A DNA stretch of 64,000 bases from Octopus sinensis (lineage: Eukaryota). The position numbers and the translations under genes were made by a program. The notes under the pieces are model-generated. The model ran no database searches, had not been told where the DNA came from, and saw only the letters and a list, made by a program, of their open reading frames with translations. Each line of letters starts with the position of its first letter. Positions within the stretch are counted from its first letter, which is position 1. The DNA lies in assembly GCF_006345805.1 (NCBI RefSeq), contig NC_042997.1, positions 197,532,001-197,596,000 of the forward strand, given 5' to 3'. Positions 1 to 64,000 of this stretch are shown piece after piece.

Positions 1-2387
1 GCTTAACTAAAATATTATTTCAGTGTTGTATTTGCTTGGCAAATTACTTGAAAGTGAAACAATCACATCATCGTAAAATTATATGAGCCAATTAAAAAAT
101 TAGAATACATGGATTTTTGTTTATTTCTTAACAGTTGCAAAGATGAAATGTTGAAAAGTTTTGTCGCACTTCTGCAACTTGTCACTGATAAATGATGCAA
201 TAGCACTGTCAACGATTTGCCCGAAAAGTGCAACAAAACTTTTTCACATTGGATATTATGGGATACTATTATGAAAGAAAACTAGAGCGAATCGTCGAAT
301 GATTAACATGACGCACCTAAGAAATAATTTAGGCAAAGGAAAACTCTAATTTGACGTCGCCAAAACTAAAAGCTTAAAAGAAATTTATCCATTAATTAGG
401 AATCGAACCCCGAACGAGTACATAGAAAATACAAAGGAAGAGGGTGAGAAATAGTATCCCTTAATTAAATCTAAAATAGAAAGAGTGGTTGTTGTAACAT
501 GATAAATGATTGCTAATGAGGCGTGGGTCCTGTTGATATGGTTGTTAAGAGGGCCGGGCTACAAAGCCGGCAATTAGTAAAACAAATACGCATACAACTA
601 CATTTATATTTAATATATTTCCCCCATTTAAATAGATGATTTTTATAAGAGGATCGATCAATAAATATATATCATAGATGAGTAAATATAAAGCCAAACC
701 TTTGATATTGTGAGGAGGACCAGTTCGTTCTGTTCTGTGTAGGAAATGGTTTTGCAGCAGTCTGCCACGAGTAACATCACAACGAGGCTGGATTAAACTT
801 TCCTGTCAACATGGACCCGCGACCTTATCACTTGGCAACTAAATTTCGCGTTTATTTGTTGTGGGGTGTTTTCTTTTTTTTTTATGCTTTGTATATTTAT
901 ATTTTATACTACGGTTTCTAAACAGTGCTGTTTGTTATGGGATTTCAACCGGTCAATATCTGGTTTACAGCATATCTAACAGTAAGAATGGCAACGGAAC
1001 TATTAGTACCTTCATGAGGAGGACTTTATTTTCGTAAACGACTTCGCTCGTTGAGCACCGGATCTGTTATTTTTGATGCGAAAAACCAGAAAAACAGAAG
1101 CATTTACAGATACACATAGATATTTCTTTATTGCCCACAAGGGGCTAAACATAGAGGGGACAAACAAGGACAGATAAAGGGATTAAGTCGATTACATCGA
1201 CCCCAGTGCGAACTGGTAGTTTATTTATCGACCCCGAAAGGATGAAAGGCAAAGTCGACCTCAGCGTAATTTGAACTCAGAACGTAACGACAGACGAAAT
1301 ACCTATTTCTATTTCTTTACTACCCTCAAGGGGCTAAACACAGAGGGGACAAACAAGAACAGACATAGGTATTAAGTCGATTACATCGACCCCAGTGCGA
1401 ACTGGTACTTTATTTATCGACCCCGAAAGGATGAAAGGCAAAGTCGACCTCGGCGGAATTTGAACTCAGAACGTAACGGCAGACGAAATACCGCTAAGCA
1501 TTTCGCCCGGGCGTGCTAACGTTTCTGCCAGCTCGCCGCCTTGTACATACATATATATACGCAGCAGAGGTACCCAGCAATGTCTAGTTATTGTAGCGAA
1601 GTAACATAATACATTGGAGAGTGATTTCGTTACTATTTTCACTATATCGTATTACATACTTGGAGATATTTGTCTAAATCATACATACATGTATACATAT
1701 AACAACAGCAACGTGTATTTAGGAAGAAATTTTGCTGTTTCTGCGAGGTCTTGTTGCCATTAAGAGATCACTCTTAACACATAAAGCAGTAGGCTAATGA
1801 TTTGAGGACTATTATGGCTGCTATCAAATCTAATTACCTCGCTGGGACCCCTTCATAGGTTATACGTATGGCATGCTTTCGATAAAACGGTAGGATATGA
1901 ATTTAGGGAGATTTGGCGTTTATTTCAGAAACACAAAAAATATTTCTGAGTCAACTTGTATCATAGGAATGCTGGGTATAAAAGATGTTTCTCTGTGGAA
2001 TAACCAGTCAGCATGAATAATATAAGTTTCCTTTTTAACAGCTGGATGCTCTTCCTAACGCCAACCACTCCGAGAGTGTAGTGGGTGCTTTTATGTGTCA
2101 CCGGTACGAGGGCCAGTCAGGTGGTACTGGCAACAGCCACGCTCAATGGTGTTATATGTATATATATATACTAGAAATGAGAGAGGCAAATCGTAAAATA
2201 TTGAGTTTTTTCAAATTTTTGCTTAATTGGGGGTCAAATTGAAAAAACTTTATGTGCCATGACCCAATCGAATCTACTTCGAAAAATCATAGGTAAATTC
2301 TAATTGAAGAAATTCTATATTGTAGAATTGTATTAAAAAGGAACATGGGAACAGGCAGAGAAAATCTGCCTTTTATCATAAGAGATA

Positions 2388-4918
2388 TCATCATCATCAT
2401 CATCATCATCGTTTAGCGTCCGTTTTCCATGCTAGCATGGGTTGGACGGGTCAACTGGGGTCTGTGAAGCTGGAAGGCTTCGTCAGGCCCAGTCAGATCT
2501 GGCAGTGTTTCTACGGCTGGATGCCCTTCCTAACGCCAACCACTCCGCGAGTGTAGTGGGTGTTTTTTACGTGCCACCTGCACAGGTGCCAGACAGAGCT
2601 GGCGAACGGCCACGAACGGATGGTGCTTTTACGTGTCACCGGCACGGGGCCAGGCGATGCTGGCAACGGACACGAACGGATGGTGCTTTTACGTGCCACC
2701 GACACGGGGCCAGACAGAGCTGGCAACCGACCACGAACGGACGGTGCTTTTACGTGTCACCGGCACGGGGGCCAGCCGAGGCTGGCAACGAACGCGAACG
2801 GATGGTGCTTTTACGTGCCACCGACACGGTTGCCAGACAGAGCTGGCAAACGGCCACGAGCGGATGGTGCTTTTACGTGTCACCGGCACGGGGGCCAGCC
2901 GAGGCTGGCAACGGACACGGACGGATGGTGCTTTTACGTGCCACCGACACGGGGCCAGACAGAGCTGGCAAACGGCCACGAACGGATGGTGCTTTTACGT
3001 GTCACCGGCACGGGGCCCAGCCGAGGCTGGCAACGGACACAGACGGATGGTGCTTTTACGTGCCACCGACACGGGGCCAGACAGAGCTGGCAAACGGCCA
3101 CGAACGGATGGTGCTTTTACGTGTCACCGGCACGGGGCCCAGCCGAGGCTGGCAACGGACACGGACGGATGGTGCTTTTACGTGCCACCGACACGGGGCC
3201 AGACAGAGCTGGCAAACGGCCACGAACGGATGGTGCTTTTATGTGCCACCGACACGGGGCCAGACAGAGCTGGCCAACGGCCACAAACGGACGGTGCTTT
3301 TACGTGTCACCGGCACGGGGCCAGGCGAGGCTGGCAACGAACACGAACGGATGGTGCTTTTACGTGCCACCGACACGGGGCCAGGCAGAGCTGGCAAACG
3401 GCCATGAGCAAATGGTGCTTTTACGTATCACCGGCACGGGTGCCAGACGAGGCTGACAGCGGACACGAACAGATGGGTCACTTAACCCCTGCTTTCTGAT
3501 ATATGATTTGATTTTGATTGTTCTCACTGGTCTTGCCGGGTCTTCTCACGCACAGCATACTTCCATAGGTCTCGGTCTCTGGTCATTTCCTTGGTGAGAC
3601 CTAGAGTTCGAAGGTCGTGCTTCACCACCTCGACCCAGGTTTTCCTGGGTCTACCTCTTCCACAGGTCCCCTCAACTGCCAGGGTGTGGCACTTTTTCAC
3701 ACACCTATCTTCATCCATTCTCACCACATGACCATACCAGCGCAATCGTCTCTCTTGCACACAACATCTGATTCCTCTTAGGTCCAACTTTTCTCTTAAG
3801 GTACTTACACTCTGTCGACTATGAACACTGACATTACACATCCAACGGAGCATACTAGCTTCATTTCTCGCGAGCTTACGCATGTCCTCAGCAGTCACGG
3901 CCCATGTTTCACTGCCATGTAGCATGGCTGTTCGTACACATGCATCATACAGTCTGCCTTTTACTCTGAGCGAGAGGCCTTTAGTCACCAACAGAGGTAA
4001 GAGCTCCCTAAACTTTGACCAGGCTATTCTTACTCTAGCCGTTACACTTTCAGCACACCCACCCCCACTACTGACTTGGTCACCAAGATAACGGAAGCTA
4101 TCAACCACTTCTAGTTTTTCCCCCTGGAAAGTGACGGAAGTTGTTTTCTGCAGATTTTCAGAGGTTAATGCTCCCGAGCATCTGCCACATACAAAAACCA
4201 TCTTCCTAGTTAGCCTTCCTATGACATTGCTGCACCTCTTATGTGTCCATAGCTTACACTTGGTGCATCTTATAGAGTTTCTACCTACACCTTTTCTACA
4301 GATCGAGCAGGGCCATCTACCTGAAGGCGTTTGTGATTTGTCTACCTTCCTACTTATTACGACTTTGGTTTTAGCTAGGTTGATTCTAAGGCCCTTCGAT
4401 TCTAAACCATGCTTCCACACCTGAAACTTCTTCTCCAGTTCTGATAATGACTCAGCAATTAGAGCAAGGTCATCAGCATAGAGGAGCTCCCAGGGGCATC
4501 CTGTCTTGAATTCCTCCGTTATTGCCTGGAGGACCATGATAAATAGGAGGGGGCTGAGGACTGAGCCTTGGTGGACCCTTACCTCTACCCGGAATTCTTT
4601 ACTGTACTCATTTCCAACCCTCACCTTACTAGCAGCGTCCCTGTACATGGCTTGCACAGCTCTCACTAACCATTCTTCTATTCCTAGTTTCCTCATTGAC
4701 CACCATATGAGGGATCGGGGGACCCTGTCGAAGGCTTTCTCCATGTCAACAAAAGCCAGGTACAGGGCCTTATCTTTGGCTAGGTATTTCTCCTGCAGCT
4801 GCCTTACCAGGAATATAGCATCAGTGGTACTTTTCCCTGGCACGAAACCAAACTGCATCTCATCTAAACTAACTCTCTCTCTAATTAGTTGGCTTATGAC
4901 CCTCTCTGTAACCTTCAT
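2388..4918 (-). mobile_element. 5'-truncated RTE-clade LINE: open RT (YADD), Cys/His finger, C-terminus, 3'UTR minisatellite and (GAT)n tail
   Basis: ORF 3524-4918 has no stops (QFGF, AFVDMEKAFD, HQGSVLSP, LLYADD, RGRPRKTW). The 3'UTR continues through the 61-bp array to the tail ...CCATGCTAGCATGGAAAACGGACGCTAAACGATGATGAT. The ORF part above 4918 is (TA)n read-through. Confidence 0.93.
2560..3470. repeat. Minisatellite of about 15 units of about 61 bp, mostly alternating two variants, in the RTE 3'UTR
   Basis: TTTTACGTGCCACCGACACGGGGCCAGACAGAG.. alternates with TTTTACGTGTCACCGGCACGGGG..GCCGAGG.. Confidence 0.95.
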
Positions 4919-5740
4919 ATATATATATATATATAATTGAATAAAAATGTAAACTTGGAAGTATATAATAATGCTACCAGACAGTACTGGGTAATTCTGA
5001 GGGTGGACGAGCTTTATACTGTACTTTACCACATTCCTAATGGAATATACCATAACTATATATCTATATACAATAGTACCTCAGTTTATGAATGTCTCTG
5101 ATCACGAATAAATTGTGCTTTATCTATATCTATACCAATATATATAAAGCCGGATTTATTCGAGATCAGAGTTGTTTGAAAACCAAGGTACTACTGTGTG
5201 TGTGTGTATATCATCATCATCATCATCATCATTTAGCGTCCGTTTTCCATGCTAGCATGGGTTGGACGGTTCAACTGGGGTCTGTGAAGCTGGAAGGCTT
5301 CATCAGGCCCAGTCAGATCTGGCAGTGTTTCTACGGCTGGATGCCCTTCCTAACACCAGCCACTCCGTGAGTGTAGTGGATGCTTTTTACGTGTCACCGG
5401 CACGGGGGCCAGGCGAGGCTGGCAACGGACACGAACGGATGGTGCTTTTACGTGCCACCAACACGGGGGCCAGACAGAGCTGGCAAACGGCCACAAAACG
5501 GATGGTGCTTTTACGTGTCACCGGCACGGGGGCCAATTCTTTTACTTGTTTCAGTCATTTGACTGTGACCATGCTGGAGCACCACCTTTAGTAGTTGAAC
5601 AAATCAACCCCAGGACTTTTTCTTTGTAAGCCTAATACTTATTCTATTGGTCTCCTTTGCTGAACCACTAAGCTAAGGGGATGTAAACACACCAACATCA
5701 GTTGTCAAGCAATAGTGGGGGGACAAATACAAATGCACAA

Positions 5741-5775
<35 letters not shown>

Positions 5776-7847
5776 CACCAGGCATAGTCCCAGGAATTTT
5801 TCGAAGGGAGGGCACAAGGTCAGAAGGGAATACAATTCCGGGAGAAAAGGGCTTAATAATAATATTTAGAAGGGCACAGTTCTTTTCTTGAGCGGGGCAC
5901 ATGCCCAAGATGTGGGATGAGGTCATGAAATATGGTCTTTGGTTGTTGAGTTTCAAGGAGGAGACCGACAAGGGACGGAGACCTCTTGCAATTTCCTGTG
6001 CTTGAGAAGACACATCAACTTAAGTGAAATTATGACCATGGCCAGTGCTGGTGACACATAAAAGGCACCCAGTATATTCTCTAGCGTGGTTGGCATTATG
6101 AAGAGCACTCGGCTATAGAAACTATGTTAAAACAGATTGGAGCCTGGTACAGCTCTCCAGCTTACAAGTTCCAATCAAACTGTCTAATCCATGCCAGCAT
6201 GGAAAATGGATGCTAAATGATGATGATGATGATATAAACCTGAACAAGGCGGCAAGCTGGCAGAAACGTTAGCACACCAGGTGAAATGCGTAGCCGTATT
6301 TTGTCTGCCGTTACGTTCTGAGTTCAAGTTCTGCCGAGGTCTATTTTGCTTTTCATCCTTTTGGGGTCAATAAATTAAGTTACCAGTTACACACTGGGGT
6401 TGATGTAATCGACTTAATCTCTTTGTCTGTCCTTGTTTGTCCCCTCTATGTTCAGCCCCCTTGTGGGCAATAAAAAAATAAGAAACGTTACTTCTGAGTT
6501 CAAATTCTGCCGAGGTCGACTTTGCCTTTCATCCTTTCGGGGTCGATAAATTAAGTACCAGTTACGCACTGGGGTCGATGTAATCGACTTAATCTCTTTG
6601 TCTGTCCTTGTTTGTCCCCTCTATGTTTAGCCCCTTGTGGGTAATAAAGAAACGAATACAAACCTGAACAATTATTTTATAATTGTTAAATATTTTCTTA
6701 GTGAGAATTTGTCATTTACTCAGAATTGCAAAGATGGAAATGATTTGACTCTCTCCGAAGAGCTTTGGCTTAAAAATCAATGGTCGACATAACCATGTAT
6801 ACGTGGGTGAGAAAAGAAGAGGAGGAGAAGTGATATGGGAGCAAGAAAAGGTGTACGTGACGGAGAGATATGAGACCAAGAAAATGATATAGCAAATAAA
6901 GAGAGGGAGAAGTTTTTCTTACTACCACTCCTCATTCCTCCTACTCTCTTGACTCCTCCCACTTTCAACTGTCATTACACACAGGCAAACAGCCAAGTTC
7001 AAACTTATATAAGTTGTAAGATAAACAGTGGAGAATTGGTTAGACAGAATGCTTGTTTGTTTTGGCTTCTTGAACTCAAATCCCACTAAGGTCAGCTTTG
7101 CCTTCTGAGATCAATAAATGTTAATCCAGGTAAAGGATTGGTAGAATTGTTGGAGCATTGGAGGAGATTACTTTGTGATAGTTCACATTGTGCTTGGGAG
7201 TACCTCAGTTAGCCAGTGGGGACAGATAAGCCCACAACCAGCATAAAAATATATTTCTTTACTACCCACAAGGGGCTAAACACAGAGGGGACAAAACAAG
7301 GACAGACAAACGGATTAAGTTGATTATATCGACCCCAGAAATGTTAGCACGCCGGGCAAAATGTGTAGCCGTATTTCGTCTGCAGTTACGTTCTGAGTTC
7401 AAATTCCGCCAAGGTCGACTTTGCCTTTCATCCTTTCGGGGTCGATAAATAAAGTACCAGTTACGCACTGGGGTCGATGTAATCGACTTAATCCCTTTGT
7501 CTGTCCTTGTTTGTCCCCTCTATGTTTAGCCCCTTGTGAGCAGTAAAGAAATATATATCAACCCCAGTGCGTAACTGGTACTTTATTTATCGACCCCGAA
7601 AGGATGAAAGGCAAAGTCGACCTCGGCGGAATTTGAACTCAGAACGTACCGGTAGATGAAATACAGCTACGCATTTCACCCGGCGTTCTAACGTTTCTAC
7701 CGGCTCGCCGCCTCTACAACCAGCATAAATAAGCTGTTAACAGTATACTGAGATTTCATATACTAATAAATCAAAAATGACTGTGTGTATGTGTATATAA
7801 ACAGTTTGGTTCTTTGTTTCTCTGGAGAGTGTCAGAATGATGTGGAC

Positions 7848-7890
7848 ACCTCTGACGAAAACCCAATAAGGTTTGAAAATCAATTAAGGC
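7848..7890 (+). ncRNA. Minimal hammerhead motif in a Penelope-like repeat
   Basis: CCU-CUGACGA-AAACC(6)GGUUU-GAAA-AUCAAU-UA-AGG. Confidence 0.55.
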
Positions 7891-8981
7891 TGTTCTTCCT
7901 TTTTTCAGTCTGCAGAGAAATGGCTAAAATTTGCCCTCTCTTTTTACTCTTTTCTCTTTTACTTGTTTCAGTCATTTGACTGCGGCCATGCTAGAGCACC
8001 GCCTTTTTTTAGTCGAGCAAATCGACCCCGGGACTTATTCTTTGTAAGCCCAGTACTTATTCTATCGGTCTCTTTTGCCGAACCGCTAAGTGACGGGGAC
8101 GTAAACACACCAGCATCGGTCGTCAAGCAATGCTAGGGGGACAAACATACATATATATATATATATACACACATATATACGACAGGCTTCTTTCAGTTTC
8201 CGTCTACCAAATCCACTCACAAGGCATTGGTCGGCCCGGGGCTATAGCAGAAGACACTTGCCCAAGATGCCACGCAGTGGGACTGAACACGGAACCATGT
8301 GGTTGGTTAGCAAGTTACTTACCACACAGCCACTTCTGCACCTAACTGTAGATTATTTTTATAAATATGAAATACATAGTAGTTATTTCCAATTTTAGTA
8401 CAAGGCCATAAATTTTTATGGCTGTAGTAACAGAAATAGTTAACTGTTTTTTTCTCTGTTTATAATAATACCATATGTTACATATTTATTATATCATACC
8501 TTTATACTGTGTGGACTATGATCCCTGTTGACAGGCCATTGGTATTTTGTGAGTGTTTATTGAGCGAAAACACCTAAAGCTCCACGAAGCTCCGGCAGGG
8601 GATGGTGGTGATCCCTGCTGTACTCTTTCACCACAACTTTCTCTCACTCTTACTTCTTTTTTCTGTTGTACCTGTATTTCAAAGGGCCGGCCTTGTCACT
8701 CTCTGTGTCACGCTGAATATCCCCGAGAACTACGTTAAGGGTACACGTGTCTGTGGAGTGCTCAGCCACTTACACGTTAATTTCACGTGCAGGCTGTTCC
8801 ATTGATTCGGATCAACCGGAACCCTTGTCATCGTAACCGACGAAGTGCTTCCATTTATGGAGTATTAAACACTATTGTTATGCAAATTAGGGACCTCTTC
8901 ATAGAGTAACTGCTGCATTTGTTGAGTATATAAACAGTTTGGCTCCTTGTTTCTGTGGAGATTTGTGGAAGTGATGCGGAT

Positions 8982-9023
8982 GCCTCTGATGAGAACCAAA
9001 TAAGGTTTGAAAATAATTAAGGT
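8982..9023 (+). ncRNA. Minimal hammerhead motif, second copy of the 7848 family
   Basis: GCCU-CUGAUGA-GAACC(6)GGUUU-GAAA-AUAAU-UA-AGGU. Confidence 0.55.
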
Positions 9024-9299
9024 TGTTCATCTTTTTTTTTTTCTCAGTCTGTGGAGAAATAGCTAAAAGGAGACAGAAATGCACACACACACAACAGGCT
9101 TCTTTCAGTTTCCCTCTACCAAATCTACTCATAAGGCTTTGTTTGACCCAAGACTATTGCAGAAGACACTTTCCCAGTGTGCTATGCATTGGGATTGAAC
9201 CTGAATCCTTCAGACTGTGGAACAAACTTCTTAACTACATAGCCATGTTTGTTTATCTAAGAAAAATGTGAAGCTTCATTTTAAATAAAATATTAAAAC

Positions 9300-9920
9300 A
9301 TCGAGACTTTTGGAAATATGCTGTGCTTGAGAAGACTCGGCAAGCCCAACTGAGACCATAACCTTGTGGCCTATGCCAGGGGTGTAACCAGCCCACTTAT
9401 GCATACCTTTCCTTCATTGGACACTAACCTCTGCTTGCGAAGACCTGTTGAGGCAAGTGAAATTGAAATCAAATTCGGTGACTGTTATCCGTGCTAGTGG
9501 AGCGCTAAGAGCACCATCCAAGCGTGATCATTGCCAGGGCAGCTAACCGGCTTCTGTGCCAGTGGCACGTAAAAAGCACCATTCGAGCGTGATCATTACC
9601 AGTGTCGCCTTACTGGCACATGAAAGACAATCAAGCGAGGTCGTTGCCAGTGCCGCTGGACTGGCTCCTGTACAGGTGGCACGTAAAAAACACCATTTGA
9701 GCATGGCCATTGCCAGTACCGCCTGACTGGCCCTTGTGCCGGTGGCAAGTAAAAGCACCCACTACACTCTTGGAGTGGTTGGCATGAGGAAGGGCATCCA
9801 GCTGTAGAAACTCTGCCAGATCAAGATTGGAGCCTGGTGCAGCCATCTGGTTTGCCAGTCCTCAGTCAAATCGTCCAACCCATGCCAGCATGGAAAGTGG
9901 GCATTAAACAATGATGATGA
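9300..9920 (+). mobile_element. RTE 3' end (C-terminal codons RDFWKYAVLEKTRQ, 3'UTR and GAT tail)
   Basis: Peptide matches the C-terminus of the 3524 ORF; shared tail. Confidence 0.85.
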
Positions 9921-10061
9921 CAAAAAGACCATTTGAAAAACAGGGTTGGTTTTTTTAAAAATGTTTATTTTGACATGAGAAAATTTTACAAAGAGCTATA
10001 AAAAAATAAAAATTTATAGCAATATGGTTTGAAGTGAGATTACTTTCCAATAGAACTAAAT

Positions 10062-10205
10062 TTACCATATAAATGGTGCCCGTTCTCTTAGTATGCGTAC
10101 ACTCCATTGCTGCCATTCTTTTTGTCGGATCCAAAGTTCCTGTGTTGTGTCTAAACAGGAGAGTACAGAAGCACCTTTCCACGGTATTAAATTTGGTTCC
10201 ATATC
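10062..10205 (-). CDS. ACTR8: ARP8 last exon (DMEPNLIPWKGASVLSCLDTTQELWI...LRERAPFIW*)
   Basis: Matches the ARP8 C-terminus DMDPRLIAWKGG...RERAAFVW; TAA stop at 10062-10064. Confidence 0.96.
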   Translation of the reverse strand, partial: DMEPNLIPWKGASVLSCLDTTQELWIRQKEWQQWSVRILRERAPFIW

Positions 10206-11308
10206 CTGACAATGGATAAAATTCTTCATATCAGCCATTATATTTACACAAGTATAACATGAACAAATTCAAGAAAAAAAAATCTCAAAAGAATAATAAT
10301 AATAATAATGGCTTTAAATTTCGATACAAAGGCAGCAGTTTTAGGGGAGGGGACAAGTTGATTGCATCGATCCCAGTGTTTAACTGGTACTTAATTTATT
10401 AATCCCCCGAAAGTATGAAAGGAAAAGTCGACCTCAGGGGAATTTGAACTCAGAACATAGCAGCAGACGAAATACTTATTTCTTTATTACCCACAAGGCG
10501 CTAAATACAGAGAGGACAAACGGATTAAGTCGATTATATCGACCCAGTGCATAACTGGTACTTATTTAATTGACCCCGAAAGGATGAAAGGCAAAGTCGA
10601 CCTCGGCGGAATTTGAACTTAGAACTTAGAACGGCAGACGAAATACTGCTAAGCATTTTGCCCGGTGTGCAAACAATTCTGCCAGCTTGCTACCTTAATA
10701 ATAATAATAATAATAATAAGACCAAAACAAAAATGAAATATTTCGTTTTGGGATTTGGTTTGCAAGATTCTTTATATGAGTTTGTGTGTTGAAGCATATT
10801 CTGTTGTGTCTGGGGAGAGTCAAAACTATTGGAAAGGTTGCAAGACGCAACGAAAATTTTAGAAAATAAAAATAAGAAAAAAAAGTGGAAATTCTACCGG
10901 TGAGTGTGTTAAATAATAAGGCACTAAAAGAGAATGACTCTCCCCAGACACTACAAAAATGAAGTACATCAAGCTAACCATATTCTCAAGTTCACTTTTG
11001 GTAACTTTTAGTAGATTTTAGTAGATTTTGGTAACTTTTAGTAAATCTTTATATGCAAAGTGAACAATGAGAATCAAACTGATGACTCGATAGGCAGCCT
11101 CTGCAAAGCAGGATGTGATGCACTGCAGGGCTCTTTCTGTGTGTGCAACAAGTGCAGCACCCATTGGTTCTGGAATACTGCAAAGTTATTCAACATGAAA
11201 TTCAGTGAAGTGTTGTTCTATATGATTGAGAGGAAACATTATTTAGCAAACCAAAGGACTGTGCCAATATCTAATGTCTTTTTTGGGGTGGTATTATTAA
11301 GGGACAGA

Positions 11309-11539
11309 TAAGGCGGCGAGCTGGCAGAAACGTTAGCACGCCGGGCAAAATGTTTAGCAGTATTTCGTCTGCCACTACATTCTGAGTTCAAATTCCACCG
11401 AGGTCGACTTTGCCTTTCATCCTTTCGGGGTCAATTAAATAAGTACCAGTTACGCACTGGAGTCGATATAATCGACTTAATCCCTTTGTCCTTGTTTGTC
11501 CTCTCTGTGTTTAGCCCCTTGTGGGCAATAAAGAAATAG
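11309..11539 (+). mobile_element. tRNA-derived SINE, family A (GGCGGCGAGCTGGCAGAAACG...AAGAAATAG), full length with TSD
   Basis: B-box-like GAGTTCAAATTCC; 18-bp TSD GTATTATTAAGGGACAGA. Other copies at 1110-1545, 6245-6655, 7250-7712, 10330-10700, 19735-19962, 24140-24440, 27525-27755, 33150-33677, 40563-40785 and 59590-59760. Confidence 0.88.
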
Positions 11540-11782
11540 GTATTATTAAGGGACAGAAAAGGGGTCTTGCATTAGAGGAGAAACGTGGTTACCTCAGGTA
11601 AGGAGAAAGTGAGAGGGAGGAGAGAAAAATGAAGATGTGATAGGCAGGGGCCATACACTTAAATTATAGAGAAGTGCATAGAGCAAAATGGGCTGGGGCT
11701 TGGTGAGTGGATGAGCAAGTTCACAAGATTTCTAAGGGAGAGTAGGGGATGTCATGGAGAAAAAAATGGGAATTCTTCATAC

Positions 11783-11946
11783 CTTAGCTCTAGTAATAAC
11801 ATCCATTCCTTCCAAAGTAAACCTGAACTGAACAGGCATTTGGGACCACAATCGATGCTGAATCCAGCCTTGGACACCACGTATGTTTAACCCTCCTCCA
11901 ATTACAAGAATACAGCTATACATTTTCTTTTTAACTTCATCATTAC
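11783..11946 (-). CDS. ACTR8: ARP8 exon 12 (NDEVKKKMYSCILVIGGG...DVITRAK)
   Basis: Matches DDTKKKMYSSILVVGGG; phase fits. Confidence 0.95.
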
Positions 11947-12384
11947 CTGAAATGAAATGAAAGAACTTCAAAATAAATATTCATGAACATAGCAAAAAGC
12001 TGAGTTTACTGGAAACTGAAAACTTGTGTACAAAAGATATTTCTGAGTCAGATGGCATCATGGGTAATTTGAGTATAACAGCAACTGCTTCCATGACCAA
12101 CAAGTCTAAATAGAAGCCTGAATAATGTGATATTAAATTCTTTTTTTTTTAGGTGCAGGAGTGGCTGTGTGTTAAATAGCTTGCTTACCAACCACATGGT
12201 TCCGGCGTCAGTCCCACTGTGCGACACCTTGGGCAAGTGTCTTCTACTATAGCCTCAGGTCGACCAAAGCCTTGGGAGTGGATATGGTAGAAAGAAACTG
12301 AAAGAAGCCCGTCGTATATATGATATATATATATATGTATATGTGTGTATATGTTTGTGTGTGTGTATGGAGGGAGGAAGGATA

Positions 12385-12790
12385 TCAGGTGTAGTGTTGG
12401 CGAATTTCAGGAAGCATGAAGGTTTTAAAGGATGTAATGTCTCAGTAACTAACAACTGATGCAGGTAGTTTGTTCCATGCTTCAACAACTCAGAGTGTGA
12501 AAAAATGTTCCCAAAAGTCATGGGAGCTGTGCTGTTTTCTGACTTTGTAGGTATGCCCACGTGTGTTAGACACATGGAGCTCAAAAAGGTGCTCAGGGTG
12601 GTTATTGTTGTGATGGCTAATAATTTTGTGGGTGTTTACTAAGTCAGCTGCCAGACGTTGGAGCTTCAATGTATCTATGCCTAGGGAAACAAGGCATTCA
12701 GAGTATGGTAGATGACTGATGGAGGGTACTCGCTTGGTTGCACATCTCTGAAGTTTCCAGAAGGTCAATGCCCTGAGCAAGATAGGGATT
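12385..12790 (-). mobile_element. CR1-clade LINE 3' fragment
   Basis: QRCATKRVP..L.Y...L..L...TL..RL..DL..THKI...TRGH..K.......HFFTLRVVEAWNKLP. Confidence 0.85.
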
Positions 12791-13246
12791 CCAGCCTGGT
12801 GATGCAAATTCCAAGTGTGGCCGCACCATAGCCATACACAGCCTTAAATAGATAGCTGGAGAGCAGCTGACAAAGGTCTGTTGTTGTTGTTGTTGATGTT
12901 AAGCAACAAGACGGGTAAGGGTGATTAGGTGATGGTCTAGGGCTTAGGGGTGGGAGACCCCAGACCTTGGAAAAAAAAAACTTTGGTCGTCTTGTTGTAG
13001 TCAAGGGCTTTTGTTGACGCCCAACACCACTGGGAGGTGGCCCTTGAAGTCACTGGAAATGGAGATCTCCAGGTTCAAATTCTTGAACGGCAGACAAAGG
13101 TCTTGCTGAGTGATGCAGCAACACCATCCCTAAAGAATATTCTTAACCAACAAGCCAAACATGCAACTATAAAATCTATAAAACAGAATTAAACCCATGG
13201 AAATTGGACGACATTTTACAGACTTGTGGAAGAAAGAGTAACTCAC

Positions 13247-13520
13247 TGAGTTTATTAATGCTGTGTAAAATAGCTTGGTCAATGCCCATAAGTTGTAATA
13301 AAGGTCCAGTGTCTTGAGGTTCCTCCTCTTCCAAATCTAGTTTCCTCTCTCCTTTGTAAGTGTCATTTCCAGAGAAATTGTCCGGACCATCATATGAGTC
13401 TTCATCTACCAGCTGTGGATGGCTCAGGTTAGTGTCTTCATACTGACTAAACGAGGTGTCCAGCTGGTTTAAACTTGCTTCGACATTCTCCTTCTTCCGA
13501 GCTGCATTCAAACGAGCCGC
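13247..13520 (-). CDS. ACTR8: ARP8 exon 11 (AARLNAARKK...LMGIDQAILHSINKL)
   Basis: Acidic insert followed by GxDxAILHSI as in ARP8; CAG/GTGAGT; phase 1. Confidence 0.93.
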
Positions 13521-14885
13521 CTGTAGAACAAACAAGAAGAAAAATTTTCAGTTATCAAATAAGGACTTACAGAACAAAGAAAGCAATCACTGGCTTAAAA
13601 ATATATACACACATGTGAATGGGTGTGTATGTACAAGTGTGCATATATATATCTGATTTGTCATCATCATCATCATCGTTTAACATCCGCTTTCCATGCT
13701 AGCATGGGTTGGATGATTTTGACTGAGGGTTGGTGAACCATATGGCTACACCAGGCTCTAATCTTAATTTGGCAGAGTTTCTCCAGCTGGATGCCCTTTC
13801 TAATGCCAACCACTCCAAGAGTGTAGTGGGTGCTTTTTATGTGCCACCGGCACGGGGGCCAGTCAGGCAGTACTGGCACAGGTGCCAGTAAGGTGATGTT
13901 GGTAACGATCACGCTCTAATGGTGCCCTTTTACGTGCCATCGGCACGGAAGCCAGTTGGCTGCTCTGGCAACGATCATGCTCAGATGGTGCTCTTGGCAC
14001 CCTACTAGCACAGGCACAAGTACCAGTAAGGCGACGCTGGTAATGATCACACTCGAATGGTGCCTTTTATGAGCCACTGGCACGGAAGCCGGTTAGCCGC
14101 TCTGTCAACGATCACAGTCGTATGGTGTGCATATATATACATCATCATTTAATGTCCATTTTCCATACTGGCATGGGTTGGATGGCTTGACAGAAGCTGG
14201 CAAGCCAGAGGACTGCACCAAGCTCCAGTCTGTTTTGGTATGGTTTTTACAGCTGGATGCCCTTCCTAATGCAAACCACCTTACAGAGTGGACTGGTCCT
14301 TTTCACATGGTACCAGTAAGGTCTGTTTTGGCATAGTTTTTACGGCCGTACGCATCAGTACATGAAGTCTAATTTTGCTCAATCATATCAAGTGGTCACA
14401 GGAAAATGTTAGTCAAAGGCTAAAACTATGCGCCCTTCCCCTCCATTGGTCAGTTGAAGCTTCAGCAGTGTCATGTGACAGTTAGCTGGTGCTGGCTGCT
14501 GGAGCCTACCGGTGGGTATTTAAAGGGAAATGTGGCAGGATGGTCATTTGCCCCACTGACATTTGTTGATATTGCATCAAAGAAATGAAAGAACAAAAGA
14601 GAAAAGGAGAAAGAAGAAACGCACTCAACACCAGAGCTGAAAGAGGAGGGCACCACGGTGAAAACAGTAGATGAGTAGGGGCCGAAACCGGATGTGGTTC
14701 CTCCTGATGATATTTTAAGCCACTGGATCCTATAAAGAAGCTGTTGAAGTAGCAAACCACGAAACATTGTTGGAACTCCTACTTAAAAATTTAAAAAAAA
14801 AAGTGTAACCCTTTTGATAATCAACCTAGTTCTCTGATACAAATTCCCTGCCAAGAGAATTCTAAATAAATCTTGACAATGTTGC

Positions 14886-15114
14886 TTAACCCTTTTGATA
14901 CCAACCCGGCTGAAACCGCCTCTGGCTCTGAGTGCAAATGTCTTGTTTTAAAAAGTTTTGAATTAAAATCTTCCATCAAACCTTAGTCACACTTTATGTT
15001 CCTAACACTAGCTTAACGATATCAAAGATATTTTACTAAATTCTTTGTTATATTTAAAATTAATTGAAAGAAACACAGAGCATCCCAAAATAAATACAGT
15101 AACGAAAGGGTTAA
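14886..15114. mobile_element. Short piggyBac-type MITE
   Basis: TTAA-CCCTTT...AAAGGG-TTAA; relatives at 27140-27355, 38979-39205 and 48983-49495 (the last split by an RTE tail). Confidence 0.82.
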
Positions 15115-15254
15115 AGAACAGATGAGGGTTTAAAAAGAAAAAAAAATGTAATTCTAATTAGTAGAAAATGTAGTGCGTATTTGTCCTTTTACCCACCATA
15201 AGTTGAGAAATGAAAAATTGAAAGAGAGGGAGAAGAAATAAAAACAACAAATTT

Positions 15255-15723
15255 GTACATTATTTACATTTGATGGATATTTGTCCTCATCTTATTTATT
15301 GTTAACACAACGTTTCGGCTGATATACCTTCCAGCCTTCATCAGGTGTTTTGGGGAAATTTTGAACCTGGGTTCTCATTCCTAAGGTAGTTTTCGATGTT
15401 ATTGTTATTATTATTCAGGTCACTGCCTGGAATCGAACTTGGACTCTTGGGGTTAGTAACCTGCTCTCTTAACCACTATGCCATATGCCCATGAGCATAT
15501 GGCATAGTGGTTAAGAGTGTGGGCTGCTAACCTCAAGATTCCAAGTTCGATTCCAGGCAGTGACCTGAATAATAACAATAACATCGAAAACTACCTTAGG
15601 AATGAGAACCCAGGTTCAAAATTTCCCCAAAACACCTGATGAAGGCTGGAAGGTATAATAAGCCAAAACGTGTTAACAACAAACAAGATGAGGACAAATA
15701 TGTGTCAAATGTAAATAATGTAC
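15255..15723. repeat. Spacer-less palindrome of two tRNA-head plus hammerhead (Penelope-like tail) units
   Basis: The arms, about 235 bp each, are reverse complements around 15491/15492. Confidence 0.92.
15304..15349 (-). ncRNA. Minimal type I hammerhead ribozyme motif
   Basis: AACAC-CUGAUGA-A-GGCUG(10 nt)CAGCC-GAAAC-GUU-GUGUU; stems I and II pair perfectly. Confidence 0.75.
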
Positions 15724-15779
15724 CTAATTCCTCATCCCTTAAATACAGAAGTGTATTATCAACAAATTTGTTTCCTTAC

Positions 15780-16019
15780 TTGTTGTTGCTGACTCTGGGT
15801 CTGTAATAAGTAAAAATCATCATGAGGGTCATCTGAATCTCCTTCATACCTTTGCTGTGTGTGACAAAGTTGGGAACCTTGCAGCGCCAACATATCAATG
15901 AAAAACAAACTCAACGGTGCTAGAACACACTCATCTCCAAGTTTCACAGAATTATATTTGATGATCAAACTTTGTGGTTTTTTAATGTGTATGTTGTATT
16001 CATACACACCGTCTTGTTG
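15780..16019 (-). CDS. ACTR8: ARP8 exon 10 (QQDGVYEY...KLGDECVLAPLSLF...DPHDDFYLLQTQSQQQQ)
   Basis: Matches LGDEKLQAPMALF and DPEDPHDEHYLL; TAG/GTAAGG; 80 codons. Confidence 0.94.
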
Positions 16020-16172
16020 CTAAAATGGCAAAAGACAAAAAAAAAAAAAGAAAAAATTATAGATCAACATCATTTTAACATTTAATGTTCCATGCATGAG
16101 TTGGACAGAATATACTGAGGCAGATTTTCTATGACTAGCTTCCCTTCTTGTTGCCAAACTTTACCCGTTTCC

Positions 16173-16515
16173 AAGCCATGCAAGTGTAAGTTCATGCCGT
16201 AAACGAATGGTGAAACCGCGAATGGCTCAGGAACCGGACCTAATCCTCGGGACCCTATTCTTCCACCGCGAGGAGAGTGGATAACTGTGGCAATTCTAGA
16301 GCTAATACATGCAACCGAAGCCGCGATCGCAGGTCGCACCCGGGCGTCGGGCTCGAAAACGGCGGCGGCGCGGCCGGCGTTCGCTTGGCCAGTCCGGGGT
16401 GGTGCACCCGTGCTCGTGCCTTCCGGTCGCGATGATACGGTCGGCCTTCCGCATTGGTTGCGGTGCAAATATTAGACTGAGACCAATGCATACTGGCCGT
16501 CGCAGCAGCTGCCGC
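16173..16515 (+). pseudogene. Dispersed 18S rRNA 5' fragment
   Basis: AAGCCATGCA..., GTGAAACCGCGAATGGCTCA and TGGATAACTGTGGCAATTCTAGAGCTAATACATGC are conserved 18S blocks; a GC-rich expansion follows. Confidence 0.9.
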
Positions 16516-16809
16516 ACATTCCAATATCTTTCCCAATGGCCAGACATTTTCATAGAATATTGAGAATTAATGACACTGCTAATATAACAGTGACACTCAT
16601 TTACAACTATAATTTAACACACTCACCGGTAAAATTCCACTTATCCCTTTTTTTATTTTTCTAAAATTTTCGTTGTGTTTTGCAACCTTTTCAATAGTTT
16701 TGCCTCTTGCAAACCAAATCCCAAAACGATATATTATATATACATTTTATTTTATTTACACCAAAATGTATTTATATATTTAAAAATTTTTATTTTTATT
16801 TATTTTCAG

Positions 16810-17203
16810 AATATCCTTATCATTTGATTTCTTTGCACGGTGATCTTGGTTGGCCTGCAAGATCTCCTGATTTGAACCCGTGTGATTTCTTCTTGTGGGG
16901 ATATTTAAAATCAAAAGTATTCAGTCATCGTCCTCGATCTATTCATGAATTAAAACATGCCAATTTGTGTAGAAATAGCAACCATTCCAGAAGAAATGAT
17001 CCATAGAGTTATCGATAACTTTCAGGAACGTCTCCAACAGTGTGTTGACAATGATGGGAAGCATTTAGCTGATTTAATTTTAAAAACTTAATGAAATAAA
17101 ATGGCATTATATGTACATTCAGAAAATAAAATTTTTCTTTTCATTATTTCTTATTTTGTGCTTTTAAGCCTCCAAATGTATCAGATCATTTTGGTCCACC
17201 CTG
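16810..17203 (+). mobile_element. Tc1/mariner transposase 3' end with right TIR
   Basis: ISLHGDLGWPARSPDLNPCDFFLWGYLKSKV...; ends ...CACCCTG before TA-rich DNA. Confidence 0.88.
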
Positions 17204-17458
17204 TGTATATATAACCCATGCTAGCATGGAAAGCGGATGCTAAAATGATAATGAATGATGACCTGATGATGTGACCTCGTGAGTACCACTGGCGATTTGT
17301 TTTTCCTCCGTCTTCCCTTCTCGGGATCTTTCCTTCTATGTTTCCGACGAAGAGCTCCGCTCGAAACGTTAAACCCTCTTTCTTCTCTTCTTTCCTGAGC
17401 GTCCAATAATACCTTATTTGTTCCACGACCTTGCGTTGTGTTTTTTTGTTTGGATTAA

Positions 17459-17503
<45 letters not shown>

Positions 17504-17690
17504 TGAGGAAGTTTCCAAATAATTATCTTCAATGAAGGACACCTTCATACATTACGAAATATAATCACTGTAGCTATTATAGGTTTAAAGATGGTTTAAA
17601 GACAGATTGTATAAATTATACAAGAGGAAAGACAGTTCAAAATCTCTTTCTTAGATCAACATAACTGGAAACTAAATAACAAAATCTTAC

Positions 17691-17844
17691 TTGATCCATG
17701 TGACAATAAGTTTCTTTGAATTCCTGTATGAGCCTTGTATCAACAATATCAGTTATTTTCAGGTGTTGGGGGTTGAATCCAGATTTTGTAAGTAACCACT
17801 GGAAGCACCTTGTAATATCACTGCCTCCATAGTCCATAACAATT
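17691..17844 (-). CDS. ACTR8: ARP8 exon 9 (IVMDYGGSDITRCFQWLL...KETYCHMDQ)
   Basis: Matches YGGSDVSRCFYWL...KETFCHLDQ; phase fits exon 8. Confidence 0.95.
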
Positions 17845-17957
17845 CTAATTAGAGAAGGGAGATGAGGAAGAAAGATAGTATTAATTGGCTATATTGTGTT
17901 ATACCAAACAAATATACACACACACAAGGGGCAAATATTCAAAAGCGAATATTTATA

Positions 17958-18286
17958 TCTCTATATATATATAAACGGCAAAATGTCTGTGTGTGTGTAT
18001 CCTTTATACAAATCCACAATGTTTCAGTTAGAGGGCTCGCACACATCTTTACATTTTCCCAGTCACCCCGCAAAACCATTAAAAGATCAATAGAAGTGAC
18101 TTTTTTGTGAATTTTCTATCCAAAACCCAATCAAAATGCCCGAAACTTGATACGCCAATTGAATGCCAGCTAGCTGTATGTGATTGGTTGGAGGTTTGGA
18201 TAGTACTCGCGTGTACGTGCGCACGCATGCAGCTGTATATGCATGCACTAGCACTATGACCCGGCGTTGCCGGGTCATAGTGCTAG
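17958..18286 (+). mobile_element. Non-autonomous Helitron with a perfect terminal hairpin
   Basis: A|TCTCTATATATATAAAC start; CTAG|T end. Another TC-type 5' end lies at 53140. Confidence 0.7.
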
Positions 18287-18898
18287 TAGATATTATTATT
18301 GTTACTATTATCTGCTTTAAATATAAATAATTGATAGTAACAACGACAATAACATAGGTGGCTGCAGGCATTAAATAGCATTAGATAGTTATAGAATTAA
18401 AATTTGTATTTATCATAAGGGCACAATTCAGAATTCAGGCAGACTTCAACGTGACAAGCTGAATTTTTTCATTTGGTAAAACTTGCTGAAGAGAGTTAAG
18501 ACATTTTTGCCAGAACTGAAAATCACGATGCAAGTGTATGCAAATGCCAAACTATATACCATTAAGCTGTGATGGTCTGTTTAAATTCTTTACCTGTTTG
18601 CCCAACCACTGTTGTTATCTGTTGAAGTTTTCAGTGTTATTGGTGGTTTAGCTGAGGGTTTTAACTCCACTTTCCAGCAGGTAGGCACCTCGTGTGCCCT
18701 TTATATATCATCATGGTGGAACATAAGTCTCTAACACTACCTATGTGATCTTTGCCTCACATATGGTATAGTGTAGAAATATTACACTACTCATGTCAAA
18801 ATTAAGATATCGTATTGAGCCTCTGGGATAAAACATAAAATGAGGCTGAAGAGCAAACATATTAAGCAACCATGTTCTCTCAAGTAATACCTACTTAC

Positions 18899-19014
18899 CT
18901 AGTATTTCTATGAGATAATCCATCTTCTACACAACAAACACTTGTCTTCTGATCTCCAACATCCAACACACAGGCACTACTTACACCAGCACCAAACGTG
19001 GCACAAACAGATTC
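18899..19014 (-). CDS. ACTR8: ARP8 exon 8 (ESVCATFGAGVSSACVLDVGDQKTSVCCVEDGLSHRNT)
   Basis: Near identity to the ARP8 phosphate-2 region; CAG/GTAAGT; phase-2 end. Confidence 0.96.
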
Positions 19015-20083
19015 CTGGAAATAAATTAAGACAAAATTTTGTTTTGGTGTCTAATACTAACGGGAGCATAAAGAGCTTGCAAAGTGTGCTGGTGTCATGT
19101 AAAGGTCACCAGTGCTGGTGCCACACAAAGAGCACCTGTGCTCGTGCCATGTAAAAAAAGTATCCAATACAATCTGTAAGATGGTTCGTGTGAGGTAGGG
19201 CATCCAGTTGTAGAACCCTTGCAAAAAGAGATAATTGGATCCTGGAGCAATTCTCCAGAGCCTGTCAAACCATCCAACCCATGCCAGCATGGAAAACAGA
19301 CTTTAAACAATGATGATGATGATAATGATTATGTTAGTTTATAGGGGGCACTCTGAAATGACTGTTTTACACCATTTACTTAAAGACAGAACTTTTTTCT
19401 CCATGGGTCTTTTTACAGCTGGATGGGACGCCAGTCCATCGCAGCGTTACTCATTTTTGAAATGAAGTGTTTTGCTCAAGAACACAACGTGTCGCCTGGT
19501 CCAGGAATCGAAACCACAATCTTACGATCATGATGCTGACACCCTAACCACTAAACCATGCGCCTCCACTTAATGAAATAAGAATATATTAAGGGTATTT
19601 TTCATGACACAAGCACAAGGGAGAAAAAAAAAAGACAGACTGAGTGAGATTGTAATAGAGAGTGATTTGGCTTTATGCCAGGTATTGAGAGAATGAAGTA
19701 TAAAAGCAGGACGAGAACAGGTATCTTGTAATAGGCGAGCTGGCAGAAACGTTAGCACGCCGGGTGAAATGCGTAGCCGTATTTCGTCTGCCGTTACGTT
19801 CTGAGTTCAAATTCCGCTGAGGTCGACTTTGCCTTACATCCTTTCAGGGTCGATAAATTAAGTACCAGTTACGCACTGGGGTTGATATAATCGACTTAAT
19901 CCCTTTGTCTGTCCTTGTTTGTCCCCTCTGTGTTTAGCCCCCTGTGGGTAGTAAAGAAATAGGTATCTTGTAATAGAGGCAACACATGGCTGCCCAGCAT
20001 TATTTAAGTGTGGATGGGAGTAGCCAGGAAGATGATGATGATGGTAGTGAGAAGGTGACAGAGTGTAATTACGGATTACTTAC

Positions 20084-20194
20084 TTGGTGAATAATAGCTG
20101 CAGAGAAACCGAGATTGTTGAGAAGAATATTCATCAATGCCTTTATGTGTTTATGGACATAGACGTCTGGAATCAGTAACACAACTCTATAATC
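20084..20194 (-). CDS. ACTR8: ARP8 exon 7 (DYRVVLLIPDVYVHKHIKALMNILLNNLGFSAAIIHQ)
   Basis: Matches ARP8 YRCILLIPDIY...GFSGIVVHQ; CAG/GTAAGT. Confidence 0.95.
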
Positions 20195-20344
20195 CTGGAG
20201 GAAAAAGAATAAAGAAAACAAAAATGAACTATAATTTAATTAATGCATGGTTTGATGGCTCAATGGGTAAAAGGGTTGGTAATTTAATTACTAGTCCTGT
20301 GTAGAGATAGAGGCTTCAATCTCAGTCTGCAACTATATATTCCA

Positions 20345-20945
20345 GAACATCCCGCTGTGCTTGAGGAGACCTGTTGAGTCAAGTACATGAACATCGAAAT
20401 AAATATCAATGGAAATAGCAGTTGTGATACCTGTGCCGGTGGCACATAAAAGGCACCATCCGAACGTGGCCGATGCCAGCGCCGCCTCGACTGGCTTCTG
20501 TGCCGGTGGGACATAAAAAGCACCATCCGAACGTGGTCGATGCCAGTGCTGCCTCGACTGGCTTCTGTGCCGGTGGGACATAAAAAGCACCATCCGAACG
20601 TGGTCGATGCCAGTGCTGCCTCGACTGGCTTCTGTGCCGGTGGGACATAAAAAGCACCATCCGAACGTGGTCGATGCCAGTGCTGCCTTGGCTGGCTTCC
20701 GTGCCGGTGGCACGTTAACAGCACCAACAGATCGTGGCCGATGCCAGACTCCCCTGGCACCTGTGCAGGTGGCACGTAAAAAGCACCCACTACACTCGCA
20801 GAGTGGTTGGCGTTAGGAAGGGCATCCTGCTGTAGAAACTACCAGATCAGATTGGAGCCTGGTGCAGCCTTCTGGCTCGCCAGCCCTCAGTCAAACCGTC
20901 CAACTCATGCCAGCATGGAAAGTGGACGTCAAATGACGACACTGA
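20345..20945 (+). mobile_element. RTE 3' end with about 64-bp tandem units
   Basis: GTGCTTGAGGAGACC start, repeated GCACCATCCGAACGTGG units, same tail. Confidence 0.85.
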
Positions 20946-21490
20946 TGATATTATAAATTTGAGTTATTTTTCTGTCTGTTACGTTTTTATGTCCGTTAAC
21001 TCCTCCTAGGAGGAGCAAGGACAACGAAACTCAAGCCAGCAATTCCCCTAATCCCAGAGAATGTCCTAAGGGGGTCTATTTTTTTTAAGGGCCACCTAAT
21101 TTGGGCCCCACTGCCCCCCATTTGGGTTGGCCCAGGGCTATAATAGAAGACAACTGTCCAAGGTGACATGCAGCAAAACCTCACAAATGGTAAGTAAGCT
21201 TCTAAACCGCCGTGCTCTACCTGTAAAATCCTGCCCTAACAAGTTCCACCATCTAACCCATTCTACCACGGAGGATTAGACTTCAAACATTTAAACAAAC
21301 AAATAAATTATATAAAATATATCAAAGAAAAACAGTCATGAAAAGTAGATTAAACAAACATTTAGCTTCTGGCATATTACCCAACAACAGACCAGTCTGT
21401 GCAATTTTCTAGGTTCTGGGACATTTTTGAAATTTACTCATAAACAAAAAAACTTTCACAGAGAGAAAAGAAAAAAGAAAAAAAACTTAC

Positions 21491-21664
21491 ACTTATGTCT
21501 TTACGAGGAATTCCTAGTTTGGTTTCTAAAGCTGTCGCCCAAATAGTTTCAAGATCAGCCAGAACAGCAGAAAAAGTTCCACCTGGTCCTTTATGTATGT
21601 TTAGTTGACTGTATCTGATTGGCCAATGTAAATTATAACAATCTGATGTTCGGACATATAAAGC
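21491..21664 (-). CDS. ACTR8: ARP8 exon 6 (ALYVRTSDCYNLHWPIRYSQLNIHKGPGG...RKDIS)
   Basis: Strong match to ARP8 YNIHWPIRRGQLNIHPGPGG; CAG/GTAAGT. Confidence 0.96.
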
Positions 21665-22515
21665 CTGGAAAGATAAAGATTGAAGTTCACTGAGGAATTT
21701 AAGATTATTGGAGATTGTTGTAAAGCTGCAAAAATAGCAATAAAAACCCATCATCATTGTTTTTAACATCTACTTTTCCATGCTTGCATGGGTTAGATGG
21801 AGGGCACTGAAGCAGATTTCTTCAGCCAGATGCCATTCCAGTTGCCAACCTTCCAGTCCCCAATTGTTGACCCTTAAGCTGATTCAATACCCACATGTCC
21901 TTCAATCATTTCTTCTCAATCTATTCCCTAAACCACATCACTGGTATGATGAAGGGTGGTATTACACCTACTCATACTCATTCCTCCTCATACAACAATC
22001 TCTTTCATCAAAATGACTCACTAATGAGGGATTATAACTGATCTGTTAGTGTCTGATACTCCCCTCCATTTACTCTCCCTAATTACACACCATCACTCCC
22101 TCATCCTCCTGAAAGCCATCCATCAATCCCTCATCCGCCTGTAAAGCCAAACACCATTTCCTTTTCCTCAAGTTATTCTTTATTATTTCACATCTAGTCT
22201 TCCTATACCATTACCACCTGGAATATCCATTACTCTCTCTTCCCCACCTTACCTGTTATCACTACCTTTTCCTTCCTCATAGTCACCACCCTTTTTCTCC
22301 AGATGATGTTAGTAAGATTCATCCCACTCCTACCACTAACCATTTCTATGGCAACCCATCACGTCCTCTCTCTCTCTCTCTTACCAAAGATGTGACTGAT
22401 ATCAGTGCTTCTCTCCCACTACATTCTACCATTACTTCCCCATTGCTCCCTACCATTATTGTCTCTCTCTCCCAATTATCCCTGCTATTACTGTCTTTTT
22501 TTCCCTTACTCTTTA

Positions 22516-22904
22516 CTAGCAGTATCGCCCGGCGTTGCTCGGGTTTGTTTCGACCCTTTAGAATTGGGATTTTCGAAAAGTAAAAATTTTGCATTATGTA
22601 GCTTGTTATTCTCTTTAAGTGAACATTTTTCTGGTTGAAATACACCGAAAAATGGCGACACAGCAGTAAAAAAATCGTAAAAAATAGGAATTTTCATAGA
22701 AAAAAAGGGACCTTTTTGATGTAAATAATTTGGTGTTAACATGGTCTGATTTGAATTTTTTCTTCTACGGAAGGAAGAGCAAGCCTTTTTCTATCATACT
22801 CTCAATTTTGGTCAACTTGCGCCGCAGGGTCTCGGAGGAGATAGTGTTAGTTGAAGGCTACCAAACCTGCCATGCACAGACAACTTCAGTTTTATATATA
22901 TAGA
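22516..22904 (-). mobile_element. Non-autonomous Helitron
   Basis: Same 3' end (CCCGAGCAACGCCGGGCGATACTGCTAG|T) and a TC start on the minus strand. Confidence 0.78.
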
Positions 22905-24535
22905 TTGCACTCCCTTAACCCACCTCTTACTTTCCATTCTCCCTCTCACCTTCATACATCTACTGCAATCACCCCCTCTTCATCTGATATCATTGCTCTG
23001 AATGAACAGAGAAAACAGAGCGCGGGGGGGGGTCTCTTATTTGTGGGGTACAATGCAACCTCAATGGAGATGATGTCAAGATAAAACGTACCCAATATAT
23101 TCTAAAGAGCATGATAAATAAATTGAGATAGCACAAGATCAAAGAGACCCTTCAGTCATGTCTTGTTAAGGGCATCACAACCTCTTTAAATGCTGGTTCC
23201 ACAAAGAAATAACACCCAGTATGCTCTGTAAAATAGATGGCATTAGGAATGACATCCTGAAGAAACCATATCAAAAACAGAACATACGAGTGAAATACGG
23301 TTGTCTGACACTTTTAATAGGGCAGTAACTGTGAGTGGGAGCTCTCTTGAGAATGTAATGACCCATCCAAAAATGCTAGTATGGAAAGAGGATGCCAGCG
23401 CTGCCTTGACTGGCTTCCGTGCTGGTGGGACGTAAAAAGCACCAACCGTTCGTGGCCGTTGGCAGCCTACCCTGGCACCTAAAAAGCACCATCCGTACGT
23501 GGCCGATGCCAGCGCCGCCTTGACTGGCTTCCGTGTCGGTGGCATGTTAAAAACCACCAACCGATCGTGGCTGTTGCCAGCTTCCCCTGGCACCTTTGCC
23601 GGTGGCACATAAAAAGCACCCACTACACTTACGGAGTGGTTGGCGTTAGGAAGGCATCCAGCTGTAGAAACACTGCCAGTTCAGACTGGAGCCTGGTGCA
23701 GCCTCTTGGCTTCCCAAACCCCGATCGAACCGTCCAACCCATGCTAGCATGGAAAACGGACGTTAAACAATGATGATGATCATGAACATGATGATGACAG
23801 ACACATAAATACTGTGTATATATATATATATATATATGTGTGTATGGATTGGATTAGATTGCCTACGTTCAGTCCACTGTAGGACGAAGGCATTAGCATG
23901 TTCTCTCCTTCAACCACAGTCTGGTGTGGAGGCCGTAAATTTGAGCTTGAGATCATACTGATTTAATGAGCATACTCTGCCATACTGGCTTGACATGGCT
24001 TGGCAGAACCATGCAGTTTTTATACTCTTACCGAGGAATAGTTAAGTCAATAACATCAACCCCAATGCTCAGCTGGTATTTATCTTATCAACCATGAAAG
24101 TATGAAAACCAAAGTTGGCCATAGAATGTAAGGAAGGACAAAATACTGCTAAGCATTTCGCCTGACGTGCTAATAATTCTACCAGTTCGCCACATGACAT
24201 ATATGGGGCCAGGGAGGTAACTGGTGACAGCATTTAACTGCAGACTTCATGAGAGCACCTATATCGTCTGTCGTTACATTCTGAGTTCAAATTCCGCCGA
24301 GGTCGACTTTGCCTTTCATCCTTTTGGGGTCGATAAATTAAGTACCAGTTACGCACTGGGGTCGATGTAATCAACTTAATCCCTTTGTCTGTCCTTGTTT
24401 GTTCCCTCTGTGTTTAGCCCCTTGTGGGTAGTAAAGAAATATATATTGCTTTCAGAAAAATATAAACAAAAAGATAAAGAAATCAATACTGGTAAGAGTA
24501 TAACAGTGGAAATACATAAGTCTGTAGTTGCTTAC

Positions 24536-24640
24536 TTCTTCCCCAATCAAGAACTCTGGTTTATCAATTGTACTGGTCCAATTCAACGAAGAATGTGTAT
24601 CAGTCCATTCGCCTAAAACACAGCTGTTGTAGGTTGCAAG
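24536..24640 (-). CDS. ACTR8: ARP8 exon 5 (LATYNSCV...WTSTIDKPEFLIGEE)
   Basis: Matches ARP8 WTNTSHHPEYLVGEE; CAG/GTAAGC; 35 codons; too short for the ORF track. Confidence 0.92.
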
Positions 24641-24761
24641 CTGAAAAACAAAATAGAAGTATTATGTCACCAGACAGTCAATGGAAACCATAATAAAGAC
24701 ACAGGGAAATGTCAGTCAGAATAATGGTAGTCTGTAGGCGGCAAATTGGAATAGTCAATAG

Positions 24762-25170
24762 GGATCTTTTCGGTTTGAATGGCAGTTTTTTAAAATAATT
24801 TCCACGTAACTAAACACTTTTAAACTTCGTATACTGGTAGAATGTGTTTATAAAACATCTTTTTCTCTTGGCTTTATTGAGAAAATTCTATAGTTTGTAA
24901 GATATTTGTTGTTTTTTTTCTTCAATTTCTGCAATTTCAACCAATCACTGACATCTATTGAGGTGAAAACATTGTGCCGTATGAATATGTCCATCGTTTA
25001 AGAAACAGATTGGGTTATTTACATTTCTGAAGAAAAAAAAGATACCCTTCCTCCCAACCTTAAGCCTAACCCAGATTGAAATGCAATAGATCGATACTAG
25101 GGTCATAATTATGGGTGACAATTTCATATGACACCGCTAGAAAAAACTGCCATTCAAACCGAAAAGATCC
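24762..25170. mobile_element. MITE with GGATCTTTTCGGTTTGAA TIRs and 8-bp TSD (Merlin-like)
   Basis: TIRs of about 27 bp; TSD GTCAATAG/GTCAACAG. Confidence 0.85.
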
Positions 25171-26456
25171 GTCAACAGAGCATGGATACCTTTAGCAGAG
25201 ATCACTCTGTTATAAGCATTGAGGCCAGGTATCTAGTAAGAGAGAATGAGGAAGTTGTCTCAAACTAGTCTTAACCCTTTTGTTACCAAGTCGGCCACTG
25301 CTGGTTGAAAAATTTTTTGGCTCAAATGAGCAACCCATCTGAGGTCGGCCGAGTGAACCCATTGATATTTAGATGTGAATTTCAGCACAAATCTCATTAA
25401 TACATTTGTGAAAACATGTAATTTCATTATGTAAATAGTTAAGTTACAGTATCTGACATTGTTTGACGTGATATCCGAGCTATGTGAATTTTGAGAGATT
25501 TTTTCCCACTTTCTTTGGTGATTTTTGTTTTTAACTTTTAAAATGGATAACAGTTTTATGCTATCAAGCAGTTATTCTGAATTTGAGGGCTTTTCAATGG
25601 AAGATAAGGAGAAATCAAGCAAATGTAAGCTTGTTTGAAGTGGTCACTGCAGAAACACTTATGCAGAAAATAGACAAACTGAGAAAAAAAGATAGCTTTT
25701 GGTTTACATGTATTTACCTGTAATTAGAGTCACTTTGAGACAAAAGTTATGCAATAGAATTGATTAAGAACCTTTTCTTCAATTGCGTTCCAGAAATCAC
25801 ATTAATATGTCAATAAATTAAAAAGTTTCAGCTGTTTAATGAAACCAGTCTAAATTCATAGTTATTTTAAAATTTAATTGAAACTACTAAAATTTAATTG
25901 AAACTAATTACTTTTTAATAATTGTATAAAAAATTTAATTATCTATTTTTTTACTCTTCATCATCGTTTAATGTCTGTTTTCCATGCTAGCATGGGTTGG
26001 ACAGTTTGACCGGGTTCTGGGAAGCCAGGAGGCTGCATCAGGCTCCAGTCTGATCTGGCAGTGTTTCTACAGCCAGATGCCCTTCTTAATGCCAACCACT
26101 CCGTTCATTCAATTTGCCCATTTGTTCGATTTGCCCATCATTTTAATTTTTTAAATAGATGTATAAAAATGTAAGAATGTTTTATTTAAGATATAATAAA
26201 TAAATGAAACATGTAGATCACATACTAAAGTAGAATTTGACTCTTGTAGATCATGTTGGTTACGTAGATAGATCGCATATCAAAGTAGCACTGAAATATT
26301 TACCATGTTTGGAAACGGGCAAGGGCTGGCAAGAGGAGGGCCATCTAGCTACAGAAAATATACTGCAACATATTCCATATGGACCATGGGAGTTAGGAAA
26401 ATTGGGATTCCAAAAGACTGAAGAATATCAAAAGTTCTACGTATATTTAGCATTAC

Positions 26457-26567
26457 CTGTTTTTGGGAAGTTGCCGATCGATACTCTCCAAGATTATTTG
26501 GCCAGCTAAGTAACGCTTCCTCTGCTTGTTTCAACCCACGACGCTGCTGTAGTTTGGCTTCAGCATG
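26457..26567 (-). CDS. ACTR8: ARP8 exon 4 (HAEAKLQQRRGLKQAEEALLSW...SQKQ)
   Basis: Aligns to vertebrate ARP8 KPESNEQRQNGLKMVDQAIW; CAG/GT; 37 codons. Confidence 0.88.
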
Positions 26568-27804
26568 CTGAGAATAAAGGATTAAAAACATAGAATTAAC
26601 ATTCAATGTACAGGATCTCAGTGCAGTAATAATTCAATGTACTGGATATATTTTGGGGACCCAAATAATATCAAATGAGGTTAGCCAAGCATTTTCCTTT
26701 GCATTTATCACTTTGTGACATGTCTTGACATGTTGTGCACTCTTTGTAAACAAAGGCACTTTAAACAGTGCCTTTTGCTTCCAGTTACCCACATAAAATA
26801 TGTCCAGGCTGTTAGTCGTTTCATAGAATGGGAGATTGTTACCTCACTCTGAAACAAGATGAGGTTAACCTTTTCATCATCATCATTTAACGTCCGTTTT
26901 CCATGCTAGCATGGGTTGGACAGTTCGACCGGGGTCTGGGAAGCCAGGAGGCTGCACCAGGGTCCAGTCTGATCTGGCAGTGTTTCTACAGCTTGATGCC
27001 CTTCCTAACGCCAACCACTCCATGAGTGTAGTGGGTGCTTTTTACGTGCCACCAGCACAGGTGCCAGGGGAGGCTGGAAACGGCCACAATTAGTTGGTGC
27101 TTTTTACGTGCCACCAGCAAAGCATACCACCGGCACGGATACTGTATTTATTTTCAGATGCTCTGTGTTTCTTTCAATTAATTTTAAATACAACAAAGGA
27201 TTTAGTAAAACAACTTAATTATCATTAAGCTAGTGTCAGGAACATAAATTGTGACTAAGGTTTGGTGGAAGATTTTAATTCAAAATCTATGAAAATAAGA
27301 CATTTATACTCAGAGCCAGAGCCGGTTTCGGCCGGGTTGGTAACGAAAGGGTTAAAGACAGGAAGCATGTCTGACTGTAGGAAATCTCTGCTTCAATGTA
27401 CTCACAACAGATCCAAGTCAGTATGGAAAAGCAAATATTAAAACAATGATGATGATGAATCTGGAGGAAGGAGCAAGGCACACGGCATCTGCAGGCCCTT
27501 TGAGGCTGGTGAGATTGATACCTATTTTTTTTTTACTACCCACAAGGGGCTAAACACAGAGAGGACAAACAAGGACAGACAAACGGATTAAGTCGATTAT
27601 ATCGACCCCAGTGCGTAACTGGTACTTAATTTATCGACCCCGAGGGGATGAAAGGCAAAGTCGACCTCGGCGGAATTTGAACTCAGAACGTAACAGGAGA
27701 CGAAATACGGCTACGCATTTCGCCCGGCGTGCTAACGTTTCTGCCAGCTCGCCGCTGAGATTGATACCATTAACCCTTTAGCATTCAGATTAACCCTTTA
27801 ACAT

Positions 27805-28050
27805 TGTCCTTCCAGGACTGGCATCTCTTGATCTGCAGCCACCTTCAGACAATCTCTACTGCCTCCACAGCCAACCTGATAGCTTCCTGCCTACTGGCCC
27901 CAGTGATGCCAAGCAAGTTATAAGCTCTGCAGAGGGATTGACCTGCAAATCCTCTGCATCCCACTCCAATGGGATCATACTTTGTTTGCCACCAACTGCT
28001 TTGGCATGGCTCCACCAGCACAGAATATTTCTTTCTCTTACTCTCATTAT
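27805..28050 (-). mobile_element. HERO-like RLE non-LTR retrotransposon C-terminal relic
   Basis: KRKKYSVLVEPCQ..W.....PIGVGCRGFAGQSLCRAYNLLGITG...EAVE..*RWLQIKR; resembles the RLE C-terminus (K..KY, VEVGCRGF, RWLWIKR); one stop. Confidence 0.75.
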
Positions 28051-28080
28051 TATCAAAGAAGGAGAAACAAAACAAAATAC

Positions 28081-28251
28081 CTGACACTCTTTCTTAACCA
28101 GCCACGGATCTTCATATCTTTTCTGACCAGGAACCTTATGCCTGCGGGCAATACAGTGTGGTATTATGACAGGAAGGGAATCTGATGCTCGTCCGATTCG
28201 AAGATTCTGTGATCCAGGGTGAATCACAATAATGTGATTTACTTGCATGGG
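28081..28251 (-). CDS. ACTR8: ARP8 exon 3 (PMQVNHIIVIHPGSQNLRIGRASD...KKECQ)
   Basis: Matches ARP8 IIVIHPGSxxLRIGRAxD; AG/GT boundaries; 57 codons. Confidence 0.95.
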
Positions 28252-29047
28252 CTGTAAAGGTAAAAGTAACAGGTATCACCATCAAGAGACAATACAGGTA
28301 AGAAATATCATACATCAACATCAAAATGTTTGGGGTCTATTATACTCATCTTTAAAAGTGAAAAATATTTAATTTAGTAAGGACTGGCTGTGTGGTAAGT
28401 AGCTTACTTACCAACCACATGGTTCTGGGTTCAGTCCCACTGTGTGGAACCTTGGGCAAGTGTCTTCTACTATAGACTTGGACTGACTAAAGCCTTGTAA
28501 GTGGATTTGGCAAATGGAAACTGAAAGAAGCCCATTGTATATACAGGTAAGACATATACATCAACATCAAAATGTTTGGGGTCTATTATACTCATCTTTA
28601 GAGGTGAAAAATATTTTATTGAGTAAGGAGTGGCTGCGTGGTAAATAGCTTGCTTACCAACCACATGATTCCGGGTTCGGTCCTACTGAGTGGAACCTTG
28701 GGCAAGTGTCTTCTACTATAGCCTTGGGCTGACTAAAGCCTTGTAAGTGGATTTGGCAAATGGAAACTGAAAGAAGCCCATCATATATGTGTGTGTGTGT
28801 CTGGTTTGTTTCCACACCATTGCTTGACAACTCATGTTGGTGTGTTTATGTCCCCGTAACTTGGCAGTTCAGCAAAAGAGGCTGACAGAAAAAGCACTAG
28901 GCTTACAAAGAATAAGTCCTAGGGTTGATTTATACGACTAAAGGCAGTGCTCCAGCATGGCCACAGTCAAGATAAAAGAATCAACAAATTTCTATCAGTT
29001 TTGTTAACGTTTACAAAAATATGTAATTTTAAAAGAAGTTTACTCAC

Positions 29048-29454
29048 CTCAAGATATGGAAGAGATTGAGGATATAACCTCTTGCCTGCTGTAGGAGCCA
29101 TCAGTGGCCTCTTTTGTAAAATTTCCCCAATTTTGCTGGCTGACTTTGGAAGAGGCTCAAGTTTTGGCTTGAGGCTATCTTTATCCAGCTCCCTTGCCGG
29201 ATTGGAAGATGCTTCCTGTGAAGATTCCGGTTTGATAGAATCTTCCAAGGAATCTATGCCTTTGCATCTTCGTCCTTCTGGGATGTAGTCATTACTGCAA
29301 CACTCATCACTGAAGTTGCAGTTTTTCTGTAACTTATTCAGGGTGAGTTTCTGTGGTGACACGTCAAAAGGGAAGTCAGTCAGCTCAGGAGGTTCAAAAG
29401 AAGGACAGATGTAACCGGTATCAGAATTCAGACAATCATTGAAGGGATCCAGTA
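29048..29454 (-). CDS. ACTR8: ARP8 coding exon 2 (LDPFNDCLNS...GKRLYPQSLPYLE)
   Basis: 135 open codons, TAG acceptor, GTGAGT donor, phase 0 into exon 3; the end loosely resembles the vertebrate ARP8 segment before the actin fold. Confidence 0.7.
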
Positions 29455-29488
29455 CTAGAAAATAAAATAAAAAAAAAAAAAATTAATA

Positions 29489-29865
29489 TAGGCGCAGGAG
29501 TGGCTATGTGGTAAGTAGCTTGTTTACCAATCACATGGTTCTGGGTTCAGTCCCACTGCGTGGCACCTTGGGCAAGTGTCTTCTACTATAGCCTCGGGCC
29601 GACCAAAGCCTTGTGAGTGGATTTGGTAGACGGAAACTGAAAGAAGCCCGTCGTATATATGTATATATATATATGTATGTGTATGTGTGTGTGTTTGACA
29701 ACCGATGCTGGTGTGTTTATGTCCTCGTCACTTAGCGGTTCGGCAAAAGAGACCGATAGAATAAGTATTGGGCTTACAAAGAATAGTCCCGGGGTCTAGT
29801 TGCTCGATTAAAGGTGGTGCTCCAGCATGGCCACAGTCAAATGACTGAAACAAGTAAAAAAAAAA
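29489..29865 (+). mobile_element. tRNA-derived SINE, family B (GGCGCAGGAGTGGCTGTGTGGTAAG..., CORE-like GGCACCTTGGGCAAGTG, internal (TA)n/(TG)n)
   Basis: A/B-box-like head. Copies at 7955-8335 (-), 12150-12370, 28380-28970, 34245-34775 (-), 40430-41035, 47175-47390 (-), 48325-48790, 51900-52110, 57240-57650 (-) and 63100-63720 (-). Confidence 0.85.
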
Positions 29866-31622
29866 AAAAATTGCATGTATCTGTATGTAATAGACCCATC
29901 ACCAGACTTTGGTGCCTGGGTAGTGGTAATGGTAGTGGAAGGGAATGCGGCAAAGTCAAAGGTATTGATGGTGGTAGCAGGGGAAGTCTGAATCATCATC
30001 ATTGTTTAATGTCCGCTTTCCATGCTAGCATGGGTTGGACAATTTGACTGAGGACTGGCGAACCAGATGGCTGCACCAGGCTCCACTCTGATCTGGCAGA
30101 GTTTTTACAGCTGGATGCTCTTCCTAACGCCAACCACTCCGAGAGTGTAGAGGGTGCTTTTACGTGCCACTCAGGCGGTACTGGGAGGTGTGTATATTTC
30201 AGTTGTCATGGCAATGGTGGTGGTACAGGTGATGGTGATTGATGAAAACAATCAACAGAAAGAGAGAGAGAGAAAGAAAGGGGTTAGATAGATAAAAAAA
30301 AAAAATGTACTGACCCCTGAATGGGAAGACAAAAAACGTTTATCGTGCACCTTTGCAATAAGTTCTAAGTCGACAAATTATATAAATTGTTCATTGCTTT
30401 AAAAATATTGGTGAAGTTTAATAAAATTTAATATGTACTCAATGCATGAAGTATCGTTGTTGGGCCCAAGGCCCAAAGAAGAGCCCTCCACAGGAGCTAG
30501 CTTAAAAGCCATCTTATCGTGCAGCTTTTAAGCTAGTTTGTAATAATGCTAAAGAGGAATTTCAAATCAAGTGTATCACTGTAAATCTCAGGATATACCA
30601 CTGAATAGTGAGGGAGCAGTGCCCTCCAGTGTACTCCTCAGCATGATCCACATGGTGCTTAGGTGTTTCACTCATAAAGACACACATTGCCCAGTCTGGG
30701 TTTCAAACCTGTGGTCCCTCAACTGCAAGTCTGCTGCTCTAACCACTAGGCCATGTACCTCTACGTCCTTCCTAATGCCAACCACTTAACAGAGTGTGCG
30801 TGATGGTTTTCACATGCCACAAGCACAGGTACATTTACATAGCAACAGCACAGGTGTGTTAACACAGCACCAGCACTGGTGCTTTTTAAGTGGTACCGGC
30901 ACCTGAAAGGACAACCCTGTATGCATGGAAGACAGTGGTTTCCCTTAGCTCGAAGTATCTTATCAAGTACAGCAAATCGTCACATCTCCCAGTCTCTTAT
31001 CATTTCCTTAATGAGGCCCAGCGTCCGAAGATCCTTTCTCACCACTTCATCCTACGTCTTCCTGGGTCTACACTTTCCACAGGTACCCTCCATAATTAGA
31101 GCTCGGCACTTCTTTATGCTGCAACCAGCGCAGTTTTCTCTCTTGCACACAATACACACACACACATATATATATATACATATGGCAACCCTTCGGTATT
31201 GGTACACGCCATTCAACCAACATGACCTTCCCTCATGATATAGATAATGAGGCTAGACTGAAGAAAATGGGTGAATAACGACGTCTCTTCACTGTCACTC
31301 TCTAGACCAATACCGAAGGAATGTCGAATATATGTGCGTGTACTAACGAACAAAAGTATATATATTAAGCTAAGTCAACCTGCTAATAGATACAACTCTA
31401 TGTATTCAGTACTACTTCAATTCGATAGTACACTCACACGAGTGTACAAAAAGACGTACGTGTATATATATTTATAATTGCATTCTTATCTTATATGTAT
31501 TAAATTATAATGTATATATGCATGCTATTAAGGTTCTCAATTTTGTTAAATGAATAAATAAGTCAGCATTCTAATATCCGAAAGCTGATGAACCAACTAA
31601 ATTGTTTCTCCATTTTCTTATT

Positions 31623-31669
<47 letters not shown>

Positions 31670-31919
31670 TTGATTATAGTGGGACAGCGCCGGCTAAGGC
31701 GAATGTGAAGAATACGCACACATGGTGTTTAAGGTTAGAATTTAAGTTTAGGGTATCGAGTTTTTGTTACGCCGAAAACGAGTGGCGTGCGTGTCCTTTA
31801 CCGCTGCCCAATTTAAAACCCATGTGTTTATTAAAGATAAAAATTTAAAGACCCATTTCATTTTGAATAGATGAAGCAACTAGTCGGTCACAACCGGAAA
31901 ACTTTCGAGCTATTTTCTA

Positions 31920-32205
31920 TTGTCATCATCATCATTGTTCGACCGTGGTCGAGACAATGGAATTTACCATGCTACGCCAGACTTCACGGTCCATCATGGC
32001 ATTACGGAGGTCCTGTTGCTGGATGCCTGTATCCCTGGAGATTACATCAGGGTAGGAGAGTGTGCGCCCTCTGGTATTGCGAGTAGATGGCTTCCAGAGG
32101 AGAAGAGTAGAAATTACTTCTTTTTCAGCTCTACAACAATGTCCAGCAAACTGGACTCTTCTACCTTTCACAAGAAAATTTATTAATAAATGTGATATAT
32201 CTTGT
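31920..32205 (-). mobile_element. Second RTE-type LINE family, 3' end
   Basis: RRVQFAGHC.R...LLW.P...RGR..LSY...I.RDTG.....L..AM.DR.VW followed by a (GAT)n tail. Confidence 0.8.
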
Positions 32206-32836
32206 AGCAGTTTAAATGCAGAAACTAAGTACATTTAGTAGTTTTCGTTACCATTTTACAACTTACATTCTTTTACTTTAGTTTCAAAAAGATACTGAAA
32301 CAGGAAACAACTCCAAATAATTGGTTTTGTTTTAGATATAAGGCCAGCAATTTTAAGAAGGTGGCTGTTAGTCGATACTACGGACCTTAGTACTTGAGTG
32401 TGCTTTATTATCTTTCACTGTACATTCATCCCCCCGAGGAATGAAAAGGAAAGTTGACCTCGGTGGTATTTGAACTCAGAACGTAAAGAGCCGGTACATG
32501 TGCTTGCTGCAAGGAATTTATATACTAACGATCTAAATTTCAGATAAATTAGAGCGAGTGAGAATGGGTCGGAGAAGAAATGAGATACAATATGAGAATT
32601 AAAGCCTTCCACAAACCCTTGGATGAAAATAACATTGCAGTAGTAAGATGTAAATAAAGGGGGAAACCAATGATGAGAGCATGATTTGAAGCTGACAGAA
32701 CCCGATAAAAGTCTAGATTATTAGAATTAATTAATTAAAATTAAGCAATCAATGCATTGGATATACAAGTTAAACATTATATCTATAACTTAAAACAATT
32801 ACTTGCACTGATTTAAGCTATAATATAATTTCCTAC

Positions 32837-32981
32837 CTTCGTTAAAAGTGAGAGGGAATTCGTTCTCGACGGAATCACAAACCAAAACAGACGAGGAATG
32901 TGGTAAATTTTCCTCACATTTTGATGACGTAAACATTTTGTGCGAACAAACTTGTTCTTTTTTTGTTCTTTTGCTCTCCAT
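32837..32981 (-). CDS. ACTR8: ARP8 putative first coding exon (MESKRTKKEQ...PLTFNE)
   Basis: ATG preceded by an in-frame TGA; ends at a phase-1 GTAGGA donor that fits the 29454 acceptor (G+TA=Val). No recognisable homology; supported by splice phase only. Confidence 0.55.
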
Positions 32982-33964
32982 TCATTTGAAACTTTTTCAG
33001 AAACCCTCCTTGGGCAACAAGGTGCTTGATTTATATATACATGAAACTGATGATTTTTATTTTTTTCTAATTTACATATAAATGGGATTCTAAATTCTAA
33101 ATTGCTTTCAAGACTATCGAACATATTTATATTTGGTATTTTTTTTTTCGGTTGTCGTTACGTTCTGAGTTCAAATTCCGCCCAGGCCGACTTTGCCTTT
33201 CATCTTTTTGGGGTCGATAAATAAAGTACCAGTTTGGCACTGAGGTCGATGTAATCGACTTAATCCCGTTGTCTATCCTTGTTTGTCCTCTGTGTTTAGA
33301 CCATTGTAGGTAATAAAGAAATAGGTATTTTGTCTGTCGTTACGTTCTGAGTTCAAATTCCGCCGAGGTCGACTTTGCCTTTCATCCTTTCAGGGTCGAT
33401 AAATTAAGTACCAGTTTCGCACTGGGGTCAATGTAATCGACTTAATCCCTTTGTCTGTCCTTGTTTGTCCCCTCTGTGTTTAGCCCCTTGTGGGTAGTAA
33501 AGAAATAGGTATTTTGTCTGTCGTTACGTTCTGAGTTCAAATTCCGCTGAGGACGACTTTACCTTTCATCCTTTCGGGGTCGATAAATAAAGTACTAGTT
33601 CGCACGGGTCGATGTAATCGACTTAATCCCTTTGTTTGTCCCCTCTATGTTTAGCCCCTTGTGGGCAGTAAAGAAATACATATTTATATTTGGTATTTTA
33701 TACATTCATTAACGTTTATGTTGTGGTTTCAAATCCCGCTGAAGTCAACTTTGCCTTCCATTTTTTCAGGGTCAAAAAAAAAAAAAATCAGTGAAATAAC
33801 TATAGATTTAATATTGGGTAATCTTTCAGTTTAGGGTGCTTAAAAAAGTAAATAAAAATGAAGGGGGAAATACGAAGTGGGGATAAATAAGTCAACTGTT
33901 GTACAACGTAGATAGACCCCGGCTATAGCCACCAAAAAATGAAAGAAAGTCTTTTTTTTTTCTG

Positions 33965-34160
33965 GAATAGAATTCCTCCTTATGAATTCGTGTAAACATG
34001 ACAAATAAATTGTCCGATGTTCCAAACTCGCCGCAATTTTCTTTTCATCCGCATCCACATACTCTCCATATTTTACGTGTGGAGGTCCTCATTTGTGGGA
34101 TCTACAAAGTTCTGGTGTACAATCACTTTCTGAGTGAAGGTGCCACCATTTAGGCGTCAT
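33965..34160 (-). mobile_element. Merlin / IS1595 (ISXO2-like) DDE transposase fragment
   Basis: LNGGTFTQKVIVHQNFVDPTNEDLHT*NMESMWMRMKRKLRR then, after a frameshift, FGTS and SCLHEF; matches NFVDP..HTQ.IE..W...K and YL.EF. Confidence 0.8.
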
Positions 34161-35179
34161 TGTTATTTACTTTTTTAAACACTCTAAACTGAAAGATTAC
34201 CTTAATATTGATATAAAGCACCTTATATTCTTTTATTCTTTTACTTGTTTCAGTCATTTGACTGCGACCAGGCTTGAGCACCGCCTTTTGTTGAGCAAAT
34301 CGATTCCAGGACTTATTCTTTGGAAGCCTAGTTCTTATTCTATCGGTCTCTTTTATTGAACCGCTAAGTTACGGGGACGTAAACACACCAGCATCGGTTG
34401 TCAAGCGATGTTGAGGGGACAAACACAGACACACAAACATATATACACACATATCATCATCATCATCATCATCATCATCATCGTTTAACGTCCGCTTTCC
34501 ATGCTAGCATGGGTTGGACGGTTCAACTGGGGTCTGGCAAGCCAGGCCAGTCAGATTTGGCAGATATATATACACACATATATATATATATATATACAGG
34601 CAGATATACGATGGGCTTCTTTCAGTTTCCGTCTACCAAATCCACTCACAAGGCTCTGGTCGGCCCGAGGCTATAGTAGAAGACATTTACCCAAGGTGCC
34701 ATTCAGTGGGACTGAACCCGGAACCATGTGGTTGGTAAACAAGCTACTTACCACACAGCCACTCCTGCGCCTATGTAAACAAAATTATAATTGAAGAAGG
34801 CAAATAGAAAACCCATGTATATTAATTGTTGGTTTCTTTGTTGGTATATTAATTGTTGGTTAGGCAATAAATCACTTAATGAGAAAAAATCAGATGCAGC
34901 AGTCTTGATTTTTTATTTTCATATATAACATATATACCTGTACATCTTTTAAAACGTTGTCATTTTATGAGATTTTGCTGGCAAATTCTTTAATTAATAT
35001 AAACATTTATTAACACGAAAGAAAATTACCGAAGGTCTTTCATCTAATTCTTCCAAATCTTTCTGTTAAAACAGCATTGAAAACATATTCTGTTGTGTCT
35101 GGGGAGAGTCATTCTCTTTTGGTGCCTTATAATCTAACACACTCATCGGTAAAATTTTTGAGAATTTAAAAAATTTTTA

Positions 35180-36290
35180 TCACAGCAACTGGTCGCACAC
35201 CACAAGGTTTAAAGGACCCTATTGAAACAAGCCAGCATGCTCGTAGCATTATCACGACGATGGCGAGGCTAAGACATTGGGAAAGCCAAGCGCCATCACC
35301 GGCATCACCTGATACCTCGGTGAGGTAAGCTGCCAACATTGACAAGAACTTTGCGGTTAGTGGCCCAGTCCCTCCGAACATCTCAAACATCACAGGCTGG
35401 AAGAGATAGTTTACTGTCAGGCCCCAATACTTCAGGGTTTTTTCCCATTCGGCTTTGGAAACAGTGACCTTCCTACTAACCGCCGCATGCAGGATGTGGG
35501 AGGAAGCAAAGGTGTTGCAGACTGTGGCGTCCCAAATGAGGCACCCACCTCTAACTCAGGGACAGAGGATAAGATCATATGGTCTCCTTCCATCTCTTCT
35601 AGATAACCCCAACAGCTCCAGAATTGAGGAGATATTAATCTGAGCCAGGGGCCTACTTAATGATTAGATTTAGCTCGGTGGGATGAGTGAAGCGACCAGC
35701 ATTTAGGCAGCAAGACAGACCGTGAAAACCTGCTGGGTCCAGGGGCTTATCACAGCAGCATCTCAGTGCCCTACAGACTTCACCTCCCACTCTGAGTGTG
35801 ATGGAGATGTGGAGTTCAGCTAGGCTGAGTAGACCTCCAATGTTGGCACCAATCCAGTCCCCTGAGAATTTTGCACTTGCTGAAAGTAGGCAACACCTTG
35901 AAAATCAATCAGATTGATCAAGGAGAGAGTTGAAAGTGACACCTGAACGCAGATTGTTCCATGTGCTCTGTCTCCATCTGTCCTCCACTGTAACTGGAAC
36001 TGACAAACCCAGTTCTCTCCACTGAGATAGAGCTTCATCCATCTCCCTGTTAGAATTAGTCCATGTTGGAGAGGAGAGGGTGTTGCCTACCAAGGGGGGG
36101 GGAGCGTGAATGGAGGAAAGAAAACAGGGAAGAGATAAAGACAAGTACTTGCACAGACCCAGACCTCCAAACCATTTGGGCAAAGCATCTTGGTCACTGG
36201 TGTCTGGGGAGAGTTTGACATTGACCAAACATTCGAGTTTCCTGAAGATTAGGTTGTCAAAGTAGTGGAGGTGAGAATTAGTTTTCTCTT
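35180..36290 (-). mobile_element. CRE-clade non-LTR retrotransposon relic (post-RT region, zinc knuckle, RLE endonuclease)
   Basis: LP..GGLG; HGLSC..AGR..H.ELN.II; GLSRRDGRRP.D....P*..G.CLIWDATV; KY..L...Y.FQPV.FE.FG; WLSQCLSLAI. Contains frameshifts and stops. Confidence 0.85.
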
Positions 36291-37269
36291 TATATATATA
36301 TATATATCATCATCGTCGTTTAACGTCCGCTTGCCATGCTAGCATGGGTTGGACAGTTTGACTGGGGTCTGGGAAGCCAGGAGGCTGCACCAGGCCCAGT
36401 CTGATCTGGCAATGTTTCTACAGCTGAATGCCCTTCCTAACGCCAACCACTCTGAGAGTGTAGTGGGTGCTTTTTATGTGCCAGGGGAGGCTGGCAACGG
36501 CTACGATCGGTTGGTGCTTTTTATATACCACCGGCACAGATGCATTGGCCACATACGGATGGTGCTTTTTAGGTGCCAGGGTATAGGAAGTTTATGAGAG
36601 GTAATGGTGTCATTGAGACCCAAAGGTGTCAGGTAATGCTGAATAAGTGCTATAGATAGACCATAGTTAAGTTCCAGGTTTGGTGATTATGCGAATAAGG
36701 GTTCAACCTAAAATCCTTTGTCTCTCTCTCTCTCTAAATAGTTCTTCATCATAACAAAAGACACACACAGAGGTGTGACTGTGGTAACTTGAGCTACTGC
36801 AAATAGCAGAAAATTTCTCTTAAAACACACCTTCTTCATCAAAAGAAAGACACAAATTCATGGTATTTCAGGATGAAAAAAAAAACCCCAAAAAACTATG
36901 CAATAGGTTTGCCTCTGATGTAGCAAAGGTAACTCTGGGCCAAACAAAGCACAGACAAACATACTTCACATTAAAAGATTATCTACTAAAAAATACTTGT
37001 AGAGTTGACGGTATATCTTTGATGTTTCATTACCTGGTAAAACTCCATGTATTTTAAACATTTTCTCATTATGTCCTATCTAAGACTTAAAGACTGTTCA
37101 AGCAGAGTTGTCCCCCTTAGAAACCGCAAAATTGTGTGACCCAACCTCGTTTTTGAGGTTATTTTTATGTAAAAAAGAGTTGTGCAAAAAATATACTTAA
37201 TTTGGTAGCCGAAAGATTACTGAATCTTTTGATACCTCATATGTCAAAATCGGCAGGAACATATGCATA

Positions 37270-37550
37270 TACACACAAACTCTATTATATATACAGACAC
37301 ATATATATAAAGATAGATAGATAGAGAGATAGATATGCACACACACACACATATAGAAAGTTAGATAGACAGATAGATAGAGAGATAAATATGCATACAC
37401 ACACACACACATATAGAAAGATAGATAGATATGCACACACACATACACATATAGAAAGATAGATAGATAGACAGATAGATATGCACACACATATATAGAA
37501 AGATAGATAGAGAGATAGTTATGCACACACACACACATACACAGACACGC
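37270..37550. repeat. Compound microsatellite (GATA/TA/CA)
   Basis: Interleaved AGAT, AT and AC runs. Confidence 0.9.
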
Positions 37551-38659
37551 ATCATCAAGAGTAACCATTTAGAAATATCAAATCGCTGACATATGAAATA
37601 CAAAGGTCCAGTTGTTTGTAGAGAACAAAGGATGATGAAATTAACTTTACACGTAACACTGCTTAATACATAAACACACTGTTTCATTATTCATTAACTT
37701 TGTGATGAAGGCTTATATAAATCTTTGCATTGTCTTGGCATTTTCATTCTTGTTAGGTTAATATTTATAGAATAATATTTTAAGTGATTTGCTTACAGTA
37801 AATAAACAAGTTATTTAGATTGTTTCAAACATAGTTATGCTTTATAAAAATGCTTCCAGCTGTCCTGTCAGATTGTATATGATTAAATAACAAATGAAGT
37901 TAGTTTCCACTCAGAAATGTGAAAAATAAAGGTTAATTTCTTGTTTTGTATTTAATTAATATCTTCATTAAATAATTAATAAACACTGCCTAAAACTCAA
38001 AGGAGCTGAAGTTAGTTTCCACTCAGAAATGTGAAAAATAAAGGTTAATTTCTTGTTTTGTATTTAATTAGTATCTTCATTAAATAATTACTAAACACTG
38101 CCTAAAACTCAAAGGAGCTGATGTTGGGATTCTACATCCTTCAAAAGTTCCATGCTTCTTAAAATTCACTGACATTACACCTGATGCACCCCCCACTTTT
38201 TTTGTAAAGAACTCATTCATGGTTCACTTCCTATGCATATTCTGTGTACAGTTCATGCATTTTTCTGACAAGTTGTAGTGCATCTGAGCACTGTATAAGC
38301 TAATTATTATATTATTTTAAGCAGAAATAAAATTTGCTTCAGTCAAGAATTAAAGATAAAACTTGCATAAGAAAGTATTTTCTTTCTCTTCTTGTTGTGG
38401 TGAGAGTCATTGACACCCCTGTGGGATTGGAAGAATGGACTAGTCGAACTCTAAAGAGCAGCATATTGGTTGAGATGAGAGAAGTCTCAAGTAATTTTAA
38501 ACACGTCGTCCCTGCTTTGTGAAATCTGCATCTCCAAGAAATACAACAATATAAAACCTCTGAAGTTGGTGTTATATCTATATGAAGGTTTTATCAAATT
38601 CAAGTTTGGGATCTTTAAAATATCAGAAAATCAGCTGCAGTTGCTTAAGAAAATCCAGG

Positions 38660-38803
38660 ATGGTAACCAGCTTGGATGATGTTAAATCCTTACGTTTCTG
38701 GAGGGCAAATGTTGCTGAATTTTTGGGTTCCGCCTTATTAGTCCTTATGGGTTGTGGATCATGTTCTCAGTGGAGCAAAGAGACCACACCTTCTGTGATT
38801 GAG
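38660..38803 (+). CDS. Aquaporin (MIP family, AQP4-like) exon 1
   Basis: MVTSLDDVKSLRFWRANVAEFLGS (TM1 AEF motif); GTAAGC donor. An upstream in-frame ATG at 38582 is an alternative start. Confidence 0.9.
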
Positions 38804-41149
38804 GTAAGCTCTATTTTAACCCATTTGTTACTATATAGTTATTGAAATTTACTGTGTTTCTTTCAGTCTATTTTGAAAATAACAAAGAATTTATTAAAAT
38901 AACTTTGACATTATTAAACTTGTCTCTTGAACATAAATTGACTTGAAATGTTGATGGAAGGACCTAACTTAGATCACTTTAACCCTTTCAATACCAACCC
39001 GACTGAAACTGCTTCTGGTTCTGTAGTACAAATATCTTGTTTTCATAAGTTCTGAATTAAAATCTTCCACAAACCTTAATCATAATTTATGTTCCTAACA
39101 CTAGCTTAATGATAACTAAGTCATTTCATAAATTCTTTGTTATATCTAAAATTAATTGAAAGTAACACAGAGCATCTCAACAGAAATATGGCAACAAAAG
39201 GTTAAAACAGGAAGTTTTTATTATAGTGCTAGGGATAATCTCAGATAATCAAATATCAAAAACTAAAATTCACTAATACAGAAATTTTTGCATAATCAAA
39301 ATTGTGTATGTGTAACATTTGCGCCCCACCTTTTTTTTCTCAAATTTTTTTTGATTCCTATGTTTTCAATATAGAAGATTAGGATTTTGCCCCAGAACCA
39401 CGCTTTCAAAATTTTAATTTTCCCCCTCCCCACCCCAATTTTTAAATTTCTAACTTTTTTCCAAAATTTTTTTTGATTCCTATGTTTTCAATATAGAAGA
39501 TCAGGATTTTACCCCAGAACCACGCTTTCAAAATTTAAATTTTCCTCCTGCCATTCAAATTTTAAACTTTTTCCCAAAATTTTTTTATAATCTTTATAGA
39601 AAAATACAGAGATTATGAATCTTTACGAATCTTTTCTAAAATTTTTCTCAAAGAAACACTCAACTCCCCTCCTCCAATCTCCACCCATCATCTCCCCACC
39701 TCACCCACCCGCCCACCCTCTTCCCGCTTTCAAAAAGCTAAAAACTCTGAATGTTTCACTTTCACCTACTGTTTCAACACATGTGTAGAATTCTACTGAA
39801 ATAGCAGACAGCAAAAATATCTGACCACCACCACCAGAAAATCCGACATACTAGAAACAACAGCTAAAAGAAATTTTTCTGAAAAAAACTTACTCACTTT
39901 CAAAAAAGCAAAAAGTAAAACATTCAGAGTTTTTAGTTTTTTGAAAGTGGGGAGATGATGGGTGGAGATTGGAAGAGGGGAGTTGAGTGTTTCTTTAAGA
40001 AAAATTTTAGAAAAGATTCGTAAAGATTTCTATGGCTGGATGGCCTTCCTAATGCCAGCCACTCCAAGAGTGTAATGAGTGTTTTTACATGCCACTGGTA
40101 TCTGCCATGGCTGTGATGGTCTGGCATGGCAGGAGACAGAGGATTGAGTGGCACAAGCTAGTTGGGCAGGAAGAAGAAGAAAGAAGAATTCTGTTCCTTC
40201 TGCTTCCCCAGCGTGCCCTTTCCTACGACTCCCACATTTATGTGGTGTTAAAAATTTCATTGCACCAACTGCAATCTGATCAAAGATGCAATTCTAATTC
40301 ATGAAATACTTGAAATCAGATCAGTGATCAATTCAGTTAGTGGAGCAAAAATTTTGACAGCAAATAATAAGTGCCGCTAGAGAAGTTAATAGTTTTTGTG
40401 TTTTCTTTTTGAATAGTTTTTGAATAGGCGTAGGAGTGGCTGTGTGGTAAGTTGCTTGGTTACGAACCACATGGTTCCGGGTTCAGTTCCACTGCATGGC
40501 ATCTTCAGCATAGCCTCGAACCGACCAAAGATTTGTGAGTGGATTTGGTAGATGGAAGCTGAAAGGTGGCGGGCCAGCAGAAACGTTATTACGCCGGGCG
40601 AAATGCTTAGTGGTATTTTGTCTGCCGCTACGTTCTGAGTTCAAATTCTGCCGAGGTCAAATTTGCATTTCATCCTTTCGGGGTTGATTAAGTAAGTACC
40701 AGTTATGCACTGGGGTTGATATAATCGACTTAATCTGTTTGTCTGTACCCTCTGTGTAGCCCCTTGTCAGCAGTAAAGAAATAGGAAACTGAAAGAAGCT
40801 CATCATATATATATATATATGTATATGTATGTATGTATGTGTGTGTGTATATGTTTGTGTGTCTGTGTTTGTCCCCTCAACATCGCTTGACAGCTGATGC
40901 TGGTGTGTTTATGTCGGCAAAATAGACTGATAGAATAAGTACTAGGCTTACAAAGAATAAGTCCTGGGGTCGATTTGCTTGACTAAAGATGGTGCTCCAG
41001 CATGGCCACAGCCAAATGACTGAAACAAGTAAAAGAGAGAGTTAAAGTGTAAAGAGAGTTAAATGTGTGTCTTCTACATTGTAATCGTTTTAGTTTCAAC
41101 TGAAGATAAAATCACATTCCTGGCAAGTACATATCTGAAATATATATTC

Positions 41150-41473
41150 GATTTTTATTTTGTTTTGGGATTTGGTTTGCAAGATTCTTTATATGATTTC
41201 GTGTGTTGAAGCATATTCTGTTGTCTGGGGAGAGTCATTTTCTTTTTGTGCCTTATTATGTAACACACTCACTGGTAAAATTTCCACTTTTTTTCTTATT
41301 TTTATTTTCCTAAAACTTTCGTTGCATCTTAAAAGACTATTGAAAAGGTTGCAAGACGCAACGAAAATTTCAGGAAAATAAAAATAAGAATTAAGTGGAA
41401 ATTTTACCGGTGAGTGTGTTACATTATAAGGCACAAAAAGAAAATGACTCTCCCCAGATGTAACAGAATATAT
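41150..41473. mobile_element. Long-TIR MITE (ATATTCTGTTGTGTCTGGGGAGAGTCATT family)
   Basis: Inverted arms of about 115 bp; partial copies at 10735-10960, 16600-16740 and 35085-35165. Confidence 0.78.
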
Positions 41474-41555
41474 ATTCTATGTTCTTTCTAAAAGCAACCA
41501 TAAATGTATTTCCATATGCAGTGATCATACTAAACATATTTTCTTTTTAATCTAG

Positions 41556-41951
41556 GTATCATTTGGTTTCGGCTTCACAATTGTGACTTTGGTGTGGATT
41601 TTTGGACAGACCAGTGGTGCTCATTTCAACCCTTCCGTGACATTGGCTCTGATGATAACTCGTAAGATCAGTTTTGTCCGTGCTGTATTTTACCTGATAT
41701 TTCAATCAGTTGGTGGAATTACAGGTGCTGCTCTTTTACTGTCGGTTCTTCCTAAGAATAAGACAGTAGATTTGTGTCCCACTGTTCTGGCAGAAGATGT
41801 AGGTGTTTTTCAAGGAATGTTAGTCGAGAGCTTCTTGGCTTTCTTCCTTGTGATGACTGTGTATGCCACTTCTGACACAAGACGCACAGACCACAAAGGA
41901 CCATTCCCACTTACGATCGGCATTGTTATAACGGCCTGTATTTTAATGGGA
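41556..41951 (+). CDS. Aquaporin exon 2
   Basis: VSFGFGFTIVTLVWIFGQTSGAHFNPSVT...CILMG; MIP signature SGxHxNP; TAG/GTAAGT; 132 codons. Confidence 0.96.
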
Positions 41952-42205
41952 GTAAGTATATATCATAGTAATAATACTATCACCATTGCAATCAGTAAAA
42001 TAATTTTACTCAAAATTATGTCTTTGTGACCTTGTTCCCATCTAAGTTGGGTTATTTATCATCAGCTAGATGCCCCACTGAGTCTAGATGTTGGCTTACC
42101 AAGACTCCCCCAATTCCCCCTGTCTTATGCTGTATGCATACAATCAGCCAGACTCCTGTTGTTACTCCATTCTTTGATGTCATCAAAATAACCAAATGCT
42201 AATGG

Positions 42206-42239
<34 letters not shown>

Positions 42240-42349
42240 TGTTTTTACCAATAAATTACCTTCCGAATGACGCTTTCTTCACTAAGAGCTTATACGGCTT
42301 TTTTGGATAATCGCCAGACATCGGTTCAGGACTCTAACACACAGAAGAA

Positions 42350-42415
42350 TTTAATATGGACGCCTATTACATAGATTATTCTATGAAAAACATACCAATA
42401 CCATCTGTATCTGTT
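42350..42415 (+). mobile_element. Possible tiny Penelope-like ORF relic
   Basis: FNMDAYYIDYSMKNIPIPS resembles the YSxKNIPIP motif I recall from Penelope-like ORF N-termini; very short. Confidence 0.3.
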
Positions 42416-42794
42416 ACAGATATATATATATATATATAATCCATAATAATAAAGGGTAAAATTAATTAATTAATTAATTAATTAATAATTAAACCAAGTA
42501 GTTCAGTATGTTAAAAGAACCATTATCGGTAAACTTATACATAAAATTTTATAATTATGAGTATAATTATAATAAGGGTTTAGCAAAAATTTACTTCACC
42601 ACATACCGAAATTTAGAAGTAGCAGTTAAAACTAACTATTTCACTACTATAAGTAAATCTCCCAGCTAGCAATACTCAACAACCCACCTGCATGAACCCT
42701 AATTATAATTAAACTCATAATTCTAAAATTTTATTATATATGTATGTATATATATATATATATATATATATCTGTGTATTGAATCTATTTTCAG

Positions 42795-42875
42795 GCAAAA
42801 TTTACTGGAGCTTCAATCAATCCTGTAAGATCCCTTGGGCCAGCTGTTGTTGGAGGAGTTTGGGAACACCATTGG
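42795..42875 (+). CDS. Aquaporin exon 3
   Basis: AKFTGASINPVRSLGPAVVGGVWEHHW; 81-nt exon at the intron positions known from AQP1/AQP4-type genes. Confidence 0.95.
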
Positions 42876-43698
42876 GTCAGTATAGTTACTTTTATGTTAT
42901 TTTATTGGGTGCAGACAAGGGCTACATTGTTAAAAGATTTACTTTACAACTACAGGTATGAGACCAACTTTCCAGGCACCGATGGTTCAGAACCTCTTAT
43001 AACCCACACTAATTTACAGATTAGAACTTCAAATTCCTGCATCTGCTATGCTAGTTGACTTGGTGGTGCTGTTTCACTGTACCGTGGATAGTACAGTTTT
43101 GTGATGTGAAGAAGAAAAAAGACAGAAGCAAAGAGAGAATTGCGGTAGTCTTAACTGTTGGTCCGGAAAAGGGTTGTTCTCAATGTCCATGTACTATGTC
43201 TCAATCTGCAAGATTCACTCAATGTCCATGTGTGCTGTCTGTCTAACGCACCTGCTCTTTGCCTCGACTGCTGCTTGCGCCTCACTGACCCCGCATGCCC
43301 ACCGCAGCCCTTCTGGTGGGACCCATATGCCTCACTTCCAGTCCTCCCCTACAACGCAACTTGGCTCATAACATCACAAGGTTTAATAAATTTGCTTCAT
43401 TTGTACCAATGTACAGGTACCTGTATTTCATTTAACTTAAATAAATTTAATATTAGTTTCATTTAGAAGTGACCACTTCTGGTTTGGAAAAATCAGTGAT
43501 CTGAAGTAGCCTTGGAATAAAAGGTTCTAGAAAAATCAATATTGCACCTGTATATTTTGTTCCTGGTTCAATCAAAAAGGTAAACATGGAGTAAGAGACT
43601 TTGTTGTTTGGAAATAAATATCGACAGTAGCTTTGAAGCGGAAACATTTTAAAGATTTAAAAATTTAATTCTCTCTTTCTTTTTTCTTTTTGGTGCAG

Positions 43699-43920
43699 AT
43701 ATACTGGCTGGGACCCATTTTCGGTGGAATTTTAGGGGGCATTCTTTATGACAATCTGTTTGCTGTGAATGCGTCCCTGATGAAGGCAAGGGCTTGTTTC
43801 ATGACAAGTGATTATAATGGAGAAAGATTTGATCCACAAAGAGTGAAGATCAGGATAATGGAAGAAGAATCCATTTTCAGGGCACCACTTGCAGAACCCG
43901 AAGAATTATACATGTCCTGA
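43699..43920 (+). CDS. Aquaporin exon 4
   Basis: IYWLGPIFGGILGGILYDNLF... to TGA; typical TM6 YWxGP motif. Confidence 0.94.
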   Translation: MYWLGPIFGGILGGILYDNLFAVNASLMKARACFMTSDYNGERFDPQRVKIRIMEEESIFRAPLAEPEELYMS

Positions 43921-43928
43921 CATATGGA

Positions 43929-44520
43929 TTAACCCTTTCGTTACTATATTTCTAAGCAAAACACACCCCTTATGAGTTTCAATTAAATTCTAAAATCACA
44001 AATTTAGACTGGTTTCATTAAACTGTAACTACTTTATTTATTGACATATTAATGTGATTTCTGGAACACAATTGAAGAAAAGGTTCTTAATCAATTCTAT
44101 TGCATAACTTTTGTCTCAAAGTGACTCTAATTACAGGTAAATACAGGTAAACCACAAGCTATCTTTTTCCTCAGTTTGCTTCCGTAGTAATCACTTCAAA
44201 CAAGCTTACATTTGCTTGATTTCTCCATATTTTCTGTTGAAAAGAACTCAAAATCAGAATCACAGCTTAATAGCATGAAACTGTTATCTATTTTAAAAGT
44301 TGAAAAAAAAATCACCAAAGAAAAAATGTGGAAAAAAAATCTCCCAAACTTCGTACAGCTCAGATATCACATCAATGTCAGATACTGTAACTTGACTATT
44401 TACAAAATGAAATCAAGTGTTTTCACATTTAAATATCAATTAGGTTCACTTGGCTGGCTTTGGCTGGGCTGGTCATTTGAGCCAAGATTTTTTCGGTTGG
44501 CTTGGTAACGAAAGGGTTAA
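43929..44520. mobile_element. piggyBac-type MITE (TTAA-CCC...GGG-TTAA)
   Basis: TIR CCCTTTCGTTAC; a related partial copy starts at 25271. Confidence 0.85.
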
Positions 44521-45047
44521 GCACCACAGTTCCACAGTTGTAAGTCATCAACAACATTATATATATATATATATATATATACAAGAGGGTTGACTATCAA
44601 ATGACAGGTAAAGTTTCAAAAATACTTTGTGACATAATATCAAGAAATATGGCTTACATACAAATTTCGTAGTGATTATACAAAATTATGAAGTTAATTC
44701 TAAGTTTCAAAAGAAAATTGTTTATTACCTTAAAATAAAGCTCAATAAAACAAATTTCACATTTGAAAAATTGCCCCAAAACTACTGTTATGTACTTCCT
44801 CCCTTCCTACTTCTCAGTTGTCTCTGATTCTTTCTTTCTTACCATGCATACATGTGTGTGTGTGTCTAGCATTCCTTTAAGCATAGTATGTGCACTCATC
44901 CAGCCCCACTTACATTAACTGTCTCTGTACTTCACTCTATACAATGTAAAGTATAACTGGAGAAATCAACCAACCAACCTTTATATCAGCTATTATCATA
45001 GAGAGATATGTGTATATGTGAGTGTCTATATGTGCACATATATATAT

Positions 45048-45684
45048 ATCATCATCGTTTAACGTCCGCTTTCCATGCTAGCATGGATTGGACGATTTTG
45101 ACTGAGGGCTGGCAAACCAGACGGCTGCACCAGGCTCCAATCTTTATCTGGCAGAGTTTCTACAGCTGGATGCCCTTCCTAACACCAACCACTCCGAGAG
45201 TGTAGTGGGTGCTTTTTACATGCCACTGGCACGGGGGCCAGTCAGGTGGTACTGGCAATGACCTTGCTCAAATCTTTTTACACATGCCACCGGCTCAGGT
45301 GGCAGTAAGGTGATGTTGGTAATGATCATGCCTGAATGGTGCCCTTTTACGTGCCACCGGCACGGAAGCCAGTTGGCTGCTCTGGCAACGATCACGCTCG
45401 GATGGTGCTCTTGGCACCCTACTAGCACGGGCACAAGCGCCAGTAAGGCGATGCTGGTAATGATCACACTCAAATGATGCCTTTTATGTGCCACTGGCAT
45501 GGAAGCTGGTTAGCCGCTCTGTCAACAATCACACTCGTACGGTGCTCTTTGCACCCCGCTAGCATGGATGCCAGTCATCAAATTTGATTTTGATTTGATT
45601 TCACTTGCCTCAACAGGTCTTCGCAAGCAGAGTTTAGTGTCCAAAGAAGGAAAAGGTATGCATAAGTGGGCTGGTTACGCTCCT

Positions 45685-45688
<4 letters not shown>
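45048..45688 (-). mobile_element. RTE 3' end inserted in (TA)n
   Basis: CATCATCGTTTAACGTCCG tail. Other copies lie near 5208, 13660, 23370-23785, 25958, 26875, 29990, 34452, 36305, 45970-46322, 49072, 50985-51175, 55338, 58980 and 61140. Confidence 0.85.
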
Positions 45689-45729
<41 letters not shown>

Positions 45730-46919
45730 GACTATGAAGTTACACTCTCTGTTAGGTGGCACAAGTACTTACACACTCAGTGGTAACTTCTGCCTACTGA
45801 ATTCAATTGCAAAGTTTTGGTCAGCAGAAGACTCTTGCCCAAGTTGCCACACAGTGGGATTGAACCTGAAACCATGTGAGCAGGAAGCAAGCTTCCTAAC
45901 CACACAGCCATGCCCATGCCTTTACACATTCAATCAAAAATCTAAAAGTTATTGTATTTTTAAACAACAATGTTGTGATACCAGTGCCAGTGGCACGTAA
46001 AAGAACTGGCACGTAAAAGAACTGGCACGTAAAAGAACCATCTGAACGTGGCCGTTGCCAGCGCCACCCCAACTGGCCTCCGTGCCGGTGGCACATAAAA
46101 AGCACCAACCAATTGTGGCCGTTGCTAGCCTCACCTGGCACGTAAAAAGCACCCACTACACTCACTGAGTGGTTGGCATTAGGAAGGGCATCCAGCTGTA
46201 GAAACACTGCCAAATCAGACTGGAGCCTGGTGCAGCCTCCTGGCTTCCCAGACCCCAGTCGAACCATCCAGGCCATGCTAGCATGGAAAACGGATGTTAA
46301 ACGATGATGATGATGATGATGAATGTTACATCACAAAATTTAAGAATTCAAAACATAGAACTAGTTTCCTTGAATATATTTTTCTCCACTCACACACAAA
46401 AAAAAATTACAAGGCAGATGGCTAAACGGATGAAGCAATTTATTTAATTAATCTAAGCATGAGAAAATCAAGATGTAGGAATGTAAAATGGTGAAAAATC
46501 CAAAGCAAAATACATCGTTAAGTGTGAAGTAGATAACACTGTTTGCCATGTACTTCAATGAAGAAGAATTTAAAATATTTGCAAAGAAATATTACATAGT
46601 AATTCATAAACTAGTTGATAGTTTTAATTGTTGTATGTGTGTATGCATGTGAGTTTATATCAACATTAATCATCAACTTAAAAATATATTTTTAATTTAT
46701 TAAGAATAACCTGATTGAGTTCATTCATATATGTATCACCTTTCAAAATAGTTGCATTGGGCTGAAAAGCTCTGGCTTTAAATATTCTAAATTTTATGTG
46801 TTCAAAAAATTTTTTTTTTGTACTGTATAAAATTTAAAGCTGTTAGTTTGTATGAGTGCATATGTATATACGTGGTGTATGTGTGTGTAATATTATTCAG
46901 ACCTGATATTGGTAATAAC

Positions 46920-47079
46920 TCATAACTCTAGTGTGGTGGTGCACTGTTTCATAGCATTATATATCAGAGTATTGTTGAAAGGCACGAATTGTCCAGTAAT
47001 TATTTTGATGGCTTCTTGAGACATTACTCCACCCATGTATGCAGCAATAGAATGCAGCTCTGATGCACCGTAGCGGCAC
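46920..47079 (-). CDS. NAE1: NAE1 last exon [17 protein letters not shown]...[12 protein letters not shown]...TTLEL*
   Basis: Matches CRYGAAEPHTIAAFLGG...QEVIKIIT; TGA stop. Confidence 0.96.
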
Positions 47080-47790
47080 CTAAATAATTAGAAAAATAAG
47101 AAACATTATGATTAATAAGAAGAATAAAACTAAACTGAAAGAAAGTAAAAAAAAGGAACATAGCCACACTCTTTTACTCTTTTCAGTCATTTGACTGCGG
47201 CCATGCTGGAGCACCGCCTCTAATCGAGCAAATCGACCCCAGGACTTATTCTTTGGAAGCCTAGTACTTATTCTATCGGTCTCTTTTGTTTAACCGCTAA
47301 GTTACGGGGACGTAAACACACCAGCATCGGTTGTCAAGCGATGTTGCGGGGACAAGCACAGACACACAAACATATACACACACGTATATGTTTTACTTAC
47401 TGTATTAACTCATCTATAAATTGTATATTATTATATAGTTGATTTTAACTGGAAAACTGGTGGGAGGGCAGAGCTAAAAGTATTTTGTATCAAGATTTGA
47501 CCCCAAATTAGGGGTGTGATTTATACATGAGTAAATATAATAATTCTTCATTATCTTAAAAATTAAATGAAACAAAAGCAGTTGATTTCAACAGAAACCA
47601 ATAGAATAAGTATTAGGCTTCCAAAGAATAAATCCTGGGGTCGGTTTGCTCAACTAAAGGCAGTGCTCCAGCATGGCCGCAACCAAATGACTGAAACAAG
47701 TAAAAGATTTGACTTCTCCACTGTAGAACATGCAACCATTTGTTATTTGATGGAATCGTTTTGACAGGTAAAAATAATTGATTGACTTAC

Positions 47791-47864
47791 ATTTCGTGAA
47801 TATAATCATCTTTGATCAAAGTAGATGAGAGGCCTAATTCCATGAGGAGCTTGCTAACGTGTGT
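47791..47864 (-). CDS. NAE1: NAE1 exon THVSKLLMELGLSSTLIKDDYIHE
   Basis: Matches VKDDYVHEF; phase 2. Confidence 0.93.
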
Positions 47865-48491
47865 CTGGAACAAAATTAAATAAAAAAAAACGTAAGTTAG
47901 AATAATAATAAATGTTTCTAATTCTGGGACAAAATCAGCAATTTTGGAGAGAAGCGGTTTAGTAGACAGCATTGAACCCCAGTACTTGACTGGTACCTTA
48001 TTTTATGAACCTCAGAGGGAAGAAGGGTAAAGTTGACCTCTGTGGGATTTTAATGTAAAATGTAAAGAACTGGAAAAAATATTGCAAGGCATTTTATTTG
48101 ATGCTCAAACAATTCTAACAATTTATCTGCCCTTGATCTTGTAGTGAGGGATTTGAAATGGAACCCTGGGATATGCAATCGGACATCATGAGCAAAACAC
48201 AATTGTTTCAGGCAATCGGTCTGTTTGGTAATCAATCAGCATAAAGTCATTGTGTGAGTCATTGACTGAGTAAACTAATGATAAAAAACATTCCAGCTGT
48301 GTCCATCCGATCTTTTGTAGTCATATGGCACAGGAGTGGCTGTGTGGTAAGTAGCTTGCTAACCAACCACATGGTTCTAGGTTCAGTCCCACTGTGTGGC
48401 ATCTTGGGCAAGTGTCTTCTGCTATAGCCCCGGGCCGACCAATGCCTTGTGAGTGGATTTGGTAGACAGAAACTGAAAGAAGCCCGTCGTA

Positions 48492-48579
<88 letters not shown>

Positions 48580-49751
48580 TTGTGTGTCTGTATTTGTCCC
48601 CCTAGCATTGTTTGACAACCGATGCTGGTGTGTTTACGTGCCCGTCACTTAGCGGTTCGGCAAAAGAGACCGATAGAATAAGTACTAGGCTTACAAAGAA
48701 TAAGTCCCGGGGTCGATTTGCTCGACTAAAGGCGGTGCTCCAGCATAACCACAGTTACGTGACTGAAACAAGTAAAAGAGTAAAAGAGAGTATATGGTGT
48801 CACTTGCTTCCAGTTCTGTGCATAAGACATGTCCAGGTTGTTTGTTATTCGATAGACCGGGAGACCATTACCTTGCTTGGAAACAAGTGGGGATTAGTGT
48901 TAGGAACATGGCATCTGGCTGTCAAAAGCTCTGCCCCAACATACTCTTGTATAAGACCCATGCAAGACTGGAGAAGCAGATATTAACCCTTTTGTTACTG
49001 TATTTATTTTGTGATGCTCTGTGTTTCTTTCAATTACTTTAAATATTACAAAGAATTTAGTAAAATAACTTCATCATCATCGTTTAACGCCCGCTTTCCA
49101 TGCTAGCATGGGTTGGACGATTTGACTGAGGACAGGTGAACTAGATGGTTGCACCAGGCTCCAATCTTGATCTGGCAGAGTTTCTACAGCTGGATGCTCT
49201 TCCTAACGCCAATCACTCCGAGAATGTAGTGGGTGCTTTTATGTGCCACCGGCACGAGGGCCAGTCAGGCGGTACTGGCAACGGCCACGCTGAAATGGTG
49301 TTTTTTTACGTGCCACCTGCGAAGGAGCCAGTCCAGCAGCACTGGCAACAACCTCTAGTTATCATTAAGCTAGTGTTAGGAGCATTAATTGTGACCAAGG
49401 TTTGGTGGAAGATTTTAATTCAAAACTTATGAAAACAAGACATTTGTACTGAGAGCCAGAGCTGGCTCCAACCAGGTTGGTAGCGAAAGAGTTAAACAAT
49501 GAGGAAGTTGATGATAATGATGATGATGTGTCTCTTTGTTTTTAAAGATGATAAAGTCTGAATTGATGGAATTTGACTTGTATTTCTTGCAGATCCCTTG
49601 AACATGAAGTGGATCCCACACTGGGATGACTTTAACAATAAGAAAGGAAGGAGATGATAATAAATGTGAGAAAGTTGTAAAGGCTGAAATTAAATACAGA
49701 ATATGATTAACAAGTGAAAAGTGACTAATTAATTAATATAGCAAATATTAC

Positions 49752-49891
49752 CTTTAATTTAAAAACGTCCCCTTCTACTTGATCATCATACCAGCCTGGG
49801 TAGCGGCTGTACTCTTCAAAGAAACGTTCGGCAGCTCGCAGCATGAGATAAAACACGATATCACTGTCTTCTTCATCTCCAAGCTGGAGTC
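49752..49891 (-). CDS. NAE1: NAE1 exon LQLGDEEDSDIVFYLMLRAAERF...DVFKLK
   Basis: Matches EIVLYLMLRAVDRF...RYPG...DIGKLK. Confidence 0.95.
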
Positions 49892-50029
49892 CTGGAAATA
49901 CATACAAATGTCAGGGGCAAAGTCATTATAAATATCAACCCTCCTTGTTAATTTAATCTCAAATCTCAGTGCAAAACTTTTGTTATCGCATGTGGCAGCA
50001 CACCCAATACAAGAACAACCATATGCCAC

Positions 50030-50323
50030 GTCGCCATGATAGATCGTTAGCCACTACACACATTTTTTTCTCTCCTTATTTTTTCTGTGTCCTTTTCTGT
50101 AGAAGAGCGTAAGCTCGAAACATAAAAGACTTTTTCTATTCCTGAGCGTTATACTAATACATCTGTTTGTTTTGTACACCACCTGTCTTCGGCTTTTGTA
50201 TTTTTTTTGTAAACTCTCCCTATATATATATATCATCATCATCGTTTAACGTGCACTTTTCATGCTAGCATGGGTTGGACGATTTTGATTGAGGGCTGGC
50301 GAACCAGATGGTTGCACCAGGCT

Positions 50324-50368
<45 letters not shown>

Positions 50369-50534
50369 AAGCCGAAGACAGGTGGTGTACAAAACAAACA
50401 GATGTATTAGTATAACGCTCAGGAATAGAAAAAGTCTTTTACGTTTCGAGCCTCCGCTCTTCTACAGAAAGGGACACAGAAAAAACAAGGAGAGAAAAAA
50501 ATGTGTGTAGTGGCTAACGATCTATCATGGCGAC
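50030..50534. repeat. Inverted pair (167-bp arms) of Penelope-like ends carrying variant hammerhead cores
   Basis: Arms at 50030-50196 and 50368-50534 enclose (TA)n and an RTE tail. Confidence 0.85.
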
Positions 50535-50701
50535 TCTTAATTAAGATCCCTTTAAACTAGGAAAATTTTTTCATCAAACCAAGGATAGTCTAAGCCGGGC
50601 TGATGTCAAAAGGATTAAAGATTAAGAGCAGATATCTCTTCTAGCCTTAAAGAAAACAAAAAAGTTTTTTGCTTAGTTAAAAATGTTAATAATTTTGATA
50701 C

Positions 50702-50785
50702 CTTCTTGAATCTGTGCACTTTTGGGATCATATTCTTCTGCCAAACTTCTGCAGTGAATCACTCGTAAAAAGCTTCCGTTTTTAC
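50702..50785 (-). CDS. NAE1: NAE1 exon KNGSFLRVIHCRSLAEEYDPKSAQIQE
   Basis: Matches SNSAFLRVVRCRSLAEEY. Confidence 0.94.
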
Positions 50786-51442
50786 CTGAAACATTTACAG
50801 TGATAGGTTGGTCATTAAGGGTATTATAAAGATACTTATATTTGTTTGTCTAATTCAGAGAAGCAACATCAATAAGGCCAAATCCATCACAAATACATGT
50901 AATAATTCATCATCATCATCATCGTCCAACTTCTCAAGCACTACATAATGCTAAAGGTTCTGATCATTGCCTCCATGAGGCCCAGCACTCAAAACGTGCT
51001 TTTTATGTGCCACTCTCAGAGTGGTTGGCATTAGAAAGGGCATCCAGCCGTAGAAACTATGCCAGATCAAGATTGAGGCCTGGTGCAGCCGTCTGGTTCG
51101 CCAGTCCCCAGTCAAATCGTCCAACCCATGCTAGCATGGAAAGTGGACGTTAAACCATGATGATGATGATGATGAAAATTGATCCAACTACAGGCAGTGA
51201 CATTGCTGTTATTCTCCTGGTTGATAGGTAGTCTGCTGGCTGTGCACTTTTGAAAACATGTGGAATAAGATATTCCTTACTTGGAAAAAAATGTAAGGGT
51301 GAGTGACAGGAAAGGCCTCACTAATATGTTCATCTAATCCATGCAAGCACACAAAAATGGAAGTGGAAAACAAATGAAAGAAAAAATTATTTGCTGAGAG
51401 TCGAAGTAGACAGAGATGAGCAAAGTATTTTTAAATACTTAC

Positions 51443-51482
51443 AAAATAATTTTACATCTTGTTCAGTGATGCTGCAATATGG
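51443..51482 (-). CDS. NAE1: NAE1 40-nt exon PYCSITEQDVKLF
   Basis: Matches PESISEKELKLL; phases 0/1 link the flanking exons. Confidence 0.88.
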
Positions 51483-52390
51483 CTACAAAAGGAAAGAAAA
51501 AGATAAACATTTATTAAAGAGATTAAAAAAGAAGAAGTGTGGTTTAAATTCAACTGAAACAAAATGAAATCAAATGTTTTGCTCAAGGACATAAAACACT
51601 GCCTGACCTGAGAATTGAACCCACATCCTAATGACTGAAACCAACACCCAAACTATACCACATGCTTTCACTTGAAGAAGTTCACAAAACAAAAAGTATC
51701 GTATTTTAACGTGTATAAGGAGCCCCCTAATTTTTGGGGCTTAAAATTTGGAAAAAAGGTTTTGTAAGGGATCATAATACTATCCATGTATAAGAAACTC
51801 CCATATTTTTTTTAACCGAATTTTTGACAAAAAAGGGTTTCTTATACATATTAAAATATGGTAAATACAAAGTTCAAGTGTAATGTATGTTTAAACATAT
51901 AGGCACAGTCATGGTTGTGTAATAAGAAGCTTGCTTTTCAACCACATGGTTCCAGGTTCAATCTCACTGTGTGGCATCTTGGGCAAGTGTCTTCTACTAT
52001 AGCCTTGGGCCAACCAAAGCCTTGTGAGTGGATTTCAGAGACAGAAACTGAAAGAAGCTTGTCGTATATATATATATATATATATGTTTGTGTGTCAGTG
52101 TTTGTCCCCCCACCAAAAGTATCATATTTTAACATGTATAAGGAACCCTCTAATTTTTGGGGCTTAAAATTTGGAAAAAAGGTTTTGCAAGGGATCATAA
52201 TACTATCCATGTATAAGAAACTCCCATATTTTTTTAACTGAATTTTTGACAAAAAAGGGTTCCTTATACATGTTAAAATATGGTAAATATAAAGTTCAAG
52301 AGTGAAAAAGTAATATGACATTAACTCCAATACACAAGAAAAAACAAAACAAAACTAAGAAAAAAAACCCCTGAAAAAACTGATAATGAC

Positions 52391-52539
52391 CTTTCCAATT
52401 TTCTGCAGAATGTTCTGGACACGATGGAGGATATTAGTAACATCTTTATGTGCTTGCTCTCTGTAGATGTTCTGCAACTGAATATAACGGTTAGAATCTG
52501 CTGTCATATCAGGAATCGTACCTCTCAAAGGTAGAGCAC
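52391..52539 (-). CDS. NAE1: NAE1 exon ALPLRGTIPDMTADSNRYIQLQNIYREQA...KIGK
   Basis: LPxRGTIPDMxADS hallmark of NAE1. Confidence 0.96.
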
Positions 52540-53592
52540 CTGTAAAATAGAAATATCGACCAAATTCTCAAGTGAACAAATACAAAACAATGGTTTTATT
52601 AGATACATTATCATCATTGTCTAATGTCCATTTTTCATTTTCGATGCTGGCATGCATTGGGCAGTTTGACAGGAGCTACTGTGCTGCAGGACTGCACCAC
52701 GCCCCAATGTCTGTTTTGGTAAGGTTTCTACAGCTGGATGTCCTTTTTTAATGCCTTTGTACCTTAAAAATGAAAGGCACACTGGCCAATGTAGACTTGA
52801 TACACAATGCTTGGGAAAAAATGGGACAGGTGGTGGAAGGAAGAGTATATTTTAGAGGGAGAAGAGGTAGCTTTATGCCAGATGCTGGGAGTTAAAGTAT
52901 GATAGAGGGACAAGCAAATGTGTCTTGCTACAGAAAAGGTACATAGCTACCCTGCATTATAGAAGCGTGGTTGAGAACAGCTGGGAGGAAGATATGTGAT
53001 AAGTTGCTAGAGCAGACCCTCAAGGGGTAAGATATGATAGAGATGGTTGATTAGTAGGGGAGAGGAGTGAGATAGGGGTTATAAGAATGTGAGGAGAGAG
53101 TAAGAAATGGTTGTATATATATGTAGTAATATTGAGAAATCTATTATATAAAATCCGTCGTCTGTCTGTCTGTGTGTGTGTTTTCTAGGATCTCGGGCAT
53201 CTTCCATCCGATTGCGCTCAAATTTGATATGTAGATACCGATAGTATCAGGGCATGTATAAGTCTTGAAAACATTACAAAAATCGATTCCAGGTGAGAAT
53301 GCGATCGATAAAGCCGTGGGAACGTGCATTTGTAAAATCGTTTTTCTTGGAATTGAAAAAAAGTCTATCTTTATTTCTTCTTTTGCTGGTGTCTCAAATT
53401 TAGGTTAAATCAGTGTTTCTCAAAGGGGAGGTCTATGGGACGATCGGACAAGTTGTTTTGAGAAAATTTGGTTTAAATGTTTGACAACTCAGCACCGTCC
53501 ATTGGACGGGGGGGAAGGGGCATTTTGCTCATTATTTTATATATTGAAACTAATGTCAATAAGTAGTAATGGAGACAAAGGAACTGACTTAC

Positions 53593-53653
53593 TTTTGCCT
53601 TCGTTCTCAGTAAATTCTTTCATGGCGTGCAGCATGATCCAGAAGTTTTTGCT
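53593..53653 (-). CDS. NAE1: NAE1 exon SKNFWIMLHAMKEFTENEGK
   Basis: Matches SFWILARALKEFVAKEGQG; phase 1. Confidence 0.92.
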
Positions 53654-54320
53654 CTTCAAAATTGAAAAGAAACAAAATAAAGCACAAATAAAATATTTCT
53701 GAGATGCCTCTTAAAAAAAAATATATTTTCAACAAGTTTAAATTACTACAATGCTGTCATCACTCTGCCACCACCTCCACCATCTCCGGCATTATAACTT
53801 CTGGAGTGGATACTCTTCGACACTTAAAAGATTTTAGTGACCTAAGCACTTAAAAGATTTTAGTGACCCCATGTGTATGTAATTCAAAAAATAAACAATT
53901 ATAAACATAAAATTAATTTTATTTTTTAAAATGAAACAAAAATTAACAGTAAGATGGAAAATAATATTTATTTACCATCTTTATTTATATTTGAAAAGTT
54001 TTCTCCTATTTTATTAATTGCAAAGTCTTTGATCAGATCCTCCCCATGACACCATGAACACTTTGAAATTATATTTCCAATCATATAAACCACTTTGAAT
54101 ATTATTTTATTAAGTTTAAAGTGATTTCTTTTGTGCTGTAGACCATTTACCATTTCTGTGGCACCACCCCTTCTCTTAATACCTTAAGCATGAGCTTATT
54201 TTACTTAATGGTTAATCCAGTGCCACTTGGAACGTTTCTGATTATATGTCTGCTCCATCAGAGCTGACCAAGGGTTAAATAACTTTCTAAAATAAAAAAA
54301 AACAATAAAAATAATCTTAC

Positions 54321-54380
54321 ATCTGCATGCATCTGTGTGCAAGATGGATCGTTGAAAATCTTCTGTACAGTTTCAGGGAT
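54321..54380 (-). CDS. NAE1: NAE1 exon IPETVQKIFNDPSCTQMHAD
   Basis: Matches IPSSIEDIFNDDRC; CAG/GTAAGA. Confidence 0.9.
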
Positions 54381-54534
54381 CTGGCAAAGAACAAAAAAAA
54401 CATAAATAAGGGACAATGAAAAACATATACATAAGATATAATATAGGTGTTGGTGTGGCTGTGTGACTTAGAAGCTTGTTTCCCAACCATTTGGTCTTGG
54501 GTTCAGTCCTACAGTGTGGCATCTTTGGCAAATG

Positions 54535-54947
54535 GGATCTTTTCAGTTTGAACGGCAGTTTAAAAAAAATAATTTCTAGGTAACTAAACACTTTTAAACT
54601 TCGTATACTGGTAGAATGTGTTTATAAAACATCTTTTTCTCTTGGCTTTATTGAGAAAATTCTATAGTTTGTAAGATATTTGTTGTTTTTTTCTTCTTCA
54701 ATTTCTGCAATTTCAACCAATCAATGATGTCTATTGAGGTAAAAACATTCTGTGCCGTATGAATATGTCCTTTGTTTAAGAAACAGATTGAGTTTATTTA
54801 CATTTGTGAAGAAAAAAAGATACCCTTCCCCCCACCCTAACCCTAAAACAGATTGAAATGCAATAGATCGATACTAGGGTCATAATTATGGGTGACAATT
54901 TCATATGACACTGCTAGAAAAAACTGCCGTTCAAACCGAAAAGATTC
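54535..54947. mobile_element. Second copy of the same MITE, inserted in a SINE
   Basis: Perfect 8-bp TSD GGCAAATG on both sides. Confidence 0.88.
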
Positions 54948-56279
54948 GGCAAATGTCTCCTAGTATAGCCCTGGACCTAACAAAGTCTGTGAATGAATTT
55001 GGTAGACAGAAAGAGTCTTATACTATCATCATCATCTCTCTTTCTCCCTCACTGGGTAACCATGTATTTCCTCTATAGCAAGATACTTGTTTCTGCCTCT
55101 ATTTCTCTGTTACACTCTAACCGTCATCATCTGATACTGGATCACCTCTTCCAATGGCCCCTCTGCTATAGCAAGACATCTGTTTCTGCCTCTCTGTCAT
55201 ACTCTAACCTTTCATGCTCTGACATGAGTTCCCTCCTCAAATGCTCTGACTTCTCTCAAAATTCCTTGTCTTGTTACTTACTTGGTTACCCTGCCAGTGC
55301 TGGTGCCACGTAAAAAGTATCCAGCCCACACTGTAAATCATCATCGTTTAATGACTGCTTTCCATGCTAGCATGGGTTGGACGATTTTGACTGAGGGCTG
55401 GCGAACCAGATGGCTGCACCAGGCTCCAATCTTGATCTGGCAGAATTTCTACAGCCAGATGCCCTTCCTAACGCCAACCACTCCCAGAGTGTAGAGGGTG
55501 CTTTTTATGTGCCATCAGTTGGCAAAGTGGTTGGCATTTGGAAGGGCATCCAGCCGTAAAAATCCTGCCAAAACAGACTCAGTAGCCTGAAGTGGTCTCC
55601 TACATTTGAGGTGGTCCCTTACCCATGCATGCATAGAAGATGATGATGATATGTCTATGTAACACACATGTGATGGTTGTAAACGAGCATCATCATCACA
55701 CAAGCAATGTTGTTTGTTTCCAGTGTTTCATGAAAAGCAAGTCTAACTATGGTAAAATATTATCTTGCTTGGAAAGAGGTAAAGGTTGGTGACAGGAAAG
55801 GCATCCCAGCCATGCAAAATCTGCTTCAGTGAATTCCATTGGTCCATGCTAATAGGACAGATGGAATTCTTAGGCAGTTTAATAGGATCCAATGAGCTGG
55901 AGGACTGTGTTGTGTACCAATATTTGATTTGGTATGGTTTCATCGGCAGGGTGCCCTTCATAATGCCAGCCACTTTACAGAGAGAACAAGGTGACATGTT
56001 TTGTGGCACTGTCACTAGTAACAGAACCAAGTCACAAGAGATGACACCTCGACTGAGAAAGAATGCAATGTTGAGGGAGGTGGCTTTGTGTCAGGTGTCA
56101 GGGGGTTAAAGTATGACAGAAGGACAGGAATTGGCATCTTGCTGTACATGGCTCCTTCAATTAGAAAGGGATACAAGATGGTGGAAATGAGATGTTAGAG
56201 TGTATCCTCAAGGCACAAGAAGATGGGTAAGAGAAAGAAGAGGAACAGAAGATTGATGCTGGATGGATGAGTAGGTTTG

Positions 56280-56590
56280 TGAGGCCGACGCCAACGCTAC
56301 AGCCCCGTACTAGTCCGCTGCTTCGCGTGAAGATGTGTTCTGGCACCTGGCAGTGTGACGCCAAGTGTACGGCGACGTGGCAACACACAGCCCAACTGAT
56401 CCGGTCCTCGGAGCCAATCCTTCTTCCGAAGGTATGGATCCATTTTGCCGACTTCCCTTACCTACATTGGCGCTATCGACGAGAGGCTATACACCTTGGA
56501 GACCTGCTGCAGATGGTAGGTATGGATCAACTCGAGAGCTGCGAATCGTTACGGACACAAATTTTCCAGGGCTGCCGAGATGGGACAGAG
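56280..56590 (-). pseudogene. Dispersed 28S rRNA internal fragment
   Basis: The plus strand has GAGCCAATCCTT..CCGAAG, TTGCCGACTTCCCTTACCTACATT and CACCTTGGAGACCTGCTGC, the reverse complement of conserved LSU blocks. Confidence 0.9.
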
Positions 56591-57397
56591 GTGAATGCAG
56601 TGAATGGTTAACACAGGTGGATCTGTGGTCAATGATGAATCTCAGTTTGGGTGGGGAGGTAAACGAAAATAGGAATGGTTCAGGGAGGAGGAGGAGGAGG
56701 AGGTGATAAGTGGCATTACATAAAGGGTGGTGGTGGAAAGCAACAGTATAGTAAAATTATAATAAATGAGGAAAAAGATGTGAAGCGTTTGGGTGCGGAT
56801 AAGGGAGGGAAGCACAGTGGCAGAGATGGAGGTCAGAAGTATGTAGGGGTGTATATAGAGAGGGACGAATAAAAATAGGTGGGTGCAGAGGGTGATGATG
56901 GTCCATAATGAAGGGTTCAAAGAAAAGGGGTGTTCAATGGAAGATGAAGTGGTAAGGGATAATACTGAGAATGCAGTATAGGTTGAGAAGTGGAAGTGGT
57001 TCCAAGGAGAAGGGTAATTAATTAGCAGTACAAAGGTGGGGAGGAATGATTACAGCAGCTGAGTAAATAGTAGTGTAGTTAGGAGAATGATGGAGGGATG
57101 GGTATTAGGCAGATGAGTTGTGGGGAAGGCTTGACAGGGAGAGATTGGGTGCAGGGGTATAGAATTAAACAATATGCTTTTAGGACCCTATTTACTTTGT
57201 ACTTGGAGGCACTGTTATAAGTCATGGGCACTGCCTTTCTTACACTCTTTTTACTCGTTTCAGTCATTTGACTGTGGCCATGCTGGAGCACTGCCTTTAG
57301 TCGAGCAAATCAACCCCAGGACCTATTCTTTGTAAGTCTAGTACTTATTCTATCGGTCTCTTTTTGCTGAACCACTAAGTTACGGGGACAAACACAG

Positions 57398-57482
<85 letters not shown>

Positions 57483-57704
57483 TATACATATATATGACGG
57501 CTTCCTTTCAGTTTCTGTCTACCAAATCCACTCACAAGGTTTTGGTCAGCCCAAGGCTATAGTAGAAGACACTTGCCCAATGTGCCATGCAGTGGGACTG
57601 AACCCGGAACCATGTGGTTGGTAAGCAAGCTACTTACCACACAGTCATTAATAAAAAAAAAGAAAGAAAAAGTAATTCCATGCTGGCATTGGTTGAATGA
57701 GTTG

Positions 57705-57845
57705 TCACAGTCTGAATCTAGGGTCATGATCTTACTCATGATCGTAAGATTGCAGTTTCAATTCTTGACTGGGCGATGCATTGCGTTCTTGAGTAAAACA
57801 CTTCATTTCATGTTGCTCCAGTTCCACTCAGCTGGAAAAAAAGGA
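57705..57845 (+). mobile_element. Older tRNA-derived SINE, family C
   Basis: ..GATCGTAAGATTG..GTTTCAATTC..TTCTTGAGTAAAACACTTCATTTC; inverse copies near 19400-19570 and 51560-51670. Confidence 0.55.
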
Positions 57846-58274
57846 GGAACGTATATATGCCAGAGAAATCAGGGAGCCAGCCCTATGTTCCCTACAGAGT
57901 GATGTGGACTAACCAACCACACTCCTTGATGGGTCAGAGGCTCATGTCTCATATGTATAACTTTCAGCTCATTTTTTACTATTTGGTGCACTTCATGTCA
58001 TCATCCACTTCACAGACTGTACCAGAACAAAAGAGGTTGTCCTGTCCTCAACAAGACCAAGGGTTCGACTTGACCCCAGATTTACTCTGTTCACCAACCA
58101 CTTCACAGAATGTACTGGATGCATTGCATCATAGCACCAACACTAGTAAGGCTGCTTTGTACCTCACAGAGTTAGAGCCCCCATCCACTCTATCATGTAT
58201 TCAATCATTCAAGGTAAATAGAAGAGAGGGCAATGAAGCTACATCAATTCAAACATCATAATATATATACTCAC

Positions 58275-58366
58275 ATGAGTCCTCACTAAGGATGTGTTCA
58301 AGTTTTCAACTGCCTCATCAAAATTCTGCTCTTCTTCGGGATTTCCATTTTCATTTATTAAAACAC
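58275..58366 (-). CDS. NAE1: NAE1 exon VLINENGNPEEEQNFDEAVENLNTSLVRTH
   Basis: Matches [32 protein letters not shown]. Confidence 0.92.
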
Positions 58367-58384
58367 CTTTAAACCAAAACAATA

Positions 58385-58760
58385 TCTTTATATATAAAAG
58401 TCAAGTTGTGTGTCTGTCTCCTACGATTTAGATTCCTAACTACTCCCACATTTTGTGGTGCAGTTTAACCAAAACTGGGTATCTTATAGTTGTGATTCAT
58501 ATCGAGCCCTTCTGGGTATTAGCGCACGTCTACGATGAGTCTACGATTTAAAAAAAAATTTACCATAATTTTTTTCCATTTCAATGCATTTTTTCGCTAT
58601 TATATAAGGGAAGTAACTCTCTAAAAATATCTACGATAAGTCAACGATTTAAAAAAAAAATTACCATAATTTTTTTGCTATTTTTTGGCTATAACTCTCT
58701 AAAAATGCTTATATAGTTATTTCCCTTACAAACCCGAGCAACACCGGGCGATACTGCTAG
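58385..58760 (+). mobile_element. Non-autonomous Helitron
   Basis: A|TC..TATATATAAAA start, CCCGAGCAACACCGGG hairpin, CTAG|T end. Confidence 0.8.
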
Positions 58761-60329
58761 TATATTATAATGTAATCAACAAATGATTGTAGACAAAAAT
58801 TTAAAATGCACTAATTCTGTAGAGTGAATAAGCTTATGCATAAAACAAAAGTTCAAGGCCGAGTGATAGCTGACAGTTTTATCACCACAGCATAAAGCTG
58901 CAACAGAGGCCTATCTGAATGGTTGCCATCTGTATATATAAAAGGCAGGATGTGTGTGTGTGTGTGTGTGTGTGTGTACATCATCATCATTGTTTAACGT
59001 CCGTTTTCCGTGCTAGCATGGGTTGGACGGTTTGGCTGGGGTCTGGGAAGCCAGGAGGCTGCACCAGGCTCCAGTCTGATCTGGCAGTGTTTCTACAGCT
59101 GGATGCCCTTCCTAACACCAACCATTCCATGAGTATAGTGGGTGCTTTTTACGTGCCACCAGCGCAGGTGCCAGGGGAGGCTGGCAATGGCCACGATCGG
59201 TTGGTGCTTTTTACGTGCCACCGGCACGGAAGCCAGTCAAGGCGGGGCTGGCATCGGCCACATTCGGATGGTGCTTTTTACGTGTCACTGGCACGGGTAT
59301 CACAACTACAATTTCCATTTGATTTTGATGTTGATGTACTTGATTCAATAGGTCTCCTCAAGCACAGCAGGCCGCCCTGCAAACCAAGGTACTTTGGATG
59401 GGCTGGGGCTGCTATGTGAAGCTGGTGCAGGTAGACAAAAATTTTAAATGCACTACTTCTGTAGAGTGAATAAGCTTATGTATCAGACAAAAGTTCAAGG
59501 CCGAGTGATAGCTGACAGTTTTATCACCACAGCATAAAGCTGCAACAGAGGCCCATCTGAATGGTTGCCATTATTTATAAAGTAGCAAGGCAGTGAGCAG
59601 GCAAAATTGTTAGCATGCTGGATGAAATGCTTGCAGCATTTCGCCTGTCGGTATGTTCTGAGTTCAAATTCCTCCAAGGTCGACTTTGCCTTTCATCCTT
59701 TCGTGATCGATAAATTAAGTACCAATGAAGCAATGGGGTCGATGTAATCGACTAGGCCCCTCCCCCATAATTTCAGGCCTTGTGCCTATAGTAGAAAAGA
59801 TTATTTATAAAGTAGCTATACATGTTCTCTTTTATTTTCAATCTGAAGTCATTCTGTGAGGAAGGAACTGGTTTCTAACAAAGATTCAAAGCTCCATTAT
59901 TGTAATGTAGATAACAAAGACAGAATCACATTTTGAACTAGAGAAAAGTTTTACATATTTTAATTGTTCCACTTACAGATGTGTGAGTTTGTTGGTTGAT
60001 TTCTTTGTCTGGAGACCCCAGCTTATCCAGATCATCATTTAGACATTTATTCACAAAACCAAGAGCACTGATGGTATACATGTTAATTTATAATCTGGAT
60101 ACCTCGTCTGTGCTTGTGTTATGTAAAAAGCATTTGGTTCACTCTCCTGGGTGGTTGGTGTAAGGAAGGGCATCCAGTTTTAAAAACTGTGCCAAAACAG
60201 ACACAGAGGTCAGGTGCAGGCTTCTGTCTGGCTGGCTCCTGTCAAACCATTCCACTCATGCCAGCATAAAAGGTGGATGTTAAACGATGATGATATAGGA
60301 GTTGGAGGTTTTGGTGCAGATGGCCTTCT

Positions 60330-61010
60330 ACTTGGGATGGAGCCAGCCTACGTATGCATACCTTCCCTTCTTGGGACACAAAACTCTACTTGTGAAGACC
60401 TGTCGAGGCAACTGAGGATCAGAATCGAAATCGATCAATGGAAATTGCAGATGTGTTACCAGTGCCGGTGGCATGTCGATACTCTACTTGTGAAGACCCG
60501 TTGAGGCAAGTGAGGATCAGAAATGGAAATCGATCAATGGAAATTGCAGATGTGTTACCAGTGCCGGTGGCATGTCGAAACTCTACTTGTGAAGACCCGT
60601 TGAGGCAAGTGAGGATCAGAATGGAAATCGATCAATGGAAATTGCAGATGTGTTACCAGTGCTGGTGGCATGTAAGAGAACCTTCCGTTTCGCGACCGTT
60701 GCCAGCACCGCCCCGTTTCGTGTCCGTTGCCAGCCTCGCCTGGCCCTTGTGCCGGTGGCACATAAAAAGCACCATCCGTTCGTGGCCGTTTGCCAGCTCT
60801 GTCTGGCACCTGTGCGGGTGGCACGTAAAAAGCACCCACTACACTCACGGAGTGGTTGGCGTTAGGAAGGGCATCCAGCCGTAGAAACACTGCCAGATTT
60901 GACTGGGCCTGATGAAGCCTTCTGGCTTCACAGACCCCAGTAGAACCGTCCAACCCATGCTAGCATGGAAAATGGACGCTAAACGATGATGATGATGATG
61001 ATGATGATGT
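60330..61010 (+). mobile_element. RTE 3' end with three 98-99 bp tandem units
   Basis: ACTCTACTTGTGAAGACC units start at about 60383, 60481 and 60580; (GAT)n tail near 60985-61008. Confidence 0.85.
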
Positions 61011-61323
61011 CTACAGGTATCTTCTTTCTTTCTGAGTTTCGAAGAGATATTTACATCAGCAAGACAGCTGACCTGTATGATGATACATACTCTTTCTTAT
61101 CAGTTCCAACTCTCAAACAACTACATCCAGAATGCTAATTATCATCGTTTAACGTCCGCTTTCCATGCTAGCATGGGTTGGATGATTTGACTGAGGGCTG
61201 GCGAACCAGATGACGCAACCAGGCTTCAATCTTGATCTGGCAGAGTTTCTACTGCTTGATGCCCTTCCTAATGCCAGTTATATCGTTAATTAAACTTTGC
61301 CAATCAAATAAATTTTTACTTAC

Positions 61324-61387
61324 CATTTCTGATCGTTTCTTTCATAAGGGTTTTCTCTTTGTAATTTTTAGGTGGTTCGCCATTATG
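61324..61387 (-). CDS. NAE1: NAE1 exon HNGEPPKNYKEKTLMKETIRN
   Basis: Matches NGRIPKTYKEK; phase 1. Confidence 0.9.
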
Positions 61388-62279
61388 CTGAGGATAAAAG
61401 AATATTAATTTCAAAATTTTATTACAAATACATTAATCAATTGAAGCAGAAAAAAAAAAAACTCTTACCTTGTTGATACATTTCCTGAAATATATTTAAA
61501 TTTTTATACATGATAATATATTTAATCTTGAGCAAACAAGAAATTAATGATATGTTGAAGGTCTTTCATTGTTTTAATGTAACCTAGAACATATTTGTAG
61601 GCTTCTTTTTTAGCCAATACTGTGTTTCAATGATTGTAAACAATTTCTCTGTACAATATATAAGTTGATATAAAAAGAGGGAGCAACTGTATGTAGGTTT
61701 CAACTCCTTCCAGAGATTTTGTCTTCCTCCTCATCATCATCATCAGCCGCCGCCGTCGTCATCATTGTTTAATGCTAGCATGGGTTGGACGATTTGACTG
61801 TGGGCTGGTGAACCAGACTCCAATCTGATCTGGCAGCTTGTTGCTCTGGCAACGATCTCACTCGTTTGGTACTCTTAGCACTCCACTTGCACGGATGTCA
61901 GTTTTTGAATTTGATATCATTAACTCTCCAATCGTCCAACCCATGATAACATGTTTGGGCAGTAAGCTTCTTAACCATGTAGCCCTGCCTGTGTTTCTTG
62001 CGGCCATTATAATCAACATTGAAGTAACAGCAAGTGGATAACAAAAGGGGTTTAGCAAGGTGACAAGCTAGTTAGAAGTTATATAATTTTCTGAGCAAAA
62101 AAACTCCACCAAAAAAACTCAAGTAACTATTCCATGAAGATTCATCTTACACAACATATAGATAGGCTACATCTTATGCAACATGGGTTGCTATGGTTAC
62201 ATGAAGTAAATATGACAGAAAGCTATTTGTTACATGAGGATAACTGTTTGATAAGATAAATATTTTAAAACTTACTGAC

Positions 62280-62342
62280 CTCTTCTTTCCATTTCTGCAA
62301 ATATTTATATATGATGACCAACCAAGGTACATGACTGTGTTC
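62280..62342 (-). CDS. NAE1: NAE1 (APPBP1) exon EHSHVPWLVIIYKYLQKWKEE; upstream exons lie outside the window
   Basis: Matches human DHSHTPWIVIIAKYLAQW; CAG/GTCAGT. Confidence 0.9.
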
Positions 62343-62524
62343 CTGGCAAATAATGAAAATAATGAGTAGAGACGGCATGTTATTAACGAGATTGTGAATG
62401 GCAATGAAAGGACTTTGATAAACCCGAGTGACTGACTGACTAAATGATTAAGCAAACAACTGATCAGTCAATTGGTTGAATAGTTAATCGATTATCAAAT
62501 AAAAAATGAAGTGAAGTAGAACCA

Positions 62525-62560
<36 letters not shown>

Positions 62561-62561
<1 letters not shown>

Positions 62562-63097
62562 GAGGGTGAGTCAAAAAGTAATGCCATTTTGCCTAAGACA
62601 GGTATAATTACCAACACAGGAACATGTATCATACATCAAAATGAAGCTGGTCCTCTGTGGATCACATCCCTACTACTCAACGTAGTCACCATTTCTCTCA
62701 GTAGCAATGTCTTACCTTTGAATTAGAGCATGTATCCCTGCCCTGTAAATTTCTGTTGACTGTTGTTTGAGCCACATCTTCACTACAGTTTTCACTTCCT
62801 TGTCACTGCTTCTCAAACCTTCTTTCATGGGGCCGAAGAGATGATAGTCCAGTGACGAGGAAGTGAAAACTGTAGTGAAGAAGTGGCTCAAAGCACAGTC
62901 AACAGAATTTTATGGGGCAAGGATACATGTTCTCATTCGAAGGTGGAACATTGCTATTGAGAGAAACGGTGACTATGTTGAGAAGTAGGGATGTGATCCA
63001 CAGAAGACCAGCTTCGTTCTGATGTTTGATACATACTCCTGTGTTGGTAATTATACCTGTCCTAAAAAAAATGGCATTACTTTTTGACTCACCCTCG
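62561..63097. mobile_element. Mariner-derived foldback element built from two 3' ends
   Basis: TA-flanked TIRs (T/C)GAGGGTGAGTCAAAAAGTAATGCCATTTT; both arms encode SDEEVKTVVK.WL..QSTE.Y..GIH.LI.RW...IERNGDYVEK. Confidence 0.88.
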
Positions 63098-64000
63098 TAT
63101 ATATATATATTATATATATATATATATATAATATATATATATATACATATATACGATGGGCTTCTTTCAGTTTCCATCCACCAAATCCACTCACAAGACT
63201 TTGATTAGCCCAAGGATATAGTAGAAGACACTTGCTCAAGGTGCCATGCAGTGGGGTTGAATCCGGAACCATGTGGTTGGTAAGCAAGCTACTTACCACA
63301 CAGCCACTGCATAGAAAATTTTATTTTGCCATTTTTTTTACTTGTTTCAGTGAGTGGACTGTGGCCATGCTGGGGCACCACTTTGAAGAGTTTAGTCAAA
63401 TAAATCCTCCTCCATACTTATTTTAAAGTGGTAATTATTTCATCAGTCAGTTTTGTTGAACCACTATGTTATGGGGATGTAAACAAACCAACACTGGTTG
63501 TCAAACAATGGCAGGTGACAGACACAAATGCAAACACACACACACACATACAAATATACTGATATATATACATATATATGGCAGGCTTCCACACAGTTTC
63601 TGCCCAACAAATCCACTCACACAGTATTGGTCAGTCTGGGGATATAGCAGAAAACACTTGCTCAAGGTGTTGTGCAGTGGGACTGAACCCAAAATCATGT
63701 GGTTGCAAAGCAGGTCTCATAACCATTGGCAAAATTAGAAACCATAACAAATAACAAACCCTGACACTGGAGCTCTATGCAGGGCTGCAGTCTGCCTGAT
63801 CTTCTCAAACCATCCAACCCACAACAGTATGAAAAACAGACATGAGATGATGATGATGATATATAAAATACACATCACCATCAATGATATTTTGTGCCTC
63901 TGCTTTCCATGCTGGCATGGATTGGACATATTGTCAATGGCTTTTGTCAGTTCTTATTCAGAGCCACCACCCTCTTGGAACAGGTTAGATGACCAGATCT

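What the first reader, a model, noticed from the sequence alone, without database searches (positions are those of the whole stretch)
38660..43920. AQP4-type aquaporin with both NPA motifs altered (NPS, NPV) and the ar/R His replaced by Ile
Seen: loop B HFNPS (41628-41636), loop E SINPVR (42819-42830), and TM5 TACILMG (Ile at 41940-41942) where AQP4 has AIGHLFA. The filter reads F/I/A/R. Exon positions are those of classical water channels. Knowledge: AQP4 uses F/H/A/R, and insect entomoglyceroporins gained glycerol permeability by replacing this His with an uncharged residue. Inference: a possible independent cephalopod route to a solute-permeable (glycerol, urea, ammonia or H2O2) or intracellular channel.
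Basis: partly seen in the sequence, partly recalled or inferred. Interest (0 to 1): 0.7.

Follow-up and report, generated by a model that had tools for sequence, protein, structure and literature searches.

The report
Octopus aquaporin with altered pore filter

Summary
Window 38582-43920 (+) holds a four-exon, GT-AG gene. It encodes the 306-aa Octopus sinensis protein that NCBI names "aquaporin AQPAe.a" (100% identity). Loop B reads NPS, loop E reads NPV, and the ar/R filter reads F-I-A-R. It is a classical, AQP4-grade MIP, not AQP8-type.

The changes are old and maintained. Three Octopus species share them. Two Sepia species also have NPS and Ile, but their loop E reads SPI, so the second Asn is lost. 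dN/dS is 0.22-0.30 in both lineages.

The interpretation needs tempering. Gastropod malacoglyceroporins, which are tandem duplicates of the His-type gene, carry the same F-I-A-R filter with NPC, NPS or NPG and NPV or NPI variants. Oyster Aqp4L1, mussel Aqpc3 and fish Aqp14 also have Ile on TM5.

My trees cannot decide between convergence and orthology to the snail clade. ML favours a His-type placement by 2.0 lnL (RELL 0.59 vs 0.41; NJ bootstrap 54% vs 23%).

Ile is bulky, so the filter resembles archaeal AqpM (F-I-S-R: low water and very low glycerol permeability) more than insect Eglps (Ala/Ser). A glycerol route is therefore not the best guess. The function is untested.

The parts
38582..38803 (+).
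   Evidence: Translation equals P0001/XP_029641054.1. The donor is GTAAGC. The upstream CLRKSR-M motif is shared with Sepia and gastropods. pLDDT is below 50 for residues 1-26.
41556..41951 (+). Coding exon 2 (396 nt, aa 75-206): TM2 with ar/R Phe79 (41568-41570), loop B HFNPS (NPS at 41628-41636), TM3, TM4, loop D RRTDHKG, and TM5 with Ile203 (41940-41942).
   Evidence: alignment to AQP4. AG acceptor and GTAAGT donor.
42795..42875 (+). Coding exon 3: the 81-nt exon typical of classical aquaporins (aa 207-233). It holds Ala212 (42810-42812), NPV (42819-42827) and Arg218 (42828-42830).
   Evidence: The same 27-codon exon occurs in Solea AQP4 and in Haliotis paralogs. It is also described for oyster classical AQPs (PMC8925068).
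43699..43920 (+). Coding exon 4 (aa 234-306 plus TGA at 43918-43920): TM6, a short C-terminal helix (aa 260-268), and the conserved tail SDYNGERFDPQRVKIRIMEEE.
   Evidence: tail conserved with His-type lophotrochozoan orthologs; helix 260-268.
38804..41555 (+). Intron 1, a cephalopod-lineage intron absent from Haliotis and vertebrate AQP4 genes. It is full of dispersed repeats and two long hairpins (39618-39699/39947-40028 and 41224-41314/41368-41458).

Best explanation
The locus is a functional single-copy gene of Octopus sinensis. It encodes a classical (AQP4-grade) aquaporin of the lophotrochozoan group that contains the 'lophotrochoaquaporins' and malacoglyceroporins. In the coleoid lineage, before Octopus and Sepia split, its pore was remodelled. 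The TM5 His of the ar/R filter became Ile, giving F-I-A-R. The Ala of the first NPA became Ser. The second NPA became NPV in Octopus and SPI in Sepia.

Inferred mechanism: the protein still folds and tetramerises as a normal MIP, and it keeps the Arg, the first Asn and the backbone-carbonyl ladder. The constriction loses its only polar side-chain donor besides Arg, so it becomes more hydrophobic and only slightly wider. By analogy with AqpM (F-I-S-R), this predicts reduced water permeability and little glycerol flux. It favours small, weakly polar or neutral species such as NH3, H2O2 or dissolved gases rather than polyols.

What is shown: sequence, gene structure, orthology group, conservation, purifying selection, transcription in Sepia, and a confident MIP fold. 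What is inferred: permeability, and whether the change was convergent with or inherited together with the gastropod malacoglyceroporins. Trees lean weakly to convergence.
For: - Identity and family: Pfam MIP 8.2e-67. Best solved relatives are AQP4 at 2e-55, then AQP2, 5, 0 and 1, with GLPs at 1e-10 to 1e-13. The AF2 model has pLDDT 87.8 and pTM 0.83, with six TM helices and two half-helices starting at the NPS and NPV motifs. Foldseek top hits are AQP2/5/0/4, with TM-score 0.89-0.96 normalised by target.
- Not AQP8-type: the H2 position is Phe, not His. AQP8-like snail proteins score 5e-33 and 7e-28, against 1e-83 to 1e-85 for classical molluscan relatives. They also sit across a branch of 1.1 substitutions per site in the ML tree.
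- Derived and old: 17-sequence alignment. Octopus and Sepia are monophyletic in 100% of NJ bootstraps.
- Maintained: dN/dS is 0.22-0.29 for O. sinensis vs O. bimaculoides and 0.22-0.30 for S. esculenta vs S. pharaonis.
- Expressed: the Sepia ortholog is indexed in 82 blocks of the public-assembly collection. All carry contigs under 2 kb, and the 8 places shown are Logan RNA-seq contigs with an intronless CDS. Run identities come from PMC10141105 and PMC5541922.
- No better His-type ortholog in annotated Octopus proteomes: in a profile search with 12 His-type orthologs, the only named Octopus hit in the top 120 is this gene.
- Placement: ML favours the base of the His-type clade over the Mglp stem by 2.0 lnL, with likelihood-weight ratio about 0.92 vs 0.07 and RELL 0.59 vs 0.41. 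NJ bootstrap gives 54% vs 23%.
- Functional analogy: AqpM Pf is 57 um/s vs 330 for AqpZ, with glycerol permeability far below GlpF (PMC3287591).
Against: - No permeability, localisation or expression data for the octopus protein were available. No octopus RNA-seq contig encoding the exact protein is on record.
- dN/dS of about 0.25 shows constraint but is not tight, so partial relaxation is possible.
- Loss of the second NPA Asn in Sepia fits poorly with a conventional conducting pore.
- AQP4 and AQP1 respond differently to identical ar/R mutations (PMC6937295), so predicting selectivity from four residues is unreliable.
- Four pore and loop sites (96, 187, 203, 212) together favour common ancestry with snail Mglps by about 13 lnL units. 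The 'convergent' part of the story may therefore be wrong.
- I could not compute a pore profile because model coordinates are not exposed.
Confidence: 0.6

Rival explanations
1. The cephalopod gene is a true ortholog of the gastropod malacoglyceroporins. Under this reading, the tandem duplication that produced the His-type and Ile-type copies predates the cephalopod-gastropod split. Cephalopods kept only the Ile-type copy, and Ile, SGA, TDH-G and the non-Ala NPA1 are inherited rather than reinvented.
For: - Shared states with the Mglp clade: Ile203, His187 in loop D, Ala96, Ala212, RSLGP, and a non-Ala third residue in NPA1 (NPC, NPS or NPG).
- Mglp-clade members also show NPG/NPV (Gigantopelta P0280) and NPS/NPI (P0162).
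- The first NJ tree put cephalopods sister to Haliotis 'classical aquaporin 6', as did the full-data 61-taxon NJ tree.
- RELL support is 0.41.
- Only one gene occupies the octopus locus, whereas Haliotis rubra has H, Ia and Ib in tandem.
Against: - ML prefers the His-type placement by 2.0 lnL. NJ bootstrap for Mglp is only 23% and was 35% in the first tree.
- The signal comes almost wholly from four pore or loop sites that could be functionally coupled.
- The literature and my searches find Mglps only in gastropods (PMC8925068). Under the usual molluscan tree this reading therefore needs extra losses in bivalves and loss of the His-type copy in cephalopods.
- The N-terminal MVTSLDD motif and the C-terminal SDYD...KIRIIEE tail match the His-type clade, although these may be retained ancestral states.
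Confidence: 0.3
2. The pore is no longer a working channel. Selection is partly relaxed on the filter, and the protein is kept for a non-transport or gated role such as adhesion, scaffolding, regulation of partner proteins or central-pore ion conduction. Proposed parallels are Drosophila Big brain and lens AQP0.
For: - Sepia has lost the Asn of the second NPA (SPI). That residue is nearly invariant: N215 is among the columns conserved at 90% or more in the 97-sequence alignment.
- Many otherwise conserved pore-adjacent positions changed at once in cephalopods.
- The cytoplasmic termini are better conserved than the filter relative to other molluscs.
- dN/dS of about 0.25 is not very low.
Against: - Arg218, the first Asn, the Gly/Ser carbonyl ladder and the helix-packing glycines are intact.
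- dN/dS over the MIP core (0.20) is no higher than over the tails (0.23-0.43).
- Plant NIP5;1-type channels work with NPS/NPV (own knowledge).
- The fold is predicted with very high confidence through both half-helices.
Confidence: 0.1

Closest known systems
Gastropod malacoglyceroporins (Mglp; Kosicka et al. 2016; Jia & Liu 2022, abalone 'classical aquaporin 6' QIJ55384.1)
   Same: Both are classical-AQP derived. Phe is kept and the TM5 His is replaced, with F-I-A-R in most members. Both have the SGA-H/Q-x-NP loop B, the TDH-G loop D and RSLGP. Both show variant NPA third residues (NPC, NPG, NPS; NPV, NPI). Identity to the octopus protein is 44%.
   Different: Mglps are tandem extra copies next to a retained His-type gene (Haliotis rubra; Nucella adjacent locus tags). 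Octopus has a single gene at the locus, and no better His-type ortholog was found. Cephalopods keep the His-type N-terminal and C-terminal motifs. Orthology is unresolved. The literature treats Mglps as gastropod-only (PMC8925068).
His-type lophotrochozoan classical aquaporins ('lophotrochoaquaporins', Calcino et al. 2019, PMC6796509)
   Same: These are the best overall sequence matches (45-50% identity, E 1e-73 to 1e-85). They share the MVTSLDD start, the charged loop D R-x-D and the SDYD..K.KIRIIEE tail. ML and NJ give them the preferred placement.
   Different: They have F-H-S/A-R with SGGHINPA. Their second motif is NPA, NTA, NVA or NSA, never NPV or SPI. That the proteins I call His-type are Calcino's lophotrochoaquaporins is inferred from taxon overlap (Dreissena, unionids, Helobdella) and was not checked sequence by sequence.
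Insect entomoglyceroporins (Eglp; Finn et al. 2015, PMC4518291)
   Same: Both are AQP4-related water-channel lineages in which the TM5 His is replaced by an uncharged residue.
   Different: Eglps mostly carry small Ala or Ser (73% of 207), keep NPA/NPA (own knowledge) and are shown to carry glycerol. Here the residue is bulky Ile, both NPA motifs are altered, and there are no functional data.
Archaeal AqpM (F62-I187-S196-R202)
   Same: It has nearly the same filter chemistry: Phe, Ile, a small residue and Arg. PDB entries 2evu and 3ne2 match at 2e-16 and 9e-16.
   Different: It is only distantly related, has NPA/NPA and is prokaryotic. Its measured behaviour (low Pf, very low glycerol, not an H2S channel; PMC3287591) is an analogy, not a prediction by descent.
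Vertebrate Aqp14, oyster Aqp4L1 and mussel Aqpc3 (A-I-G-R)
   Same: All are classical-grade aquaporins with Ile on TM5 (P0186 is Astyanax Aqp14; PMC8925068; PMC12771848).
   Different: They also replace the TM2 Phe by Ala, which widens the filter. The cephalopod protein keeps Phe.

Membership tests
MIP / aquaporin superfamily (PF00230) | Significant match to the MIP profile over the full domain | tested here: met
   E 8.2e-67, 225.7 bits against a cut-off of 25, covering profile positions 2-222 of 222.
MIP / aquaporin superfamily (PF00230) | Six TM helices plus two re-entrant half-helices that begin at the NPA-type motifs | tested here: met
   In the AF2 model (pLDDT 87.8), helices 100-108 and 216-226 start right at NPS and NPV. 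TM-score to AQP0, AQP4 and AQP2 structures is 0.9-0.96.
MIP / aquaporin superfamily (PF00230) | Two canonical Asn-Pro-Ala motifs | tested here: not met
   The motifs are NPS and NPV in Octopus, and NPS and SPI in Sepia. Asn-Pro is kept in Octopus. The third residue is known to vary in accepted family members.
Classical (AQP1/AQP4-grade) water channels | Closest to AQP0/1/2/4/5 rather than AQP8, GLP or AQP11/12 grades | tested here: met
   PDB ranking. AQP8-like snail proteins are about 50 orders of magnitude weaker and sit as a distant outgroup. No AQP11/12 reference sequence was compared directly.
Classical (AQP1/AQP4-grade) water channels | Conserved 81-nt exon encoding loop E, with the same flanking intron positions | tested here: met
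   Exon 42795-42875. The same boundaries occur in Solea AQP4 and Haliotis.
Classical (AQP1/AQP4-grade) water channels | ar/R filter F-H-(A/C/S)-R with His on TM5, the basis of water selectivity | tested here: not met
   The filter is F-I-A-R. It therefore belongs to the grade by descent, but the hallmark of strict water selectivity is absent.
Classical (AQP1/AQP4-grade) water channels | High, solute-excluding water permeability | not testable with these tools
   This needs oocyte or liposome assays.
AQP8-type (aquaammoniaporin) | His at the TM2 (H2) position with Ile on TM5, and grouping with AQP8/TIP | tested here: not met
   H2 is Phe79. Lymnaea and Biomphalaria AQP8-like proteins (H-I-A-R) score far lower and are outgroups.
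Malacoglyceroporins (Mglp) | Classical-AQP descent with Phe retained and the TM5 His replaced (as summarised in PMC8925068) | tested here: met
   F-I-A-R, identical to Haliotis, Littorina, Babylonia and Nucella members.
Malacoglyceroporins (Mglp) | Monophyly with the gastropod Mglp clade | tested here: inconclusive
   ML dlnL is 2.0 against. RELL is 0.41 for and 0.59 against. NJ bootstrap is 23% for. Pore sites favour it and terminal sites oppose it.
Malacoglyceroporins (Mglp) | Origin as a tandem duplicate beside a retained His-type gene | tested here: not met
   There is one MIP gene in the 64-kb window and in the O. bimaculoides locus, which lies between actin-domain and ThiF-domain genes.
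Malacoglyceroporins (Mglp) | Glycerol permeability | not testable with these tools
   No assay was possible. The primary papers (Kosicka 2016; Jia & Liu 2022) are not in the library.
Entomoglyceroporins (Eglp) | Member of the hexapod Eglp clade | tested here: not met
   The protein is from a mollusc. The insect Prip/Drip sequences included form a separate clade in the ML tree. No bona fide Eglp sequence was in my tree.

The most novel reading that the evidence does not exclude
Coleoid cephalopods may have converted their only copy of the lophotrochozoan His-type water channel, rather than a spare duplicate, into a hydrophobic-filter channel. In cuttlefish the second NPA asparagine is then removed at the mRNA level (AAT in Octopus, AGT in all Sepia transcripts). 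If the Sepia genome still encodes AAT, this would be near-complete A-to-I recoding of the most conserved residue of an aquaporin pore. That would be an RNA-editing switch on channel selectivity.
Probability: 0.07. Interest if true: 0.8.

Novelty: new variant of a known kind. Interest (0 to 1): 0.4.

Why it matters
If the permeability is really shifted, cephalopods would be a further animal lineage in which an AQP4-type water channel was re-tuned by replacing the filter histidine. Insects, gastropods, bivalves and teleosts are the lineages already known. Cephalopods may have done this without keeping a water-selective twin of that gene.

Cephalopods excrete ammonia and are mostly osmoconformers, and some store ammonium for buoyancy. 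A hydrophobic-filter aquaporin is therefore a reasonable candidate for NH3, H2O2 or gas handling.

The Octopus NPV versus Sepia SPI contrast offers a natural pair for testing how much the second NPA asparagine matters. The finding does not open a new class of system. The gene is already annotated, and the type of substitution is described in other molluscs.

Tried and rejected
- AQP8-type membership is rejected: H2 is Phe, the scores are far lower, and AQP8-like proteins fall as an outgroup.
- Pseudogene or assembly artefact is rejected: the frame is intact, the splice sites are canonical, three Octopus species agree, and dN/dS is about 0.25.
- A tandem paralog in the window was not found. tblastn finds only the four exons plus one E=0.039 scrap at 21919-22038.
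- Intron positions and indels were tried as rare markers to decide between His-type and Mglp affinity. They are uninformative. Haliotis H and I copies share the same two introns, and there are no clade-specific indels in the core.
- Finding octopus transcripts for expression or editing failed. No Logan contig encodes the exact protein.
- The Nucella I-type locus could not be fetched.
- Jia & Liu 2022 and the Kosicka primary papers are not in the library.
- A review of aquatic lens biology was checked for a cephalopod lens aquaporin and had nothing relevant.
- A pore-radius profile was not possible because the structure tool returns no coordinates.
- My ML analysis uses a home-made implementation: a Gonnet-derived rate matrix with four gamma categories, NNI on a 57-taxon backbone, then placement. 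It should be treated as indicative, not definitive.

Full report
WHAT IS THERE

The exons are 38660-38803, 41556-41951, 42795-42875 and 43699-43920. All have GT-AG borders and all introns are phase 0.

An in-frame ATG 78 nt upstream, at 38582, extends the protein to 306 aa. This longer protein is identical to NCBI XP_029641054.1, 'aquaporin AQPAe.a [Octopus sinensis]'. The longer form is probably the real one. The extension ends in CLRKSR-M, a motif also present in frame in Sepia transcripts (NCLRRWR-M) and in gastropod orthologs.

The protein matches Pfam MIP at 8e-67. Its closest solved relatives are AQP4 (2e-55), then AQP2, AQP5, AQP0 and AQP1. Aquaglyceroporins are some 40 orders of magnitude weaker.

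AlphaFold2 with a 97-sequence alignment gives pLDDT 87.8 and pTM 0.83. The model has six TM helices, two half-helices that begin at NPS and NPV, a disordered N-terminus (residues 1-26) and a short C-terminal helix. Foldseek against the PDB returns AQP2, AQP5, AQP0, AQP4 and AQP1, with TM-scores of 0.89-0.96 normalised by target.

CHECKING THE OBSERVATION

- NPS at 41628-41636
- NPVR at 42819-42830
- Ile at 41940-41942

The HMMER alignment to rat AQP4 puts Ile on His201, Phe79 on Phe77, Ala212 on Ala210 and Arg218 on Arg216. The filter is F-I-A-R.

In a panel of 253 relatives, 213 have NPA in loop B, 200 have NPA in loop E and 115 have His on TM5. Sixteen have both NPA motifs altered, and seven of those are cephalopod sequences.

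The exon claim is two-thirds right. The introns flanking the 81-nt loop E exon coincide exactly with those of Solea AQP4 and of Haliotis genes. Octopus intron 1 is lineage-specific, and the vertebrate loop-C intron is missing.

IS IT REAL AND MAINTAINED?

O. vulgaris differs by one residue and O. bimaculoides by 18 (94% identity). All three keep NPS, NPV and Ile. The O. bimaculoides locus is collinear with the window. It has the same four exons and lies between an actin-domain gene and a ThiF-domain gene.

dN/dS between the two octopus genes is 0.22-0.29, and 0.20 over the MIP core.

A 276-aa ortholog (61% identity) appears in RNA-seq assemblies as intronless contigs. The index lists it in 82 blocks of the collection. 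The run accessions trace to Sepia esculenta larvae and Sepia pharaonis. Sepia also has HFNPS and ACILMG. Its loop E reads G-I-S-P-I-R, so the Asn of the second NPA is Ser (codon AGT, against octopus AAT). The two Sepia species give dN/dS of 0.22-0.30.

The remodelled filter therefore predates the Octopus-Sepia split and is under purifying selection in both branches.

WHERE IT BELONGS

It is not AQP8-type. The H2 residue is Phe. Snail AQP8-like proteins (H-I-A-R) score 5e-33 and 7e-28, against about 1e-85 for classical molluscan proteins. They sit across a 1.1 substitutions-per-site branch in my ML tree.

The best matches (45-50% identity) are a lophotrochozoan group that I call His-type. It includes Lottia, Aplysia, Haliotis, Patella, Solemya, Dreissena, unionids, a chiton and the annelid Owenia. 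All have SGGHINPAVT and T-M-C-H-L-F-A. They share with the octopus protein the MVTSLDD start and the SDYD..KY..K.KIRIIEE tail. By taxon content this looks like the 'lophotrochoaquaporin' clade of Calcino et al. (PMC6796509).

THE TWIST

The full-library search turned up Haliotis discus hannai 'classical aquaporin 6' (QIJ55384.1), which has NPC/NPA and F-I-A-R. Searching with it revealed a gastropod clade: Haliotis (two paralogs), Gigantopelta, Littorina, Babylonia, Nucella, Batillaria, Candidula and Elysia. Lymnaea and Physella members were identified.

This clade carries SGA[HQ]xNP[C/G/A], loop D TDHxGS, T-M-D-I-P-W-A (Ile at the His position) and RSLGP. These are the same departures that mark the cephalopod protein. 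Gigantopelta even has NPG/NPV, and a heterobranch-like sequence (P0162) has NPS/NPI.

In Haliotis rubra the His-type gene and two Ile-type genes lie head to tail within 63 kb. In Nucella the two types have adjacent locus tags.

The literature calls these proteins malacoglyceroporins. They have Phe kept and His replaced, are reported only from gastropods, and in abalone arose by tandem duplication (PMC8925068, citing Kosicka 2016, Colgan & Santos 2018 and Jia & Liu 2022).

Ile on TM5 also occurs in oyster Aqp4L1 and mussel Aqpc3 (A-I-G-R; PMC8925068, PMC12771848) and in vertebrate Aqp14.

ORTHOLOGY OR CONVERGENCE?

I built a 61-taxon alignment (252 columns) and a maximum-likelihood engine with Gonnet-derived rates and four gamma categories. 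I optimised a 57-taxon backbone with NNI and then placed the cephalopod clade on every branch.
- The best placements are at the base of the His-type clade.
- The Mglp stem is 2.0 lnL worse.
- Likelihood weights are about 0.92 vs 0.07.
- After full re-optimisation, RELL support is 0.59 vs 0.41.
- NJ bootstrapping gives 54% His-type, 23% Mglp and 23% elsewhere.
- An earlier 167-taxon NJ tree paired cephalopods with abalone Mglp at 35%.

Per-site likelihoods show a clean conflict. Sites 203, 187, 96 and 212, all pore or loop positions, favour Mglp by about 13 lnL. N- and C-terminal sites plus Cys61, Cys202 and Asn252 favour His-type by a similar amount. Introns and indels do not help.

A profile built from 12 His-type proteins finds no named Octopus protein scoring better than this gene itself. 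Octopus therefore seems to have this gene in place of a His-type copy, not alongside one.

Reconciliation parsimony favours convergence: one gastropod duplication against an older duplication plus several losses. Shared derived residues favour common descent. I put convergence at roughly 60-65% and orthology at 30%.

HOW IT PROBABLY WORKS

The scaffold is intact. This includes Arg218, the first Asn, the loop B and loop E carbonyl ladders, and what I take from family knowledge to be AQP-type Froger residues (S, A, Y, W; not tabulated here).

What changes is the chemistry of the constriction. The only polar side chain besides Arg is replaced by a branched aliphatic residue of similar bulk. This differs from the insect Eglp solution, in which 73% of 207 channels use Ala or Ser and H201A/S makes AQP4 glycerol-permeable (PMC4518291; PMC6937295).

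The best-studied F-I-x-R channel is archaeal AqpM. Its filter is 'slightly wider and more hydrophobic' than in strict aquaporins. Its Pf is about one-sixth that of AqpZ, its glycerol permeability is far below GlpF, and it is not an H2S channel (PMC3287591).

I therefore expect a slower water channel with little polyol flux and possibly better passage of NH3, H2O2 or gases. NPS/NPV as such does not preclude function, since plant NIP5;1-type channels have it (own knowledge). Loss of the Asn in Sepia is harder to reconcile with a conventional pore and keeps a non-channel rival alive at about 10%.

All of this is inference. AQP1 and AQP4 respond differently to identical filter mutations, so only assays will settle it.

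RNA EDITING

The octopus codons for Ser101 (TCC) and Val217 (GTA) each differ from an Ala codon at a single position. The differences are G-to-T and C-to-T, not A-to-G. The Ile203 codon (ATT) differs from the His codons at two positions. None of the three can be an editing product.

The Sepia Ser codon (AGT against octopus AAT) is the one difference that could be A-to-I recoding. All eleven Sepia contigs show G.

The four nucleotide differences seen among S. esculenta contigs are all A/G, and one recodes I36V. Without Sepia genomic sequence this stays open. A plain substitution is much the likelier explanation.

VERDICT

The gene is already annotated, and the class of change is known in other molluscs, insects and fish.

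What is new is modest:
- a coleoid-wide F-I-A-R channel with both NPA motifs altered;
- apparently occupying the place of the His-type gene rather than duplicating it;
- with cuttlefish going further by losing the second Asn.

Noticed in passing
L001-L009, L011-L012 (Sepia transcripts); corresponds to window 42819-42821: Sepia esculenta and S. pharaonis orthologs read SPI instead of the second NPA. The Ser codon is AGT where Octopus has AAT. This is either a genomic substitution or A-to-I recoding of the pore asparagine.
   Followed up: partly
L001-L004 coding regions: All four nucleotide differences among S. esculenta RNA-seq contigs of this gene are A/G, and one recodes Ile36 to Val. This is compatible with RNA editing or with ordinary transition polymorphisms.
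   Followed up: partly
Proteins P0004-P0012, P0015, P0017-P0019, P0128 (related loci, not the window): The His-type gastropod and bivalve orthologs replace the Pro of the second NPA (NTA, NVA, NSA), while chiton, Dreissena and annelid members keep NPA. This is an unusual and apparently widespread motif variant.
   Followed up: no
window 39618-39699 / 39947-40028 and 41224-41314 / 41368-41458: Intron 1 holds two long inverted repeats (82 nt at 98% and 91 nt at 86% complementarity). The second ends about 100 nt upstream of exon 2. They look like MITE-type insertions and would form long dsRNA in the pre-mRNA.
   Followed up: partly
window 3524-5053 (-): A 509-aa ORF with a reverse-transcriptase domain (RVT_1, 1.4e-28) and a weak PHD finger. 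It is a retrotransposon fragment, probably non-LTR.
   Followed up: partly
window 2442-3499 (+): In a GC-rich stretch (53% GC in the 2001-4000 block), three overlapping frames stay open for about 290-320 codons and encode repetitive peptides (GAFTCHRHGA...). There is no Pfam hit. It looks like a tandem or satellite-like repeat. Related copies recur at 20284-20790 and 58919-59419.
   Followed up: no
window ~29000-34200 and ~46600-53800: Blocks of 81-95% identity to O. bimaculoides lie outside the aquaporin gene. They correspond to the neighbouring actin-domain gene and ThiF-domain gene, both on the minus strand in that species' annotation. Many short dispersed repeats (about 170-400 bp) are scattered through the whole window, including intron 1 (40424-41037).
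   Followed up: partly
P0025 (Sepia RNA-seq contigs): A 183-aa product reads through the donor after ...CILMG (GTAAGT read as Val-Ser). These are intron-2-retaining transcripts, and they show that the intron position is conserved between Sepia and Octopus.
   Followed up: partly
L013-L015 (Haliotis rubra QXJH01000057.1, 1.21-1.28 Mb): Three aquaporin genes lie head to tail: His-type (33 kb, with a 32-kb intron), then two Ile-type malacoglyceroporin paralogs. This is a compact example of duplication followed by filter change.
   Followed up: partly
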